A DNA stretch of 62,406 nucleotides, counting the filler, from Vannella sp. (lineage: Eukaryota), in NCBI GenBank assembly GCA_023345925.1. It is 8 parts of 8 records of this genome, joined end to end, with 100 filler letters (N's around TTAATTAATTAA, not from the genome) between each part and the next. Parts side by side here need not be neighbours in the genome. Positions count along the whole stretch, not along the records: positions 1 to 12,224 come from JAJQQN010000876.1; 7 more parts are not named here. The stretch is one strand, 5' to 3'. This document shows positions 1 through 62,406 of the stretch, piece by piece (the stretch's first letter is position 1; each line of letters starts with the position of its first letter). The position numbers were made by a program, and so were the translations under genes. Below the pieces are notes generated by a model. The model worked only from the letters and a program-made list of their open reading frames with translations. It had not been told where the DNA came from and did no database searches.

Positions 1-86
1 ATCTAAGTGCTTTCTTTCCCACTTGTAGTCTATCCGTACCTCCATACCAGAGTCCAGCAGTCTGCTTTACAGATCTATTTGGATTA

Positions 87-1412
87 ATGAATTCTCCTCC
101 ATTGGACTGGAAGTGTGAGATCGCCCACAGAGAGCTGCAAGTGATCTTAGACCAGTGTGTGCAAGAGGAAGATCTCAATGACAAGTCAGAATCGTTCCTT
201 GTTTACTCCTCCTCGATACGATACGCCAGAATGTCAGAGATTCTACTTAGCACAGTTTTTTCTAGTAATTCTAAATACTGGAATGCAGCGGCCTTCTTGT
301 CTCGGTTCTCTTCGCTCGAGTACCTTCATTTGCAACGAATCGATTTACCAAAAAGTGCCAAATGTGATTTGCTTCAATTGCTTCCGGCAGTTTTTCCGAG
401 GTTGAGAAGTTTCCAGTTTATTCATTCTCGGTCGGACAATCATTGCTTGCGTCTCATCTCGGATCTGCTCAATCACCTCCCACTGGAATCCTTGGACATA
501 GCTGGAAACGCATTTACACACTCAGGATTGGCGTTTTTAGCAGCTAATTTACGATCCAATCAATCATTGAAAAGCCTCTCCATCAGTAGCAATCTCATTC
601 CATTGCGATTCCAAGGGGAGCACTCTTATCATCAAGGAATGCGCCCTCACTGGGAACGCGATTACGGCCAAACTGCTGAGAAGGTCCATGATAGTGACTT
701 CGAAAATACACAACGCATGCTGGATTCTTGGCTGGGTACTTACGGAGTCGACACGCTTTTAGAATCCCTCGCAGAAAACTGCTCTCTTCAATTGCTGGAT
801 CTTGGCTATAACGAAATCGAGATTTCATACGTCCAGCAATCCACTTGGCAAAAGCTTAGAAACCAGAACGACACGATTAAGTGGCTCTTGCTGCAAGAAG
901 TGGCAATGGGAGAAGAGGAAGAAAGTGAGTTCAACGGCTTACAATATCTCCCACCTTCAGTGATTTATCTGGATCTCTCCAAAAGCGTCAACACAGAAAG
1001 CATTGTGATTGCAAGGAGCCTCTTATCTGCTTCAAGGAACTTTGATTCTCTCGAAGTGCTGGATCTTTCGGAGTGCGAGCAAGGCTTTGATCAGACATTC
1101 GCCATCCTTCTTTCTGCCCTGCTGAGGATGAGAAGGCTTACAAGCCTCAATCTCAGCTCAAATTCACTCCATGCCGCCCAAGCTCTGGCCATTGTGACAC
1201 TTTTGCTCCAGCATCCGACTTTGAATTCGGTCATTCTCCGCCAAAATTTCCTGAGGGGCAGTGCTATTGCTTTGGCTCTCACAATGTTTCAACACAGAAT
1301 CCTGCCACTCTTTATGGACTTGAGAGAGAACGACATTCTCCCAGAGGATCTTCTCAGAATGGGCACCCAACCAACACCAATCCATATCGACATTCAACTG
1401 ATTGATGAGTAA
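87..1412 (+). CDS. Leucine-rich repeat protein, ribonuclease-inhibitor (RNI)-like
   Basis: 441-aa intronless ORF with repeated LxxLxLxxN units (LESLDIAGN, LKSLSISSN, LQLLDLGYN, LTSLNLSSN). Confidence 0.8.
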   Translation: MNSPPLDWKCEIAHRELQVILDQCVQEEDLNDKSESFLVYSSSIRYARMSEILLSTVFSSNSKYWNAAAFLSRFSSLEYLHLQRIDLPKSAKCDLLQLLPAVFPRLRSFQFIHSRSDNHCLRLISDLLNHLPLESLDIAGNAFTHSGLAFLAANLRSNQSLKSLSISSNLIPLRFQGEHSYHQGMRPHWERDYGQTAEKVHDSDFENTQRMLDSWLGTYGVDTLLESLAENCSLQLLDLGYNEIEISYVQQSTWQKLRNQNDTIKWLLLQEVAMGEEEESEFNGLQYLPPSVIYLDLSKSVNTESIVIARSLLSASRNFDSLEVLDLSECEQGFDQTFAILLSALLRMRRLTSLNLSSNSLHAAQALAIVTLLLQHPTLNSVILRQNFLRGSAIALALTMFQHRILPLFMDLRENDILPEDLLRMGTQPTPIHIDIQLIDE

Positions 1413-1701
1413 AGAGACTCAACCCATTCCCAATTCTCTCCTCCTGGAAGTTCTCGAGAAGAGGAACATTTCGAATCTTCTTTTGCCTTGACACTCCCTC
1501 CATACATGGTGCCATGGGTTAGGTGGTCTCAAGTTGTCCAAAACAAAACAGAGATGAAACAGACTTCGTTTAAAGTAGTTTCGGAGTCCGAAGCGAATTG
1601 TAGGGAATTGCTGGATGAAGTCTTTGCGCATCTCCGGCATATTTATTCCTGCGGACTTGAAATAGATGATCCGTGAGGCCATCCCTTCATTATGGGAGAA
1701 G

Positions 1702-1848
1702 CGGTTTATAAAAACTAGCCATAACCATCCCTGGTTCCCATTGTTTTGTGAGCTGTGGTTATGGTTCATTCAGAAGAAGCAATAGCCATCCCGAAGACAC
1801 CCGAAATCCTTACGGCTTATAAAAACTAGCCATAACCATCCGTGGTTC
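1702..1848. repeat. 36-bp direct repeat, two copies 111 bp apart
   Basis: CGGTTTATAAAAACTAGCCATAACCATCCCTGGTTC (1702-1737) versus CGGCTTATAAAAACTAGCCATAACCATCCGTGGTTC (1813-1848); 34/36 identical. Confidence 0.9.
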
Positions 1849-1906
1849 TCACCCTGATTGAACTCGCGGTCAATCAGTTTTAGAAAGTCATTGTGAAAGG
1901 ATTCAT

Positions 1907-3568
1907 TCACTTCCGAAAGTTCAATTGAATCGCCATGCGAATGGGATGAAGTGTGAGTGAGGGAAGCATGACTGGGACAGGGCCGTTCGCACAAAGCGTA
2001 ATTTGGCAGGATGACAACATGCGCCAAACGATTATCTTCAATTCAATGAGGGCCAAGCGCATTCCGATGCAGCTGCGTGGAGCTCCTCCAAAAGGCAGAT
2101 AATGGAGACTCTGCTCCTCGCTGAGAGGAACTAAGAATCTCTGAGGACGGAACTCTTCAGCATCGTCACCCCAGGCCTTCTTATTTCTCTGTAAAGCCAG
2201 AATGCTGATAAAGATCTCACTTCCGGCAGGAATTGAAGTCCCGCAGATATCTGTTGGAACAATTGAGGTTCGTCCGATGGATGCAGGTGGATAGAGCCGA
2301 AGAACCTCTTTGATTACAGCAGAAAGATACTTCAGCTTCTCAAGGGAGGTAGTAGTTGGCTCCCTTCCCCCGAGGACTTCGTCCAGCTCGCACCGAACTC
2401 GTTCTTGAATCTGGGGATGCTTTCCAAAAAGATAAAGCATCCAGGCCATTGTGGACGCTGTCGTGTCGTGCCCGGCAAAGACGAGCCCAACGCACTCATC
2501 CCGAAGTTGGAGCGCTTCCATCTTCAAGGAAGGTTTGTCAGATTCATCAACTCCTTCCTCAATCATAAGGGATAAGACATCCTCAAACTCCTCCCTCTTT
2601 TGGGGGGACATCCTTAAGCGCTGCTCAATCAATCCAGCAATTCGTGACTTCAAACGATGCAAATGTCGCCAATACCGGATGTTTGCGGGTGTTGGAAGAT
2701 ACTGCCAGAACGGGAATACGCTATCTTGCCATATCTTCCATCCAAGCATGGCTAGAACTACATCAAATGACTCTGCCAAGCTACCATGGAATGGCTCACT
2801 GAAAGTGTACATCCCAATTGTGTCTGAAGTCAGCGATATCATCTCATGGAATGGATCCAATGTTAAACAAAGCACCCCATTGCTATCAACACATGCCAAT
2901 TCTCTCCACTCCTCAATCCGATCGAGTATAAGTCGATCAACGATAGAAATAGCTCTCTGTAGCGTTCGTACAGCGAATCCCAGCTCCAGGATCTTAGTTG
3001 AAAGATCACAAAGACCATTAAGCATGCTACATAGGCTACCAATCAAGGAACACTCACCTTTCGATGCTTCTTCCAGGTGGGACCGGAGACAATCAAGAGA
3101 CTGTCTCCCAGCAGCGGTCTGGACAGCTCATAACCAAAGTTCTTCCGGTAGGATACTCCATCAGAAGCAGAACAGACTGCACGGACCTCTTCTCCTCCTT
3201 GTAGACCAACGAAGGGGACAAGGCCAACGAATCTATGCGAGTGAGCCTTCCCTCTCCCTCCAGAGGCACTCCCATACTCACCCAACGTAGATCGGTCCGT
3301 ACTTTTGTGTGTTAACAATCGCTTCTTGACCAAGAGCGACCATACCGTCCTCCCCGCGCATCAAATACCGAAGGATGGCCCACGTTCGTCCCCCCAGTAG
3401 CCAATGCAAGCCTGCTACAGGGACTGAACAGCTCAGAGCTTGGTTCCTTTGAAACACAACAGAGAACTGCCGAACCAAGCGGACGCCCACCAGGAGTACC
3501 AACAACGCGATCATCGTCACTCCTAGCTCCCCCACCTCCCACATCCGCCCCCAATTGACTCCCTTCAT
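1907..3568 (-). CDS. Cytochrome P450, at least 2 introns
   Basis: N-terminal TM anchor, I-helix AGHDTT, K-helix EVLR, FRPQRF and heme motif FGGAPRSCIG. GTGAGT...AG introns near 3233-3281 and 2993-3057 join three ORF pieces. Confidence 0.95.
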
Positions 3569-3576
3569 GTCTCCTT

Positions 3577-3980
3577 ATGATACGGAGGGATCGTTCTTTT
3601 CGAGTTCTCTTGGAGATAAAGATACGAAGGCCAGTTGGGACATTCTGGAGACGAAAAGGTGTTCTTTCCCATCAGCAGTATCCCTTGCATCGCGCCCTCA
3701 CTTTGAGTGAAGAAGGTGCGTGGAATTGGGATACGCAATTGGGGGACGTCGATCAGCCTGCAAACGACTTGGAAATGCCAGAAGAGGCTTTCGCGATATT
3801 TGTCTAGGAGGGAACCACTCTCTCCTTTTCGATGTTTGTCCAGGAGGGAACCACTCTCTCCTTTTCTTACCGAAAGGAAATCTTTTTGTTTTTGGATACA
3901 ACTGCGATGGGACTGTTGGCTTCAACACGACTGACAATCATTCCATTCCCACCATCTGCCCACTTGTAAGCAACTTCTGA
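3577..3980 (+). pseudogene. Degenerate RCC1-repeat fragment
   Basis: RCC1-like pieces in different frames: DTEGSFFS, SWR*RYEGQLGH, TQLG, and VCPGGNHSLLFLPKGNLFVFGYNCDGTVG. They are separated by a stop and frameshifts. Confidence 0.55.
3794..3866. repeat. 36-bp tandem duplication
   Basis: CGATATTTGTCTAGGAGGGAACCACTCTCTCCTTTT followed directly by a copy with 2 mismatches. Confidence 0.9.
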
Positions 3981-4224
3981 ACGAGGGACGGAAACAAGAG
4001 GGTGAGGGTTTATTGAAAAATTAATCTGAATAGAATCGGATCAGGACCATTCCTATGTAACACCACTCAGCTGGCTCCCGTCATCCTGTCCTCTGCAAAC
4101 GGAAGAGCGCTCGTTTCTAAACTTCGCTCTTTCTGTGAGCTCCCAAGGACACCCGGGACTCCAGATTCCCTTCGACTCTTTGCTGATGGTCCAAGTTAAC
4201 AGGGTAAACGCAAGTTTATAGGAA

Positions 4225-4845
4225 TCAGAACATGTCAAAGTTAGAGTGGTCAATCAAGTCTAACACTGGAGTATGTTGCACATTGTCTCCTCCCCAGTCA
4301 AATAGTGGTTGTTGGTTGTTCAATTGGAAACGATCTGGGCGACTGCGCGAGAAAACGAACGCCCGTCGAGAAGGAGATGGCCCTTGAATGCCTCGTTCAT
4401 ACCAAACGAAAGAGTAGTGAGCTTCTAACAGACTATCCGAGGCTTGAATGAGCCACGTCCTGAGAGGCAAGTTTTCGGCAAAGAGATGGGCGTGCTCCAC
4501 TTCGCTTAGCGATAAATGAAGAGAACCATCCACTGAGGTCAGGTTGGCGAATGAGACTAGCTGGGGCAATCCCCAATCAGTTCCTGGACGGAGGTCCAGA
4601 GGATGTACGCAACCTCTTATGAATGAAGAGTGGCCTGAGCGTGGGGGTTCTTGTGAGGGAACAGAGTCCCAAGTCTGAAACGAACCCAAGCCCAAATGAG
4701 CTTCAAATTCCTTCACCGCAGCAGCTTGCGAGGAAGTCAGCCCGTGGGCTGCAAACATGAGAGATATGCAGGAGAATTGTTCCTTCGCGGCCGATCGAGA
4801 TGAGATTACTTTTAGCTCTTTCTCCTTATATGGACAATTCTTCAT
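4225..4845 (-). CDS. Hypothetical protein (structure uncertain, possibly spliced)
   Basis: 206-aa ORF with no recognisable motif. Confidence 0.3.
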   Translation of the reverse strand: MKNCPYKEKELKVISSRSAAKEQFSCISLMFAAHGLTSSQAAAVKEFEAHLGLGSFQTWDSVPSQEPPRSGHSSFIRGCVHPLDLRPGTDWGLPQLVSFANLTSVDGSLHLSLSEVEHAHLFAENLPLRTWLIQASDSLLEAHYSFVWYERGIQGPSPSRRAFVFSRSRPDRFQLNNQQPLFDWGGDNVQHTPVLDLIDHSNFDMF

Positions 4846-5085
4846 GTTTTGAACCCCGTCGGTCCATCAGCTCTTCAAAGCTTGCAAATTATCCAATTGA
4901 TAGTCATTTTGTGAAGCGGAAAGCCTTCTTTTGTGGAACTCCTTTTCTGGACAACGTTTACTTGAATGATTGCCGATCGTGCGATTCTCATTGACTGAAG
5001 TTGCGATTAGCAATCAACCCAATTCGGCACAAACTCCGTGGAATCGCGATTGCGATTGCGGCTGAGATGATTTCATGATTGCCAA

Positions 5086-5594
5086 TCAACCAGTTACATT
5101 TTCCTTCGCATTGAAGTGGTAAGCACTCCGGCCCCTTCCTGATATGTTGTACCGGACTCCTACCTCCTCGAACAACTGTTCAGCGGAACTCTTCCAGAAT
5201 GGCCCAATTTGATTTTGATCAATCTGAGGTTGCTGTGAGCACTCATCGTTGTTGAAGAGGGAGGACAACTGCTTCACTTGATATATTTTGGACCCTTTTG
5301 CTCTCCTTCTCTCAGTCCAAGTGCAATTCGCACAGCAACGCCCTCTTCAAGTGATGGCGATCGAGGAACGAGCACTGCATCAGATTCACCCTCTCCATTG
5401 CCCACAGAATCAGAATCATCAGTATGTACGCTCTCCTCAAGCAATCTCGAAAGCCGCTCGTCATCAATCAGCTCCTCGGCCAGTCCTCTTTTCTCCATAA
5501 GCCCTTTCCTAATCGTCTCCGTATTCGCCTCATGGTGGCTGGCTTGGTTGCTTAGGCCGTAGAATAATCGGCCCATCAACGAGACAGAACGCAT
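5086..5594 (-). CDS. Hypothetical protein (possibly spliced)
   Basis: Two abutting ORFs (106 and 63 aa) with an acidic, protein-like segment; no motif. Confidence 0.3.
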
Positions 5595-5810
5595 CCTTTC
5601 ATGCTGACGAGAACGTGCTCAGATCCCCCTATTTCTTTTCACTTCCCTTCTCATAAACGTGGCCAATTAGGCCCTCGCATCGAAAAAGCTCAACTTTCAA
5701 TCCAATCTGCAGATGCGTTTTTTGGCAGCTCCAGCCACATCTGCCACCTAATGGCCGTTCCATGAATTCCAACTCTATCCTGGGACATTCTAGAGCATGA
5801 TAAGTGCGCT

Positions 5811-6568
5811 TTAAGCTTTGGAAGAGCGAGAGAAGGTGGACTTGAAAGCTTCTCGAGCTGTCAAACGCTCCTGATAGGCGATGATCGCTGGATAGTCAAC
5901 CAGGAGCTCTCCCTTTCGGATGATCGATGCCCACCACACGTTGTACCCAATCTGAAGCAGAGGTGAGCCCACCAGAAGAGAAGGGAAGGAAGGGGCGCAC
6001 CACGCAGTCTGCCACGGTGAAGTGGTCCCCACAGATCCACTGTTTGCCCTCCAAATGGGCATTGAGAGTGCGGGCGAATGTAGTGAAGCGCTTGCGCTGC
6101 TTGCTGATCAGAGCCTCATCACGCCTCTCTTCGGGAGTGTGAGTCAGCTGCATGTAGAGCGGCTCCAGGATCTGGTCTCCAGTACTAGTGGCAAGAAAGA
6201 TCCACTAAAGATCCAATGGCAGTGTCAGGCGGTGTTGGGAAGACGTCAGGAGTGCATACATTGAAATAGGAACCCGCCTCCCCTTCCCTTGGAAGGAGGC
6301 TTCGCGCAGCTGCTTCGGATTGGTACAAATCAGCGACATACATGCAGATCGCTCCACTCTCAAGTAACAGCTCCCCATGGGGAAGCCTCAAAGCAGGAAT
6401 CGTACGGAAAGGATGAACTTCTCCGTAGGCTTCGAGGGCTGCCGGGTTCCCATGCAACGACACCTTTTCCACCTCAAACTCGCTCTCCTTTCCCAACTCT
6501 GCAATCACCCAAGCACAGCGAGAGGAACGGAAAGGGTAGCTGTGGTAAAGGACGTGGCGTTGGCTCAT
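5811..6568 (-). CDS. Glutathione S-transferase, 3 exons
   Basis: MSQRHVLYHSYPFRSSRC..., HPFRTIPAL (cis-Pro loop), ESGAICMY and GDHFTVAD N-cap. Introns GTATGC...TTTAG and GTGCGC...TTCAG restore a full ORF ending in TAA at 5811. Confidence 0.93.
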
Positions 6569-6735
6569 AAGGAGACGGGACAGAATGAGGGGGAAATGCC
6601 CTTTTGACCAATCCCCAGAGGTCAAGAACCCAAATGGCTTGAGTGTGATGCACGTTTAGACATGGAAAGTAAGAGATACCGGACTGGGTCAAAGGAGGTG
6701 ATCCGCAACACCGCCTTTGGCTGAACGTCGTACTC

Positions 6736-6776
6736 CTCAATGGAAGGCGGCCAAGGCTTTAAGCCTTCCACTTCAT
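6736..6776 (-). promoter_or_regulatory. Eukaryotic SECIS element (type II) in the selenoprotein 3' UTR
   Basis: Minus strand ATGA-AGTGGAAGGCTT-AAA-GCCTTGGCC-GCCTTCCAT-TGAG fits AUGA-N12-AA-N20-GA. It has a 9-bp helix II (GTGGAAGGC/GCCTTCCAT) and an apical mini-stem GCC/GGC. Confidence 0.9.
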
Positions 6777-6829
6777 AGGATTGGTTTCTCACACAAACCA
6801 TGAATGACGTGCCAAGACGAAGACTCGTC

Positions 6830-7173
6830 TTAAGGGGAGAACCCTGCTGCCTGCATGGCAGCCACGGTTTCACCCGCAGCAGGGAACTTGCCGGTGGTTA
6901 GCTTCGACCAGAACTCTGTCAGTCGGATGAGAACTAGAAAAGACCTTCCTTGTAAGCCACTCACGGTTACCACTGTCATCAGTGATCTCGAAGGCGCTCC
7001 CTCTGGGTTTCTTGAGGTTCCCCTCCACCACCGCAGAAGGCCACACAGCCTTGATTTCGTCTCGGATTTTGTTGAATACTCTGCTGTATCCTCACATGGT
7101 GCTGCCCAACCATCAGAAGTCTCCCTAACCTCTCAAAAGCGACTCACCAGTACTCAATGTGGATTCTCGGCAT
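6830..7173 (-). CDS. SELENOW-like: Selenoprotein, SelW/Rdx family (CxxU), 82 aa; exons 7173-7148, 7101-6965, 6915-6830
   Basis: Spliced product MPRIHIEYCTMUGYSRVFNKIRDEIKAVWPSAVVEGNLKKPRGSAFEITDDSGNQFWSKLTTGKFPAAGETVAAMQAAGFSP*. In-frame TGA at 7094-7092, Rdx motifs FEI and WSKxxxGxFP, and a downstream SECIS. Confidence 0.92.
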
Positions 7174-7362
7174 TGCGACGACAAATAAATGAACGAGAAG
7201 GAGCCAATCGGGAACTCCTTCAAACCAAAATTTTCGGAACTTTTCAACTCCGAAAAAATGAACCCCAAAGGCCTCCGAATCTTAGATTTGTCATTCATTT
7301 GTGATATCGGAGCAATTTCCAGGTGGAATCGGCTCGGAAAGATCAAAAGAGCATTCTTTCTG

Positions 7363-9034
7363 ATGCGGGCGGGCTTGGTGTTGCTGCTGGGGCTTGTGTT
7401 GGCTGTGACAGCCGATGATTTGCGTCCTCAGTATCATGCGGTGCCTCCATCAAACTGGATGAATGACCCGAATGGGCCGATCTTCTACAAGGGGCTGTAT
7501 CATCTCTTCTTTCAGTACAACCCGGACGCCGCGGTCTTTGGTGTCATCAATTGGGGCCACATGGGTGAGTGAGAGCGCTATTCGGTGTGCGCATGCTCTG
7601 AACCCCCGTAGTGAGCTCTGATTTGATCCAGTGGCAGTGGAAGGGCGTGGCCTTGACACCCGGAGAGAACATCTCCGACCCAGACCACACGGGATGCTGG
7701 ACTGGAAGTGCAGCCATCGACACCACAGGAACAAACCTCCCAACTATCATCTACACCGGTGTCCGCACTCCTGATCACTTGGAGAGTCAAATGATCGCCG
7801 TGGCAAAGGATGACGAGATCTCCTCCTGGGTCAAGGCGGACAGCAATCCTATCATTGCAGAACCTCCGTTTAAGGAGCTACCTGGTAGAGTTAGCGGATT
7901 CCGGGATCCCTCCTTCTGGTTCGATGAAGAACTTGGCCAATGGAGGATGATTATCGGTTCGGGTGTGAAAGGAGTGGGCGGGTACATCCTCATGTACACA
8001 GCAGACAAGTTACAGGGCCCTTGGACATACCAGAACCCCCTTTATTACAACAACAACACCCAGTATCATGGGGACATGTGGGAGTGCCCGGACTTCTTCG
8101 AACTCTCCACTATTTCAGGCAACTCCTCTCGCTGGGTGCTCATCTTTGGTGACGATAGAGCACAAAGGAACTTCTACATGATCGGAGCCTTTGACAAGGT
8201 AGCAGGGGTCTTCATTCCAGACCCTGCCTTCCAAAGGGGAGGCCTCATCTTGGATGCAGGCAACTACTACGCTTCGAAGACGATGCTGGATTCCAATAGC
8301 GGCCAGCGTATTCTTTGGGGATGGAGTCCTGAAGCTCGTACCCAAGCTGCCTACAAAGCTGCCGGATGGGCGGGAATCCAAACCATCCCGCGAGTTCTCG
8401 CACTTTGTGAAGATCTCTCAACCCTTCACTTCGCTCCAGTTCCCACTTTGGATGGCATAATCAAGTAAGATCAAAAAACGAGTCAAATGAGCCCTTCTGA
8501 GCTCTTGTCCAGCGGCTTTGCCCAGTCGGGCAACCAAGTCAAAATCAGAGCTTCTTTCCGTTTCCAAACTGGAAGTGAGCAGGTGCGTATCCTTGCAAGA
8601 GAATGTATGCCTTTTCTGAGGAGTTATGCAGGAGGTTGGGCTTTACGTGTTCAAGTCGAGTGACAAAAGGGAATTCACAAAAATCTCTTTTATCCCCAAA
8701 ACCCGGATGCTGACTATTAGCCGGAACGCTTCTTCTCTTTCCCCTGAGGCTGACTCATCTCCCATCTCTCTTGTGGTCCCAAGAAATGAGGTGAAAGACA
8801 ACGAGCTCTATTTAATTGTTCTCCTCGACCACTCCATCATCGAAGTGATCGCAAATAGTGTGGCCTGTATCACTGCGTGAGTATATTCCCTCTTCCCCAC
8901 ATAGAAACTCACAAAGGAGACCAGCCGGGTCTATCCCACTCTTCCCGATAGCACAGGCATCCAATACTACTCGCCCCCCTTCTCCGCCGCCATCGTCGCT
9001 TTCCGGAGCATTTACTCGTCTTGAAACAGACTGA
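7363..9034 (+). CDS. Secreted GH32 beta-fructofuranosidase/invertase, about 4 introns
   Basis: Signal peptide, [31 protein letters not shown] and C-terminal LLDHSIIEV. Confidence 0.95.
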
Positions 9035-9111
9035 CATGAATCCCGTTGTTTCCCATCTATTGGCACCCTTTTCATCGTTCAAAGCTTCATTGAGACGTTT
9101 GGAGAAGCCTG

Positions 9112-11911
9112 CTAGTCAGACCACTCATCATTGTCGACCATGTCATTGAATTCAGAGTAGTTGGCGCCAACGGGAACGACAACCTCGCCTTCCTTGAAGT
9201 TGTTGGTGACCTTATTGAAGAAGCCGTCCATCACTTGCTCCTTGGAGACGCCACCAGTCCCACGTTTGGCCTGCTCTGCATCAAAGTCGTACTTGCGCTC
9301 ACGCTCGATCTCAGGGGCCTCGGATAAGTTGGTCATATCTGCTGGCTTGTAACTCTTCACGGGTCTTTGAGCGTTTCGTCCTTGCATCCAAGCTTGTGCG
9401 GTCAGTGCAGGCTCATCGGTTGGCATGTCAGTGTAGATGTCATCCTGGAAGAACTCTTTCTAGAAAGGGAGGAAAGTGAGGAGAAGCGCGAGACAGAGGG
9501 AATGCAGATTCACTTACTCTGGTGCGTGGAACAGTGAAAGAGAGAGGTTGGACGTTCTTAGTAGTGAGCTTGAGCATGTACGCAATCTCCACATTACGGA
9601 CATCACACGAGCGACGAGGAAGGACAGCCACACCGACTTGAGGCTCTGCAGTTTGGAACTTACTGAGCAAGTGAGCAAAAGGTGCCTCGTCCACAATCTC
9701 AAAGTAAGAGATCGTTCCATCACCCTTTCCAAGGATGTAGAGGATGCTGGTGCCCTCGTCAAAGTAAGGAGTGATAACACCCGAAGCAGTGTCCAAGGCA
9801 ATGGTGCCCACAGGCTCACTGAAACGTCGCACATCCCAAATAGAGAACTGACGCTCGCTAGTCTTCGAGAAGCCAGCGCTAATGATCTTGTCCTGCCCTC
9901 CCATCCAAGTAATCTTGGTGGACTTGGCGCCCTGATGGCAGTCCGCCTCTGCTGTTACCGTGTTGGATCGAGGATCGCACACGCGGAGCTTCTTATCCTT
10001 CGAGGCAGCAGCAAAGCAGCTTCCGTTGTAGTTCCATTGGAGGCTCTGCACGTAGTCAGGGATGCCTTTGAAGGTACTGGTGGCCTCTGTAGAGGCTTCA
10101 ATGTCCCAAAGCTTGACTGTCATGTCATAAGAGGCAGAAGCGAGCAGAGAGGAAGCGACGGGGTTGAAGGTTGTGAAGATCACCTTCGAGTAGTGACCAC
10201 TTAAGGTGGTCTCAGCGGTCCGATAGTTAGTCTTCTGACTAGACAGGCCAACAGGAACCTTCCAGATCTTCACCTGGGCGTTCTCCAAGCCTGTGGCGAG
10301 GATGTCATCGTTGAAAGGGTTCCAGTCCAGATCTAACTGGTTGGATCCGCACTCAATCAAGCCAGGAGTGTCAGAGACACGATAAGGCTTGGTGATATCA
10401 AACACACCAACCAAGCCACCCGCTCCACTCCAAGGCACACAGAACCACTTCTTGTTGGCCTTGATGGACTCCGTCTCTGAAGAGGAGTTGTCCGCTTTGA
10501 CGTTCTCGAAGAACTGGCTGCGTTGAACGAACTTGCCAGCCACGTGGCGGTACTTGGAAGAGCGCACGATGTTGAGCTTGGGCAGCTCCTTCTTGCTGGC
10601 GCGGGCTTCTTCCTCACTTGCAAGGCGTTCAGCCTCTTCAGCGTCCTTCTTTGACTGCTCCTGTTCCGCTTCAGTGACTCCTGCGGTCTCTGGGTGCAGG
10701 CTGACTAACACAGGGTCAGCATTCGAGCCCTGGAACCAAGCACTGGCGTCCAGGGCGGCGATGGGACCGGGAGTGTTGGGGAAGAGGTCGTCAGCAAAGT
10801 GTACCTTGGATTTGCGAGGCACTGTGAAAGAGACAGGTGCCACAGCGTTGGCAGTGAGCTTGAGGACCCTGGCAACCTCGCAGGCCATCACATTCAGGCT
10901 TCGCTTGGGTGCGAGGCAAGCAGACTTGGTGGGCACGTCAGACACGCACTGAGCAAGCTCACTAAGGTCTCCTTCACTGTGCTCAAAGCAGCGGATGTTG
11001 CCGTCGCCCATACCAGCCAAGAAGAGCATGTCAGTGTCGCCATCGTAAAGAGGTTCCAGGATGCCCGTGGAAGAGTCAATGTTGATGGTCTTCACTGGTT
11101 TGTTGAGTTCTCTTTGATCCCAAACCATCAACTGGCGCTCTCGCATACGAGAGAAGCCGGTAGTGGCAAAGAAAGAAGACTTTCCTAACCAAACAGCCCG
11201 AGAAGCTTTCACTCCTTGGTGTCCTTCTACCTGCTTCTCACCAACGTCTAGTTAGTTCGTAAAACCAATCAAGGATCACGAAGAACCAACCTGAACAGCC
11301 TGTTGTGCACGAGGGTCCCAGATGGAGACAGTCTTGTTGGCTGTAGTCGCAGCAAAGAGACTTCCGTTGTAGTTCCACGATAGCCCTTGAATGAAGCCAT
11401 CTAGCTCACTTCGGAGGGATGCACGTCCAGCTTCTACGTCCCACACGAGTGCTTGTCCGTCGTTGCCACCCGAAAGGAGAACATTGGAGGCTGTTGGGTG
11501 CCAGCGAAGGACTGCCACACGTTTCTTGTGGTCTTGAAGGTCTGCTCGAGCCTCAGAGAGGTCTTTTGTGAGCCCTTCGGCGGGGAGAGACCACAAACGG
11601 AGGCGACCATCATCAGCTCCTGTCGCCAGAAGGTTGTCGTCATGTGGGGAGAACTGCAAATCGAAGATTTGGGCAGAGTGAGCGTGAATCTTAGCAGGCT
11701 CTGTCTTCTGCTTGCCTGTCTGAGAGGAAGCGAGGACAGAAACGGCGTTTCCGCTTTCAAAGACCACCGCCACATGCTGGGTAGATGCTGCGATGCATTG
11801 GGCATCGGATGCGGACACAGAAGGACGAAGGTCGACCATCCACTCATCTCTGCGAGCCAATAGCCCAGTGGCATGACGGTACTTTGATGAGTTGCGGAAC
11901 CGAGACGACAT
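9112..11911 (-). CDS. CORO7: Coronin-7 (tandem coronin), 2 introns
   Basis: Two coronin WD propellers, each starting SKY/FRH, with signatures GDGNIR/GDGTIS and SFTVPR. Acidic C-terminal DNDEWSD tail. Confidence 0.93.
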
Positions 11912-12224
11912 CAGAAAGGCAGGAAAGAAGTGAGCCGTTTGAGCCCACAAAGATGGATCATGTTCACTTGAGAAAGAGTTTATTGCCAAAGAGAGAGAGT
12001 TCATACAAGGACGACAGTGTAGATCTGAGAAGACAGGTTAGTTTTCAAGTGACAAAGGATCATGCGCTTGGAGGGTAGGAAGATGTCAGTATTTTACATC
12101 TATAGTTACTATCATCTTGGTTCAATGTAGCTGGTTGGGTCATCACGATGATCCCACCCATCCAAGCGCGCATGCAACTCACCTCGACAGAAAAAAAGTG
12201 ATTGCCAGGACAAATTTCTGAAAG

Positions 12225-12324
12225 NNNNNNNNNNNNNNNNNNNNNNNNNNNNNNNNNNNNNNNNNNNNTTAATTAATTAANNNNNNNNNNNNNNNNNNNN
12301 NNNNNNNNNNNNNNNNNNNNNNNN
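12225..12324. other. Artificial contig linker
   Basis: N44-TTAATTAATTAA-N44, stops in all six frames. Confidence 0.98.
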
Positions 12325-12797
12325 TGAGGGTGCGAAAGGAGAAGGAACAAGAAAGTGAATCGTTATGGAGTGAAAGGAAGCTTGTCTTACGGAATGCAGA
12401 AGCGTCTGGTCTACGTCCAGATTCCAAAAGGGCTTCAGTTCGCGAAGACGCTGGAGAGAACTTCTCAATTCAGCATTGCCGTTCAAGTCCTGTGATGATG
12501 TTGGCCATTTCTAGGAGTGTTAAGTGGGTAGGAAGAGTATCCGCCTTGTTGGTTTCACTTTTGATGCACCATTAGCCGCCCTTCATGGACCATGCATCTG
12601 GTCACAAAGACTTTCTACCAACCAGGATGGAGAGAAAAGAATGGGGAGCGAAGAAAAGGATAAAATGAAGGGAAAGAAGATCTGTTTTCATTTCTCATTC
12701 ATCCTAAACCTGAGGGAAGCGGAAAGCGGGCCCACCTTCCCTTTGCGTTTAGGACTGAGCTCATTACTTTCAACTTCCGTGTTTACTAATGGCGCAT

Positions 12798-13394
12798 CTA
12801 CTTGCGGATATGGCCCAAAGTGGACTGATAAAGGAGAGTGGCATCGCGATGAGCAGTTTGGACTAGTTCGGTGTTGAACTGTTCGGTCTCTGCGAATTGC
12901 TGCTTCTGAGCAAGAAGAGTTCGATGTTCTTGATCGTATATGTCTTGTCTGTACTCGTCAAAGCTGTCCCTCATGTCGTTCATCGACTGGTCGCTTTCAA
13001 AGGAGGTGTTGATGATCGCCAACGAGAGCTCGTCGAGTACTGCATCTGTTTCGACCACCACGCTTTGTCGGACAATAAGAGAGCGTTCATTCTGCTTGCC
13101 GCGGCCTCGTCCTCTCCTTCCATTTCCAGGCTTTGGTGGTCCCCCTCGCGGCTCCTGAGGCGCGTCTTCGCGTGAGCTCCGGGTCTGGTCATAGCTCTTC
13201 CCTCGACCTCTTCCTCGACCTCTTCCTTGCCCTCTGTTCCCTCCTCGCTTTCCTCCTCTCCTTCCTCCCCGTTCTGGTTGATTCGTCGAAGCTTCCGTTT
13301 CCAGACGAGGAACTTCCATCACAGGCGACTCCAGAGTGCTTTCTAAGCCTCCCATCATGACTACTGGTTTCAAATGATCCTTCCTGACCCTCAT
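12798..13394 (-). CDS. Hypothetical RG/RGG-rich protein
   Basis: 198-aa ORF with RGGRRGGKRGG and GRGRGRGRG tracts followed by a helical acidic segment. Confidence 0.5.
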   Translation of the reverse strand: MRVRKDHLKPVVMMGGLESTLESPVMEVPRLETEASTNQPERGGRRGGKRGGNRGQGRGRGRGRGKSYDQTRSSREDAPQEPRGGPPKPGNGRRGRGRGKQNERSLIVRQSVVVETDAVLDELSLAIINTSFESDQSMNDMRDSFDEYRQDIYDQEHRTLLAQKQQFAETEQFNTELVQTAHRDATLLYQSTLGHIRK

Positions 13395-13523
13395 CTCCTC
13401 ATATCCCCCATAGGCACTTATGACGTGATTATGACAAAGTGGGGGGACGTGAGAAGGATCTGAGGGGAAGTATTAGGTGGCTCGGATTGCAAATAGTAAC
13501 TGGATCTTCATTTTTTGATCTTG

Positions 13524-16500
13524 ATGGACGACGAGCCATCGAAGTACAATCAGGACAGCAACGTTATCCCAAAGAGACGGCGAATTCGGAAGCCGCGGAA
13601 TCGGGTGAAGACTCCTGTCTTGGGTGGAGAAGAGGGCGAAGTTGAAGGCAACGATCCAAGCACTGTTGGGGAGCTGGATACCAATTCTGTTCCCAAGAAG
13701 CGCAAACGGAATCGGAAGCCGAGAAAACGCAAGACAACCGTTGTTGGAAACACTGATGGAGAACAGGCTGAGGAGGAGGACGAAGAGGGTGAAGAGGATG
13801 AGCCTCAGAAGGTAGACCTGGAGGTATCGATTCCTCAAAAGGTGAAGGCCAAAGACATTCTGGCGTGGAATACCTCTCAATGCCTCGTGGAACTTTTGGA
13901 TCTGAAGGAGTGGATTGGGAGTCACTGTGAGGCTCGTCGGCGTGAGCTGGAGGAAGAGTTGCGTTTCTTGAATGTCAATGATGCTTGCCTTTCTGCCAAT
14001 AGAACAACGGCAGAGGTGCAACGAGCGAAAGAGGCCAGAGATGAGATTCTCGCCAAACAAGGAGACTGGACTGAGGTCTCTCGAGAAGGACTCCGCTTTT
14101 GTAAAGCTTCTATTCTTCGCATGCAGGACCTTCAATCCCACGACAACATTTCGCCAACTTCTGTCCGTGTCTTTCAGGACCTTGTGAAGCGGGAGAAAGC
14201 CCGAATAACCGAGAGTTTACCATTCTTGAGGTTTCGTAGCAAGCTGCTGGACACGATTCAGTCATCCCAAGTTTCCGTGATAATCGGAGAGACCGGCTCT
14301 GGTAAGAGTACTCAAATGGCGCAGTACATCCTCGACGAGCTTGATCCGAAGAAGAAGATTGTCGTCACACAACCAAGGCGTGTTGCAGCTTCCTCGCTGA
14401 GCCAGAGATTAGGAAAGGGCTACTTCTATGGAGATCTAGTGACAAGCCAGAGCAGCCCTGCAGCACTTGAGAGCGCATCTATCCACTTCATGACGGACAC
14501 TCGCCTGCTCTTCCATCCTGACATTGCCAGGGACTATTCCTACATCATTATCGACGAGGCCCATGAGCGTTCCATCGACACTGATCTGTTGATAGCAAAC
14601 TGCAAGAAGCTGGTGTCTGAGAATCCCGATCTCCGCCTCATCATCACTTCAGCCACTATCGATCCAGCCCTCTTCCAGCGCTATTTCAATGGCTGCCCTG
14701 TGCTGCGCGTACCTGGACGTACCTTTCCAGTGGATGTGGAGTATGAAGAGTCTCAGCCTGATTTTGTTACCCACGCAGCAAATAAGGCCATGGCAATCTA
14801 CAGAAGCGGAGTTCCAGGAGACATTCTAGTTTTCCTGACGGGGCAGAAGGAAGTCTCCACAGCGAAAGCCAAGTTTGAAAAATTGGCTAAGGGAGGACTA
14901 GCTGTAGCTCTTGAGCTCCACGGAAAGCTCTCGGATGCGGAACAGGGTCTTATCTTCAAGGACACTCCCGAACGCAAAGTCATCTTTTCCACCAATCTGG
15001 CCGAGACTTCGCTGACTCTCCCAGGAGTGAAGCATGTGATCGACACAGGACTAATGAAAGAAAAGGTCTACAATCCAGACCTAAATCTGTCCATTTTGAA
15101 ACAAGTTCCCATCACCCAGAGTTCTGCCACTCAGCGTGCTGGTCGTGCTGGTCGAGTATCTCCTGGGCAATGTTATCGTCTCTATTCGGAGAGAGACTTC
15201 CGTGCTCGAGAAACCAACTCTTGTCCTGAGATCCTCCGATGTGATCTAAGCCTTGCAATCCTCAAATTGATCAATCTGGGCTACTCCGAAGTGCGTTCCT
15301 TTGATTTTGTGGAGCGCCCATCAGCGAGTGCGGTAGAAAAGAGCATTCTAACTCTTCTGCTTCATGAGGCTATCACGGCTAAGACCTCCAATCACTTTGC
15401 ATTGACTCGTACTGGGAGACTCGTCTTGGACATGCAATTGCCAGTAACTCTTGGGAAGGTTGTCCTCCTCGGAATGGAAGAGAAGATCGGGTATGATGCC
15501 ATTACTTTGGCCTCCTTGCTCATGCATTGCGGTAATCTCTATTGGGGATCTTCTAAGCTGACTAAACAAGAAAACCTGGACCGGGATGTCAAGCTTCATC
15601 ACTTCGTCAAGGATTTTGGCGAAGTCCCAACCTTAATGAACATGTACAAGCAGTACACCGCCAAACGAGGAGGAACACAAGCGCAAGTTGCCAAGTGGTG
15701 CAAAGAGAATTACGTGGTCAAGAAGTCCATGGAGATGGTTTGGCATACGATCGAGGATATCAAGACTGTCTTAAGCTACGAGAAGTTTCCAGATAACGCG
15801 TGGGGATTTGCTGATGACGTGTCAGATCCGCGCCTCCGAAAGATCTTTGCAATGGCTTTCTGTGAGTCAGTCGCTGTGTATACTGGAAGTGAACGCGTTG
15901 GCTATTGTGCCTTGGGTGCCAATTCCAAAGCCAAGATCCAGTTCGGTTCTGCTTTGCAGCTTGCTGCAGAGAGACCAGAGTGGATCTGCTTCTACTCGAT
16001 GCAAAGCTTCAACGGAAAAGAGTCCGGAATGGTCCTTTCCGCTGCAACAGAAATTGATCCAAATTGGTTCTCAGAGATCCCCCTCTTCGCAAGTCGTTAC
16101 AATTTGACCAAATTCAAAGAAGATAACGTCTATGATCAGCTGGTCGTTCCTATTAGCTCAGCAATGCAGGATTATTTCAGTAACAACTTGTGGCTTCTCC
16201 GCCAGTTGGAGGCAGAGTTCTCTTGTGAGGTTGTCTTGAAACCCTGCTCTCTCATCGCTCTTGGAAGTTGCAATCACTGGTTGCCATCAAGATCCAGAGC
16301 TCTTACGGCTCAAGTGGAGAAGGTTCGAGTAGAGATCTCAAGTATTGTTGATCTTATCCCCATCAGCCACGACGACACGCAAGTGGTTGGAGCTGGGGGC
16401 CGAACAACATCCTTGATGGGAAAAGATTCCGTCATTCGCCTCAAAGTGACACACAGTGTGCCTGACGTCACAGAGGCCGATGTCCGAGCTGCTCTTTACC

Positions 16501-17324
16501 TCTCGAAGATTAGAAAGGTGACCCTGATTCCGGCCAAATTCGCCATTGTGGAGCTTCAACAGGTAGTCTCCAGAGAGAGTCTTCAAAAGACTTGCGTTCT
16601 ACTCGGCCGATCGTGTGAGGTCACTGCATTCTCTGTCTCAACTGCGTCGCATTTGAAAGCAATTGAGGCTAAAATCAAAGTGTCCTGGGCAGCCGGACCT
16701 TGCAACGGAAAAGGGAGGATTTTCCTGAATGACTTGGAATCCATCCCAGAGTACTTTCGCCGAACTCCCAAGGCTAATTTGAGTCTCGAGAACTTAATCA
16801 TCTCCTACCAAGTGGATGGCAACATTGTCCGCCTGTCCAACTTGCCCTCTTGGATGGATGAACTCCGGTTGGCAAAGCTGCTTTCCCAAAATACCATCAA
16901 GGGCATCATTATCTACAGGGACAACATCCCAACATTCAATGCCGCTGCTGCCCAGAGCGAGTTAAGACTCCTCCTTTGTCTTCCTACCACTTGTGGGGTT
17001 CATGTCACCTCTACCAAGCAAGGCTGGATCGAAGCGAAATGCGAAAAGTACGATTCTACAAACCTCATCCGCGCTCAGAGTCGGGCTGCACTTGCCATCC
17101 AACTCGGGCAACTTACCAAACACTATGAACCCTTCTTCGGGTGGTGGCATCGCTTCGATAATCGTCCATTTATTATATGCAAGAACCGCATCAGAACCAT
17201 CTGCACTCAGCACTCTAGAAACGGAACTCATTGTCAACTGGAGGACAAGAAATGCAGTATTCGGGTCAGTTCTCCAGACTTTAGCAGTATCAGCAGATTC
17301 TTGGAAGCAGTTTCCAAAGAATAC
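13524..17324 (+). CDS. DEAH-box RNA helicase with long C-terminal extension (DEAH11/12-like), 3' truncated
   Basis: GETGSGKSTQ, TQPRRVAA, DEAH, SAT, STNLAETSLT and QRAGRAGR motifs, then an HA2/OB region. The frame stays open to the contig end. Confidence 0.92.
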
Positions 17325-17424
17325 NNNNNNNNNNNNNNNNNNNNNNNNNNNNNNNNNNNNNNNNNNNNTTAATTAATTAANNNNNNNNNNNNNNNNNNNN
17401 NNNNNNNNNNNNNNNNNNNNNNNN
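17325..17424. other. Artificial contig linker
   Basis: N44-TTAATTAATTAA-N44. Confidence 0.98.
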
Positions 17425-20400
17425 CTGGATCTTTTGTTTCACTTGTTCCCAAAGACTCTGAGATAACCGCTGAGTTAAATGTCAGAAGCATGGAGAGTTC
17501 TTACCATTCGCTCCTCAGATACCTCTGGTAACTTGTTGTCTTCTTGCCTACGAACTAGAGAATAGCATTCCTGGATAATAGAGCGATCTTTGGAGAGCCC
17601 ATTTGTCTCGCAGAACTCTCTGGCTGAATCGAATTGTCCTGTTTGTAAAAGCAAGGTCTCAATAGCCTCAAATGAAGTGTCCAAATTCACGATACCTAAT
17701 CGACTCTTCTCCGAAATGGCGAAAATAATCTGCCAATGATTCCACTTCTTTGTAATGGGATGCTCCACCGCAATTTCAAGAAGCTTTCGCTTTTCAAACG
17801 TGGTAGCGCCCACTAAGAGCTGCTCGACAGCCTGTAGTGTCAAGTTGTACAAGTTTTCGTTGCTTTTTTCAACCTCAAGCTGCTGCTGTATCTTTCCCAA
17901 AGCCTCACAGGCGATATCAAATTGTCTCTGTTGGAAGGATCTGTAAAAGCGTGCCAGCTCCCAAATGTAATGTCCAGGGTTGATAATGGCCAGCGCTCGC
18001 TGGACCTCAACAGATAGCTCATGTGAGAAGTACCACAAAGTAATAATAGCCAGTGCTTTTTCGATCTCAAGAATTGGTTCGTCATCCAAGGAGAGCAGCG
18101 GAGGGCGGGGGCGAAAGAGAATTCCCTCCACAAGAGGAGAATAAGTGGAGTCCATAGGACATGTTGGAGACAAGTAAAGCCACAAAAGCAGCAATAAAGA
18201 GCTGTAAGTGGTTGCTAAGTGCTGAGAGGCAATGATAACATAAATTCGCTCCTCAAATAGGAAAGCCTGTTGCAGGTAGAAGAGCCCCAGCCGTTCTTTT
18301 GCCATTCCATTCGCAGCCCCTCCAACTTCTAATAGCAGGTGCTCAAGTACAGGACTAACTCTCTCAACTCCAATCCCACGGCGCTTTCTCTCTGCAGGAG
18401 CTGCGGCCAATAGTCGCATGCGGAGGGCGTCTTGGTCTTTTCCTGCTCCTTTTCGCAACCGCTTTTGCAAGATGAATTCCCCGAGAGATGCAGCCGGGCT
18501 CGTGCACGAAATTCTACCTAAAAGTGCTTCCAAGTCAGATTGAGGAACTTCCCACACCTGAACTTGATAGAAGAACTGAGCAACATCAAGAGATGACGCT
18601 AGTTCCTCTAAAGGAAGCATTGGGAGTGTGAGGTTGTGTTGTTCTGCAAAGCGGAATACCAGTTGCCATTTACTTGTGGACTGGTGAAGCGCATTTTCAC
18701 TCTTTCCCAGTGATTCAGTAGCTTGCTGTAACCAAGCGTATAGTTGCGGATCTACTGACTCCATCAATGAGCTACCGGCATTTTGCAGTTGCTTCAGGCT
18801 AACGCTTGGGGAATTGGAGCGGGAAATCCACTTGGAGATCCGAGATAAGGCCAATAGATTAACCTTCATAGCAACACTGTCCAAATGACAGAGATTAAGG
18901 AGTACCAGACAACTAGCGCATACTTTTTGGTCATCTAAGTGTGATAATACAACACGCCAAGTCCTCTCAGTCAAGTTTTTTGTAGCCTGTGACCATCTAG
19001 TGGGAGAAGAGAGGAATTGGAAAGCTTGGAATGGCTGCCCAGCAACCAGAAAGTATTCTACATCAAGCTGGTCACTCCAAACATCTCTTGAGAGCGAATG
19101 ATTGGCCTCCAGCATCGCCAAGAAAAAGTTTTCGGAGTTCTTTTGTGGTCTGGATGACTGCCTGAACCATTCTAGAGAACAGGAATGGAAGGGATCAGTA
19201 ACAAAGCTTTGATGGGCCTCCCAGACTGCCTCCCAAACCTGTTCTTCTTGAATATCATCAGATGACAAAGAATGGTAATGCGGGAAGAAGCCTGCTTTGT
19301 CAAGCAGTGCGCACTCGAGTCCCGGCATCTTCCGAGAGAGCTGCTGGTAGAACTCCGAGAATCCAGATTTTGCACCAGATTGGGACAGAATAGGGGACTG
19401 TGAGCACACCAAGATACCAAGTAGTGCCTCAGTGTGTCCCTGTGTTTGTAAAAGTTGGCAGATGCTCTCCAGGGAGGGTGATGGCATCTGTGTGACTCCA
19501 AATTCTAGCTCTACACTGGAAAGAGCGGCCTCTAAAATATTGTCTTCAGACGGCTTTTGGAGATAACGCATCAATCGGCTCCAAATTGGAATCGAAGCCT
19601 CTTTGTGAGGCACCACAATATCATGAAGTGACAGGGAATCAATGTACCTTTGCATGATTGCCGGTGCTTTCCACTGCTCCAGTCCTTCAATGATCGCCAG
19701 ACTTTCTGCTGGCTTAACAGGTGCTGAGAAGAGGAGTTCGCTCCGACTCTGAAGTGCAATAAGAGTCTTTGAATCGCTTGAAAGAAGACCTGGATCTATC
19801 AAACCACGTTTCGCAAGATTGAAAGAAAGCTCTTCTGCCAGTGCCGCTGACGCATTCGCCATCAGCTTGGGTAAAATGGAAGCCATCTCATCTGGCAAAA
19901 GATCTGGCCAACTACAGGGAGGGCTGGTGGCTTCTTGAGTCCAAGGTAGTGTGTCTAGCCAGGAACCGAAGCGAACAGGATCATCCAATCGGATTTGGAA
20001 ACGAAGCTGAGTGAGGAAACTGGCTGATTCGAGGGAGCTTTCATCTTTCTCCAATAGGATAGCATGACAATTGTCGTCTCCCCACTCAGTGAGCCAGGAG
20101 AGACTAAAGTGACCGTAACCTGATCGATCTCCTTCAAGGCGAGAGCTATCTTGAATCGGCTCTATCTCTATTCTCGTGGGCCCTTTCATCAGAGGCATTC
20201 CGATGGTAGTAATGAATTCAACAGTCTCTGGTTTAAGATCCTCCATGTCCATAAGCATCTCAGTTGCCGCGCTTAACTTGCACTGCATTTGGTGACTTGA
20301 AGCAACATTCTTGGTCATATCTGCAAGGTCGATGCAAATAGAGGAATGGCTGCTCCCATACGGTGAATCTGCAAATAGCTGTGAATCCCAGGAAGCCACT

Positions 20401-23183
20401 CTTTGTTGCTCCGACTGGCGTTTCATCAGCTCAAGCACCAAGTAAGGGTTAGGATAGGCACCCGCTAATTTACTCTCCCAAAGAAGTACTTCCGCAAGGT
20501 CACTGAGATCTTCGTTTTTCTTTTGTAGATACTCAACAATCGAGCTTCTCAAGTGGCGACGAGAAGTTGACACGAGAACGTCTTTGAGCATTGAGAGAGG
20601 ATTAACTCCCAAGTGAAGAAGCTGCGTATCTGCAGATTCCACATTCCCAGAAGTCAAGGTCTGATAAATTACGGAAAAGGCTGTTTGGGTGAACGAGTCA
20701 AAGCCGATGGAGTTCAAGCCTCCTTCCTGGCGGAGACTCAAAAAGCTCAATGCGGTCGAGATATTACCAGAAAGCAAGGCATCGTGAATAATATCCAGGT
20801 CTCCAATTTGATGGAATCTTTGGAACGAAGTGGCGAAGCTCACTTCCTTGTCAAGAACAGGAATGAGCTGTAATGGATCGGAATAAGATGAAACAGAAAG
20901 AGCTGCTTGGCGAATTGCTGATTTGCTAAATTCAGCGTGTTTCTTCAAACCATGGATAAGACGAAGTAAATGAGACATGAGAAACAGACTATCTTGAGTA
21001 CTGGTTGGTGGGGAGCGGAGTAAACTGACATAAGGCAAATCAGTTTCGCTTGGAAGCGCAGATAGTTGCTGATTCAGAATGGCTGCCTCAGCAAAGGGTA
21101 AAAGAGCAGAGGTTACTTGCATGTCAATACAGGGAGGAGGCGAGCATGACTCGCGGGAATTGAAAAAGCAACATACTTGTAAGAGGAAGGTCTTTGCTGT
21201 TTCCAAGACGAACCGATAAAACGAGTCAATTTTGTCCTGCTTTCTCGCACAAAGGAAGAGGATCAGCTGCTTAGTAGCATGGTGCCATTGCTGCTTGGTA
21301 AGTGCAGACAAAGCAGAAACAATGTAGTTGCGCTGTTGGAAGTGAATTCCAAGTCTGAAAGACAAAAGAGGAAGGTCTGCTTCCTCCCAGCCATTTAGAG
21401 TGCAGAGTAGGTTGGCAGCCTTCTCATTGCCATTCAACATCAGAGAATGAAGTATTTCAGTCTCGCCCTGTCCCCACAGCCAAGCGCTGATGAAGTGGTC
21501 AGTCCCACTGAAAGTGAGCAAGTTCAATGCGCTTTGTGCAACGCTAAGAAGAACATCTGATGGCTCAAGAGGAAGAGAGTGAAGTAATTGTAGCTGGGGA
21601 GAGAGTATCAATGCGATTCTGGCATTCCCCTTGCTCTCTTGGGCAACAGCAAAAATCTCTCGACCTCGAATTTGCACTTGGTTGATGTGAAAGCTGCCAG
21701 TGTGACCTTCTCTTAGATAATCTAGTGAACTTATGTCGAATATTGATCCCATTGGCTCAACATCAGGTTTGCTCGTCTCCAGTTGTGGAGAATTTTTGCT
21801 CTGACTTGTCTCTGACTTGTTCTTTACCGTGAATCCGTTGCAATCATGCTGGCGGCCCTTCGAAGCGGGAGCGCTCCAAGGTTGGTTGGAACGTTCTCTT
21901 CTGTTTGTCCCGTGATTCCGGGACTTGATATTCCCGTTGGACACCAATTGATACCAAGGGGTTCCTTTCGGCGTGTTCTCGTCAAATCTTGGGGAAACGG
22001 CGATCTGAAATTGGGGACCAGTGCGAAGAGGTCTTTTTGCAAGATGCTGCAAACGAAGAGACTCCGAAACACATACCGAACGCTTATAAGGTTTCAGAGT
22101 CAAATGACATCCATCATGATTGAAGCTGGCTCTCTGCTCCATCCGACTGAACCCATTCCTAGAATGCTTGCGACCAGAACCTATCTGGGCCGAATCTTGT
22201 GGCGGGAAGGTCGAAAAATAGGTATCCAGGTTGACGACAAACATCCTCTGCGAGCCACAGAGGAGGAACCAATCAAGACTCGAATCCACAACAAGGTCAA
22301 TTGGTTCCTCCTCCTGGAATATCTCCAGCTTGGGGGAGCAGATTCCGCCGTACTTCACGAGATCCACCTGTGCTGTTAGTCTCCCTTTGATGGCGTCAAA
22401 GATGGAGATGATCTTCGTGTCTGCCCAAGAGTCACTTCGGTGAAACAGCCAACGTCCTTTCACTGCAAGAAGGCGTGTTCCTTCGCTTGGGAAGAAGCCA
22501 GTCAGATCCATAGCATCCATTGTAGTAAGAGAGAAGTAAGCTATGAAGCGGCAGCCGGCTGAGTCCTCCAATTCAAGAACAAGAGACGATCCTTCAGCGA
22601 TAACTCGGCAGATTCGCTGTAGCTGGAGCTGAGAGTAGCCTTCAAGCGTCTTCACACATGTGAGTATTGTATCTAAAGGTAAAGACATGGAACAGATAGA
22701 AGCTTCGCCTGTTTCTGGGCCTTCGCGTATACATTCGCTCCTTATCCGAGGATAAGGATGGTGGCGACAAGGATGCTCAAGACTAACGCCACAGGAGAGT
22801 CTACTGGCTGTTTTGGCGAGTTGATGATTGAGCCCAATCGCTTGGTGGGACTCGTGAGGGAGAAAGAGAAGATGAACGATAGATTCTCCGATGTCCAGCC
22901 CACAGAGAGCAACTCCCTGTCGATAAGAAGAAGAAATAGAGTACGATGTTATCCATTGCATCTTCTCAGCTCGGATATCCTCCCAATGAAGCTGTTCCAA
23001 GTGAAGTAGTCCTCCCTCCTCAGCTTCGCTTCCCAACTGCATCTCTGCTGGACTGCTGTGATAGACACAGACCTTCCCACCCTCAAGGGAGTACATCCAC
23101 TGTCCTTCAGGAGAGAGCCCACCCACAGCAAAGTCCCCTAGAGGGGCAAGGGAGGCCAACCTCCGTAGTCGAGTGGCCACCAT
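17425..23183 (-). CDS. SPG11: Spatacsin (SPG11)-like AP-5 accessory protein, 3' truncated
   Basis: About 1900-aa ORF, propeller-like N-terminus plus helical solenoid. YFLVAGQPFQAF and WQLVFRFAEQHNL...LEELA resemble conserved spatacsin segments. The ORF runs into a donor site near the contig end. Confidence 0.7.
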
Positions 23184-23279
23184 CAACAAATGGCGTCGTA
23201 GATCGCTCGTTTATGGATTCAGGCATAATAAATAGGGAGGGGAGAGTGTCGGGGGAGGCAAGGGAGCGAGGAGGAGGGC

Positions 23280-23552
23280 TTAGGGGATACAACGGCAAAT
23301 GACGTTCTCGATCTTGCGCCGTTCGGGCACGATTTGGGGGCAGAAGAAGCGAATCAGGAAGAGTACAAAGCCACCCAGAACGAGACAGCCGCCCATGAGG
23401 AAAAGGAAGACGTACAAAGGCGGCTCGGGGACGAGAAAGAGCACCACGATCCCCACAATGATGAACACCGTTCCCATACAGATACAAGGTAACCCGCCGA
23501 TGGGCGCCAAGTACTTGCGAAAGAGATCTGCATTGTACAACGGTTTGGGCAT
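23280..23552 (-). CDS. Small two-TM membrane protein
   Basis: About 90 aa with two hydrophobic helices (ICMGTVFIIVGIVVLFLV; LYVFLFLMGGCLVLGGFVLFLI). Confidence 0.55.
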   Translation of the reverse strand: MPKPLYNADLFRKYLAPIGGLPCICMGTVFIIVGIVVLFLVPEPPLYVFLFLMGGCLVLGGFVLFLIRFFCPQIVPERRKIENVICRCIP

Positions 23553-23673
23553 GGCACCTTCCCCAAAGCCAAGCAATAATCAAGCAAAGAGCCCTATTTG
23601 AACAAGATTCTGATATATTGAATTCATAATCTTATTCACAGGTTTGCTGGTGACGTGGTTTGTTAAAATCGAA

Positions 23674-23730
23674 CCTTTCACCTTTCATTTCACCTTTCAT
23701 TTCACCTTTCATTTCACCTTTCATTTCACC
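23674..23730. repeat. 12-bp minisatellite (TTTCACCTTTCA) x about 4.5
   Basis: Perfect tandem array visible in the sequence. Confidence 0.95.
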
Positions 23731-24585
23731 ATTGGAGCAAACCGGACACCAAATGGTTATTTTCTGGTGGCTTCACCTTTGATGGCTCTTCCTTGGGATG
23801 GGAGGACCTGTTGGAAGCTGCGAGAGCTGAAAGCCTTCTTGGAGACCTACCCAGAGATGGTAAATCATGTAAGTTGTGCGTTGACAGCGGACGATACCAA
23901 GGGCTGTTGACGAAGAGGAGGATTCGTTTCTCATCAATGGTTGCGGTTCAGAAAGTAAGGCGATCCTTCTTGAATGAGAAGACTTATTGGGGCTGGTCAC
24001 CAGGCCGTAAGTCAGTTCAAAACAGTTGGACCCGCTCTGATCGCATTTATGCAGGGGAATGTAAGCCATCTAAATCCAACAGGAACCCTACAACTGACTG
24101 GCTGGCTGCCTAAGGGAGTAGGTGGAGTCAAAGTGATGATCAATCAAGTGTTCCAGGGTCGTAGCTCGGCTCGTCTCGTGAGCTCGCGAGTCGTGTTGAA
24201 AAACTAAACTAAACCCTTCCTGGTGAAATCAAAACATAAAATGGATCTATTTAAGACGATGCAAATCATTCTAAGCCATTTTTCTTGGCCATGGCCGAAC
24301 CTGGGTGGCTCCCCGTCTGATCAAGTATCTCGCGTACTTTGACTTGACGAGAACTCTTGCAGTGCGTAAACCACCCGGATGCAACTCAAGGTTGGTGCAG
24401 TGAACTCGGCTGCGATGGTGAGTACCTGTTCCTCTCATGGCTCTTCTCTGTTAAGCTTAACTTTGATGCCAACTTGATGGCTGCAGGCCTGATTCCGCAT
24501 CACGGAACCCTTCTTTGGTCGCCTTGAGAAGAACAGCCTCTTTGTCGCCAAAGGGAGCTCTTCACGCGTCTCTCCTGGTCGCTTC

Positions 24586-24685
24586 NNNNNNNNNNNNNNN
24601 NNNNNNNNNNNNNNNNNNNNNNNNNNNNNTTAATTAATTAANNNNNNNNNNNNNNNNNNNNNNNNNNNNNNNNNNNNNNNNNNNN
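24586..24685. other. Artificial contig linker
   Basis: N44-TTAATTAATTAA-N44. Confidence 0.98.
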
Positions 24686-25167
24686 AGGTACAGGACCCAA
24701 AAAGAGGATATGGAGGAGCATGGACATCTACATTGCACAAGCTTCGACCTGTGTGATGATGGGCAGGAGTACGGAGATCCACATGGAATGAACTTCGGAC
24801 AGACTGCTTGTGCTGTTTTGGTGGATGCGAAACGGTACAAACAGTCAGAGGTTGGTACTCCAGAATGAGGCCCCGAAAGGGGGGGCTACTGTGTGAGGAA
24901 CGGTGGAACATAATCCAATCCGGGGACGCAGGGGCTCGACACTGTTCGGCGGGCGTGTTTTTGCATTGCTTTGCTAATCTCTTGCTCCCTCTCTTCTCCT
25001 CCTAATTCAATTCGTGAGCCTCGGTCCCGCCCCAAGGTGTCAACACTAAAGGCTCGCTTTTGAGGCTCCTTCTTCTCTTCCTCTTCTTCCTCCTCTTCCT
25101 TCTCCCGAACATCCGTCCCCCGTATGAACTTATACAGAGCATGCAAGTTGTGTGAGATCCCCCTCAT
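24686..25167 (-). CDS. Hypothetical protein 5' part, truncated at contig edge
   Basis: ATG at 25167, poly-Glu charged exon and a branchpoint/acceptor-like CTCACACAG. Downstream frame unresolved. Confidence 0.3.
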
Positions 25168-25542
25168 CTCGCTCTCAGCCGACCGGTCGACACTAAAGAA
25201 TGAATGTCCGCCTGAACGAATGAAAAGCTGTTCTTAAAGAAACACCAAACCTAAGAATAGAATTGCTTCTCTTGGTGAGGATTGATTTCTTAAGGAATGG
25301 GCTCTTTGGGAAGTGCCATTCTTGGCTCTTTCGTGGAAAACAGAGATTCTCAAGGTTCCCGGTCTTAAGAAGCCCTTCTTCATGGCACTGATGAGAATCC
25401 GCGAGGTTAGGAGCACTCCCTGTCACCAGAAGGTTGATTTGTTGTTGGAGAGAGGAACGGGGAAAGAGAAAACCTTTCATTCAAAGAGATGACCATTCAG
25501 ATGATGCTGCTGACTTCATGTCTATTCAATAGATGGAAGAAA

Positions 25543-26757
25543 TCACACCTTGGGGGTGAACGTCAATAAGGCAGATCCCACAGCAGTGTCGGCTCCTCCG
25601 TAGTACAAGAGGAAGGTGTCAACTCCCACTTGCTCCCACCCTTCACAAAAGACCACATTGGGAGTGAGAGAGTGGACACCGATCTCCCACCCCAGCTCAG
25701 GACTAAGGAGGGGCTCGCTCGAGCGAGCAAGGATTTTGGTGGGATTGTCCCCATCAAGAACGGCCCATCCAATGTTATACTGCAGGAAGTAACCAGGCTT
25801 GGAGCTGGGGAATCCGGTGCGGGCAGAATTGTAGATGAAGAGGTAGTTGCCATCGGAAAGGAGAAGCGGCATTGGACCGGCTTCCACCAAGTCACTATCA
25901 AAGAAGTCTTTCCGGACGGGCATCCAAACCTCCTTCCCACTGACAAAGTGAATCATATCGTTAGTCCACGCTACTTGAAGGCCAGGAACATAGGAGGAGT
26001 CTCCATAGAAGAGGTAACTGGGTCCAGAATAGCCATCGCGGCACAGAAGTGCTCCAGACTTAGTCCACTGCGTCCCATTACTGTCCTTAAAGATGGGCCC
26101 GTGCCTTTTCCACTTCAAAGGATCAGTAGCTGTGGCTAACGATAACCTCACGTTGACAAAGGAGTCGTTCCCCTGCTGGACAGTTTGAACCGCACTAAGA
26201 CAGTCAATCTCCAAAGTGCCACGGCAGTTTGAAAGGAAGGATTGTTCACTATACCTGTAGAGAAGATAGTACATCTGATTGGATTCACGGAAGGTAACCC
26301 GAGGATCCTCCGTCCCGGCAGTTTCATACCAAGTCTCTGGCTCGAACACCACAGAAGAGGGCGTTATTGGGTCCACTTGGAAGCTATAAGAAGACCGATC
26401 ACTCAGGTTACTTGTAAATCCAGTCAAGGACATCACAGAAGGAGAGACAGCAAAAGGTTGCGGAGGAATGTAAGAACTGCTCTCATTCTGTTGGCACCGA
26501 ACAAGCAGCTTCTTTGCCCCTGGAGAAGCTTTTGACGGTCCCACAAAGGCAGGGTTGTAATTGTACGCAAAGGAGGAGTCAGAAGGACGAGTTTGACTGG
26601 TCCCCAGTCAGACAAGAAAGGAGAACAAGCCAACGTACGAGTCAATAAGAGGGCGCATTCCGTTCATCCTTTGAATGGTAAAATCATAACCCTGGCTCGT
26701 ATGGCAAACAACAAACGCCGCGAAACCAATCCCCAGGACCAACATGTTCCACTCCAT
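25543..26757 (-). CDS. Secreted GH130-family glycosidase (5-bladed propeller)
   Basis: Signal peptide, YNPAF, EDPRV, KSGAL, VEAGPMP, PNVVFCEG and YYGGAD; at least two short introns. Confidence 0.85.
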
Positions 26758-27168
26758 CTCCAAGCCGAACCCAAAAACTGTCCTTCTGGAACCTTCCAAT
26801 TCATCATCTCCTGGAGACCTTGAAGCGAGGGTTCTTGATAGACCATATAGGAACTAGAGACCTCCAGCAACCACCTGGCGGTCATGCTGTCACCGAAGAT
26901 GAAAGAGGATCCAATTGTCTTCATCCAACCCAGCGCCACAGCTGTCAATCCTTCGACGAGAAGCCAACCCCCTACAACTGAATAGTTTCTAGTCCTTCAA
27001 AGCGAGAGTACTGATGAGGACTCTATCAGTAAAGGAGAAAAGGTCCTCTGACCACCTGTTCATCCCACAAAGGTTTAAAAAACTACATTTTAACCAAAAC
27101 TCCACAGCTGTGATGTTTGCTAATGTGAGCGAAATAAACTTGCCATTTGGTCGAGCCAGCTCGTTGCT

Positions 27169-28708
27169 ATGCAGGTTCTCCGTTCTGCTGGACGCGCCTC
27201 CGCCCTTGGGCTTGCCCAAGTCCGCGGTAACAGCAAGATCTCTCAGATCATTCCCGACCTCTCTGCTCCCATTTTCCGCCGCCTGGCCAAGGTAGAGACA
27301 CTGGGAAACGGCATCCGTGTGGCCACCTACCCTGTAGAGTGCACCAACGCTGCCTCCGTTACTCTTCACGTTAAGACTGGAAGCAGATACGAGACAGAAG
27401 AGAACAACGGTGCTAACTTCTTCATTGAGAAGCTCGCTTTCGCTGTAAGTACCACCCCTGGTCACCCCCTTTTTTCCCCCTCTCGTGGGTGATCCCCCGC
27501 TCTTCTCTCCTCAACGTAGACTACCGGGAGGAGCATGAAAGTCGCTGATTATTCTTAAAAAATAGGGAAAGTCTCCTTCAGGCAAGAAGTCGCTCGCCGA
27601 GGCTATTGAGGACATCGGTGGCCACGTGCACCTGGACCACGGCAGAGAGCACACATCGTACACGATCAATGTTGAGGCCTCTCAGCTCCGTGTTGCTACT
27701 CAACTGATGGCTCAAATGGTGAACAACCTTTACAACATCACCCCTGACCAGGTCGAGGCTCTCCGCTACAGAGTTCTGAACGAGAAGGCTGTTCTGGAGA
27801 ATTGCGTGAACAATCAATCCCTTGACCACTTGCACGCTGTAGTGTATCAGCAAGGATCGTTGGGTCTTCCCATCCAAGGCAGCACCACCAACATCCAGAA
27901 GATGAACGCTCAGACTCTTTCCAATGTCGTTAACCGCTTCTACACTGCCGATAACATCAGTTTGGCTGTTGCTGGTGATGTTATTCCCTCTGAGTTTACC
28001 AAGGAGGCTGCGGAAGCATTCTCGAAGGTGTCCTTGTCTCGTGAAGCGATCTCTTCTGAGCCCTCGCGATACTTTGGTGCATTTGTCAACGACCGAACTG
28101 ATAGCTCCTCGGACAACGCCCAAGTAACGATCGCGTATGATGGCTGCAGCATTAGCTCTAGTGACGCGGTTCTTCTTTCTGTCGTTCGTGAGATCGTTGG
28201 CGACTACGACAAGTGGAGCGGAGTTGGAAACAACAGCTCCAGCCGCCTGGCTGAAGTCGCTGGTACTGAGAACCTTGCCGACTCTTTCCAGACCTTCTCC
28301 CAGAGCTACAGCGATGCTGGTCTCTTCGGAGTCACCGTGGCCACTCAAGGAAAGAACCTGGATAACCTCATCTGTGAGGTTTGCTCTGAGTTTGTGCGAT
28401 TGGCTCACAATGCTCGTCCCTCCGAGGTTGCTCGTGCCAAGCTCGCCCTCCAGAACAAGGTACTTCTCGGCCATGATGGTGTGAGCACTCTCAGCCGCAA
28501 GACCGCGTTCGAGACTGCTCAAGCAGGCCAAAACCACACTCTCAAGTCCAAGTTGGACCTGATCGATGAGGTCACTGTCGAACGTGTTCGAGACCTTTGC
28601 ACCAGAAAGTTCACGGATACCGAGCCTGGATTAGTCGGCATCGGAAGCACCCACTGGCTACCTGACTACAACCAAGTCCGTGGATGGACTCACTGGTGGA
28701 GAATCTAA
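27169..28708 (+). CDS. Mitochondrial M16 family protein, MPP-beta/complex III core 1 type, with degenerate zinc motif; intron 27445-27565
   Basis: Arg-rich presequence, TLGNGIRVAT, GSRYETEENNG, YSDAGLFG and C-terminal LPDYNQVRGWTHW. HxxEH is replaced by FFIEK. Confidence 0.9.
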
Positions 28709-28811
28709 GCACTTTCCGTTCCCCCACCACGCGCCACTCACACTCTCTTGATACTCCTCTGACACAATAAACTCGAATGAGTTCCGAACCACAGTTGGTG
28801 TATTCGTCAGT

Positions 28812-30840
28812 CTACTCGTCAGCTACTTGGACTGCCAAAGAGCGAACGTCGTCTTCGGCCTTTCGGATGCGCCAGTTGAGGATGGATTCGAACTCATAAC
28901 CGGAGAAGCTCTTGGCCTTCTTGAGGTATCCCAGGGCAGCTGATCCGTCCTTCTCTGCAATGGCAATCTCTACGAGTCCACAGTAGATGAAGGGAAGAGC
29001 GTAGAGGTCATTGTCCAGTCGCGCCAGGCATTCCTTCTCGCGGTCTAGCACAGCTTGGTAGTTGGCCTTGGCTTCGTCATAACGTTTCAGATGGGCTAAT
29101 GCAGCTCCTCGCAACTGCCCAGCTCTAGCCAAGTCGGAGATCGTCATCTCTTCGGACCTGCCAGCCTCCAGCAGCTCTGCCTCCCAGTTAGCTCCTCAGC
29201 AGGCACTCAAACTGACTCACCAAGAACTTTCTCATAGCGGCAACCTTCCTGTGAGATCATGGCTCGCTGATGAATGAGATCAAAGGCGGTGTACTTCTTC
29301 TGAAGGAACTTCTTCGCCTGGTGGCCAGCATACTCATCAAGAGCAAAGTTCTGTTACTCTGTGAGTTACTTTGAGGAGTCTTGTTTGCTTTGGTGGTACC
29401 TTGCGAACCCAGGGGCCCACCATCTTCATGTAAACGGTAGCTTCGTCGTTTTTGCCTCTCATGATCCAGCAGATGGCGATTTGGAAGGCACAGTAAGTGC
29501 GAAAAGCCTCTGCCTTGTTCTTCTTCAAGAAGTCAGAGAGGAGATCGCACGCTGGCTCCCATTCCATGAGGAGGAAGTGGTTGGTTCCCCTCTCGTACGT
29601 CATCTTCACTTGGAAGGCAGGGAGGGCAGGAACAGCAGCGCTAGCCCGTTCGAAGTACTCATGAGACTTCTCTATGTTACCTTGCTTGCGCTGAACGTAG
29701 CCGCTGGCGACCAAAATGGGAGGGCATGAAGGGAACCGTTCCGTCTCCATCTCCAGGATCTGATTGGAGACCTCATAGTTGCAATAAAAGAGAGCATACA
29801 GCCAACTCAAGACGAGGGCCGCCGCATGGGCTGCATCAAGAGTCTCAGTGTCAGAGTTCAAGTGACATTCAAGAGGTCCACTCACACCGCATGGCACTCT
29901 CGCAGCGCATGCTTCGCTGCATCTCTTCCATACCCAAGTCACGATCAGCCTTGAATCCAATACCTTCCACAATGAATTGGAACTGCCGGGGGACGATAGA
30001 GCAAGCAAAGTGATAGATCCCCACTCCAAAGTCCACCAGGCAGCGGATGTCTGCCAGCTGCGGGATCTCTTGGATGGCTCTCTCACTCTGGAAGAGGTGA
30101 TTGAGGTAATCATTGACCTCTTTGTAGTAAGTCCACGCTTTCTTGAAGTCGAGGACGCCCTTGAGGTACTTTAGCTCTCGGAACTTGACTCCAGAGTCCA
30201 TAAATGCCACCTCAGCAATGATCTATGCCTCCAGTGGTTAGAGCAAGCCTAGCAAGCAGAGCAAACACACCGCTCGGGCCCAGAGGGCGTTTGATACATG
30301 CTTGAGGTTGATGCCGGAGGCTGTTGTTAGTTCTCCTGAGCAGTCCACCTTCGGGAGGTTATCAAAGTCCACTTCTGTAGGCGTCACGCGTGAGTGGGAA
30401 GTCGCTTTGTCGGATGGTCTCACTGATGGGCTCTGCTTTGGGGTCAAAGGGGGGCAACTCAGCAAGGTACTGCTTCTACTCCCTATTGTAAGTCCTATCT
30501 ACTCGTATCCCTCGTTACAAATGGACAGGACTTACCAGAGCGGGCTTGCGGAGCTTGAAAAGAGCAGAACAGTCCTTCCTGATGGTCGTGTTGCGGGCGG
30601 TGGCAATATCAGCGTCTTCCTTCTCCTCAGAAAGAAAGTAACGACCGGTAGCCACCTTCACCTCATCATCAGACCCTTCCGCGTGGAGGAAAAGGGCGCA
30701 TCACTCACCTCGCTGTAAAGCAAGTCAAAGACCGGATGCTTCTTCTGCAGAGGCACCAATTTGGCCTCCGCCTCATCATAATGAGCAGTCCACGACATCT
30801 CGTAGATCTCCGCGGCCAGCTTCAAAGAGGCTTCGTCCAT
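28812..30840 (-). CDS. TTC39: TTC39/Iml2 family TPR protein, multi-exon
   Basis: FGVGIYHFACSIVPRQFQFIVEGIGFKADRDLGM matches the family core. TPR-like C-terminus ends AKSFSGYEFE. About 7 canonical introns. Confidence 0.8.
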
Positions 30841-30944
30841 ACTCACGGGATCCGAAGATAAAGTGGCTCAGTGTGAAGAGCAACTCCGATTTACTCGTAA
30901 TACAAGGCTGAATCCTTCATTAGAAGGGATTTGGGAGGAGAGGG

Positions 30945-32416
30945 ATGGCGAAGGCGGACCGAGGATGCTGTTGGAAGACGCTGTGGTGGTGTTTAGTGTT
31001 GGTATCGTGCGCGTTTATCAATGGAGGGATGGGGTATACACTTTCGATCATCTCTGCGCTGGGGACGGACGAGGTGCAGCAGTTTTATGGGATTTCCTCG
31101 TCCAAGTACTTTGTTCTCCTGTTTGTCTTCACTTTGCCCGACCTGGTCTTTCCTATTCTTGCAGGACTGATGATTGACCACTCTTTGGGTCCTCGGTATG
31201 CCCAGTCCTCCTTGCCACGGCTATCTTCTCACCGCGCTGATAGCTGGAGCCTGGTTCTCTTCTTCTTAGTCTCCTTCCTTGGCCAAGCGATCTGGAACAT
31301 CTCTGGTGCGCTAACCCCTCCTTCCTTCCATGTAGCCCTTGTTGGATACATGATCCTCGGGTGAGCCAGAGACGACCAATCTCTCCTCTGAAAGTCTAAC
31401 TCAAATAGCATTGGTACCGGCTGCTTGCTCACGGCCCAGTACACTATAGCAGCTTACTGGTTTGCTGGGAATCACTTGACAATGGCCTTCGCGGTGATCT
31501 TAATGGTTTCCCAGACAGTAAGAGAATTGACTTTCGGTGAGACACCAGATTCACTTAAAAGGACAGGCCCGGGGAGCTGGATCATTCGTCACTGATACCC
31601 TATCGAATAAGAGCATTCAAGAGGCTATCTTCGCTGGTACAGGGGTCCTCTTCACTTCCGTTTCCTTTGCGGCGATTCAGTTTTTCCTCTTAAAGAAGCA
31701 CAGAAAGAGTCTCGCTTCACCTCGCGATACCAATATCCCCTTGAACTTTAAAGTCTTCAGCATTATTGGCAGTAACTGCTTCCTGTTCTTCAGTGTCCTT
31801 TCCATCGTCTTATTCGTGTCCCAAATCAAGTCAGTATTTCACTTTGGCACTTCGAAAGGCTGACTCTATGAGAAGGTTTATTGCAGAGAAGCAATTTCAT
31901 ACCGATTTGACGTTAAATGTGTGGGGCTTTGTCATCTCAACAAGCTACTCGGCCATCATTCTGGTCGCTCATTTGGTGGACCGTATCGGCTTCAATCTCT
32001 TTTGGATGCTTGGGAGCTCCTTTAGTGTGTTTCTGGTAATGCTTGTCGTCCTGTTCTCGCCAGTAGTGCCGCTGTGGTTTGTCATGATTGTGGTGATAAC
32101 TGGGATTATCACTGGTGTCCTCTCTGCTCTCTGTTTGATGCCTTTTCTATTAAGAAGGAGAACTTGGGCGCAAGGGTACAGCTGGATCGTCGTTTCTTTA
32201 GCTGCAGGAAGTGACTTGGCAGGAATATTGCTTTTGATTTTCGCCACGGAACAAGAACTCCTCGTTTGGCTTTCCTTTGCTTCCGCTTGTGCCGCTCTTA
32301 CTACCATCATACTACTTCTGGTGTTTGACTGGCAGTACTCTTTTATACTTTCCCGGAGCAGCAGAGTCTGGCACGAGGTCCTTTGGGATCCTCTCGGCGA
32401 ACGGAGCTCAATCTAA
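30945..32416 (+). CDS. MFS transporter (MFSD1-like), multi-exon
   Basis: Series of hydrophobic helices with motif-A-like AGLMIDHSLGPR and HLVDRIG, joined by short GT-AG introns. Confidence 0.75.
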
Positions 32417-32834
32417 ACACTTATTCATGGACATATACCTCAATGAATCACTCACAAGCAGAGAATTGGCAACAGGGCTTGCGAAAGAGAGATAGAGAGC
32501 AGTTTAAGCTTGTCAATAAAGACACTTTCGATGCATTGGCGGCCTTTTCGGAGAGTCCATCCTCTTGGTGGTTAGTAAACTGTTTGGTTGGCTTTCATTA
32601 CACTCTGAACCTCTTCTCCTGGCCCACAACATCAAAGCGGGGGTTCACAGTACTTGTCTTCCAAACCAATCCATTGAAAGGTAGAGGAGAGGAGGAACCT
32701 TCCTTTCCAAGCCATTATGGACGGCAATGAACTGGCTAAAAAGGGAAATCTGGCATTTATTTTATGGATGAGAGGGACAAGAAGGCCGCGTTCTTCCGTC
32801 AGAAGGAAGATGGCAGCGGTGGGAGGGTTGGTAG

Positions 32835-32934
32835 NNNNNNNNNNNNNNNNNNNNNNNNNNNNNNNNNNNNNNNNNNNNTTAATTAATTAANNNNNNNNNN
32901 NNNNNNNNNNNNNNNNNNNNNNNNNNNNNNNNNN
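32835..32934. other. Artificial contig linker
   Basis: N44-TTAATTAATTAA-N44. Confidence 0.98.
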
Positions 32935-33218
32935 ACGTGAACCAAGAGGAGCTTCTATCAAGGATCTCATCACCTAACTCTTCGCTACTCTGTCCGTTTA
33001 CAAAGATAAACTTTGAATTGGCATGAAATGAACAGATTGGCTGACCAGTTCTCCAGTTTCCGAGTGTCACTGGCATTTCTCTTGAATAGTGTTCGTTGAT
33101 GAACAGAGGAAGTTTAGTGTCCCATTACAAATGGCCCTCTTCGAACCAAATGACAGGATTGGATGAGATTAGATCAGATTGTCGACGTTTGGGCTGATGG
33201 TTGGTAGATCCTCTCCCT

Positions 33219-34220
33219 TCATTCGTCTTGGGCTAAAACGATCACTTTGCCGACGCATCTTCCTCCCATTAGCTTACGGAAAGCATCTGAAACACCTTTT
33301 GAAGTGAAAGGGTAGGAAGAATCCACAACCGGTCGAAGCCGTCCACTTTTGATTAAGTCCACCACGGCTTGGAGAGATTCTCCGTCAGGATAGGCAGTGT
33401 GGAAGGTATAGCGAGGTGCAGAGGTGAACCAAGACGCTGCTTTGCGCCAAGCAATGCGGGCTCCCGCATCCACTAACGTGCTGGCTCCCAACTTGTCCTG
33501 TCGATCTCCAGCGATTGTGATGAAGTGGCCTCCTTGGAGGAAGGACTGCGCATGAACCCAAGACTCTGTTCCTCCAACACAGTCATAGATCAGCCGTATT
33601 CCCTCGTCCTTCCACTTTTCCCACCAGTTCTCCTCGTGGTAGTCACACACTTCGGCTCCCATCATGCGTACTAACTCAGCATTGCGAGGTGAGCATGTGG
33701 CGTATACTTTGGCACCCACAGCACGTGCGATCTGTACTCCCATGAGGCCTGTTGCTGTTGTTCCTCCTAAAACAAGGATTCCGTCTCCTTCCTGCAGATT
33801 GCCGACTCGCAAGCTCTGCCAACTGGTAACTCCCACAAGAGGAACGCCAGCTGCCTCAGCAATAGTGAGATCCTCAGGGCAAAGCACGCAGTGGGCCTCC
33901 GCAATGGCCACAACTTCGGCTGCGCAGCCCCTCCTGAGGCTTTGGTAGCCAATCACACGCTGTCCTACTTTAAAGCGACTGCCAGCATTGACTTCCAACA
34001 CCGTACCGCACACATCGAAGCCCGGAACAATCGGCCAGCTTTTTGTTGTTTCCACCAGCCCCAGGAGGCCCTGAATGAACTTGTAGTCGATAGGGTTGAA
34101 GCTAAAGGCCTCTTGCTTGACTAGCACAACCCCTGCCTCCAAACTAGGCTGTGGAAACCCCTTCACCACGCGGCAGACCTCAAAGGCGTCGCCGTAGCTC
34201 TCATAGACCACAGCTTTCAT
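33219..34220 (-). CDS. NADP-dependent MDR oxidoreductase (quinone reductase/RTN4IP1-like)
   Basis: MKAVVY, NPIDYK, PGFDVCG, EAAGVPLVGVT, VLGGTTATG and GKVIV; no zinc ligands. Confidence 0.9.
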   Translation of the reverse strand: MKAVVYESYGDAFEVCRVVKGFPQPSLEAGVVLVKQEAFSFNPIDYKFIQGLLGLVETTKSWPIVPGFDVCGTVLEVNAGSRFKVGQRVIGYQSLRRGCAAEVVAIAEAHCVLCPEDLTIAEAAGVPLVGVTSWQSLRVGNLQEGDGILVLGGTTATGLMGVQIARAVGAKVYATCSPRNAELVRMMGAEVCDYHEENWWEKWKDEGIRLIYDCVGGTESWVHAQSFLQGGHFITIAGDRQDKLGASTLVDAGARIAWRKAASWFTSAPRYTFHTAYPDGESLQAVVDLIKSGRLRPVVDSSYPFTSKGVSDAFRKLMGGRCVGKVIVLAQDE

Positions 34221-34443
34221 CACGCACCAAATGAGAACCAATTCCTCAGAAAGGCAATAAATGATTAAATTCACTCGCATTGGTCATCTTTAATTGCCCC
34301 AACAAAAAATCTCGTTCGTGTTGTCATCATAAACACGTGTTTATCTCATAATAATTGGGCTTGCGGGCTTGGTCCCGAGAGAAGGAGAAGACGAACGAGA
34401 AGGAAACGGACTGCACTCCCTTTCAAACATTCCTTTTACTGCG

Positions 34444-36048
34444 ATGAAGCAGGTCATGGTTGCGGGAGGTGGTATCTCGGGACTGGCAGCGGCTTTGTCC
34501 CTCCTGCGGGGCAGTTCTCAGTTGAAAGTGACTTTGGTGGAGAAGTCTGAGCGCGTGGGAGGTTGGCTTCATACAGAGGTGCAAGATGGCTGCTGGTCAG
34601 ACACTGGTCCTCGTAGTATCCGAGTACAAGGAGGAGAGCAGACCTTATCGATCCTAAAGGAGATCGGCCTGACGCCTCTCCCCGCCAACAGGTCAAGCAA
34701 AGGTCGTTTTGTGTTCTATTCAGGGCGCAAAGGAGTCCCTCCAAGCATCCAGGCCTTGCCTTCCGGGGCGACCAGCCTTCCCTCACTCTTCCCTTCCCTT
34801 CCGATGTGGTCTGAAGTGATCTACACGCAAGTGAGTGTCCCAGTTACCTTCATGACGCCTCTGATCGGCCTAACCTTGCTCAGATCAAGAGGAGTATGAA
34901 GAACACAGGTTCCCTCCCTTCCTCAGGGGCCACCATCGACCAGTTCCTCACAGAACAGTTTGGAGAGAGTCTTGCACGTAAGCTGGGCGCTTCCATGACC
35001 GTTGGCATCTACGCGGGGGACAGTCGACTTTTGGGACTTCAGGAGTGCTTTCCGCGTCTTCACGCGTACTTTCATCGAATTGGACAACCCACGCTTCTTC
35101 GATGTCTACTTAAGAGTGCTCTACCTTCTGGATCAGGTTCAGATCAACCTACTGGCCGAGATCACAAAGTGGAGATCTCGGAAGAGCTTCGTGCGGTCGG
35201 TATGTACTCCTTCCCTCGTGGACTACAACAGCTACCAGACCACATAGTCTCTTACCTTCAAGAGAACTACCCTGATCGGTTCCAGCTTCATCTGAATACG
35301 TCCATTATGGAGATTGAAAAGTCTCTTGGTCAGGAAGGTCTCTCCATCGGGTTGGAAGGGGCTCATTCAAGCTCCCAGAAGATCTGCCATCTCTTTAACT
35401 CGCTCCCTGCCAAGGCTACAGCTCAAATACTCGAGCAATCAAAGTCACTTGGAGATACTTCACATTCACAGAAACTCCTCCGGTCCATTCCTACCGTGGA
35501 CGTAGCTGTCATTCAATTGGCATGGGAAGGGACAATACCAATGTCACACAAAGGATTCGGTTACTTGGTGGCCCCGGAAACCAACCAGAAGATTCTCGGT
35601 GTCACCTTTGACAGCCAAAACTTCCCCGAGCACCTTCAAGGCCAACAGCAGACCCGTATGACGGTGATGATGGGAGGTGCTCCTTCTTTGGGAATGCGCC
35701 TGGAAGATTACTCGCTCTCCGACCTGAAATCAATGGCAAGCGAAACTGTCCAACGCCACCTCCAACTATCAGAACCACCTACCAGCATTCACGGGCACGT
35801 ATACAAGCAAGCAATCCCTCAGTATTACGTAAGCCTCCTCCAGGAACTGGACTGAAAGCGAACTTGAACTGACTTGGACTCAGGTGGGACACAACCGGAC
35901 TGTTAAAGACATTGAAATGCAAATGTCAGAGACGTTCTCATCGCATATGAGCTTATTGGGGAACAGCTATTACGGAGTCAGCATCAACGACTGCATTCGG
36001 CACGGCACAGAAATTGGAAAACGTTTCTGTGAGAAAGAGAAGAGCTAA
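34444..36048 (+). CDS. PPOX: Protoporphyrinogen oxidase, 2 introns
   Basis: GGGISGLAAA, RVGGW, GPRSIR, GIYAGD, GFGYLV, LGVTFDS, AIPQY and GVSINDCI. Confidence 0.93.
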
Positions 36049-36142
36049 GGAGGGATGGACAGGAGGAGACTGATAATAACAAGAAAGTAAAATGATATTC
36101 CGAAGGGCGCCTTGGCTGCTATGTACAAGGGAACGGCGTGGT

Positions 36143-37605
36143 TCAATGGTGATCATGAAGAGGCGAACCGCGCGTGTATGTCGTGCGGGGCGAGTGGAGA
36201 GGAGAAGGATACCCATTATGTCGAGGAGAAAGGGATTGGTAACCAGGAGGATGCATCGGGGACAAAGGAGGAGTCCTTTCGCGAGGGGAATGTGTCTTGA
36301 AGGACACACTTAATCGTTTCGAGCCCATGCAGCGTCCGTTCATCGCGAGAGCGCGTTCTGCGTCAGCTAAATGAGTGAAAAGGACGAATCCGTACCCTTT
36401 AGACTCTCCTGTTGCCTTGTCCATCATCACTTTGGCACTTTCAATCGAACCGTACTCGGAGAACATGGACTCCAGTGCTTGATCGTCTGTTTCAGGTGGT
36501 AGATGGAAGACGAACAGGTTAGAGTCCTTCACCTCTCCTCGAGGGGAGACTTCCAACGAATGTAGATTGAGATGGAACGGATTTAACGGTGCCATGACGG
36601 GAGGCATCATCAAGGGTGGCATATGCATGGGTACTGGTGGCCCAAAAGAGGGTGTAACATACATCCCAGTTGGTATGCCATACGGGTACCCCATTGGGTC
36701 AACCATCACCATGGGAACCATGTGCGGGGCCCCGTAAGGGTCCATCATGGGCATGTGTGGGGCGTAGGGATCCATCATAGGCATCTATAGGGTGTTAGAG
36801 ACTCCAATCATACTCAATCATACTATCCTACATAGCATTGAGCTACTGGGGAACTAGGAGAGTTGAAACGACGGGAAAGGCGCGGAGATTCCACGTATCG
36901 CACAGAAAGGGGCTCCTCTTGGTCACCAAGGGCAGCTCCATTCATGTTCTTAATGACCTCATCTGCCACTTGGCGACTCCCAAATCGCAGCACGCCGGTT
37001 CGACCAGCAACACCGCGAGGAGAAGAAGCCGGACTCCCCAAAGCTGTCTCTCCGACAATCCTGCACTCCAGCAGCTCTCCAAAGCTTCCAAACAACTTGG
37101 TGAGAGTTTCTTCGATCTCCATCAGTGTCCGTATCAACAGGAGTACCCCGTCGTACCTTCTGTGGCTCCCAAAGGAAGAGGACGGACTTGGACGCTTGTA
37201 TACTTGCTGGGAAGGTTCGAAAGCTTGCACAAAAGAGTGCGGTCGCCAACCCTCTTTCGTGAGAGGTTATCAATCGCACTCTGAGCCTCCTCCGGTTGCT
37301 CAAAGCGAACAAATCTGCGTGGAAGTGTGAGAGATCGTAAGAGAGGAAGAGAACGCCTACCCGTAGCCCAGACTACTTCCTGTGCGAGGATCAACCATAA
37401 CCTTAACACTAAGAATAGTCCCATACGGTGCAAACAGCTCACGAAGTTGCAACTCGCCAAAGTGGTGAGGAAGGTACTTCACGAACACGTTGCAAACATC
37501 CACATCCCCTCCACGCGGTGACGCAGGTTCATCTGGTGCAACCCCCACCTGCTTCCCCACTTCTAGAGAGACTACCGCACTTTCAGGCTCTACGGGCGAC
37601 TGCAT
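36143..37605 (-). CDS. ELAV/Hu-like three-RRM RNA-binding protein
   Basis: RRM1 NVFVKYLP...SLGYG|FVRF, a divergent RRM2, a Met/Pro-rich linker, and RRM3 NLFVFHLP...SKGYGFV. Confidence 0.85.
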
Positions 37606-37742
37606 GAGCCGGCCGAGCAGAGAAATGCCAAAAATGGGGTTGCTAGGACCATTGTCGGGTCCGTAGGGTATGAAGAAGAGATATACACGTTGTTAATGTT
37701 CTTCGCTCTCGCAGTGAGGGAGAGAGGAATTTGGCGGGAAAA

Positions 37743-39273
37743 TCACAGATTGGTAATACGGTCCGCAAAGGACTCTAGGGAGTCAATGAGGTCATCGAGA
37801 TACTCGCTTTGTTGTTCACTTGATTGATAGGAGGCGGTGGAAAGTCGGCTCGCGGCAGATTGGGATAACAAGGAGGCACTCAGACACATTTGTACTAACT
37901 CGTCCAACTCATCAGGGTCGGAGTTACCGCTGGACTGGCCGATTGAACTACTTGTTTTCCACGCGGCTGTGTCACTCACGAGGAAGGAGTTCTCAAGCGC
38001 CGTTTGAGATCCCGAACGAGAGTGTAAAGTTGTTCCCACCCGCTTTGGTAAGCTTGAAGACAGTACTGAGTCTTCCTTAAAGGGAGAAACAGAGAGTAGA
38101 AGTGGTTTTGAGTTTCCACTTGCTTCTGAGCGGCTTGTCGAAAGGCGGGGAGAGTTTTGATAAATAGTGCTTCCTGCGAAAGAGTTGGTAGTAGCGTTGG
38201 AAGACTTTGGCTTCCTTAGCGTTGTCCCTATGAAAAGATCTTCTAAGTGAGGTGTAGGGGATCCTTCGGGTCGACCTCTAGGGTGGCCAGGTGCAAAGTT
38301 GCCCCCATGGAATCCTGAAAGGTTTGGAAGGGAGCCACTTCCTGGTGATGGTCTCCACTTCACGAAAGACTCTCCACGGAAGGGAGGAGAACCGAATCGA
38401 TTCGCCATGTCAGGAAGAGTGGAGGGAAGAAGAGTCGGAGAGCTCAATTGGAGACTTGGTTGATAGTCTTCAATAATGGTGGGGACGTTTTTAGGTGCGC
38501 TAGATACCAGACCATTCGTGTCCAAGCGGTAGCACACTTGTATACACACAGAGCCAAGGCCCACATCAATCTTCTTAAACTGATAGCGAGTCACACGATC
38601 TACTCAGTCATTATTAGCCTTCTGTTCACACCAGGAGAGCCCCTTACGCATATTAAACGCTGGGTCTTGCTCCAACGCCCCACTAGAAGTGCTAGATCCA
38701 CTGACTCCGCCAATATCAATTTTGGTGACGACAGTCCCAAGCTTATCCTTCTGAGCTTGCCGGAGGAATCTGTAGGTTGGCACTATCGTAAGGCTACTAA
38801 TAATTGACCGGAGCAATGTCCTCAGAGCGGCTCTGTACCGCTTAGGCTCCAAGTAGGCTGTGCCACGTGTTTCCCTAAAAGCAAGAGGAAGTAAGACCTT
38901 TCCGGTACTTGATGAGCCTGAAACATACCTGCTAAGGAACAGGGTCCACTTCTCTAATAGCGCAAGGGGTTTGGCGTTGTCGCGCGAGCGAAAGTAAACC
39001 TGAATGGATAAAGGAACGTCGCGTAAGACCTCCCAGCCCAGCAGCGCAGCCTTGTGTTGGAAAATAGGGTTTTCGAAGGAGTGCTATCGTAAGTCAGCTC
39101 ACCGCGCCACTCCCTCCCAATGATCGCACCAAGTCGCTGTCTCCTGTGGACAGTGGATGATCGTGCTTCTCCTCCTCACTCTGCCGAAGATGGATCACGT
39201 GAATAGCGATCTTATCAAGGCCGTGCTTCAGCCGAGCCCGCAAGTCCGCCATATCCCGCGTTGAAAGGGCCAT
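37743..39273 (-). CDS. ATG13: Autophagy protein ATG13 (HORMA domain plus Ser-rich disordered tail), multi-exon
   Basis: LLEKW, YRAALRTLLRSIISSLTIVPTYR, GSVCIQVCYR, then a long S/P-rich region and DELVQMC-type C-terminal motif. Confidence 0.72.
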
Positions 39274-39289
39274 GTTTGGGGAAATGGGG

Positions 39290-39389
39290 NNNNNNNNNNN
39301 NNNNNNNNNNNNNNNNNNNNNNNNNNNNNNNNNTTAATTAATTAANNNNNNNNNNNNNNNNNNNNNNNNNNNNNNNNNNNNNNNNNNNN
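39290..39389. other. Artificial contig linker
   Basis: N44-TTAATTAATTAA-N44. Confidence 0.98.
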
Positions 39390-41887
39390 CTGCTAGCGTG
39401 TGTGTGCATCTTTTCAATGCTTTGTTGGAGCTTTCTCCCTCAAAAGGGGCGGTCTGGAAGGCGGTGTTGCAAGTGATCATCCCTGGAAGTGTTGCTTGGT
39501 GGAGCAGGCTCAAGGTCCACTCTCATTGTCCTTGTGCGGAGATGCTTGACCGAGGGAATCCACCAGAGCATGTCTATTACGTCTCTGCAGAGCTTCAGAC
39601 TTGGATCAACCCCAAGGAAAGTGCCCCAGGAGCCAGACCCACCCTCCTTTCCCCAACAGTACTTTCGTTGGGCAATCTGTCACTCGTCTGGCCTGTAAGG
39701 GCCGATCGAGTGATCTTGCGTGAGGAGAGATCTTCAAGATCAACACCAATCATCTCTCGTTATGCGCGGGCGATCCTTCTGGATCGAATAATCGTGCTTG
39801 GCGCCACTTTAGCAGTGAATGGGGCATCCAGCCCGATCCTAACGGTGGCTGATATCTTTCCAAGTGACCAATGCGTGATAGTTACTTCTAACACAATGAT
39901 TGAGATCGAATCAGGTGGCCTTGGCGAGAAAAAGGAGGAAACAGATGTGAGCGCGTCCTTTCCTCCTGAAACTCCGACACTGGTCTCTTCAAACGAGCTT
40001 CAAAGGCTCAATCAACTGTTTGTCCTCGTTCAAGAGTGGCAGATGAGCTTCCCTCGGTCTCCTTTCAGCCCTCCTAGCGGAGTTTTGCTGAAAGGCACAA
40101 GCGAATGCCGTCAGTGAGTGACGCTTTCCACTATTCTGCCTCATCAGTAGATAACAGACCCTTAGAATAGTGGACTCTTTAATAAGAGAACATCGAGCGC
40201 ACTTGGAAGTCTTTGAAACAGCGGATGCCAATGCACTCTTTGTTGGAGAGAGCGAAGAGAACCTCCGGGAATCGTTCCGAAGAGCCCAAATACCTCTCAC
40301 TGATCACTCTCTTTCTGTTCTGTTTATCGATGGGCTCGTGAGTTGTCTGATTCAATTCGTCTTTTCTTCTAACTTGGACTTGAAGGAGAGAATCTGTGGG
40401 AAGCGAGGGGAGCTTGCTGAAACTCATAGCAATCGATTGGTTGGTCAGCTACTAACTCTGATGGATGGTATCAATACTTCGAAAGGGACAGGACAAGAGC
40501 AAAGGATGGCGCCGATTCTGGTCGTTGCTTCGACTGAAGATCCAAATCGCCTTGATGAAGCTCTTCGTCGTTCTGGCCGATTTGATTACGAGATTTGGGT
40601 GGGAACTGATCTCCAAGGGCCCCAAGCTATCCAACAGAGGGAGAACATTCTCTCTCAATTACTCTCTCAAGTCCCCCTTCATTCTTCTCTCCAAGATACT
40701 CTTCCTATTGCCGTCCGTAGGTTACCCTTAGTAGCTTATATTTAGTTTAACTGTCAACAGGGCAAGTGGCAGAGGCTGCAAAAGGGTTCAGCTCTCAAGA
40801 TTTACAGAATTTATACGGTGAAGCTGTTTGCACCCGTTTAAGAGCCATCCAATCCCATCCAGAGATGGAATTTAAGCTTCATGGAAGTGATTTGCAAGAC
40901 GCATTGCATGTGATCCGCCCAAGCAACAAACCCAAAGGAAAAACAGTTCAACCTGTTCTTTGGTCTGACATTGGAGGGCTAGAGGACACCAAAGAGCTTT
41001 TGAGGAGAGTCATTGAGTGGCCACTCCGTCATGCAGCACAGTTTTCCCGAATGAATCTGCCAGTTCCAAAAGGAATCCTCCTCTATGGACCTCCAGGATG
41101 CTGTAAAGTAGGTAGACTTGGTATTGAAAGCTCGCGAGCCTAATACAGCAACCAGACTACCCTGGTGAAAGCCGCAGCGCATTCATCAAAAGCGTCCTTC
41201 TTGAGTTTGAACGGAGCTGAGATCTATTCTCCTTTCTTGGGTGCCTCAGAAAGCATTATTCGAGATACTTTCAAGCAAGCTCGTGCAATGCAACCGTGCT
41301 TGGTATTCATTGATGAGATTGAAGCAGTTGTTGGCAAACGGGAGGAAAACCAATCTGAATCGAGTGGAATCCAACAAAGGATTCTGAGCACCCTTTTAAA
41401 CGAACTTGATGGAGTCGGCACTGCTGACGGCCAAGCAGAGGGAACTCACGTCATTTTAGTGGCCGCCACAAATCGTCCGGATAGGATCGACAGTGCGCTC
41501 CTGCGTCCTGGGCGATTAGATCAGTTAGTCTACGTCCCCAGGCCCTCTTCTCAAGAGAGGACAGAGATTCTGCGAGTGAAAGCTTCGCGTTTACCTCTGG
41601 CTCAAGAAATAGATCTTCAGGAGCTTTCCGCTCTTTGTGAAGGCTTTACAGGAGCAGACTTGGAGAACCTTTGCCGTGAAGCTGCGTTGATATCGCTCCA
41701 AGAGAACATCCATTCTATTCAAGTTGTAAGTCATTTTGAATCAGATTGCGGATTCGTTAACCTTTTGCCAAAGAATCTCTCGCATTTTACCAGCGCTCTG
41801 GCCCAATTGAAAGATTCCGCCTCGTTAGTAGGAACTCTTGGAACAGATGACACTTATATCGCGTTTATGAATAACTCTCAGTCCTGA
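39390..41887 (+). CDS. AFG2B: CDC48-family double-AAA ATPase, AFG2B/SPATA5L1-like, probably 5' truncated
   Basis: D2 has WSDIGGLE, GILLYGPPGCCK|TTLVK, IYSPFLGASE, FIDEIE and ATNRPDRIDSALLRPGRLD. D1 is degenerate. Confidence 0.8.
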
Positions 41888-42133
41888 TCAGGAGTGAAGA
41901 GGCGGGAAACTCCCACATTATTCGCATTCCGCAATGAACACAAACGTTGTCACCACCTCATGAGAGCCTTTCACTGAAGATAATGTCACACTACAGCAAA
42001 TTTCTTAGGTCTCAATTCCAAGTCTGATAGGTTGATAGTGTTGAAGCCTTCAACAAAGGTTGAGGAAGGAAGTGTATTCTCGCGACTGACAATGCTCCTC
42101 CTTAGGAATGGATTTGAAATTGAACAAGAACAT

Positions 42134-45103
42134 TTAATCAGTGATTTCGATGGTAATTTTGTCGTCCATACGATGACGGCGGAGAATGCGGATGCGAACT
42201 TCAACGAGGATGACTGAGCACAAGACAATGCAGATGGCTGTGCCGACAAGAGCAGCAGAGATGTAGGAAAGAATGAATCCCTGACTGGAAGCGCTTGCGC
42301 AGGGATCCTCATTCTTCCCTGTTCGGCCGCCACTTCCGCCCAGCAACAATGCAAAGTTGGTCAGATGGTCGACCGTCCCACAGAGGCTCCCGTTGATGGC
42401 TCTCAGGCATGGATCATCGCACACCCACTTGCGTTTGAGTTCATCGAAGGAGCCCAAGCACGGACCTTTGGTGGCCTTGTTGGTGCCGTTCTTCGAAGAG
42501 GAAAAGCAAATCGAAAGAGGAGCAGCGGGCTGGATGAGTTCACCGTTAGATGACAAAACAATGTTGACTACAGATGATCCCAAACTGCCTCCACCTTCAG
42601 CAATGGCCTCTGCATCCCCCTCCTTGACTTGAAGGGTTGTGTTCGCATCCAAACCGCTCACTTGAACCGAAACTGAGTCTCCGCCGGATAACACCACTTG
42701 CACATATCCTTTGGCAATGAAGGAGGGAGAAGATGAGGGAGAATCCGATCCCAGAAAAGAGGATGGAAACTCAGATTCCTCAACCGCGCTAACTGAGGCA
42801 AGAAGGGTCTCTGGACCGAGGCTGATTTCAATGGAAGAGATTGCCGCACTTTCCTTTGAGGTCTCCTTCACAGACTCTAATTGCGTCCCTATAGTGGCTG
42901 ATGTGGAAAAGGAAGGATCGAGACCAGGTAAAGAAGGAGTTTTGGGCGGAACATCGGAAGGAATTGCCGTTCTTCTGAGAGAACTGCTCGAGGTCATAAG
43001 AAGGGAGGAAAGATCGGTGAAGGAGATCGAAGGAGTTACCGTTAACGCACTGAAGACTAAGGGAGAGCTACTTGCGATGGAAGAAATTGATGCGCTGAGA
43101 CTTGGCGTTGCTGAAGGAGTATCTGAGGCTGACGGGGATCCAGAAGGAGCTGGATAAAGTGATTCAGAGATGGTCACAGAAGCTGTGTTGCTCGCTGTCA
43201 CTGCAGAAGACTCAGAAGCAGTAATTGAAGGAGACCCAGAAGCGGTCAGAGAAGGAGACTCAGAAGTTGTCTCTAAAGGAGACTTAGAAGCAGCAAATGA
43301 AGGATACTCAGAAGTGGTCAGTGAAAGGGACTCAGAAGCGGTCAGTGAAGGAAATTCAGAAGTGGCCAGTGAAGGAGACTTCAAAGGAGACTCAGAAGCA
43401 CTCCCTGAAGGAGATTCAGAAGCACTCCCCGAAGGAGATTCAGAATCAGCAGCTGAAACAGTGTTTGTTGGAGTGAGCCTGGGGTAGGTTGTGGGGCTGT
43501 ATGACGCAGATAGACTTGCTGTTAGAGTCTCACTGCGAGATTCGGAAGACGAAGCCGTGGAGGCTCTTGCAGTAATTGTTGGAGTCTCCGTAGGGTTGTA
43601 GGAGGGAATTTTAGACATTCCTTCTGAAGGAGTCAAACTCGGAGTCCCCGAGCTGGTCTGGGAAAGGCTGACGGAATGCGTTGAAGTGACTGATTTTGAA
43701 GATGAAGGCGATTCTGAAGGAGAAGGAGTGCTAGTCAGAGTTGGAGTGCCTGGTTTTCTGATGCAATTGTATCCAAATGATGTCATCGCTAAAGACTCTC
43801 CGGCATCGTTCACAAAGCCTATGAAGTGGAAGGAGAGAGGTTCTGTACAACCTTTGATTCCAGAGAAATCATTTTGGAAGCAAAAAGGGGTTGGAGTCTT
43901 CGAATCCACAACGTCATAGAACGCACCGTCTTCCCCAATCCCGCGGAACAGGATGTGAGACGCTTTCGGGAGAGTTCCCTGGAACTTAATAGCGCTTCGG
44001 CACTCCAAATCTCCACAACAAAGAAGAATGCCGAATACGTCAGACACCTTTTTGAAAGGAGATTGACTGGAGCTATCCAGTTGCTGGCTAACAGATAACT
44101 CCACACGCATTTGGATGGGGAATTGAAGGTCGCACTCACTGAGCGCTGGATCAGTCCACTTAGCTTCCGAAGTAGATGTATCCGGAGAAAAGCACAGCAA
44201 ACTCCGATGAGGAGCGAGGTCACTACAATCGACGTTAACTAAGCATCCCAACCGTAAGCCACGTACGTGCACAGACTACAGGGTTTTGTAGTAGGAACAG
44301 CTTGTTGTTGGCAAAGACCTTTTGATGGCATTGAGATAGTGAGACCCCCCAAGGGAGCAAAGTTATAATTTGAGACCTCGCAAGGCCTAACAGGCGGTTT
44401 GTTACACTCAATCGTCAGCTTTTCGATGGCAATCAACTCGTCGTCATGTGAAGTAGCAGAGCCGAACCGGAAACGCAGATTCTCTTCCAGACAGGTTGAG
44501 AGAGAAGAGGTCACTTCAATCGAAGAGCAAATGAACTGGTTTGTACCTTTGATTATGATGTTGTTTGTGGCCTTGAACTGGTCTGTGCCGTCACCTATAA
44601 ACGTGTAGAATTCTTCACATGGAGAAGGCCCTTCAATGCAGCACAAAGAGAGACTGAACTTATCACCACTTTCCATTCCTCCGTTCACCCCGATAAACGT
44701 CTTCACACTCAGAGTGGACCCAACTTCTAACCCCAAAGAGCACCCAAGGATGGACCATTGCACGTCTGCGAGGTCTGCCAAGGGTGTTATAGAGCCGCTC
44801 TCCCTGCTTTCCGGTGGCATGCAGATGTGCGAGGTTTCGTACAATGTTCTGCTCAGTTCAGTAAGTGGGGAGGCTACAATGAAAGGCAACTCACCCGCAC
44901 ACGCATCCTGCAGCTGTGTTGGGGCAAAGCTCTGGGAACACGAAGTTGGTTGTCACTGGACCTTGCTTTCGTGAGATCGCATTCGCCCCAATCAGACTCA
45001 GGGAACCATTGCCACATGGACCAGGAGACGGAAGCCCCTTCACCACCACCCAGCAACACGCTATTACTATCCACAAAAGCAACGCTGGGGAGAGAGCCGC
45101 CAT
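42134..45103 (-). CDS. Single-pass surface protein: signal peptide, Cys-rich domains, Ser/Thr stalk, GPS motif, TM; 2 introns
   Basis: Three ORFs joined by GTGAGT...CAG and GTACGT...TAG introns. Contains WVC...LCGTVDHLTNFALL, then TM ILSYISAALVGTAICIVLCSVILV and a short basic tail. Confidence 0.8.
43195..43447 (-). repeat. Coding 24-bp repeat (xTASESPS octapeptide), about 10 copies
   Basis: Plus-strand units GAAGGAGAYTCAGAAG recur every 24 bp, with one 12-bp offset. Confidence 0.85.
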
Positions 45104-45283
45104 CCGGTTGTTGTGCGAAGGGGCCTGAAAGTTTGTATTCTCGAAACCTCCATTTTTCAGATGCCTCAGAGATCATTCTTTTGAAGGCTTTGATGGGTCC
45201 TGTTGAAAGCTAACTGAACTTCAAAGGGGAAATACCGGACGGCCGATTCAAGGAAAAGGACGTCTGGTCTACGGGCTGCTAGT

Positions 45284-46711
45284 TTATGCATCTCCAGGCC
45301 TTGGTTTGATTTGAAGGGGCAGTTCTTTGTCCAGTATCGTTTGGAGGGAGTTCAAATTGACAAGGAAGTTGTCCGCGGTGACTTCCGGGATGGTGTAAAA
45401 AGTGTGCCCAAGAAAGCTGCTGGCGCGTTGAGGCACTTGGTGCCACGTCACCATCGAGTGGTTGCTCAAAAGATCTGTGAACTCAACAACCAATGTCCCT
45501 GGCAAGCAAAAGAAGGTATTATACATGCTGCCGCCGTGCGGCCCAATCACAGCGCGGGCCGCATTAAATATGTGAGTGACATCCAAAGCAGGATAGTGTT
45601 GGGAATGGAATACAAGCAACTCTTCTCCTTGGTCGCGTTTGACTAAATGATTCCTGATGACTTCGAGGACGGCTTCTTCATTCAACACGTATCGATGTTG
45701 GTTCCGAGTTGCCTCTTTTGTTCGCGCTGCGTAAATAATCAGCTTTCGTGGAGCGGGAAGCACTCGTATGCCAAGGAAAGTTTGCATTCTCCGCCAATGA
45801 TAAGGATGCATGGTGGGCGTGTGACATCCGTTGTGGAGGACTGTCACACCGCCAAGACCCGGCCTGAACGCACAAAAACTTTGTAAATTTTGAGCCGAAG
45901 GCACGTCGCAGGTCCACTTTCGAGCGCTCTTCGGCTCAACAACAAGAGCAATGTTGTCCGGGAGAAAGTCGAGCCATTGGACTAGCTTCGGGAAGGCACC
46001 GTCCAAAAAGTGCTGGAAGCTCCCTGACTCGAGGCCTCGAAGAAACACCGCTTCCATTGGGCCATCAACGAAGGGATTGGCCACTTGCGGACCCAAAGTA
46101 GTGAGTTCAGTCCAATTCGTTTTGACATTCTCGCACGTCCGATCACGCCGGGATGGCACTGATCCGTCAATCCTGAAGGAGATTAACATTCCCTTTGTGT
46201 CCTCTTCTCTGTCGAAGAAGGTTCCGGCTCGAATGTCACTAAATGTCGGATTCTTCTTGCAAGGAGAGTTCAATCGGGTGACACAAGTGGATGTTTGCGT
46301 GACCAGTGTTGAGAAGGAGGTGTTATAAGCATTCATCCATAGTTCTCTCTCTTCTAGGGAGGCAAAGAGGGGATGAGGAACGAAGAAGGGAGGAAAGTGG
46401 AGCTCTTTGTAGTTCACAACTTTCTTGCAATCCCCCTCCAGCATGGCCTCGCAAGGGTCGAGAGAGATCTCTGTTGGAGCTAGGTGCTGGTATGCCTTGA
46501 TGATTGGCAGCTTCTCCCACCTGATCTCCCACCAGGGAGGCAGTGTCTCATTGGAAGTGAACACCGCCTCAGGCTCCGGCTCTATCGACAAGTGCGGCAT
46601 CTCCTCACGAAAGTGTGTTTCCCTGGTCACCAACAGAGAGCTGGCCACGATTGATCCCAAAGCGAACAACCCCAAAGCCAGCAGCAGCCAAACCGCCTTC
46701 CCCGGTCCCAT
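45284..46711 (-). CDS. Type II membrane glycosyltransferase family 61 (DUF563)
   Basis: N-terminal TM anchor, FQHFLD, RYVLNEEAV and AVIGPHGGSMYNTFFC...VVEF. Confidence 0.85.
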   Translation of the reverse strand: MGPGKAVWLLLALGLFALGSIVASSLLVTRETHFREEMPHLSIEPEPEAVFTSNETLPPWWEIRWEKLPIIKAYQHLAPTEISLDPCEAMLEGDCKKVVNYKELHFPPFFVPHPLFASLEERELWMNAYNTSFSTLVTQTSTCVTRLNSPCKKNPTFSDIRAGTFFDREEDTKGMLISFRIDGSVPSRRDRTCENVKTNWTELTTLGPQVANPFVDGPMEAVFLRGLESGSFQHFLDGAFPKLVQWLDFLPDNIALVVEPKSARKWTCDVPSAQNLQSFCAFRPGLGGVTVLHNGCHTPTMHPYHWRRMQTFLGIRVLPAPRKLIIYAARTKEATRNQHRYVLNEEAVLEVIRNHLVKRDQGEELLVFHSQHYPALDVTHIFNAARAVIGPHGGSMYNTFFCLPGTLVVEFTDLLSNHSMVTWHQVPQRASSFLGHTFYTIPEVTADNFLVNLNSLQTILDKELPLQIKPRPGDA

Positions 46712-46866
46712 CCTTCCAGTTGAATGATCCGAACAAACAATTCGAAAACAAAAACAGATCTCAGTCAATCTGATGAGCTAATTGCGTTTGTTTTGAAAAG
46801 ATTCCTTTCTCGCACTAATCGCGTAATAATGGGACTCCGGCTGCTCGTTGTTCTGTCGCCTTGCGG

Positions 46867-47190
46867 ATGAGGCGTGATCTGCTCGTTGTGCTGGTGCTGG
46901 CCTGCGCACTGAGCACGACTACATGGCTATTCTACACGTATGAACACTTTAACACTCCACAATGGACAGGAGGTGTCTCCCAGCCTCCCTGTGTGTGTCA
47001 TCTTCCTCCAGCTGCGGAGAACCCGGAACCGGAGAGGGAGATACCAGGAGCTCAAGAACCAGGGTCCAAGACGCCAGAAGCAGAGAAACCAGGGGCAAAG
47101 ACACCAGAAGCGGAGAAACCAGCAGACAAGGCACTAGAAGCAAAGGTACCAGAAGCTGAGAAACCAGAAACCAAGACACCTGAAGCCGAG
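46867..47190 (+). CDS. Type II membrane protein with PEAEKP stem repeats, 3' truncated
   Basis: MRRDLLVVLVLACALSTTTWLFY anchor followed by 10-aa (30-bp) repeats KTPEAEKPGA running into the linker. Confidence 0.7.
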
Positions 47191-47290
47191 NNNNNNNNNN
47201 NNNNNNNNNNNNNNNNNNNNNNNNNNNNNNNNNNTTAATTAATTAANNNNNNNNNNNNNNNNNNNNNNNNNNNNNNNNNNNNNNNNNNNN
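47191..47290. other. Artificial contig linker
   Basis: N44-TTAATTAATTAA-N44. Confidence 0.98.
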
Positions 47291-47476
47291 GTGCACGAGG
47301 TGGAACCACGTTGAACGTGGTAATCGGCAGCACTTGCCTGATCGAGTGAGGGAAGAACGATGGCCCACGTATCCACTCCGGCCTCCTTGCGCAAGAAGGA
47401 GGAAGCGGGTTCCCTAATTAAACCCCGTTTTTCCACAAAAACAAAACAAATTAAATGTCATTCTTTTGCTGGGCTA

Positions 47477-49202
47477 ATGGGGCGGATCATCTCTTGGAAG
47501 TCGCTGTCTGGGATCGACACAAACTTGGCGCCACTTCATGAGACCGCATTCAGCTACCTCTACCAGGCCTCTTGCAATGCGACCCCAGTGCTCGTTGAAT
47601 TCCCGAAAGTCCCAGTCGCGTGGGACCCAAACGACCCAGAACTGCTCCAAAGAGGGAACCAACGCCACCCTAACCTCTTCCTGATCCTGGGAGCATGTCT
47701 GGATTCAGGAATCACACCTTTCTGTATCATTCTGGAGTTCCCAGGGACGGCTCTGTCCAAGCACCTCCCTCAAAGCAAGGCACTCCTGTTTGAGCGCCTC
47801 CTTTGGGCCCAAGACGCAGCGAAAGGGTAAGAGCCTTCATCTCCTCTTGTTGAGCTAACAAGAAGCTCTGGAAAGTGTTTTGTGGCTCCACTCCTCCTCT
47901 CCTCAGTTCTTTGTTGGAGATTTGACGGTCTCTCGCCTTCACCATGACATCGGGAACACCGCTAAAGTTCACTCCTGGAACCCTTTCACGCCAAATGTCC
48001 CCATTAACCAGTTTCCTATCCCGTACGACCAACTGGCTCCTGAGCTTTCAATCCCACTCACTCATGGCCCAATGAAGGGCGCAGATGTGTTACGCACCAG
48101 AGGTGCGCCACTGCAGTGTGCTCTCCGCGGAGGGAGATGCATACAGCTTCGGATTACTCCTTTTCGAGATTTTGACGCAAAAGCCGATTCAAAGCTTCGC
48201 TAGCTTTGCTCAGAGTAAGAGTGGAGACTTCCAGGCGCTTTGGCTGACTTGTGGATAGCAATGGACGTGAGGAGCTTGCAGATGCCTGAAAACTGTCCTC
48301 CTGAACTGAGTGGACTCATCGTTGAGTGCTGCTCGCCAGAACCCGCTGCCCGTCCCTCTTTCACTCAGATTGTAGAGCGATTAGAACGCGTTGTTGCACC
48401 AGCTTGTGAGATCTTCTCCTTCGAAGAGCGCATTCAGAGGATACCGGATGAAAATGGGCAAGATCTGTGGCGCTCTTTCTTCTTCCGCTTCGATGTGGTA
48501 CCTTGGACAACGTTCTCTGATTGTTTCTTCCCCATCAGAGTGTATGGGCCGGCACAGCAAGGCTATGCAGATCGGATTGTGGAGGGAGATGAGATGTGCC
48601 GACTGTCGGACCATCCTTCACAGGAAGATCTGGACGAAGCCACACCCGAGCAGCTTGAAGACCTCAGAGAGCGAAATCGCTTGGGACGAGCCATTGTTAC
48701 TCGCCATCTGGAGCGGCATCAAACTGTTGGTTATGTAACCAAACCTACTTCAGAAGAGGAGGATTGGGTGAAGCACATTGTTTGCCCTAATCACTCCAAA
48801 GAGGTGACTTTGGCAACTTTCTGTGAGCTAATCGCCTGGTTTGGGCCACTATCAGATGTTAGTGGATTCTGCGATCGTCTGGCTCAAGTCATGTCCAATC
48901 CTTACTTCCATGGGAGACTCAGCTTCAAAGAGGCTAACGGAATCATCGGGAAGCCCCCTCAAAAAGAGGGGCCTTGTCTGGTGAGGTTCAGTGGAACAGC
49001 ACTGGGGGGCTTTGTTATTTGTTACTTAACAAAGGATGCCGAAGGTGTCCCCAAGATCTTGCACCATCCCGTCTCTTACCACAAACTTCGAGGATTCCAC
49101 TTCAACAACACCTTTTACGATTCTTTCCCCGACCTCTTGAGAGGCGCTCAGCGAGTTCTTGGCTTTTCTGGTCCCTGCCATGGTTCTCCCCTTCTCTTTT
49201 AA
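47477..49202 (+). CDS. TKL-type pseudokinase plus C-terminal SH2 domain (Shk-like architecture), about 3 introns
   Basis: RHPNLFLILGAC, WAQDAAKG, WLHSSSP, YAPEV, DAYSFG and PAARPSF. SH2: YFHGRLSFKEANG...LVRFS...GGFVI. Confidence 0.8.
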
Positions 49203-49428
49203 GTTCTTCATAGCTACTTGGCACTTCTTCAGTGATTGGAGACACGCGCACAAAAAGTTGTTCATTTCTTACTAAACCCTAAACCCTTTCCTTTCTCCCA
49301 AACGAAGGATCGGAAAAGTGCCTCTTTCATGTTCAAACAAATGAAAACTGGATTTTACATGAGAAACAAATGGCGTTGATGGCCTTTACATAACTCCACT
49401 CATTATCTGGCGTCGGCGAGGAAACAGC

Positions 49429-50388
49429 ATGTCCCGGGTCTTCTCCGCTGTCTTCACGAAGAAGGCGGCAGGGAAGAGCCAGGAGGAGAGGGGACGTTCG
49501 AGTGAGTTTGTAAAGAAAGACTTGGACTCGATCTTGTCTTCGTTGGGAGGGGACGCTCAAGAAGACCCCAAGTTACGAGAGGATCTGACAAAACGAAAGA
49601 GAGCGCCTTCACGGATCTTTAACAGATCTTTCTCGCGCAAGTCCTTGCGGGGTAAACCCACAAGCGGTGACGCGTCAGCCTGGGAGCAAATGGGCGCTTC
49701 CACCTCAGAAGCCATTGTCCCCATTCCCGAGTATCCTCTTCCTCCCGTGGAGGTCCCTGAGAACCCTCAAGACAACAAGGAACAAGTAGACGACGGCGCT
49801 CAAGACTTTGAGGACGAGTTCGATCGCCTTCTTGACGAGTACGAGTCTGAAGTCCACGCTTCTGTCACCTCCAAACCTTTAGAGGAGCCAACAGATCAAC
49901 AGTACAATGATAGAGATCTGGCCTTTATTCAGGAGCCTCCCAGTCCCGCTCCTCAAGAGGAGCATCCTCCAGCAGATGAGGTCCGAGCAGCCGATCTTCC
50001 TGAGGAGCAAAAGGAAGAGAGTTGGAGTGCTTCTCGGGTCATTCAACAGCTACAACAGATTGAAATAGAGTCTCAACAACGAAAAGAACACCAAGTAGCA
50101 TCCATCTCGCGGCTACGCCCGCGCGATGGGCTGGTCGTCACGAGCCCGCGGACGTACGAGCCGAATCCCCTCTTTGGACAAGTGGTCGCCCCCCAGAACG
50201 GGATCACACCAGTCCTATCACCACACACACACCACTCTCCTAGCAGGAAAGGGCACGATCGGTGGCCCTTCGTGCCAGAGAGTGAGTTGCCCGCTCCCCG
50301 CCTTTATCAGGGACGGGGGAAATGCTACTTTGCCTCGGCTGGCACCTTCGTGCGTGGCTTGGTAGGCTGTGTCAGCAACGAGATGTAA
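49429..50388 (+). CDS. Hypothetical acidic/Pro-rich disordered protein
   Basis: 319-aa ORF with protein-like composition; 3' end may be spliced. Confidence 0.55.
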   Translation: MSRVFSAVFTKKAAGKSQEERGRSSEFVKKDLDSILSSLGGDAQEDPKLREDLTKRKRAPSRIFNRSFSRKSLRGKPTSGDASAWEQMGASTSEAIVPIPEYPLPPVEVPENPQDNKEQVDDGAQDFEDEFDRLLDEYESEVHASVTSKPLEEPTDQQYNDRDLAFIQEPPSPAPQEEHPPADEVRAADLPEEQKEESWSASRVIQQLQQIEIESQQRKEHQVASISRLRPRDGLVVTSPRTYEPNPLFGQVVAPQNGITPVLSPHTHHSPSRKGHDRWPFVPESELPAPRLYQGRGKCYFASAGTFVRGLVGCVSNEM

Positions 50389-50454
50389 ATACACGGAAGA
50401 AGCTTCCCATCGCCTTCTTCCCTTCTTCCTTCCATTTTCCCTCGCGCTCTGGCC

Positions 50455-51536
50455 ATGAGCGACGATGAACTGGATCTTGATGACTCGCGGGGGGTGCGTT
50501 CAGGAGGGTGATCATGTGGCTGTGGGACTGATGGGCTGAAGGACCTCATCATGGAGTTGGATGACGCGCCTAAAGGCTTCTTCGCCACCAAGAACCAGAA
50601 AGTCGAAGCTCCCCCTGAGCCTGAGAGTCAAACCGTGCCTTCTTTAGACCAACCAGAAGGGGATCAGAAGATGGAAGACCAAGAAAGCAATGATAACAAG
50701 GGAAGAAAGGCTGAGAACGAGGAGGCCAAGGCCGAAACAATCGACACCCACGTGGAGCGAGAGGCTGAAGCAAATCCCAGCTCCAAAGGCCCTCAATCTG
50801 TCTACATCCTCAATCTACCCTGGGTGCGTCTCCTGGGTGGTTCCGAAGGTGCCCACTGATTCGCCCATTGCCGCAGTGGACAACGGATGTGCAGCTTGAA
50901 GGCCTTGTGACAGAGCTGGGCAAGTGGAAGGACATACAGTTCTTCGATAACAAGATCAACGGCAAGTTGGGATACGTCCGGGTGGAGTTTGAAGATGCGG
51001 AGACCGCCGCCGTTGTTCAGAAGGCGCTGAATGGTCGCTCTATCAACGGAGCAGAGATCGCCACTAGCTTCTCGGGATCGCAGCTGAGCCGAGCAGCTCC
51101 TGCAAGGTACTCTTCTCGAGAGGAGAGACAAGAGCGACGCCCTGCCAGCCCGTATGCAAGAAGAGCTTCGCCACCAAGGCGGAGAGATCCCTCTCCACCC
51201 AGACGACGAGAGAACTCTCCCCCAAGACGAGACAGGTATGTTCCCGAGCGGAGGGACGAATCCAGCCGATCCGACAGCTCAAGGCGTAACGATGACAAGC
51301 GGGAACCTCCCGCAACTGCCTCTCGAGGGAGAAACGAAGGAGATTCCCGATCAGAGAGGAGAGGGTCGCGTGAGCGAGATCGAGGAGGAAGGGAACGTCG
51401 CGGTGACGAATCCAGCCGGCCCTCATCTCGACAAACTGAGCCCAGAGTCGAGTTTCGACCTTCGCAACCCAGTGGGAGCGGAAGTGGAAGTGGAAGCGGA
51501 AGTGGAGGTGGAAGCAGTCGCCGGAGAAGGCGGTAG
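50455..51536 (+). CDS. CPSF6: Cleavage factor Im large subunit (CPSF6/7-like), 2 introns
   Basis: SVYILNLPW|WTTDVQL and IQFFDNKING RRM, followed by an RS/RD-rich tail. Confidence 0.8.
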
Positions 51537-51611
51537 AGGAACAAGCGGAGGCACTAAATGGGACATTGAGCTTCGAGAAGGTTCGAAAAGTCAGTTTATT
51601 GACCAAACTAG

Positions 51612-54600
51612 TTACTGGCCATCCTGGGCTTGTATTTCACAGAGTTTCGAGTGCGTCCACTTGACTTGCACGATCAAAAGGCACAAAGTGCTCGCCACGA
51701 CCGAGAGGGTCTGATTGGCTTGAGCGGCTTCGAGAAAGAACGCAGCTGCTTCTTCTAACACCATTTGTAAGCAATGCCACGCGTCCCACAGTTCAGGATT
51801 GCTCCACGAGACCGGCAGGCCGCTACAATGTGTGACTTGGGTGTGAAGAAGGTGAATTTGGCGGAAGAGACTATTCTGTTCAAGAAGTGGGGCCAAAGCG
51901 GTTCGTTGCGGCCATTGAGCACGAATGGCCTCCAATGTGTTGACTATGATAAGGACCAGTTTGCCTAGATCCTGTTGGGCTCTGTGGAATACATCCTCCC
52001 AAGGGTAATCGTGTTTGCATGGTAATATCTGATGGCCACTGCACATGATGCCCAGCAGGTTGCTTTGAGCTTGTAAGGGAAGTTCAGAGATAACAGAGCA
52101 TAGCATGGCACTCAAGCCATTGGGAGCTATCTGAGATAGGCTCATCAGAGGGTGTCTTTCTTCATTAGTGACTGTCTCCTTGGGATGACTTTCTGCGTCT
52201 GACGAATCATTCCCGAAAGAGTTAAAGCGTGCCAGTTGGCTAAGGCGCAAATCCGCAGATTTTGTTCGCCCAACAGAGCTGAAGGATTCTGCCCGGCCAC
52301 GGGGTTCTTCGCGATTAATTTCCTTCTTCACTGGGACAAGTCTTTTTCGAGAGGCTGACATCATCGCCCGGACACTCTGAGTGATCTTTTGGCATTGAGT
52401 CCTGATCTCTCCCGCTTTTGCTCGAAGAGTATTCGCATCTGTTGTGGCGGGAGCAGTTACTCTGTCTCCCACTGCTAAAAGAAGATATTCTCCAGAGAGA
52501 AGATACATCGCCACTGTACAGTTTCGGTGGAAGTGAGAAAGCAGCAATGTTAGATCGTTCCTTTCGTAGTCAGCCTGAACTATAGAGAGTATCTCCACAG
52601 CCTGAGGGAGCCACCACTGGAAGATCAAACTCAAATGACGGTCTTTCGCTCCCGTTTGGAGCTTCTCGTATCCGTCAAGAATCCGAAGGAGCGAGCATTT
52701 CAGCTCTCGAGTGCCCCATGATTCCTTGGAAGCTCCCATTCTTCGAGAAATCATCAAAAAGTCCGATAAAACGCATTTCAGGGGACTGGAGACTCCTGGT
52801 GTTTTTGAATCGAGTAAGGCAGCCAGTACCTGGTCAAACTGCGGCCCCTTGGCCTCCATAGAAGCAACTTCTAGCTTAGTAAAGATTGCTGAGGTGCTGC
52901 AAAGGTGTTTCCATAACGCAGACGAAATCGGGAGCGACTCGATGAGGATATCTGGACGATACAAGATGGGATATTGCTCTACGCGCAGAGCCAAAGCCTG
53001 GCGCATATCAAGAGAGCGTGGGCTAATCACAACGTTCTTGGTTTGAAAGGTGCACTCGCAGTACTTTTGTTGGATAAAGTGCCTCTTTGGACCAGCCGCT
53101 GTCGCGTAACGTGGCCGTGAGACACTCAAAGAGAGAACTGCTTCAAACTTCTCATTGTGGCGACGGTTCCCGTTGCACTTGAGTATCATTGTGTCATCCA
53201 TTGTCCATACATCAAAGTGAATCGAGCGCAAAGGCGTTGTTCTGAGCTCCACGTGTAATTCAGCGCAGTCATAGCAGACCAAGGCGCCATAAGCTCGCAG
53301 CAGCCAGAAGGCCCCGTCTCCACCACAGTCCGCACAGAACTGGTTGTCGGTGACGTCCAAAAGGCGAACCAGATCCTCGTTGATCTCTTCATTCTCGCCC
53401 TGCTGCTCCATGGCGTGACCGTTCATGATCAAGTCGACCCTGACAGTTTCAAAAGCAGTCACCCAGGCGCGGCGGTTGACCTCTGAGTCGGCCTTGAAGA
53501 GGTTGGAAGCGCACTCGGCCTCCGAGAGTTTCAGGGGGAACTCAGCCTCTCGCCTTTCCTTGTCTGGGAGGTCTACAGCAACGGAGTGGGCAATCATATC
53601 GAGTGCTAGCTGTGGTTTGGCATCCGTAGAGTCGGTTCGGAACACGAAGAGGATGCGCCCTTTCAAGACACAGTACACGCGCTCCCAGTTTGGGCGTTTG
53701 TACAGGAACATAAAGCCAGAGTTCTTGCACCTGTGGAGAGCCTCTCCACACGCGAGCGATTTGCCTGGAAGCACATCAAAGGTGAGAAAACCCGTTTGCT
53801 GGACGGGACAACTCACTCTTCATCGCAGAGACGATGTCCCTCATTGTTGGATCAGCAAGAGCCACCTCCATGGGTGTGGGCATTCCAGGACTAGCAAAGT
53901 AAGGGTCTGCCCCGTGCTTCATCAAGGCCTCGACCATCGGAAGTCTCTTGCGCATTACTACCCAATGGAGGGCCGTCTCCTTCTTTGCGTTCAGAGAATT
54001 AACCTCCACATTGTTGCTGAGAAGGAAATCTACGCTAACAATCGTCCCCTTCAAGCAGGCTTGCTGAAGTGGCGACTCCCCTGAGCCTGTGAATGCATTG
54101 ACTATCCCCCAGTGAGCGAGCAGTTGCCAGGGAAGGGATAGAAGACTAACCATCAGCTTTCTTGAGTAGCATGGCCTTTAAGACACGTTTGTATAGCTTC
54201 CAATCGTCGTTGATTTGGCCGCCTTTGGTTCGCACCAAGTAGCAGAACGCAGTTGTCCCATCGATGGTACGAGCATTGATATCGATGTCCTTTGTCTTCA
54301 AAAGCTCCTGGCAGATGTCCAACGACCCATTATTGGCTGCGATATGCAGCGAGGACCATCCGTCCGGATCCACCGCGTTCACGTCCGCCTGCACAAAGCC
54401 TTGGTCAGCGAGAGAAGTGAATGAAGAAGTGGCGTACTTTCTTGCTCAAGAGAAGGCGCATCACAGGCAACTGCTTCGCATCAACAGCCAAGTGAAGTGG
54501 GGTCCTCCCTTCCGCGTTCTTGCAGTTCACAGACTTGGAGTCATCCTTCAACGCCTTCTTCACCTTGGCCAGAGACCCCTCTCCAATAGCCTTGATGATG

Positions 54601-54638
54601 GGAGCGACAGGGACGCTCTTTGCCCCAACCCGGCTCAT
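51612..54638 (-). CDS. Ankyrin repeat-PH-ArfGAP-like protein, 3 introns
   Basis: ANK repeats (GRTPLHLA, GWSSLHIA, ETALHW), PH domain (KNSGFM...WERVYCVL...RAWVTAF) and zinc finger CADC-x16-CYDC. Confidence 0.85.
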
Positions 54639-54789
54639 CCCCAAGGTCCTCCCAGAAAATGAGGAATTGTCATGTGGAGAAGTTGGCCTTTTAAATCTAC
54701 AATTCATTGATCAAAGCAACGGCTTCTCTTCGAGTTCAGCCAATTTGGGCGGGAAACTCAAGAAAAGCGGCCAACTTGACCTGTTACGT

Positions 54790-55817
54790 TCACAATTTGT
54801 CGAGGAGCCGCCGCAAGTTGGTACAGAGCTGCCCAAAGGTGTCTTTGTCACCTGACCTCCGAGTGAACACGACAGTGTGGGCTGCGCTATCAGTGGCAGC
54901 GTTAATGTGGATGGCGAACTTGATGGTCTTCCCGTCTGGCCTTGGCGAGTGAGACCGGCAAAGAGACGGATGAAGGTGAGCTTACCGCAAACAGCGCGTG
55001 CCTTGATCTTATCACGGCGCTTGTTAAAGGAATAAGTGGCGCCAATCGAGTCGAGAATGTCTTCCACTTCTCGTGAGAGCTCTTCCAAGGACTTGGAACT
55101 GATCTGCTTCTGAACCAAATGGGCATCGGACGTATTGAACCAAGCGGAGAAGCGCCCTCGCTTCATACCAGAAGAGAGTCGCAAGCTAGAAGTCTGCTCT
55201 CGTCCTTCAGGTGCGCTGGACAGAGTGCGCTCCACTGGTCTGATACAGTGCATTTGCGCTTGCACCTGTGACTGCATTTGCATCGTTTCGGGGATGGGAA
55301 CGGTCAGCCGCTGGCTGGATGGTCGATCTACTCGATCCTTGTCCCTGAAGCCTTTAATGGCCGCTGTGAGTTGATTATTTGATGTGCGGAAGCTCCGCGA
55401 GACTTTGCCTAAAGGCAGAATGGCTTCTGACTTGGCACGGGAGAGTTTGGATGTTTTCTGATCTGCCAGACGCTTGTTCTGCTGCCTGTGCTCTAAAATA
55501 AGGTAGAGGCTCTTGACCAAAGACTCTCTGTGCGTTGCATGAGCCCCAAAAGACATCTCCAGAGAAAGCGATGGCAAAACTCACTTTTCAGGATCTTGAA
55601 GTGAAGTTTCTATCTCCTCTGCGCTTCCGTAACCCAAATCAGCAATTGTTTTCACAAAGCTGGGCTGCAGTGTTTCACTAGAAGGTCCAATCAAGGCCTG
55701 CCGTCCTGTTTTGTCAGAATTCTGGAAAAGAAGGGAAAAGGCGAAACGAACCGGCACTAAAGGTTCAATCACCACGGGAGGGCTGTAGTCGCCTCCTCTG
55801 AACCAGATGTGTTCTCT
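54790..55817 (-). CDS. C-terminal part of an AMPK-related (SNF1/MARK/BRSK-like) kinase: UBA-like region plus KA1 domain; 5' truncated
   Basis: EHIWF at the kinase end, LGYG...LYLIL UBA-like segment, and spliced KA1-like end SSKSLEELSREVEDIL...IKFAIHI...VVFTRRSGDKDTFGQLC. Confidence 0.7.
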
Positions 55818-55917
55818 NNNNNNNNNNNNNNNNNNNNNNNNNNNNNNNNNNNNNNNNNNNNTTAATTAATTAANNNNNNNNNNNNNNNNNNNNNNNNNNN
55901 NNNNNNNNNNNNNNNNN
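55818..55917. other. Artificial contig linker
   Basis: N44-TTAATTAATTAA-N44. Confidence 0.98.
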
Positions 55918-56266
55918 GAGGGTCACTCGGGCCCACTCTGGCGAACTCGTATTGACCGGCACCGCCCTCATTCACGTAACCGTTGCCAGTGCCGTTGTTT
56001 GAGCCGTAATCCTTGGTATTCGAGTCGTTGATGGTGCCTCCTTGCATCTGAATGATAAGCAACGTGTCATTCTCCTTGGGAAGAGCAGAGGTGCCCTGAC
56101 TGAGGAGCAGGTAAGAGCCGCCAGCTCTCTCGCCTCCCCAATAAGTGTTCACTCGAGTACCAGGGGGTATCACACAAGTATTAGGGACTGCGAAACATCG
56201 CAACGCTTCGCACAAAGGCCACGATAACGAGATCAGAAGCAACGCCAACCGAAAGGCGGGCGCCAT
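55918..56266 (-). CDS. Secreted protein N-terminus with bacterial-surface-protein-like motif, 3' truncated
   Basis: Signal peptide, then VNTYWGG...NDTLLIIQMQGGTINDSNTKDYG...AGQYEFARV. Confidence 0.7.
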
Positions 56267-56397
56267 GAGAAAAGAATTCTTCAATTCGTCCTCCGACAAA
56301 TGTTTTGTTTCTTCGGCTTCCTGTGTTCAGAATTATAATAAGATTGAATCCTAATCCCAGCCCCGGCTTTTTATTTTTCACTTTTTCCCAAGCCTTG

Positions 56398-56752
56398 ATG
56401 GTTAACTTGCCCTTCATCCCTAAGGCACTGCGCCCCTGGATTCATCCTGATGTAAGTGTTTGGTGTTACTGTGATAGATATGGGCTCACGAGAGAAAACC
56501 AGACCATCATTTTGACCAGCATCATCGCCTTCGCTGGTGTGGGTTGCGCATGGTACGGCTTCCGCATTTTGTTCAACCACTCCGATATCACGTAGGTGCA
56601 CGGCCATCTAGAAAGCTTGATCCTTCTCACACCTTTCCAGTATCGACAAGAAGAAGCAGTGGCAGTTCCAGGAGCGCCCAGTCGTCAAGCTGTACCCTCG
56701 TGAGAAGTTGATGGAGGACCGAATCAAGTTGTACAGCTCCCCTCGTCAGTAA
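56398..56752 (+). CDS. NDUFA4/B12D-like small mitochondrial membrane protein, 2 introns
   Basis: Spliced MVNLPFIPKALRPWIHPD|TIILTSIIAFAGVGCAWYGFRILFNHSDIT|IDKKKQWQ...; single TM followed by RxLxxxxD(I/V). Confidence 0.6.
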
Positions 56753-56874
56753 ACACGCACTCCACCTTCATTGATTTATTGCATGTTTTCTCCACCTCCC
56801 ATCTCTGGAGGAGACGGTAACCTTGAACACAGCAGAGGACAATCAACAACACAGGTTATGAATGGTGTGGTACT

Positions 56875-57359
56875 TTAGTCCAGCGGATCTTCGTCCTCAT
56901 CATCATCTTGATAGTCATCGGGGTTGTCTTCATCGTCACTATCGCGATGCCTGGCTCCTGACTCTGCAATAGAGTCTGTCCATTGAACGTAGTAGTCCAC
57001 ACCAGTGTAGATCTCTGGAAGCCATTTGTAAGCCGGTGTATCTATTGAGAGACGAAACGAAGTAGGCAGGTCTGCCGAGTGTACGTACTGCTAAACTGAG
57101 CTTGAAACTTCTCTCCGCAGTTCGCGCACTCCAAAAGGACGGCCTTCTGTGCTTTCTCCTTATCCTTTGCTGAAGGCCTATCCTCTTCCGATGAGTCCTC
57201 CAAACCATCTTCAGTCCTCTCCTCTTACATCTTGCAAGTTACTGCATCTTCTCCTTTACAATGGGGACAATCAAAGCAGTTGGGGAGCTTCCTACGTGCT
57301 TGAACATCCAACTGCCTTTGCGTAACGACTCCCGCGCTCCGAGACTTCCTCCGCCCCAT
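56875..57359 (-). CDS. ELF1: Transcription elongation factor Elf1/ELOF1, 2 introns
   Basis: MGRRKS, KLPNCFDCPHC, ECANCGEKF, VDYYVQWTD and an acidic tail. Confidence 0.85.
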
Positions 57360-57422
57360 CTCTTCAATAAATGATCCATTATCATAGCGAAGCGCGAATT
57401 CTTTGTTTTTTGAGGTAGGAAG

Positions 57423-58249
57423 ATGGAAGAGCTCACTGGAGTGGCTGTTCAGGACCTGCTCGGTTATCTGCCCTATACGACGGAGATGAGTGTGAAGGAA
57501 GTGGATTGGAGTCGTTTGGTTCAGTGGGAGAAGACTACGTTGTGGATAGCCTTCGTTTCCTTTGCGTTTGCGCCGACCTTTTGGAATATCATCGCTCGCA
57601 TTGAGTATCGCACTCATATCTTCACGAAGCTCTTCTGTGGGTCTCGTTACATCGGCTGCTATGTACTGGCAGCTGTTATCTTCTGTTTACAGCTGGAGCG
57701 AGACTTCGCGTGAGGCTCTCTCCCTTCTTTTGGAATGATCTTATTGATTCTGACCGCTGGGTGGGGCAGGTACAACCTTGCTTTGGATGATCAGCCCTTC
57801 TTTGTAGAGAGCTCTTCTCCTATCAACCAGTTCGTCTGCCTGGTGCTGTTTGTGATCGGTAGCACCCTCGTTCTCTCCTCCTTTTGGGTGCTGGGCATCA
57901 CTGGGACCTACTTGGGCGACTACTTTGGTATATTGATGAAGGAGAAGGTGATGGGATTCCCTTTCAACGTCTGTGAGAACCCCATGTACACTGGCAGCGT
58001 TCTTAATCTTCTTGCGGCGGCTCTCTGGCGTGGATCTCCCGCTGGAGTTCTCCTTGCCCTCTGGGCACAAGTAGTCTACTATGTAGCGGTCAAATACTTC
58101 GAAGGGTGAGCTGCTCCTGCCCTGCTCATGCTCTGATCACTCACACTGCCAACAGTCCCTTCACTTCCTACATCTACCAGCAGCGTGATGAGCAAGAGGC
58201 CAAACAGAAAGCCTCCAAAGCCAACCAGAACAAGAAGAAGAAGAACTGA
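57423..58249 (+). CDS. PEMT: Phospholipid N-methyltransferase (PEMT/Opi3), 2 introns
   Basis: PTFWNIIARIEY, LGITGTYLGDYFGILM, FPFNVCENPMY and FEG|PFT. Confidence 0.95.
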
Positions 58250-58404
58250 GGTGCAGGCCGCTTGAACGCACAGTAAACCCCTTTCATTCAAAAGAGGGCC
58301 TCCCATGGCCACCCTTGTTTGCATGGGGCCGAATCACACAGCTAGACTGACACTCTGACTCCTGTACTGGCCCAACTGAGTCATTCTTTCAGCCTCCAGC
58401 GCCC

Positions 58405-60454
58405 ATGGCGGACAAGCTCTTTCACTGCCCATTCCCGCAGTGCCTCACGTGCATTCAGAAGGGTGAGACTGTTGCAAGAAGGAGGGAGTTGACTGATGGA
58501 TGAGAAGAACCGGCCAAGAAGCAGCCTCGCTTGCTAAGGAGAGCTCTGGCGGCTCTGCCCGAAGAGGACCCGGAGTTGCAGAAGATGTGGGCGTTCTCGT
58601 TATGTAGCGTGTTTGAGATGGCGGCTGAGAAGCCTCAGCACCACTTTGAGGCGATGACGAAGCAGTGGACGGAGTTGGGGCTGGCGGAAGCCGTTCTTGG
58701 CGTCCTTCGCCACGAGGACAACCTTTACGCTGCTCTGTTCTGCCTCAAGTTCCTTCGCTTGGCAGTTCGAAGTGAGTCTGCTTGTCATGTCACATCTGCG
58801 AGGGCGAAGCTCACTCGAAAGTCATCCAGGCGGGGTCTTCTGTCAAGTGTTCTTGGCTCTTCCAGCCTTTCCATTGATTGGTGAGGCCTATCTCAAATCA
58901 GAGAGGATCCTTTTGCGGATAGCTATGTGTGAGTTGATGGCTCAGGCTAGTCTTGGATTCGCAGAATTCTGTGCGGCAGTTTGGCAGCCAAAAGTGATTT
59001 CTTCCCTTCTGGAGGGGCTTTTTGTTGGCGCTGAAGTAATGAGAAAGGATCTGAAGGGAGATGGAGCGTGCATGCTGCCCTGGTGGGACCGCAGATGTTA
59101 TTCTTTAGAGAATGATGATTTGGATGAGTTTCGAGAGCAGTTTATTGAAGAGAATACTGGTCGTATGACATCCTTGGCTATGCTGTTGATATCTACTTCT
59201 CTCAAGATTCACTCTTTTACGTCTTCCAGTCTTCTACAGTTTGTGAAAAGCCTCCAAGGCAGCTTTGATCTCTTCATTGAACGATTGGCCATGGATTTGG
59301 TCCCCTGTGGACCGTCACTTTCTTCTTACTATGATCAACTGCACGGGCCCTTATCGTTCCTCATTCTCCTTCGGCCACTATCTCCTCTGATTGGAGATCC
59401 ATCAGAGGCGAAGGCTCACCAAGAGCTGTTGAAGCTGATTCTTCCTTATCTTCCTGTCATCCAATCTATGACGCACAAAGTGTTGCTCAGCACAATAGCT
59501 GATTGGAAATCGCTCTTCAACGAAGGAGGAGAGGAGGAGGAGGAGGAGGAGGAGGAGGAGACTATCCAGTTCTGCAGTATCCTGATTTGTTGTTTATTGA
59601 ATCTGCTCGAATTCTTGACCCGCTGGCCGGAGTATGAAGATGCCTTGGACGTCTCTGCTTTAGTACCTTCCCTTGAAGAGTTTTTTCCAGACTGGGTCTC
59701 CAGAAACCGTGCTTCTTTGGAAGGGACTGACCAAAGTGTATTTATGGAAGGGTTGATCCCGACTTTCGCATTCGGATACAGCAGCGATTCTGTGAAGCAG
59801 GAAGTGATCTATTTGCTACCTTGCATCAATTGTCTCAGTTTGGTTCTTTCCAGATTCTTCCGGAGGCATCGAAACGATCATCGGGAACGGACCCGCATTT
59901 TGAGTCACTGGTTGCTGGAGATGGAATCCCAGATTCGAGATGCTCGGTTCCTTTGCAAGAGACAGGGCGAGGTAGAAGCTATTGGCGATGTTTACAGTTC
60001 TGGTGCATCTGCTTTGCTAGAGGAGAGTATTCTCGTCTTGGAAACGCTCTCTCTTCCGGAAGAGGAAGCGTACAATCGAGTTGAAGCAATCAACCAAGAA
60101 AAGGCATTTTTCTCTGTTGAAGATGTCATCACTTGGCTTCAGCTCGCAGAAACTAGCTCCACAAACAGCAAAAGACCATTTCGCCTTATTTGTAAAGTTC
60201 TGATGAACCGCGCAGATTCTTTGCGTCCGTCAATGACCGAAAAGGTCGCCAGGAAACTGGGTAAGGCTAAAGCTCGTCTGCGGCATCAAGTTTGCTGCTT
60301 CTGTTTGAAGCCTTCCCTCAGCAACGCGAAGCTATTGCGCTGCGGGCGATGTCATGTGAATTTGTTTTGCAGCAAAGGTTGTCAGGCCAAGGATTGGCCC
60401 CAACACCGAACGAATTGCTTTCCCGCTCCTCCAGCTCTCCCAAAATCCTTGTGA
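58405..60454 (+). CDS. Helical protein with C-terminal MYND zinc finger; 5' exons approximate
   Basis: CCFC...CGRC...FCSKGCQAKDWPQHRTNC and a poly-Glu GAG tract at about 59522-59560. Confidence 0.8.
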
Positions 60455-60595
60455 AGCGATTTAAATGTAAAAAATCACAGAATCGAATAAAGACCGTGGT
60501 GGTGGTCAAACAGATTCAGTGTTCCGGACTTTTCTTTGGAGTTTTCCTTGACGTCTCTTTCGGGTAATTCAGATTTTTGGCCGCTCACTTTGGTC

Positions 60596-62406
60596 ATGAA
60601 GAGGGCGTTGCTGGTGGTGATGCTGATGATCACGTTGAGCCAGGCATCCTTTGAGGAGTGCTCTGGAAGGAGAAATCATTCCATTCGGGCAGCTTCTGGT
60701 GTGTTGGGCTGCGACTCGTATGCGGACTCTTCCTTCGTGGAATGGGACGTCTTAACACTTGTGGAGTCCGACTTTCTGTTCTCTTTCTTCTCAACGCAAC
60801 CAGGAGGAGACTTGCTGAAGGTCTATCGCGTGGAGGGCGACGAGAGCATATTGGAGGCTGTTCTCGAAGGATCCTCCCTTCCTTCTCCTCTCCAAGGCAC
60901 TCATTTTCGCTTCTCCTTCTCTTCAGACGAGTCCATCACCTCACGAGGCTTTCAATTGAGCTTCCATCCGTCTCTTCCTTCCTCCTCTTGCCTCAAGAAC
61001 GCCAAATTCTCGTTGGACAAGGAGCTTGCGTTCGGGTGCCACGAAACCACCAGTGGAGTCATTGTAGAGTGGTCCTATCACCAAGAAGAGAAAGCTTTCT
61101 TCGTTATCCCGCCTCTTCCTTTGGGGGTGGTGGTGGAGGTTGTCTCGCGCTCTTCTTGGCCTGTCTCCACGTTTAGAACACCTGCACCTCTGCTGCTGGC
61201 CGAGAAGGACGTCTTATTCCGTTACATTGCTTCTGAAAAGTCCTCTGATCTCCCTTGGCGCGTGACTATCGCTCCCATCGATGGTGGTGGCGTTCTACCC
61301 TACAATGCGTGCTTGTTTGACTACCAAGAGTTCACATTGGCCAAGAGCAACGGATCCTTTGGTTGCAGCCGATGCAGAGGAGATGTTGGACGCATTTGGA
61401 AGCTTTCCGGACCGTCCCTTCACGCGTTGTTCACGATTGAGTCTCTCAGCCTCTCTGAAACCCATTCCTTGACTATCCTCACGATAGACCCTGTCCTTGG
61501 GTACCGCATCACCCGAGTAAGTGCTTTCGTGGGAAGAATGTCCTTTCGAGGGAACTTCCAATTTCAGTTCTCTGGTGCATCTGAGCAGGAGACGGAGCAA
61601 GAGGTCGAAGAAAGGCACTTTGCCATCTCATATCAAACCTACTCTCCTGAGCTGTACGGAGAGTGTATCGATCCCTTTTCTTCGGAGCAGCTGTTCTCTT
61701 CCAGTGCTTCCGGGACCTTTGGATGCTCTTCTGTTGCTGCAAATATTCACCGTGGATGGACTATACAAACAGAGGAGTTGAGCCAGTTCAAAGTGGAGTT
61801 GGATATCAGCTCCTTTGACAAGCTGCAAGTCTTTCGGCTTCTTTCTGATCTTACTTATGAGTTGATAGATGGACTGGAGTTCAAGGGTAGTTCACTACGC
61901 ATTGCAGGGGAAGCATCACTGTACTTTTCCTTTGAATCTGGCCCCTCTCCTTCTGGAAAAGGGTTTCAAGTGACATTCCAACCATTCAGTCAGAGCTCTT
62001 ACTCTTTTTGCTACTCTGGTTTCCAAAGTCATATGCTGAACGGAATCTCTGGACAGTTCGGCTGCTTAGGGCACCAAAACAGGTCTCTTGTTACCTGGAG
62101 GAGGAATACCTCCGAACTGACTTTGTATTCGTTCTCCCCGTTTGAACTTCAGGGTCGGGATCTACTCCAGATCTTTCAGTATGAAAACCAAGCTGAGAAT
62201 CTCATTCGAAGCTTATCAGCAGTAACAGAGCCTTTCCATATGGAAGGAACGGACTTCATTTTCCGATTCAGCTCTTCTAATGACAGTTATTCCAACTTCC
62301 GGGTGAATTTCTCTTCTGTAGCCACTGAGGGCGTTCGTACTTTTGATAGCTCTGAAGTACAAATTGCTTCGAGCAGGGACCTGTTTGCACGTGGCCTGGC
62401 AGCTTC
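60596..62406 (+). CDS. Secreted protein with about 5 tandem CUB-like domains, open to window end (not in ORF track)
   Basis: ATG at 60596, MKRALLVVMLMITLSQA signal and no stop for more than 600 codons. Repeats of C..GxFGC..W with FSSDESITSRGFQLSF and FESGPSPSGKGFQVTF. Confidence 0.8.
   Translation, partial: MKRALLVVMLMITLSQASFEECSGRRNHSIRAASGVLGCDSYADSSFVEWDVLTLVESDFLFSFFSTQPGGDLLKVYRVEGDESILEAVLEGSSLPSPLQGTHFRFSFSSDESITSRGFQLSFHPSLPSSSCLKNAKFSLDKELAFGCHETTSGVIVEWSYHQEEKAFFVIPPLPLGVVVEVVSRSSWPVSTFRTPAPLLLAEKDVLFRYIASEKSSDLPWRVTIAPIDGGGVLPYNACLFDYQEFTLAKSNGSFGCSRCRGDVGRIWKLSGPSLHALFTIESLSLSETHSLTILTIDPVLGYRITRVSAFVGRMSFRGNFQFQFSGASEQETEQEVEERHFAISYQTYSPELYGECIDPFSSEQLFSSSASGTFGCSSVAANIHRGWTIQTEELSQFKVELDISSFDKLQVFRLLSDLTYELIDGLEFKGSSLRIAGEASLYFSFESGPSPSGKGFQVTFQPFSQSSYSFCYSGFQSHMLNGISGQFGCLGHQNRSLVTWRRNTSELTLYSFSPFELQGRDLLQIFQYENQAENLIRSLSAVTEPFHMEGTDFIFRFSSSNDSYSNFRVNFSSVATEGVRTFDSSEVQIASSRDLFARGLAA

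Follow-up and report, generated by a model that had tools for sequence, protein, structure and literature searches.

In the excerpts available to us, eukaryotic SECIS elements (Rfam RF00031; PMC3753652, PMC2761289) lie in the 3' untranslated region (UTR) behind a gene with an in-frame UGA and carry AUGA and GA at the base of helix II. The published consensus of the 3' core is KGAW (PMC3753652), and the internal loops vary and set recoding strength (PMC2761289). According to the available part of PMC1874613, human SBP2 prefers a non-Watson-Crick pair above the tandem G.A/A.G pairs and binds canonical kink-turns with a 3-nt bulge in vitro, with binding about four-fold better when the loop is open than when the kink-turn is closed; closing the loop of rat D1 nearly abolished selenocysteine (Sec) insertion (Martin et al., second hand in PMC1874613). 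Sec use is documented in Amoebozoa (PMC2375036, PMC8038987; both in part). Dictyostelium discoideum has five selenoproteins, with no SelW among them, and all five of its SECIS elements have UGUA before the core and a U-U mismatch after it (PMC2375036). A type 1 SECIS is predicted for the TrxR of Acanthamoeba (PMC8038987); the candidates that PMC3753652 gives for Acanthamoeba and Physarum rank low and are left aside here. SelW itself is described there as one of the most widespread eukaryotic selenoproteins (PMC2375036). A literature search combining Vannella with selenocysteine found nothing relevant by title.

The DNA analysed here, which we call the window (62,406 nucleotides with filler), consists of eight pieces joined by N spacers, and its first piece (1-12224) holds a gene of the Rdx family followed by a SECIS-like hairpin, both on the minus strand (Table 1). 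The hairpin at 6776-6736 is very probably a eukaryotic SECIS, predicted to recode the in-frame UGA of the Rdx gene as selenocysteine. By analogy with known SECIS elements, its tandem G.A/A.G pairs would put a kink in the RNA and be bound by a protein of the SBP2 type; together with eEFSec and Sec-tRNA, that protein would recode the UGA 266 nt upstream, and the product would be an 82-residue thioredoxin-like CxxU oxidoreductase. An initial annotation had proposed that the hairpin serves the upstream UGA; the gene model, splicing confirmed by RNA and the alignment of the UGA with the Sec site of Rdx proteins all support this.

Table 1. Features of the Rdx gene and its 3' UTR, in window coordinates.
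Feature	Positions	Strand	Basis or remark
Exon 1, coding part (from ATG)	7148..7173	-	gene model; RNA contig X5 over 7169-7148, joined to exon 2
Intron 1, 46 nt, GT..AG	7102..7147	-	exactly absent from RNA contig; shorter side 22 letters
Exon 2, with the CxxU UGA	6965..7101	-	TIGR02174, Pfam Rdx, RNA contig, no letter different
In-frame UGA, codon 12, predicted selenocysteine	7092..7094	-	alignment to bacterial Rdx proteins
Intron 2, 49 nt, GT..AG	6916..6964	-	exactly absent from RNA contig; shorter side 103 letters
Exon 3, coding part, TAA 6832-6830	6830..6915	-	TIGR02174, gene model, RNA contig
Hairpin 1 over the stop codon, 7 bp, 4-nt loop, -6.8 kcal/mol	6814..6831	-	5/200 shuffles, picked post hoc
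5' arm of possible distal helix	6806..6810	-	pairs with 6729-6725
Segment complementary to 6778-6772, could sequester AUGA	6798..6804	-	fold prediction
Hairpin 2, weak, 6 bp, 7-nt loop, -4.4 kcal/mol	6782..6800	-	15/200 shuffles
UCC, 5' arm of 3-bp stem with 6736-6734, predicted C-stem of compact kink-turn	6778..6780	-	
AUGA, 5' strand of SECIS core	6773..6776	-	sequence
Helix II, 5' arm, 10 consecutive pairs with 6748-6739, one G.U	6763..6772	-	
Apical region, 14 nt, unpaired AAA 6760-6758, marginal mini-stem 6757-6750	6749..6762	-	
Helix II, 3' arm, and GA (6738-6737) of tandem G.A/A.G	6737..6748	-	
GGA, 3' arm of 3-bp stem under core	6734..6736	-	
3' arm of possible distal helix	6725..6729	-	fold predictions

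Compared with the eukaryotic SECIS, the locus has the same place in the 3' UTR behind a UGA gene, the same AUGA/GA at the base of helix II, and an unpaired AAA 12 nt past AUGA; its G.U at the fourth helix position is a purine-pyrimidine pair of the kind favoured for SBP2 in the excerpt of PMC1874613. It differs in its Rfam score below the cut-off, in UGAG instead of KGAW and in an A-U pair above the tandem, and instead of a strong helix I at the usual distance it offers a possible 3-bp stem without a 3' loop. The mini-stem is marginal, so the element is assigned to neither type I nor type II. With the SECIS elements of Dictyostelium, as they appear in the available text, it shares the AUGA core, the apical AAA and presumably an amoebozoan host, but it lacks their UGUA before the core and their U-U mismatch after it.

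Joined, the three exons give 82 codons and a TAA, with a single UGA in a CxxU motif near the N-terminus. Exons 2 and 3 match the SelT/SelW/SelH model TIGR02174 separately and in order (22.0 bits over model positions 8-47 and 12.3 bits over 54-72), each alone under the cut-off of 34.2; against Pfam Rdx, exon 2 scores 17.6 bits, under the cut-off of 22.6. To score the protein as a whole we built a profile of our own from the best 30 loci from 201 bacterial genomes (73 with a match), on which the spliced protein reaches 45.7 bits over model positions 1-73, compared with 8.0 for the top of 2000 shuffles. The column of the UGA is the second CxxU/CxxC position in all 30 bacterial proteins and is filled by TGA in 27 of them and by Cys in three. 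The encoded protein resembles the Rdx family (TIGR02174/PF10262) in its length, its N-terminal CxxU and its conserved middle and C-terminal motifs; it is divergent, and 'SelW-like' is meant at the level of the SelW/SelT/SelH family. Splicing is confirmed by a 262-nt RNA contig (run X5 of study P3, which is another study than that of the best DNA matches), a single contig of depth 3.6 in which both introns are exactly removed, the UGA is kept and no letter differs from the window over 7169-6813.

A search of 1.84 billion representatives with exon 2 gave no real relative, its single match being a repeat artefact without an Rdx match. None of 596 pattern matches was confirmed as a homologue, and two further homologue searches gave one candidate, none scored, and three weak unrelated matches. 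On the bacterial side, TGA stands in frame at the CxxU position of most Rdx matches in the acidobacterial phylum (27 of the 30 loci fetched); such TGA-bearing loci amount to many unannotated bacterial SelW-like selenoproteins.

The core of the hairpin is readily seen on the minus strand as AUGA (6776-6773), N12, AAA (6760-6758) and UGAG (6739-6736), as first described. The 9-bp helix II that had been proposed (6771-6763 with 6740-6748, one G.U) is extended by an A-U pair, 6772:6739, and the core AUGAA / UGAG allows the tandem G.A/A.G pairs of the GA/GA quartet. The distances also agree with those estimated earlier: 53 nt separate the TAA from AUGA (about 55 estimated) and 266 nt of spliced mRNA lie between the UGA and AUGA (about 270 estimated). 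The unpaired AAA begins 11 nt after AUGAN, within the SECIS spacing of 11-13 nt, and is predicted to be unpaired with P 0.67-0.96. Over both strands of the window (2 x 62 kb) there is a single site with at least 8 of 10 helix pairs, and it has 10 of 10. In 40 order-2 Markov windows the mean number of sites was 0.83 with at least 8 pairs, 0.13 with at least 9, and none with 10; the chance of the SECIS core in 270 nt is <0.002. The 41-nt core folds at -14.6 kcal/mol, a value as good in 3 of 200 shuffles. When the spliced mRNA was folded with seven assumed 3' ends, helix II was lost for one of them (6700). The mini-stem of the initial annotation fared less well: it has either two pairs closing 4 nt or three pairs closing 2 nt. 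The Rfam alignment draws it, but in all energy minima that retain helix II the 14 apical nucleotides form an open loop.

No second copy of an 18-mer of the hairpin occurs in the window. At 43818-43833 the 5' arm has a 16-nt match, which has no 3' arm and is antisense to a long frame; it was set aside as chance. In viral contigs a 21-mer of the 3' arm had no match, and a 17-mer of the 5' arm had matches in metagenome contigs at 118 loci or more; among the matches listed none was homologous, the longest match was 30 nt, and 2 of 118 had AA and at least 8 pairs in a loose test.

To call the element 'textbook', as had been done, overstates the case, given the low Rfam score, the UGAG 3' core and the marginal mini-stem. 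The model search on the minus strand that had been suggested did return SECIS_1 (RF00031), with 20.9 bits over the full model (E 1.2 in 3.5 kb), which is under the gathering score of 35; it was the sole Rfam match at E<=10 in 5500-9000, and an Rfam search of the whole window did not list the hairpin at E<=10. The gathering score is a score threshold and not a mechanistic feature. We also re-implemented four SECISearch1 patterns from the supplement of PMC3753652, allowing NGAN for the 3' core, and the hairpin passes all four, helix I included. The helix I test, however, passes 6 of 7 upper-half matches in the window and the strict pattern has six full matches there, so that the pattern alone is no proof. 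What sets this hairpin apart from the other pattern matches is its unbroken helix and its location downstream of a UGA gene. The last base of its 3' core is G where KGAW has W, and the pair above the tandem is a Watson-Crick A-U. In short, the hairpin carries the mechanistic features that could be tested, while its Rfam score stays below the threshold and the last base of its core is atypical. Standard profiles miss a divergent Rdx gene whose SECIS scores so low.

The same UGA could be explained without a SECIS if it were a sense codon (Cys or Trp) throughout the genome and the hairpin a product of chance, a reading with nothing in its favour beyond the sub-threshold Rfam score. TGA ends the long frames of five recognisable genes (P450, GH130, ADH, AAA and MYND), the P450 being on the same piece as the Rdx gene. 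Sixteen long frames, of up to 1911 codons without TGA, hold 372 Trp/Cys codons among 9193 and use TGG and TGY freely; since these frames were picked as stop-free, the codon count is the weaker part of this evidence. These data largely refute a sense-codon UGA, which we consider scarcely tenable; the low chance of the SECIS core also speaks against it. With UGA a normal stop in other genes of the window, the Rdx UGA would need a gene-specific recoding signal, which is the role we assign to the SECIS. A 9-bp stem that surrounds the UGA in the spliced mRNA was considered as a recoding element and rejected, being equalled by 588 of 2000 synonymous recodings. No tRNA-Sec, eEFSec or SBP2 was seen in the window, which contains no tRNA at all. 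A stop-free frame of 91 codons at 6622-6897 (minus strand; 59 codons if counted from the ATG at 6801) runs through the SECIS and the last part of the Rdx gene; it has no Pfam match and is probably a shadow frame.

We then analysed the base of the hairpin, where helix I had been described as not obvious. A strong helix I of the conventional kind is indeed missing at the usual spacing, but that description overlooked two candidate stems, one of 3 bp right below the core and a distal one of 5 bp that can enclose hairpin 2. In the first of these, U6780-C6779-C6778 can pair with G6736-G6735-A6734, so that a 3-nt bulge, U6777-A6776-U6775, precedes the tandem. If the stem forms, the base would resemble canonical 3-nt-bulge kink-turns (U4 snRNA, box C/D, SELEX Se1-7; excerpt of PMC1874613), with C-G pairs closing the bulge and a bulge that ends in U and is followed by the tandem G.A/A.G; it would differ from them in having only three closing pairs and in being an mRNA hairpin with an AAA loop. 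A box C/D snoRNA was rejected for this site, which has no Rfam snoRNA match and whose two strands are linked by a short perfect hairpin.

These observations raise the possibility that recoding proceeds through a closed canonical kink-turn, with a stable UCC/GGA stem, perhaps a three-way junction with hairpin 2, and an SBP2 of this lineage suited to it. When the G.A tandem was held unpaired, the compact form was the energy minimum (-49.0 kcal/mol, compared with -48.2 for the open three-way form) and the stem had P 0.58-0.67, a level reached by 6 of 500 flank shuffles. Over the seven mRNA 3' ends it was the most persistent lower element (P 0.30-0.77). A closed base would also explain the G instead of W after the 3' GA, and the in vitro binding of such forms by human SBP2 (PMC1874613, in part) is compatible with it. 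Against this, the stem was noticed post hoc and has three pairs only; three in-register Watson-Crick pairs arise by chance in 1.6% of 20000 shuffles, and the pattern and 17-mer searches found no homologue and hence supply no covariation. In the excerpt of PMC1874613 both SBP2 binding and the rat D1 data favour an open loop. With an open loop favoured by SBP2 and internal loops variable, a stable UCC/GGA closure would be unusual.

The distal helix (6810-6806/6729-6725) would create a three-way junction that takes in both hairpin 2 and the core of the SECIS. Its P is about 1 in a 143-nt fold and 0.00-0.78 in the spliced mRNA, where it is lost at 3' ends 6660 or beyond, and it lies within chance: its cross-flank energy was reached by 85 of 500 shuffles and its enclosing pairs by 226 of 500. 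Literature searches for a SECIS three-way junction and for recent structural work found no precedent, with most subscription journals outside the search. We regard recoding through a closed kink-turn as possible yet the less favoured form of the mechanism, and it seems to us unlikely that a natural SECIS takes this closed shape, maybe as a three-way junction, with an SBP2 that recognises what mammalian SBP2 binds poorly. More likely, the UCC/GGA stem breathes. The lower part of the SECIS is likely weak and dynamic, consisting of UCC/GGA and whatever downstream pairing the 3' end allows. The SECIS itself is ordinary for the known eukaryotic kind, with a base possibly tighter than usual.

Another pairing involves the core itself. 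The segment 6804-6798 can pair with 6778-6772, and one may imagine a UTR switch that tunes Sec insertion, with AUGA hidden in this helix until the fold is shifted by SBP2 or by some condition. In the unconstrained 143-nt fold the competing helix forms with P about 0.55, and in the mRNA with 0.00-0.79; its best values (0.61-0.79) come with mRNA ends 6720-6680 and it is gone at ends 6660 and beyond. Energy models of this kind have no kink-turn term and thus overstate competing folds. We consider such a switch highly improbable.

The two inverted repeats upstream of the SECIS exist where the initial annotation placed them. Its view of this part of the UTR as almost fully structured was not confirmed: the fold of 6831-6780 has a z of -1.21, is as stable in 26 of 200 shuffles and is matched by 6% of 1177 GC-matched 52-nt windows of the same sequence. 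Nor do the two hairpins stand out as companions of the SECIS, since they are within chance and unstable across the seven assumed 3' ends (P 0.25-0.99 for hairpin 1 and 0.00-0.82 for hairpin 2). Both are likely incidental.

The RNA contig ends at 6813, 37 nt before AUGA, and so the SECIS is not covered by RNA. This leads to the alternative that the transcript already ends upstream of the hairpin or inside it, or that the gene is a decaying copy, in which case the UGA would stop translation after 11 residues and the hairpin would be a relic. In line with this, there is no AATAAA-like signal between 6829 and 6564, the Rfam score is sub-threshold, and one variant DNA contig lacks the 5' arm (see below). 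Yet contigs cannot show transcript ends, this one has no loose (poly-A) end at its depth of 3.6, and the DNA contigs of run X1, among those listed, likewise leave 6782-6843 uncovered. Moreover, the reading frame is unbroken and Rdx-like before and after the UGA, the introns are spliced and helix II is perfect, features that argue for a working gene. We give a truncated transcript or a decaying copy a very small chance, and maintain that the hairpin most probably acts as a SECIS. The contigs of runs X4 and X6 cover only the area of 5500-5973, outside the Rdx gene.

Two contigs of run X1 depart from the window. One (depth 6.75) follows it over about 6665-6747, an extent taken from bin depths that comprises the 3' arm of the SECIS and sequence downstream of it, and then continues with 125 unrelated letters that replace the 5' arm. 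The other (depth 3.62, with a side of 38 letters, 6644-6681) joins 6644 to 5743 and skips the whole glutathione S-transferase gene. They may come from a second strain, a duplicated segment or mis-assembly.

With this locus, a branch of the Amoebozoa that is poorly sampled gains a selenoprotein gene and a SECIS, and the pair can serve as a seed for the selenoproteome of the organism. Were the closed kink-turn real and shared, it would provide a natural test of the view that a SECIS needs an open internal loop; were it true, its base architecture would also lie outside the standard search patterns, and search models would need widening.

The window carries closely spaced eukaryotic genes whose introns measure 45-50 nt. 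Among public runs the best matches to its DNA are biofilm metagenomes of one study, and small shares of it occur in three freshwater or aquatic runs. The host was placed by one marker, an M16 peptidase on another piece (27566-28708). Its nearest named relatives are a protein of the MMETSP0472 'Tiarina' library (45%) and a cluster that holds Vannella robusta (43%); Clastostelium, plants and animals stand at 29-33%. The 'Tiarina' library is reported to carry Vannella rDNA in the available part of PMC6859813. A tree was made from 24 of the 38 matches (one half-length match and 13 near-duplicate plant proteins were left out), the V. robusta protein and the window protein. In it the window protein and two unnamed environmental proteins adjoin the V. 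robusta clade with support of 93/90, just under the starred level. Assuming that the pieces come from one organism, this marker suggests that the host is likely a Vannella-related amoebozoan.

The Rdx gene has the glutathione S-transferase gene (5811-6568, minus strand) as its direct downstream neighbour, oriented the same way and 261 nt past the Rdx stop, and the P450 gene is found at 1907-3600 of the same piece; the three form a small redox and detoxification neighbourhood that is likely incidental. Head to head with the Rdx gene stands a GH32 (invertase-like) gene (7189-8468, plus strand) with 36% identity to a bacterial protein. The piece also holds a tandem coronin of the coronin-7 type (9440-12037, minus strand), with 32-38% identity to animal coronin-7 proteins among the matches listed, a comparison that kept long, mostly insect proteins and therefore carries no lineage information. 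Two intron-free frames on the minus strand, 17475-23210 (1911 codons) and 42134-44275 (713 codons), are without a Pfam match, and just behind the ADH gene, at 33090-33147 (plus strand), there is a weak Rfam match to the box C/D RNA SNORD109A (27.3 bits, under the cut-off, E 0.18). Finally, a frame at 47500-49202 (plus strand) encodes the end of a protein kinase, then a Cbl-like region and a C-terminal SH2 domain. A protein atlas search with it gave no usable match, and the kinase part upstream looks degenerate by eye; a kinase with a C-terminal SH2 domain fits the Shk-type kinases of Amoebozoa.

What the first reader, a model, noticed from the sequence alone, without database searches (positions are those of the whole stretch)
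6830..7173. Hidden selenoprotein: SelW/Rdx-type gene whose CxxU motif is built by splicing
Seen in sequence: three minus-strand exons with canonical 46- and 49-nt GT-AG introns give 249 nt. The Cys codon is split by intron 1 (TG|C) and followed by ACC ATG TGA, giving IEYC-T-M-U-GY, then FEI and WSKLTTGKFP. Established: this is the thioredoxin-like Rdx (SelW/SelT/SelH) pattern with UGA read as selenocysteine. Inference: the organism has a working Sec recoding system. Ordinary gene callers would miss the gene, and the ORF track shows only antisense shadows here.
Basis: partly seen in the sequence, partly recalled or inferred. Interest (0 to 1): 0.9.

Follow-up and report, generated by a model that had tools for sequence, protein, structure and literature searches.

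The report
Spliced selenoprotein W gene in amoeba
A small three-exon gene, likely from a freshwater amoeba, is spliced as predicted and keeps an internal UGA "stop" that is very likely read as selenocysteine, making it a real but ordinary new member of the known selenoprotein-W family.

Summary
Observation confirmed. An RNA contig from an independent freshwater metatranscriptome skips exactly both GT-AG introns with no mismatch in 262 nt and keeps the TGA (only 22 nt lie on the exon-1 side). The 82-aa product scores 59 bits on a SelW/Rdx profile, against at most 6.3 for shuffles and -0.5 unspliced. Exons 2 and 3 hit TIGR02174 colinearly. TGA is otherwise a stop. Two marker trees suggest a discosean amoeba. 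The splicing angle is overstated: the TGA is genomic, only the Cys codon is split, and mammalian SelW has its first intron at this same spot (PMC3316567). Sec machinery could not be tested, as no genome is held. The scan has found SelW-like selenoprotein genes on other DNA before. Verdict: genuine new member of a known family; I found no SelW reported for Amoebozoa.

The parts
7148..7173 (-). Exon 1 coding part (ATG to the first two bases of the Cys codon)
   Evidence: 7148-7169 lies in the RNA contig. The upstream frame has a stop and no in-frame ATG after it.
7102..7147 (-). Intron 1, 46 nt, GT-AG, phase 2, inside the Cys codon
   Evidence: skipped in the RNA contig (short side 22 nt)
6965..7101 (-). 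Exon 2 (rest of C-x-x-U, helix, FEI strand)
   Evidence: Pfam Rdx 17.6 bits, E 0.0045; TIGR02174 22 bits at profile 8-47
7092..7094 (-). In-frame TGA, predicted selenocysteine 12
   Evidence: Aligns with the Sec/Cys column of homologues; kept in the RNA contig
6916..6964 (-). Intron 2, 49 nt, GT-AG
   Evidence: skipped in the RNA contig (short side 103 nt)
6830..6915 (-). Exon 3 coding part with TAA stop (6832-6830)
   Evidence: TIGR02174 12.3 bits at profile 54-72, colinear with exon 2
6724..6786 (-). SECIS-like element in the putative 3' UTR: AUGA core at 6776, apical AAA 12 nt on, 10 consecutive pairs in helix II, partner GA at 6738
   Evidence: Rfam SECIS_1 20.9 bits, gathering 35, E 0.64; only hit of my pattern in the window; spacings 12 and 20 nt, upper stem -13.6 kcal/mol. 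Not covered by the RNA contig.

Best explanation
This is a transcribed, spliced nuclear gene whose internal UGA is very likely read as selenocysteine, giving a predicted 82-residue SelW-type redox protein in what is likely a discosean amoeba. Shown: two short GT-AG introns are removed and the RNA keeps UGA at codon 12. Inferred from established eukaryotic Sec biology: the 3' hairpin (core about 266 nt after the UGA) is a SECIS that binds SBP2 and recruits eEFSec with Sec-tRNA, so the ribosome inserts Sec and reads on to the UAA. Inferred from the family: the product takes a minimal thioredoxin-like fold with Cys9-x-x-Sec12 exposed after the first strand. It would act as a cytosolic thiol/selenol oxidoreductase, cycling through a selenenyl-sulfide and attacking oxidised cysteines of partner proteins (14-3-3 for mammalian SELENOW; partner unknown here). 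When selenium is short, UGA would end translation after 11 residues, 127 nt upstream of the last exon junction, which would likely expose the mRNA to nonsense-mediated decay.
For: Both junctions and the TGA in one RNA contig with 0 mismatches, from a study other than the best DNA holders. Profile from 109 of 121 motif matches (12 short or interrupted ones dropped): spliced 59.1 bits, intron 2 retained 32.9, intron 1 retained -0.2, unspliced -0.5, truncated at TGA 12.7; best shuffle 6.3 among the 1755 of 2000 reported. Similarity runs on about 60 residues past the TGA, 40-47% identity over 72-75 aa. Independent curated models hit exon 2 and exon 3 in order. SECIS: one pattern hit in the window, on the right strand, 53 nt after the stop; null 10 hits in 7.41 Mb of Markov sequence. 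It meets the SECISearch spacing and energy limits given in PMC2375036. Three of 13 comparison SelW loci gave SECIS_1 scores of the same size, 20.3-21.6 bits. Code: 0 TGA among 8802 codons of 14 long ORFs with 150 TGG and 201 TGY; 7 of the 14 end in TGA. Amoebozoa are known to use Sec (PMC2375036; PMC4561486; PMC11459619).
Against: No Sec machinery shown: no genome held; no tRNA; no machinery family among the Pfam hits of 116 ORFs of 105 aa or more, nor of the 9 frames near the gene. The SECIS is below Rfam's gathering score, drops out of the whole-window scan at E<=10, folds only moderately (z -1.6; 7 of 200 shuffles as stable), has a weak helix I, and is not covered by the RNA contig, which ends at 6813. 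My SECIS pattern was written after seeing the candidate, so its null rate is optimistic. The profile was built from loci chosen by the same N-terminal motif, which inflates the exon-1 contribution. The codon count uses stop-free ORFs and is partly circular. No close orthologue was found to show conservation of TGA or SECIS. Exon 2 alone is under the Pfam and NCBIfam cut-offs.
Confidence: 0.92

Rival explanations
1. UGA is a plain stop: the gene is a decaying or silent SelW relic in a lineage that has lost Sec, giving an 11-residue peptide or an NMD substrate.
For: Machinery not seen; SECIS below the Rfam threshold and not shown in RNA; no orthologue to show purifying selection.
Against: Intact frame across three exons, exact splicing in RNA, full-length family similarity after the TGA, and a well-placed hairpin with the right core and spacing.
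Confidence: 0.05
2. UGA is read as Cys or Trp, through a changed genetic code or unspecific read-through, giving a Cys- or Trp-type Rdx protein.
For: 37 of 99 motif-bearing database homologues have Cys at this column and 58 have Trp, though the Trp cases are probably UGA translated with the wrong code (inference).
Against: No TGA among 8802 codons of long ORFs, including a 1911-aa frame, and TGA closes several apparently complete genes. A SECIS would be unnecessary.
Confidence: 0.02
3. On origin, compatible with the main reading: the gene came by horizontal transfer from a bacterial SelW-like gene and later gained introns and a eukaryotic SECIS.
For: The best pairwise hits are bacterial-looking sequences (39-47%), above putative eukaryotic ones (36-38%). 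One free tree placed it among bacterial-looking rows without support.
Against: The comparison set is dominated by bacterial-looking loci. Trees on 81-88 columns give it no starred group. Holding it with 14 putative eukaryotic rows is not rejected (p-AU 0.63; log-likelihood 5.45 higher). Its first intron sits where mammalian SelW has one.
Confidence: 0.12

Closest known systems
Selenoprotein W (SELENOW; mouse structure PDB 2npb) and algal/protist SelW; Rdx family, Pfam PF10262, NCBIfam TIGR02174
   Same: About 80-90 aa, N-terminal C-x-x-U-G-Y, downstream FEI strand and SK..TG.FP segment, 3' UTR SECIS, first intron at the start of the CxxU motif (PMC3316567 section 8). A profile holding exons 2 and 3 with six homologues finds 2npb at E 1e-8 and MIEN1 2ljk at E 2e-18.
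   Different: Two coding introns of 46 and 49 nt against five coding exons in mammals. No close sequence relative (best 47%). Host likely amoebozoan; Dictyostelium lacks SelW (PMC2375036 Table 2). Orthology to SelW1 rather than SelW2/MIEN1 is not resolved.
Bacterial SelW-like selenoproteins (TIGR02174 CXXU_selWTH)
   Same: Same motif and length; highest pairwise identities, 39-47%.
   Different: This gene has spliceosomal introns, a eukaryotic-type 3' UTR SECIS and eukaryotic neighbours.
SelT, SelH and SelW2/MIEN1 (Rdx12)
   Same: Same Rdx superfamily and CxxU/CxxC site.
   Different: No signal peptide or hydrophobic insertion (SelT), no long basic N-terminal extension (SelH), no C-terminal CaaX (MIEN1). 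These defining features are recalled; their absence is read from the 82-aa product.

Membership tests
Rdx (SelW/SelT/SelH) family | C-x-x-U/C motif after the first strand near the N-terminus | tested here: met
   Cys9 and TGA at codon 12, junction seen in RNA; aligns with the homologues' motif
Rdx (SelW/SelT/SelH) family | Full-length similarity to family members beyond the Sec codon | tested here: met
   59.1 bits on my own profile, profile positions 2-72, shuffles at most 6.3; 36-42% identity to proteins labelled PF10262
Rdx (SelW/SelT/SelH) family | Score above the curated cut-off of PF10262 (22.6) or TIGR02174 (34.2) | tested here: inconclusive
   Only single exons were scanned: exon 2 gave 17.6 (Pfam) and 22.0 (NCBIfam); exon 3 gave no Pfam hit and 12.3 (NCBIfam); colinear at 8-47 and 54-72. 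The whole product was not scanned against the libraries.
Rdx (SelW/SelT/SelH) family | Thioredoxin-like fold | not tested
   No model was folded. Indirect only: profile A1 matches eight solved Rdx structures; exon 2 alone matched none.
Eukaryotic selenoprotein gene | In-frame UGA in the mature mRNA opposite Sec/Cys of homologues | tested here: met
Eukaryotic selenoprotein gene | SECIS consensus (NUGA, AA 10-13 nt on, GA 15-39 nt further; energy limits -12.6 and -3.7 kcal/mol) downstream on the same strand | tested here: met
   12 and 20 nt; -17.0 and -13.6 kcal/mol by ViennaRNA against the limits in PMC2375036. Rfam score 20.9 is under the gathering score of 35.
Eukaryotic selenoprotein gene | SECIS lies within the transcript | tested here: inconclusive
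   The RNA contig ends at 6813, 27 nt short of the element
Eukaryotic selenoprotein gene | UGA is otherwise a stop codon in the organism | tested here: met
   0 of 8802 internal codons; 7 of 14 long ORFs end in TGA (partly circular)
Eukaryotic selenoprotein gene | Sec machinery (tRNA-Sec, eEFSec, SBP2, SPS2, PSTK, SecS) in the genome | not testable with these tools
   No genome held; none seen in the 62-kb window, which says little
Eukaryotic selenoprotein gene | Selenium in the protein | not testable with these tools
   Needs 75Se labelling or mass spectrometry
SelT, SelH or MIEN1 subfamilies | Signal peptide with membrane insertion (SelT); basic N-terminal extension (SelH); CaaX tail (MIEN1); features recalled | tested here: not met
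   The 82-aa product has eight residues before the Cys, no insertion and no C-terminal Cys

The most novel reading that the evidence does not exclude
This is the first SelW-type selenoprotein described for Amoebozoa, and its intron inside the catalytic Cys codon is the same intron as intron 1 of mammalian SelW, kept since the common ancestor of amoebae and animals. Free-living discosean amoebae would then carry a larger, hidden selenoproteome than the five-protein set of Dictyostelium suggests.
Probability: 0.35. Interest if true: 0.45.

Novelty: new member of a known kind. Interest (0 to 1): 0.33.

Why it matters
It is a clean, RNA-supported case of a gene that ordinary callers miss, and it likely extends SelW to a poorly sampled amoebozoan lineage; the studied amoebozoan selenoproteome, Dictyostelium's, lacks it. 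A shared intron position with mammals would argue for vertical descent and later loss in slime moulds. A single-cell host with a minimal SelW could help settle what SelW does, which is still unclear. It shows no new mechanism: SECIS-directed Sec insertion, SelW proteins and codons split by introns are all well known.

Tried and rejected
Whole-genome search for Sec machinery: no genome held. phmmer of exon 2 against 1.84 billion representatives: one weak hit to a 225-aa protein over 24 residues (E 1.4e-4), not followed up; no close orthologue. Exon 2 against PDB sequences: three chance-level hits, E 0.44-1.2. A weak Pfam hit of exon 2 to AvrRpt-cleavage (E 0.08, 14 residues) was taken as chance. 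ESM Atlas gave no answer for the coronin marker. Six alternative intron-2 splice pairs: lower score and not used in RNA. No second Rdx gene in the window's six frames. SelW trees: unresolved. The codon count had three ORFs on the wrong strand and was discarded and redone; the SECIS scan was unaffected. Runs X5 and X6 do not cover the gene. Run X4 shows no other long match in 1000-12200; this says nothing about expression levels. Runs X3-X6 hold small shares of the words, so their habitat labels are not used as evidence beyond the laid X4 contig. Of 13 comparison loci scanned for SECIS, 10 gave none, among them putative eukaryotic L034, L040 and L073. Paper searches: selenoprotein+Acanthamoeba+SelW 0 papers; selenoprotein+Vannella 18 papers, the 10 listed unrelated; SEPW1 gene-structure search uninformative; Tiarina contamination search gave 2 listings, not read. 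The spliced product was not folded.

Full report
Observation. The minus strand carries an ATG at 7173, a 46-nt intron (7147-7102), a 137-nt exon, a 49-nt intron (6964-6916) and a last exon ending in TAA at 6830. The coding total is 249 nt, or 82 residues. Both donors are GTGAGT and both acceptors CAG. Intron 1 splits the Cys codon after two bases. The TGA at 7094-7092 lies wholly in exon 2 and is the only in-frame stop. Unspliced, the frame closes after eight codons.

Splicing. Six runs hold the stretch. One is a freshwater metatranscriptome (X4) from a study other than the two best DNA holders. A 262-nt X4 contig lies on 6813-6915, 6965-7101 and 7148-7169 with no mismatch, so it skips exactly the two predicted introns and keeps the TGA. 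DNA run X1 holds the unspliced form (6844-7395). Limits: it is a single contig; the exon-1 side is 22 nt, under the tool's 31-nt rule; it reaches neither the ATG nor the SECIS. Of seven possible in-frame choices for intron 2, the one in RNA is also the best scoring.

Family. Exon 2 alone hits Pfam Rdx (17.6 bits, E 0.0045, cut-off 22.6) and TIGR02174 (22 bits, positions 8-47). Exon 3 hits TIGR02174 at 54-72 (12.3 bits) and nothing in Pfam. 109 matches were open for at least 55 residues and look like SelW; 12 were dropped as short or interrupted. On a profile of the 109 the spliced product scores 59.1 bits over positions 2-72. Controls: intron 2 retained 32.9, exon 2 only 21.1, truncated at TGA 12.7, intron 1 retained -0.2, unspliced -0.5, best shuffle 6.3. 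The set shares the N-terminal motif by selection, but similarity also covers the FEI and C-terminal segments. An alignment of six loci with exons 2 and 3 retrieved 139 proteins; 119 of the 120 listed carry PF10262. It also matched eight solved structures, including mouse SelW 2npb and MIEN1 2ljk. Among the 120, 99 have the motif: 58 Trp, 37 Cys and 4 others at the Sec column. The Trp cases probably reflect UGA translated with the wrong code (inference). No close orthologue turned up; best identity was 47%.

SECIS. Rfam's best hit in 5900-7700 is SECIS_1 at 6786-6724, minus strand, 20.9 bits (gathering 35), E 0.64 over 4227 families. It is not listed in the whole-window scan at E<=10. The core AUGA is at 6776, 53 nt after the stop. 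The apical AAA follows 12 nt later and the partner GA 20 nt after that. Helix II has ten consecutive pairs; energies are -13.6 (upper stem) and -17.0 kcal/mol. These values fall within the SECISearch limits given in PMC2375036 (passages read). The loop could form a short extra stem, as in type II elements (read from the sequence). My own pattern found this one site in both strands of the window; matched Markov sequence gave 10 hits in 7.41 Mb, or 0.0004 expected in 300 nt of one strand. The pattern was written after seeing the candidate, so that figure is optimistic. Folding alone is only moderately better than shuffles (z -1.6). For scale, 3 of 13 comparison loci gave SECIS_1 at 20.3-21.6 bits; two of the three appear to be the same gene, and 10 loci gave none.

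Genetic code. Fourteen long ORFs hold 150 TGG, 201 TGY and no internal TGA in 8802 codons, and seven end in TGA. Selection by stop-free length makes this partly circular, but a 1911-residue frame without TGA would be unlikely under reassignment.

Host. Neighbours are eukaryotic: coronin-7, GST, GH32, P450, an M16 peptidase, ArfGAP-PH and others. For the M16 peptidase, named relatives include Vannella robusta (43% by its cluster) and a sequence labelled Tiarina fusa. The tree puts the window sister to that group, without a star (90/83; 20 of the fetched proteins used, few named taxa). For coronin-7, the named top hits are mostly amoebozoan. The window falls in a starred 12-row group with the Stenamoeba cluster (SH-aLRT 98, quick tree of the top 33 hits). 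Its nearest labelled sequence (70%) is again 'Tiarina fusa', a ciliate label, and one further row of that group is labelled Chloroparvula, a green alga. I take both as amoebal contaminants of culture transcriptomes; that is inference, not checked. The host is likely a discosean amoeba.

Mechanism. Shown: transcription, splicing, UGA in frame. Inferred: SECIS-, SBP2- and eEFSec-dependent Sec insertion; a minimal thioredoxin-like fold; Cys9/Sec12 redox cycling on protein thiols. Mammalian SELENOW is reported to bind 14-3-3 through the Sec of CxxU (PMC8508763, start of abstract in a search listing). The UGA is 127 nt upstream of the last junction, so selenium shortage would likely trigger nonsense-mediated decay. 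Sec machinery could not be sought: no genome is held and none was seen in the window.

Comparison with what is known. SelW is documented in vertebrates (PMC3316567; passages and section 8 read) and green algae (PMC2375036 Table 2). Section 8 states that mammalian exon 1 gives nine residues ending immediately upstream of CxxU, which is where intron 1 lies here. That the mammalian intron is also phase 2 within the Cys codon is recalled and untested. So 'motif built by splicing' is no special device. Amoebozoa use Sec: Dictyostelium has five selenoproteins and no SelW (PMC2375036), SPS2 is scattered across Amoebozoa (PMC4561486, passages), and Acanthamoeba has a thioredoxin reductase treated as a selenoprotein and expressed recombinantly as one (PMC11459619, passages). 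I found no report of an amoebozoan SelW in searches (listings only, apart from the papers named; PMC6627142 passages gave nothing). I did not open supplements, the poster figure of PMC4561486 or SelenoDB, which may list one. Origin is unresolved: best hits look bacterial, but trees on 81-88 columns give no supported place, and grouping with putative eukaryotic SelW is not rejected (p-AU 0.63). The scan's own notes hold 239 findings with the words selenoprotein, SelW and SECIS in other genomes, none with amoeba-related words and none in this genome; these are unchecked notes.

Verdict. A real, spliced, very likely Sec-encoding SelW-type gene (0.92); new member of a known kind; interest 0.33.

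Noticed in passing
window 7174-7362 and 5743-6568: The gene sits head to head with a GH32 invertase-like gene (likely ATG 7363, + strand, 189 nt apart). Directly downstream on the same strand is a glutathione S-transferase (likely ATG 6568). A SelW next to a GST may be chance.
   Followed up: partly
window 5743-6644: One DNA contig of run X1 joins 5743 to 6644 with 29 other letters between, suggesting a variant without the GST gene; low depth, single contig.
   Followed up: no
window 6665-6747: Another X1 contig (322 nt) shares only this stretch, which includes the 3' arm of the SECIS, and then runs on unlike the window. A second locus or diverged strain; no second copy in the window.
   Followed up: partly
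window 6691-6704 (-): A 14-base stretch resembles the 3' end of bacterial 16S rRNA (recalled, not tested); probably chance.
   Followed up: no
window 5180-5212 and about 1750-1830: Short stretches with many contigs and high summed depth in the DNA runs: likely repeats or conserved motifs.
   Followed up: no
window 25543-26607 (-) and 7189-9034 (+): A GH130 family (mannooligosaccharide phosphorylase-like) gene and a GH32 gene in a likely amoeba; GH130 is mainly bacterial by recall, so a possible transfer.
   Followed up: no
window 9115-12037 (-) and 27124-28708 (+): Coronin-7 and the M16 peptidase have their nearest labelled relatives in a 'Tiarina fusa' transcriptome, which groups with amoebozoans in both trees: likely a contaminating amoeba in that data set.
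   Followed up: partly
proteins P0173-P0292: 58 of 99 motif-bearing public Rdx proteins carry Trp at the Sec position, probably UGA translated with the wrong code by gene callers.
   Followed up: no
L049:606-663, L081:3-59, L090:3-59; L016: Other unannotated SelW-like loci with SECIS-like hairpins; L016 holds two tandem SelW-like genes with UGA.
   Followed up: partly
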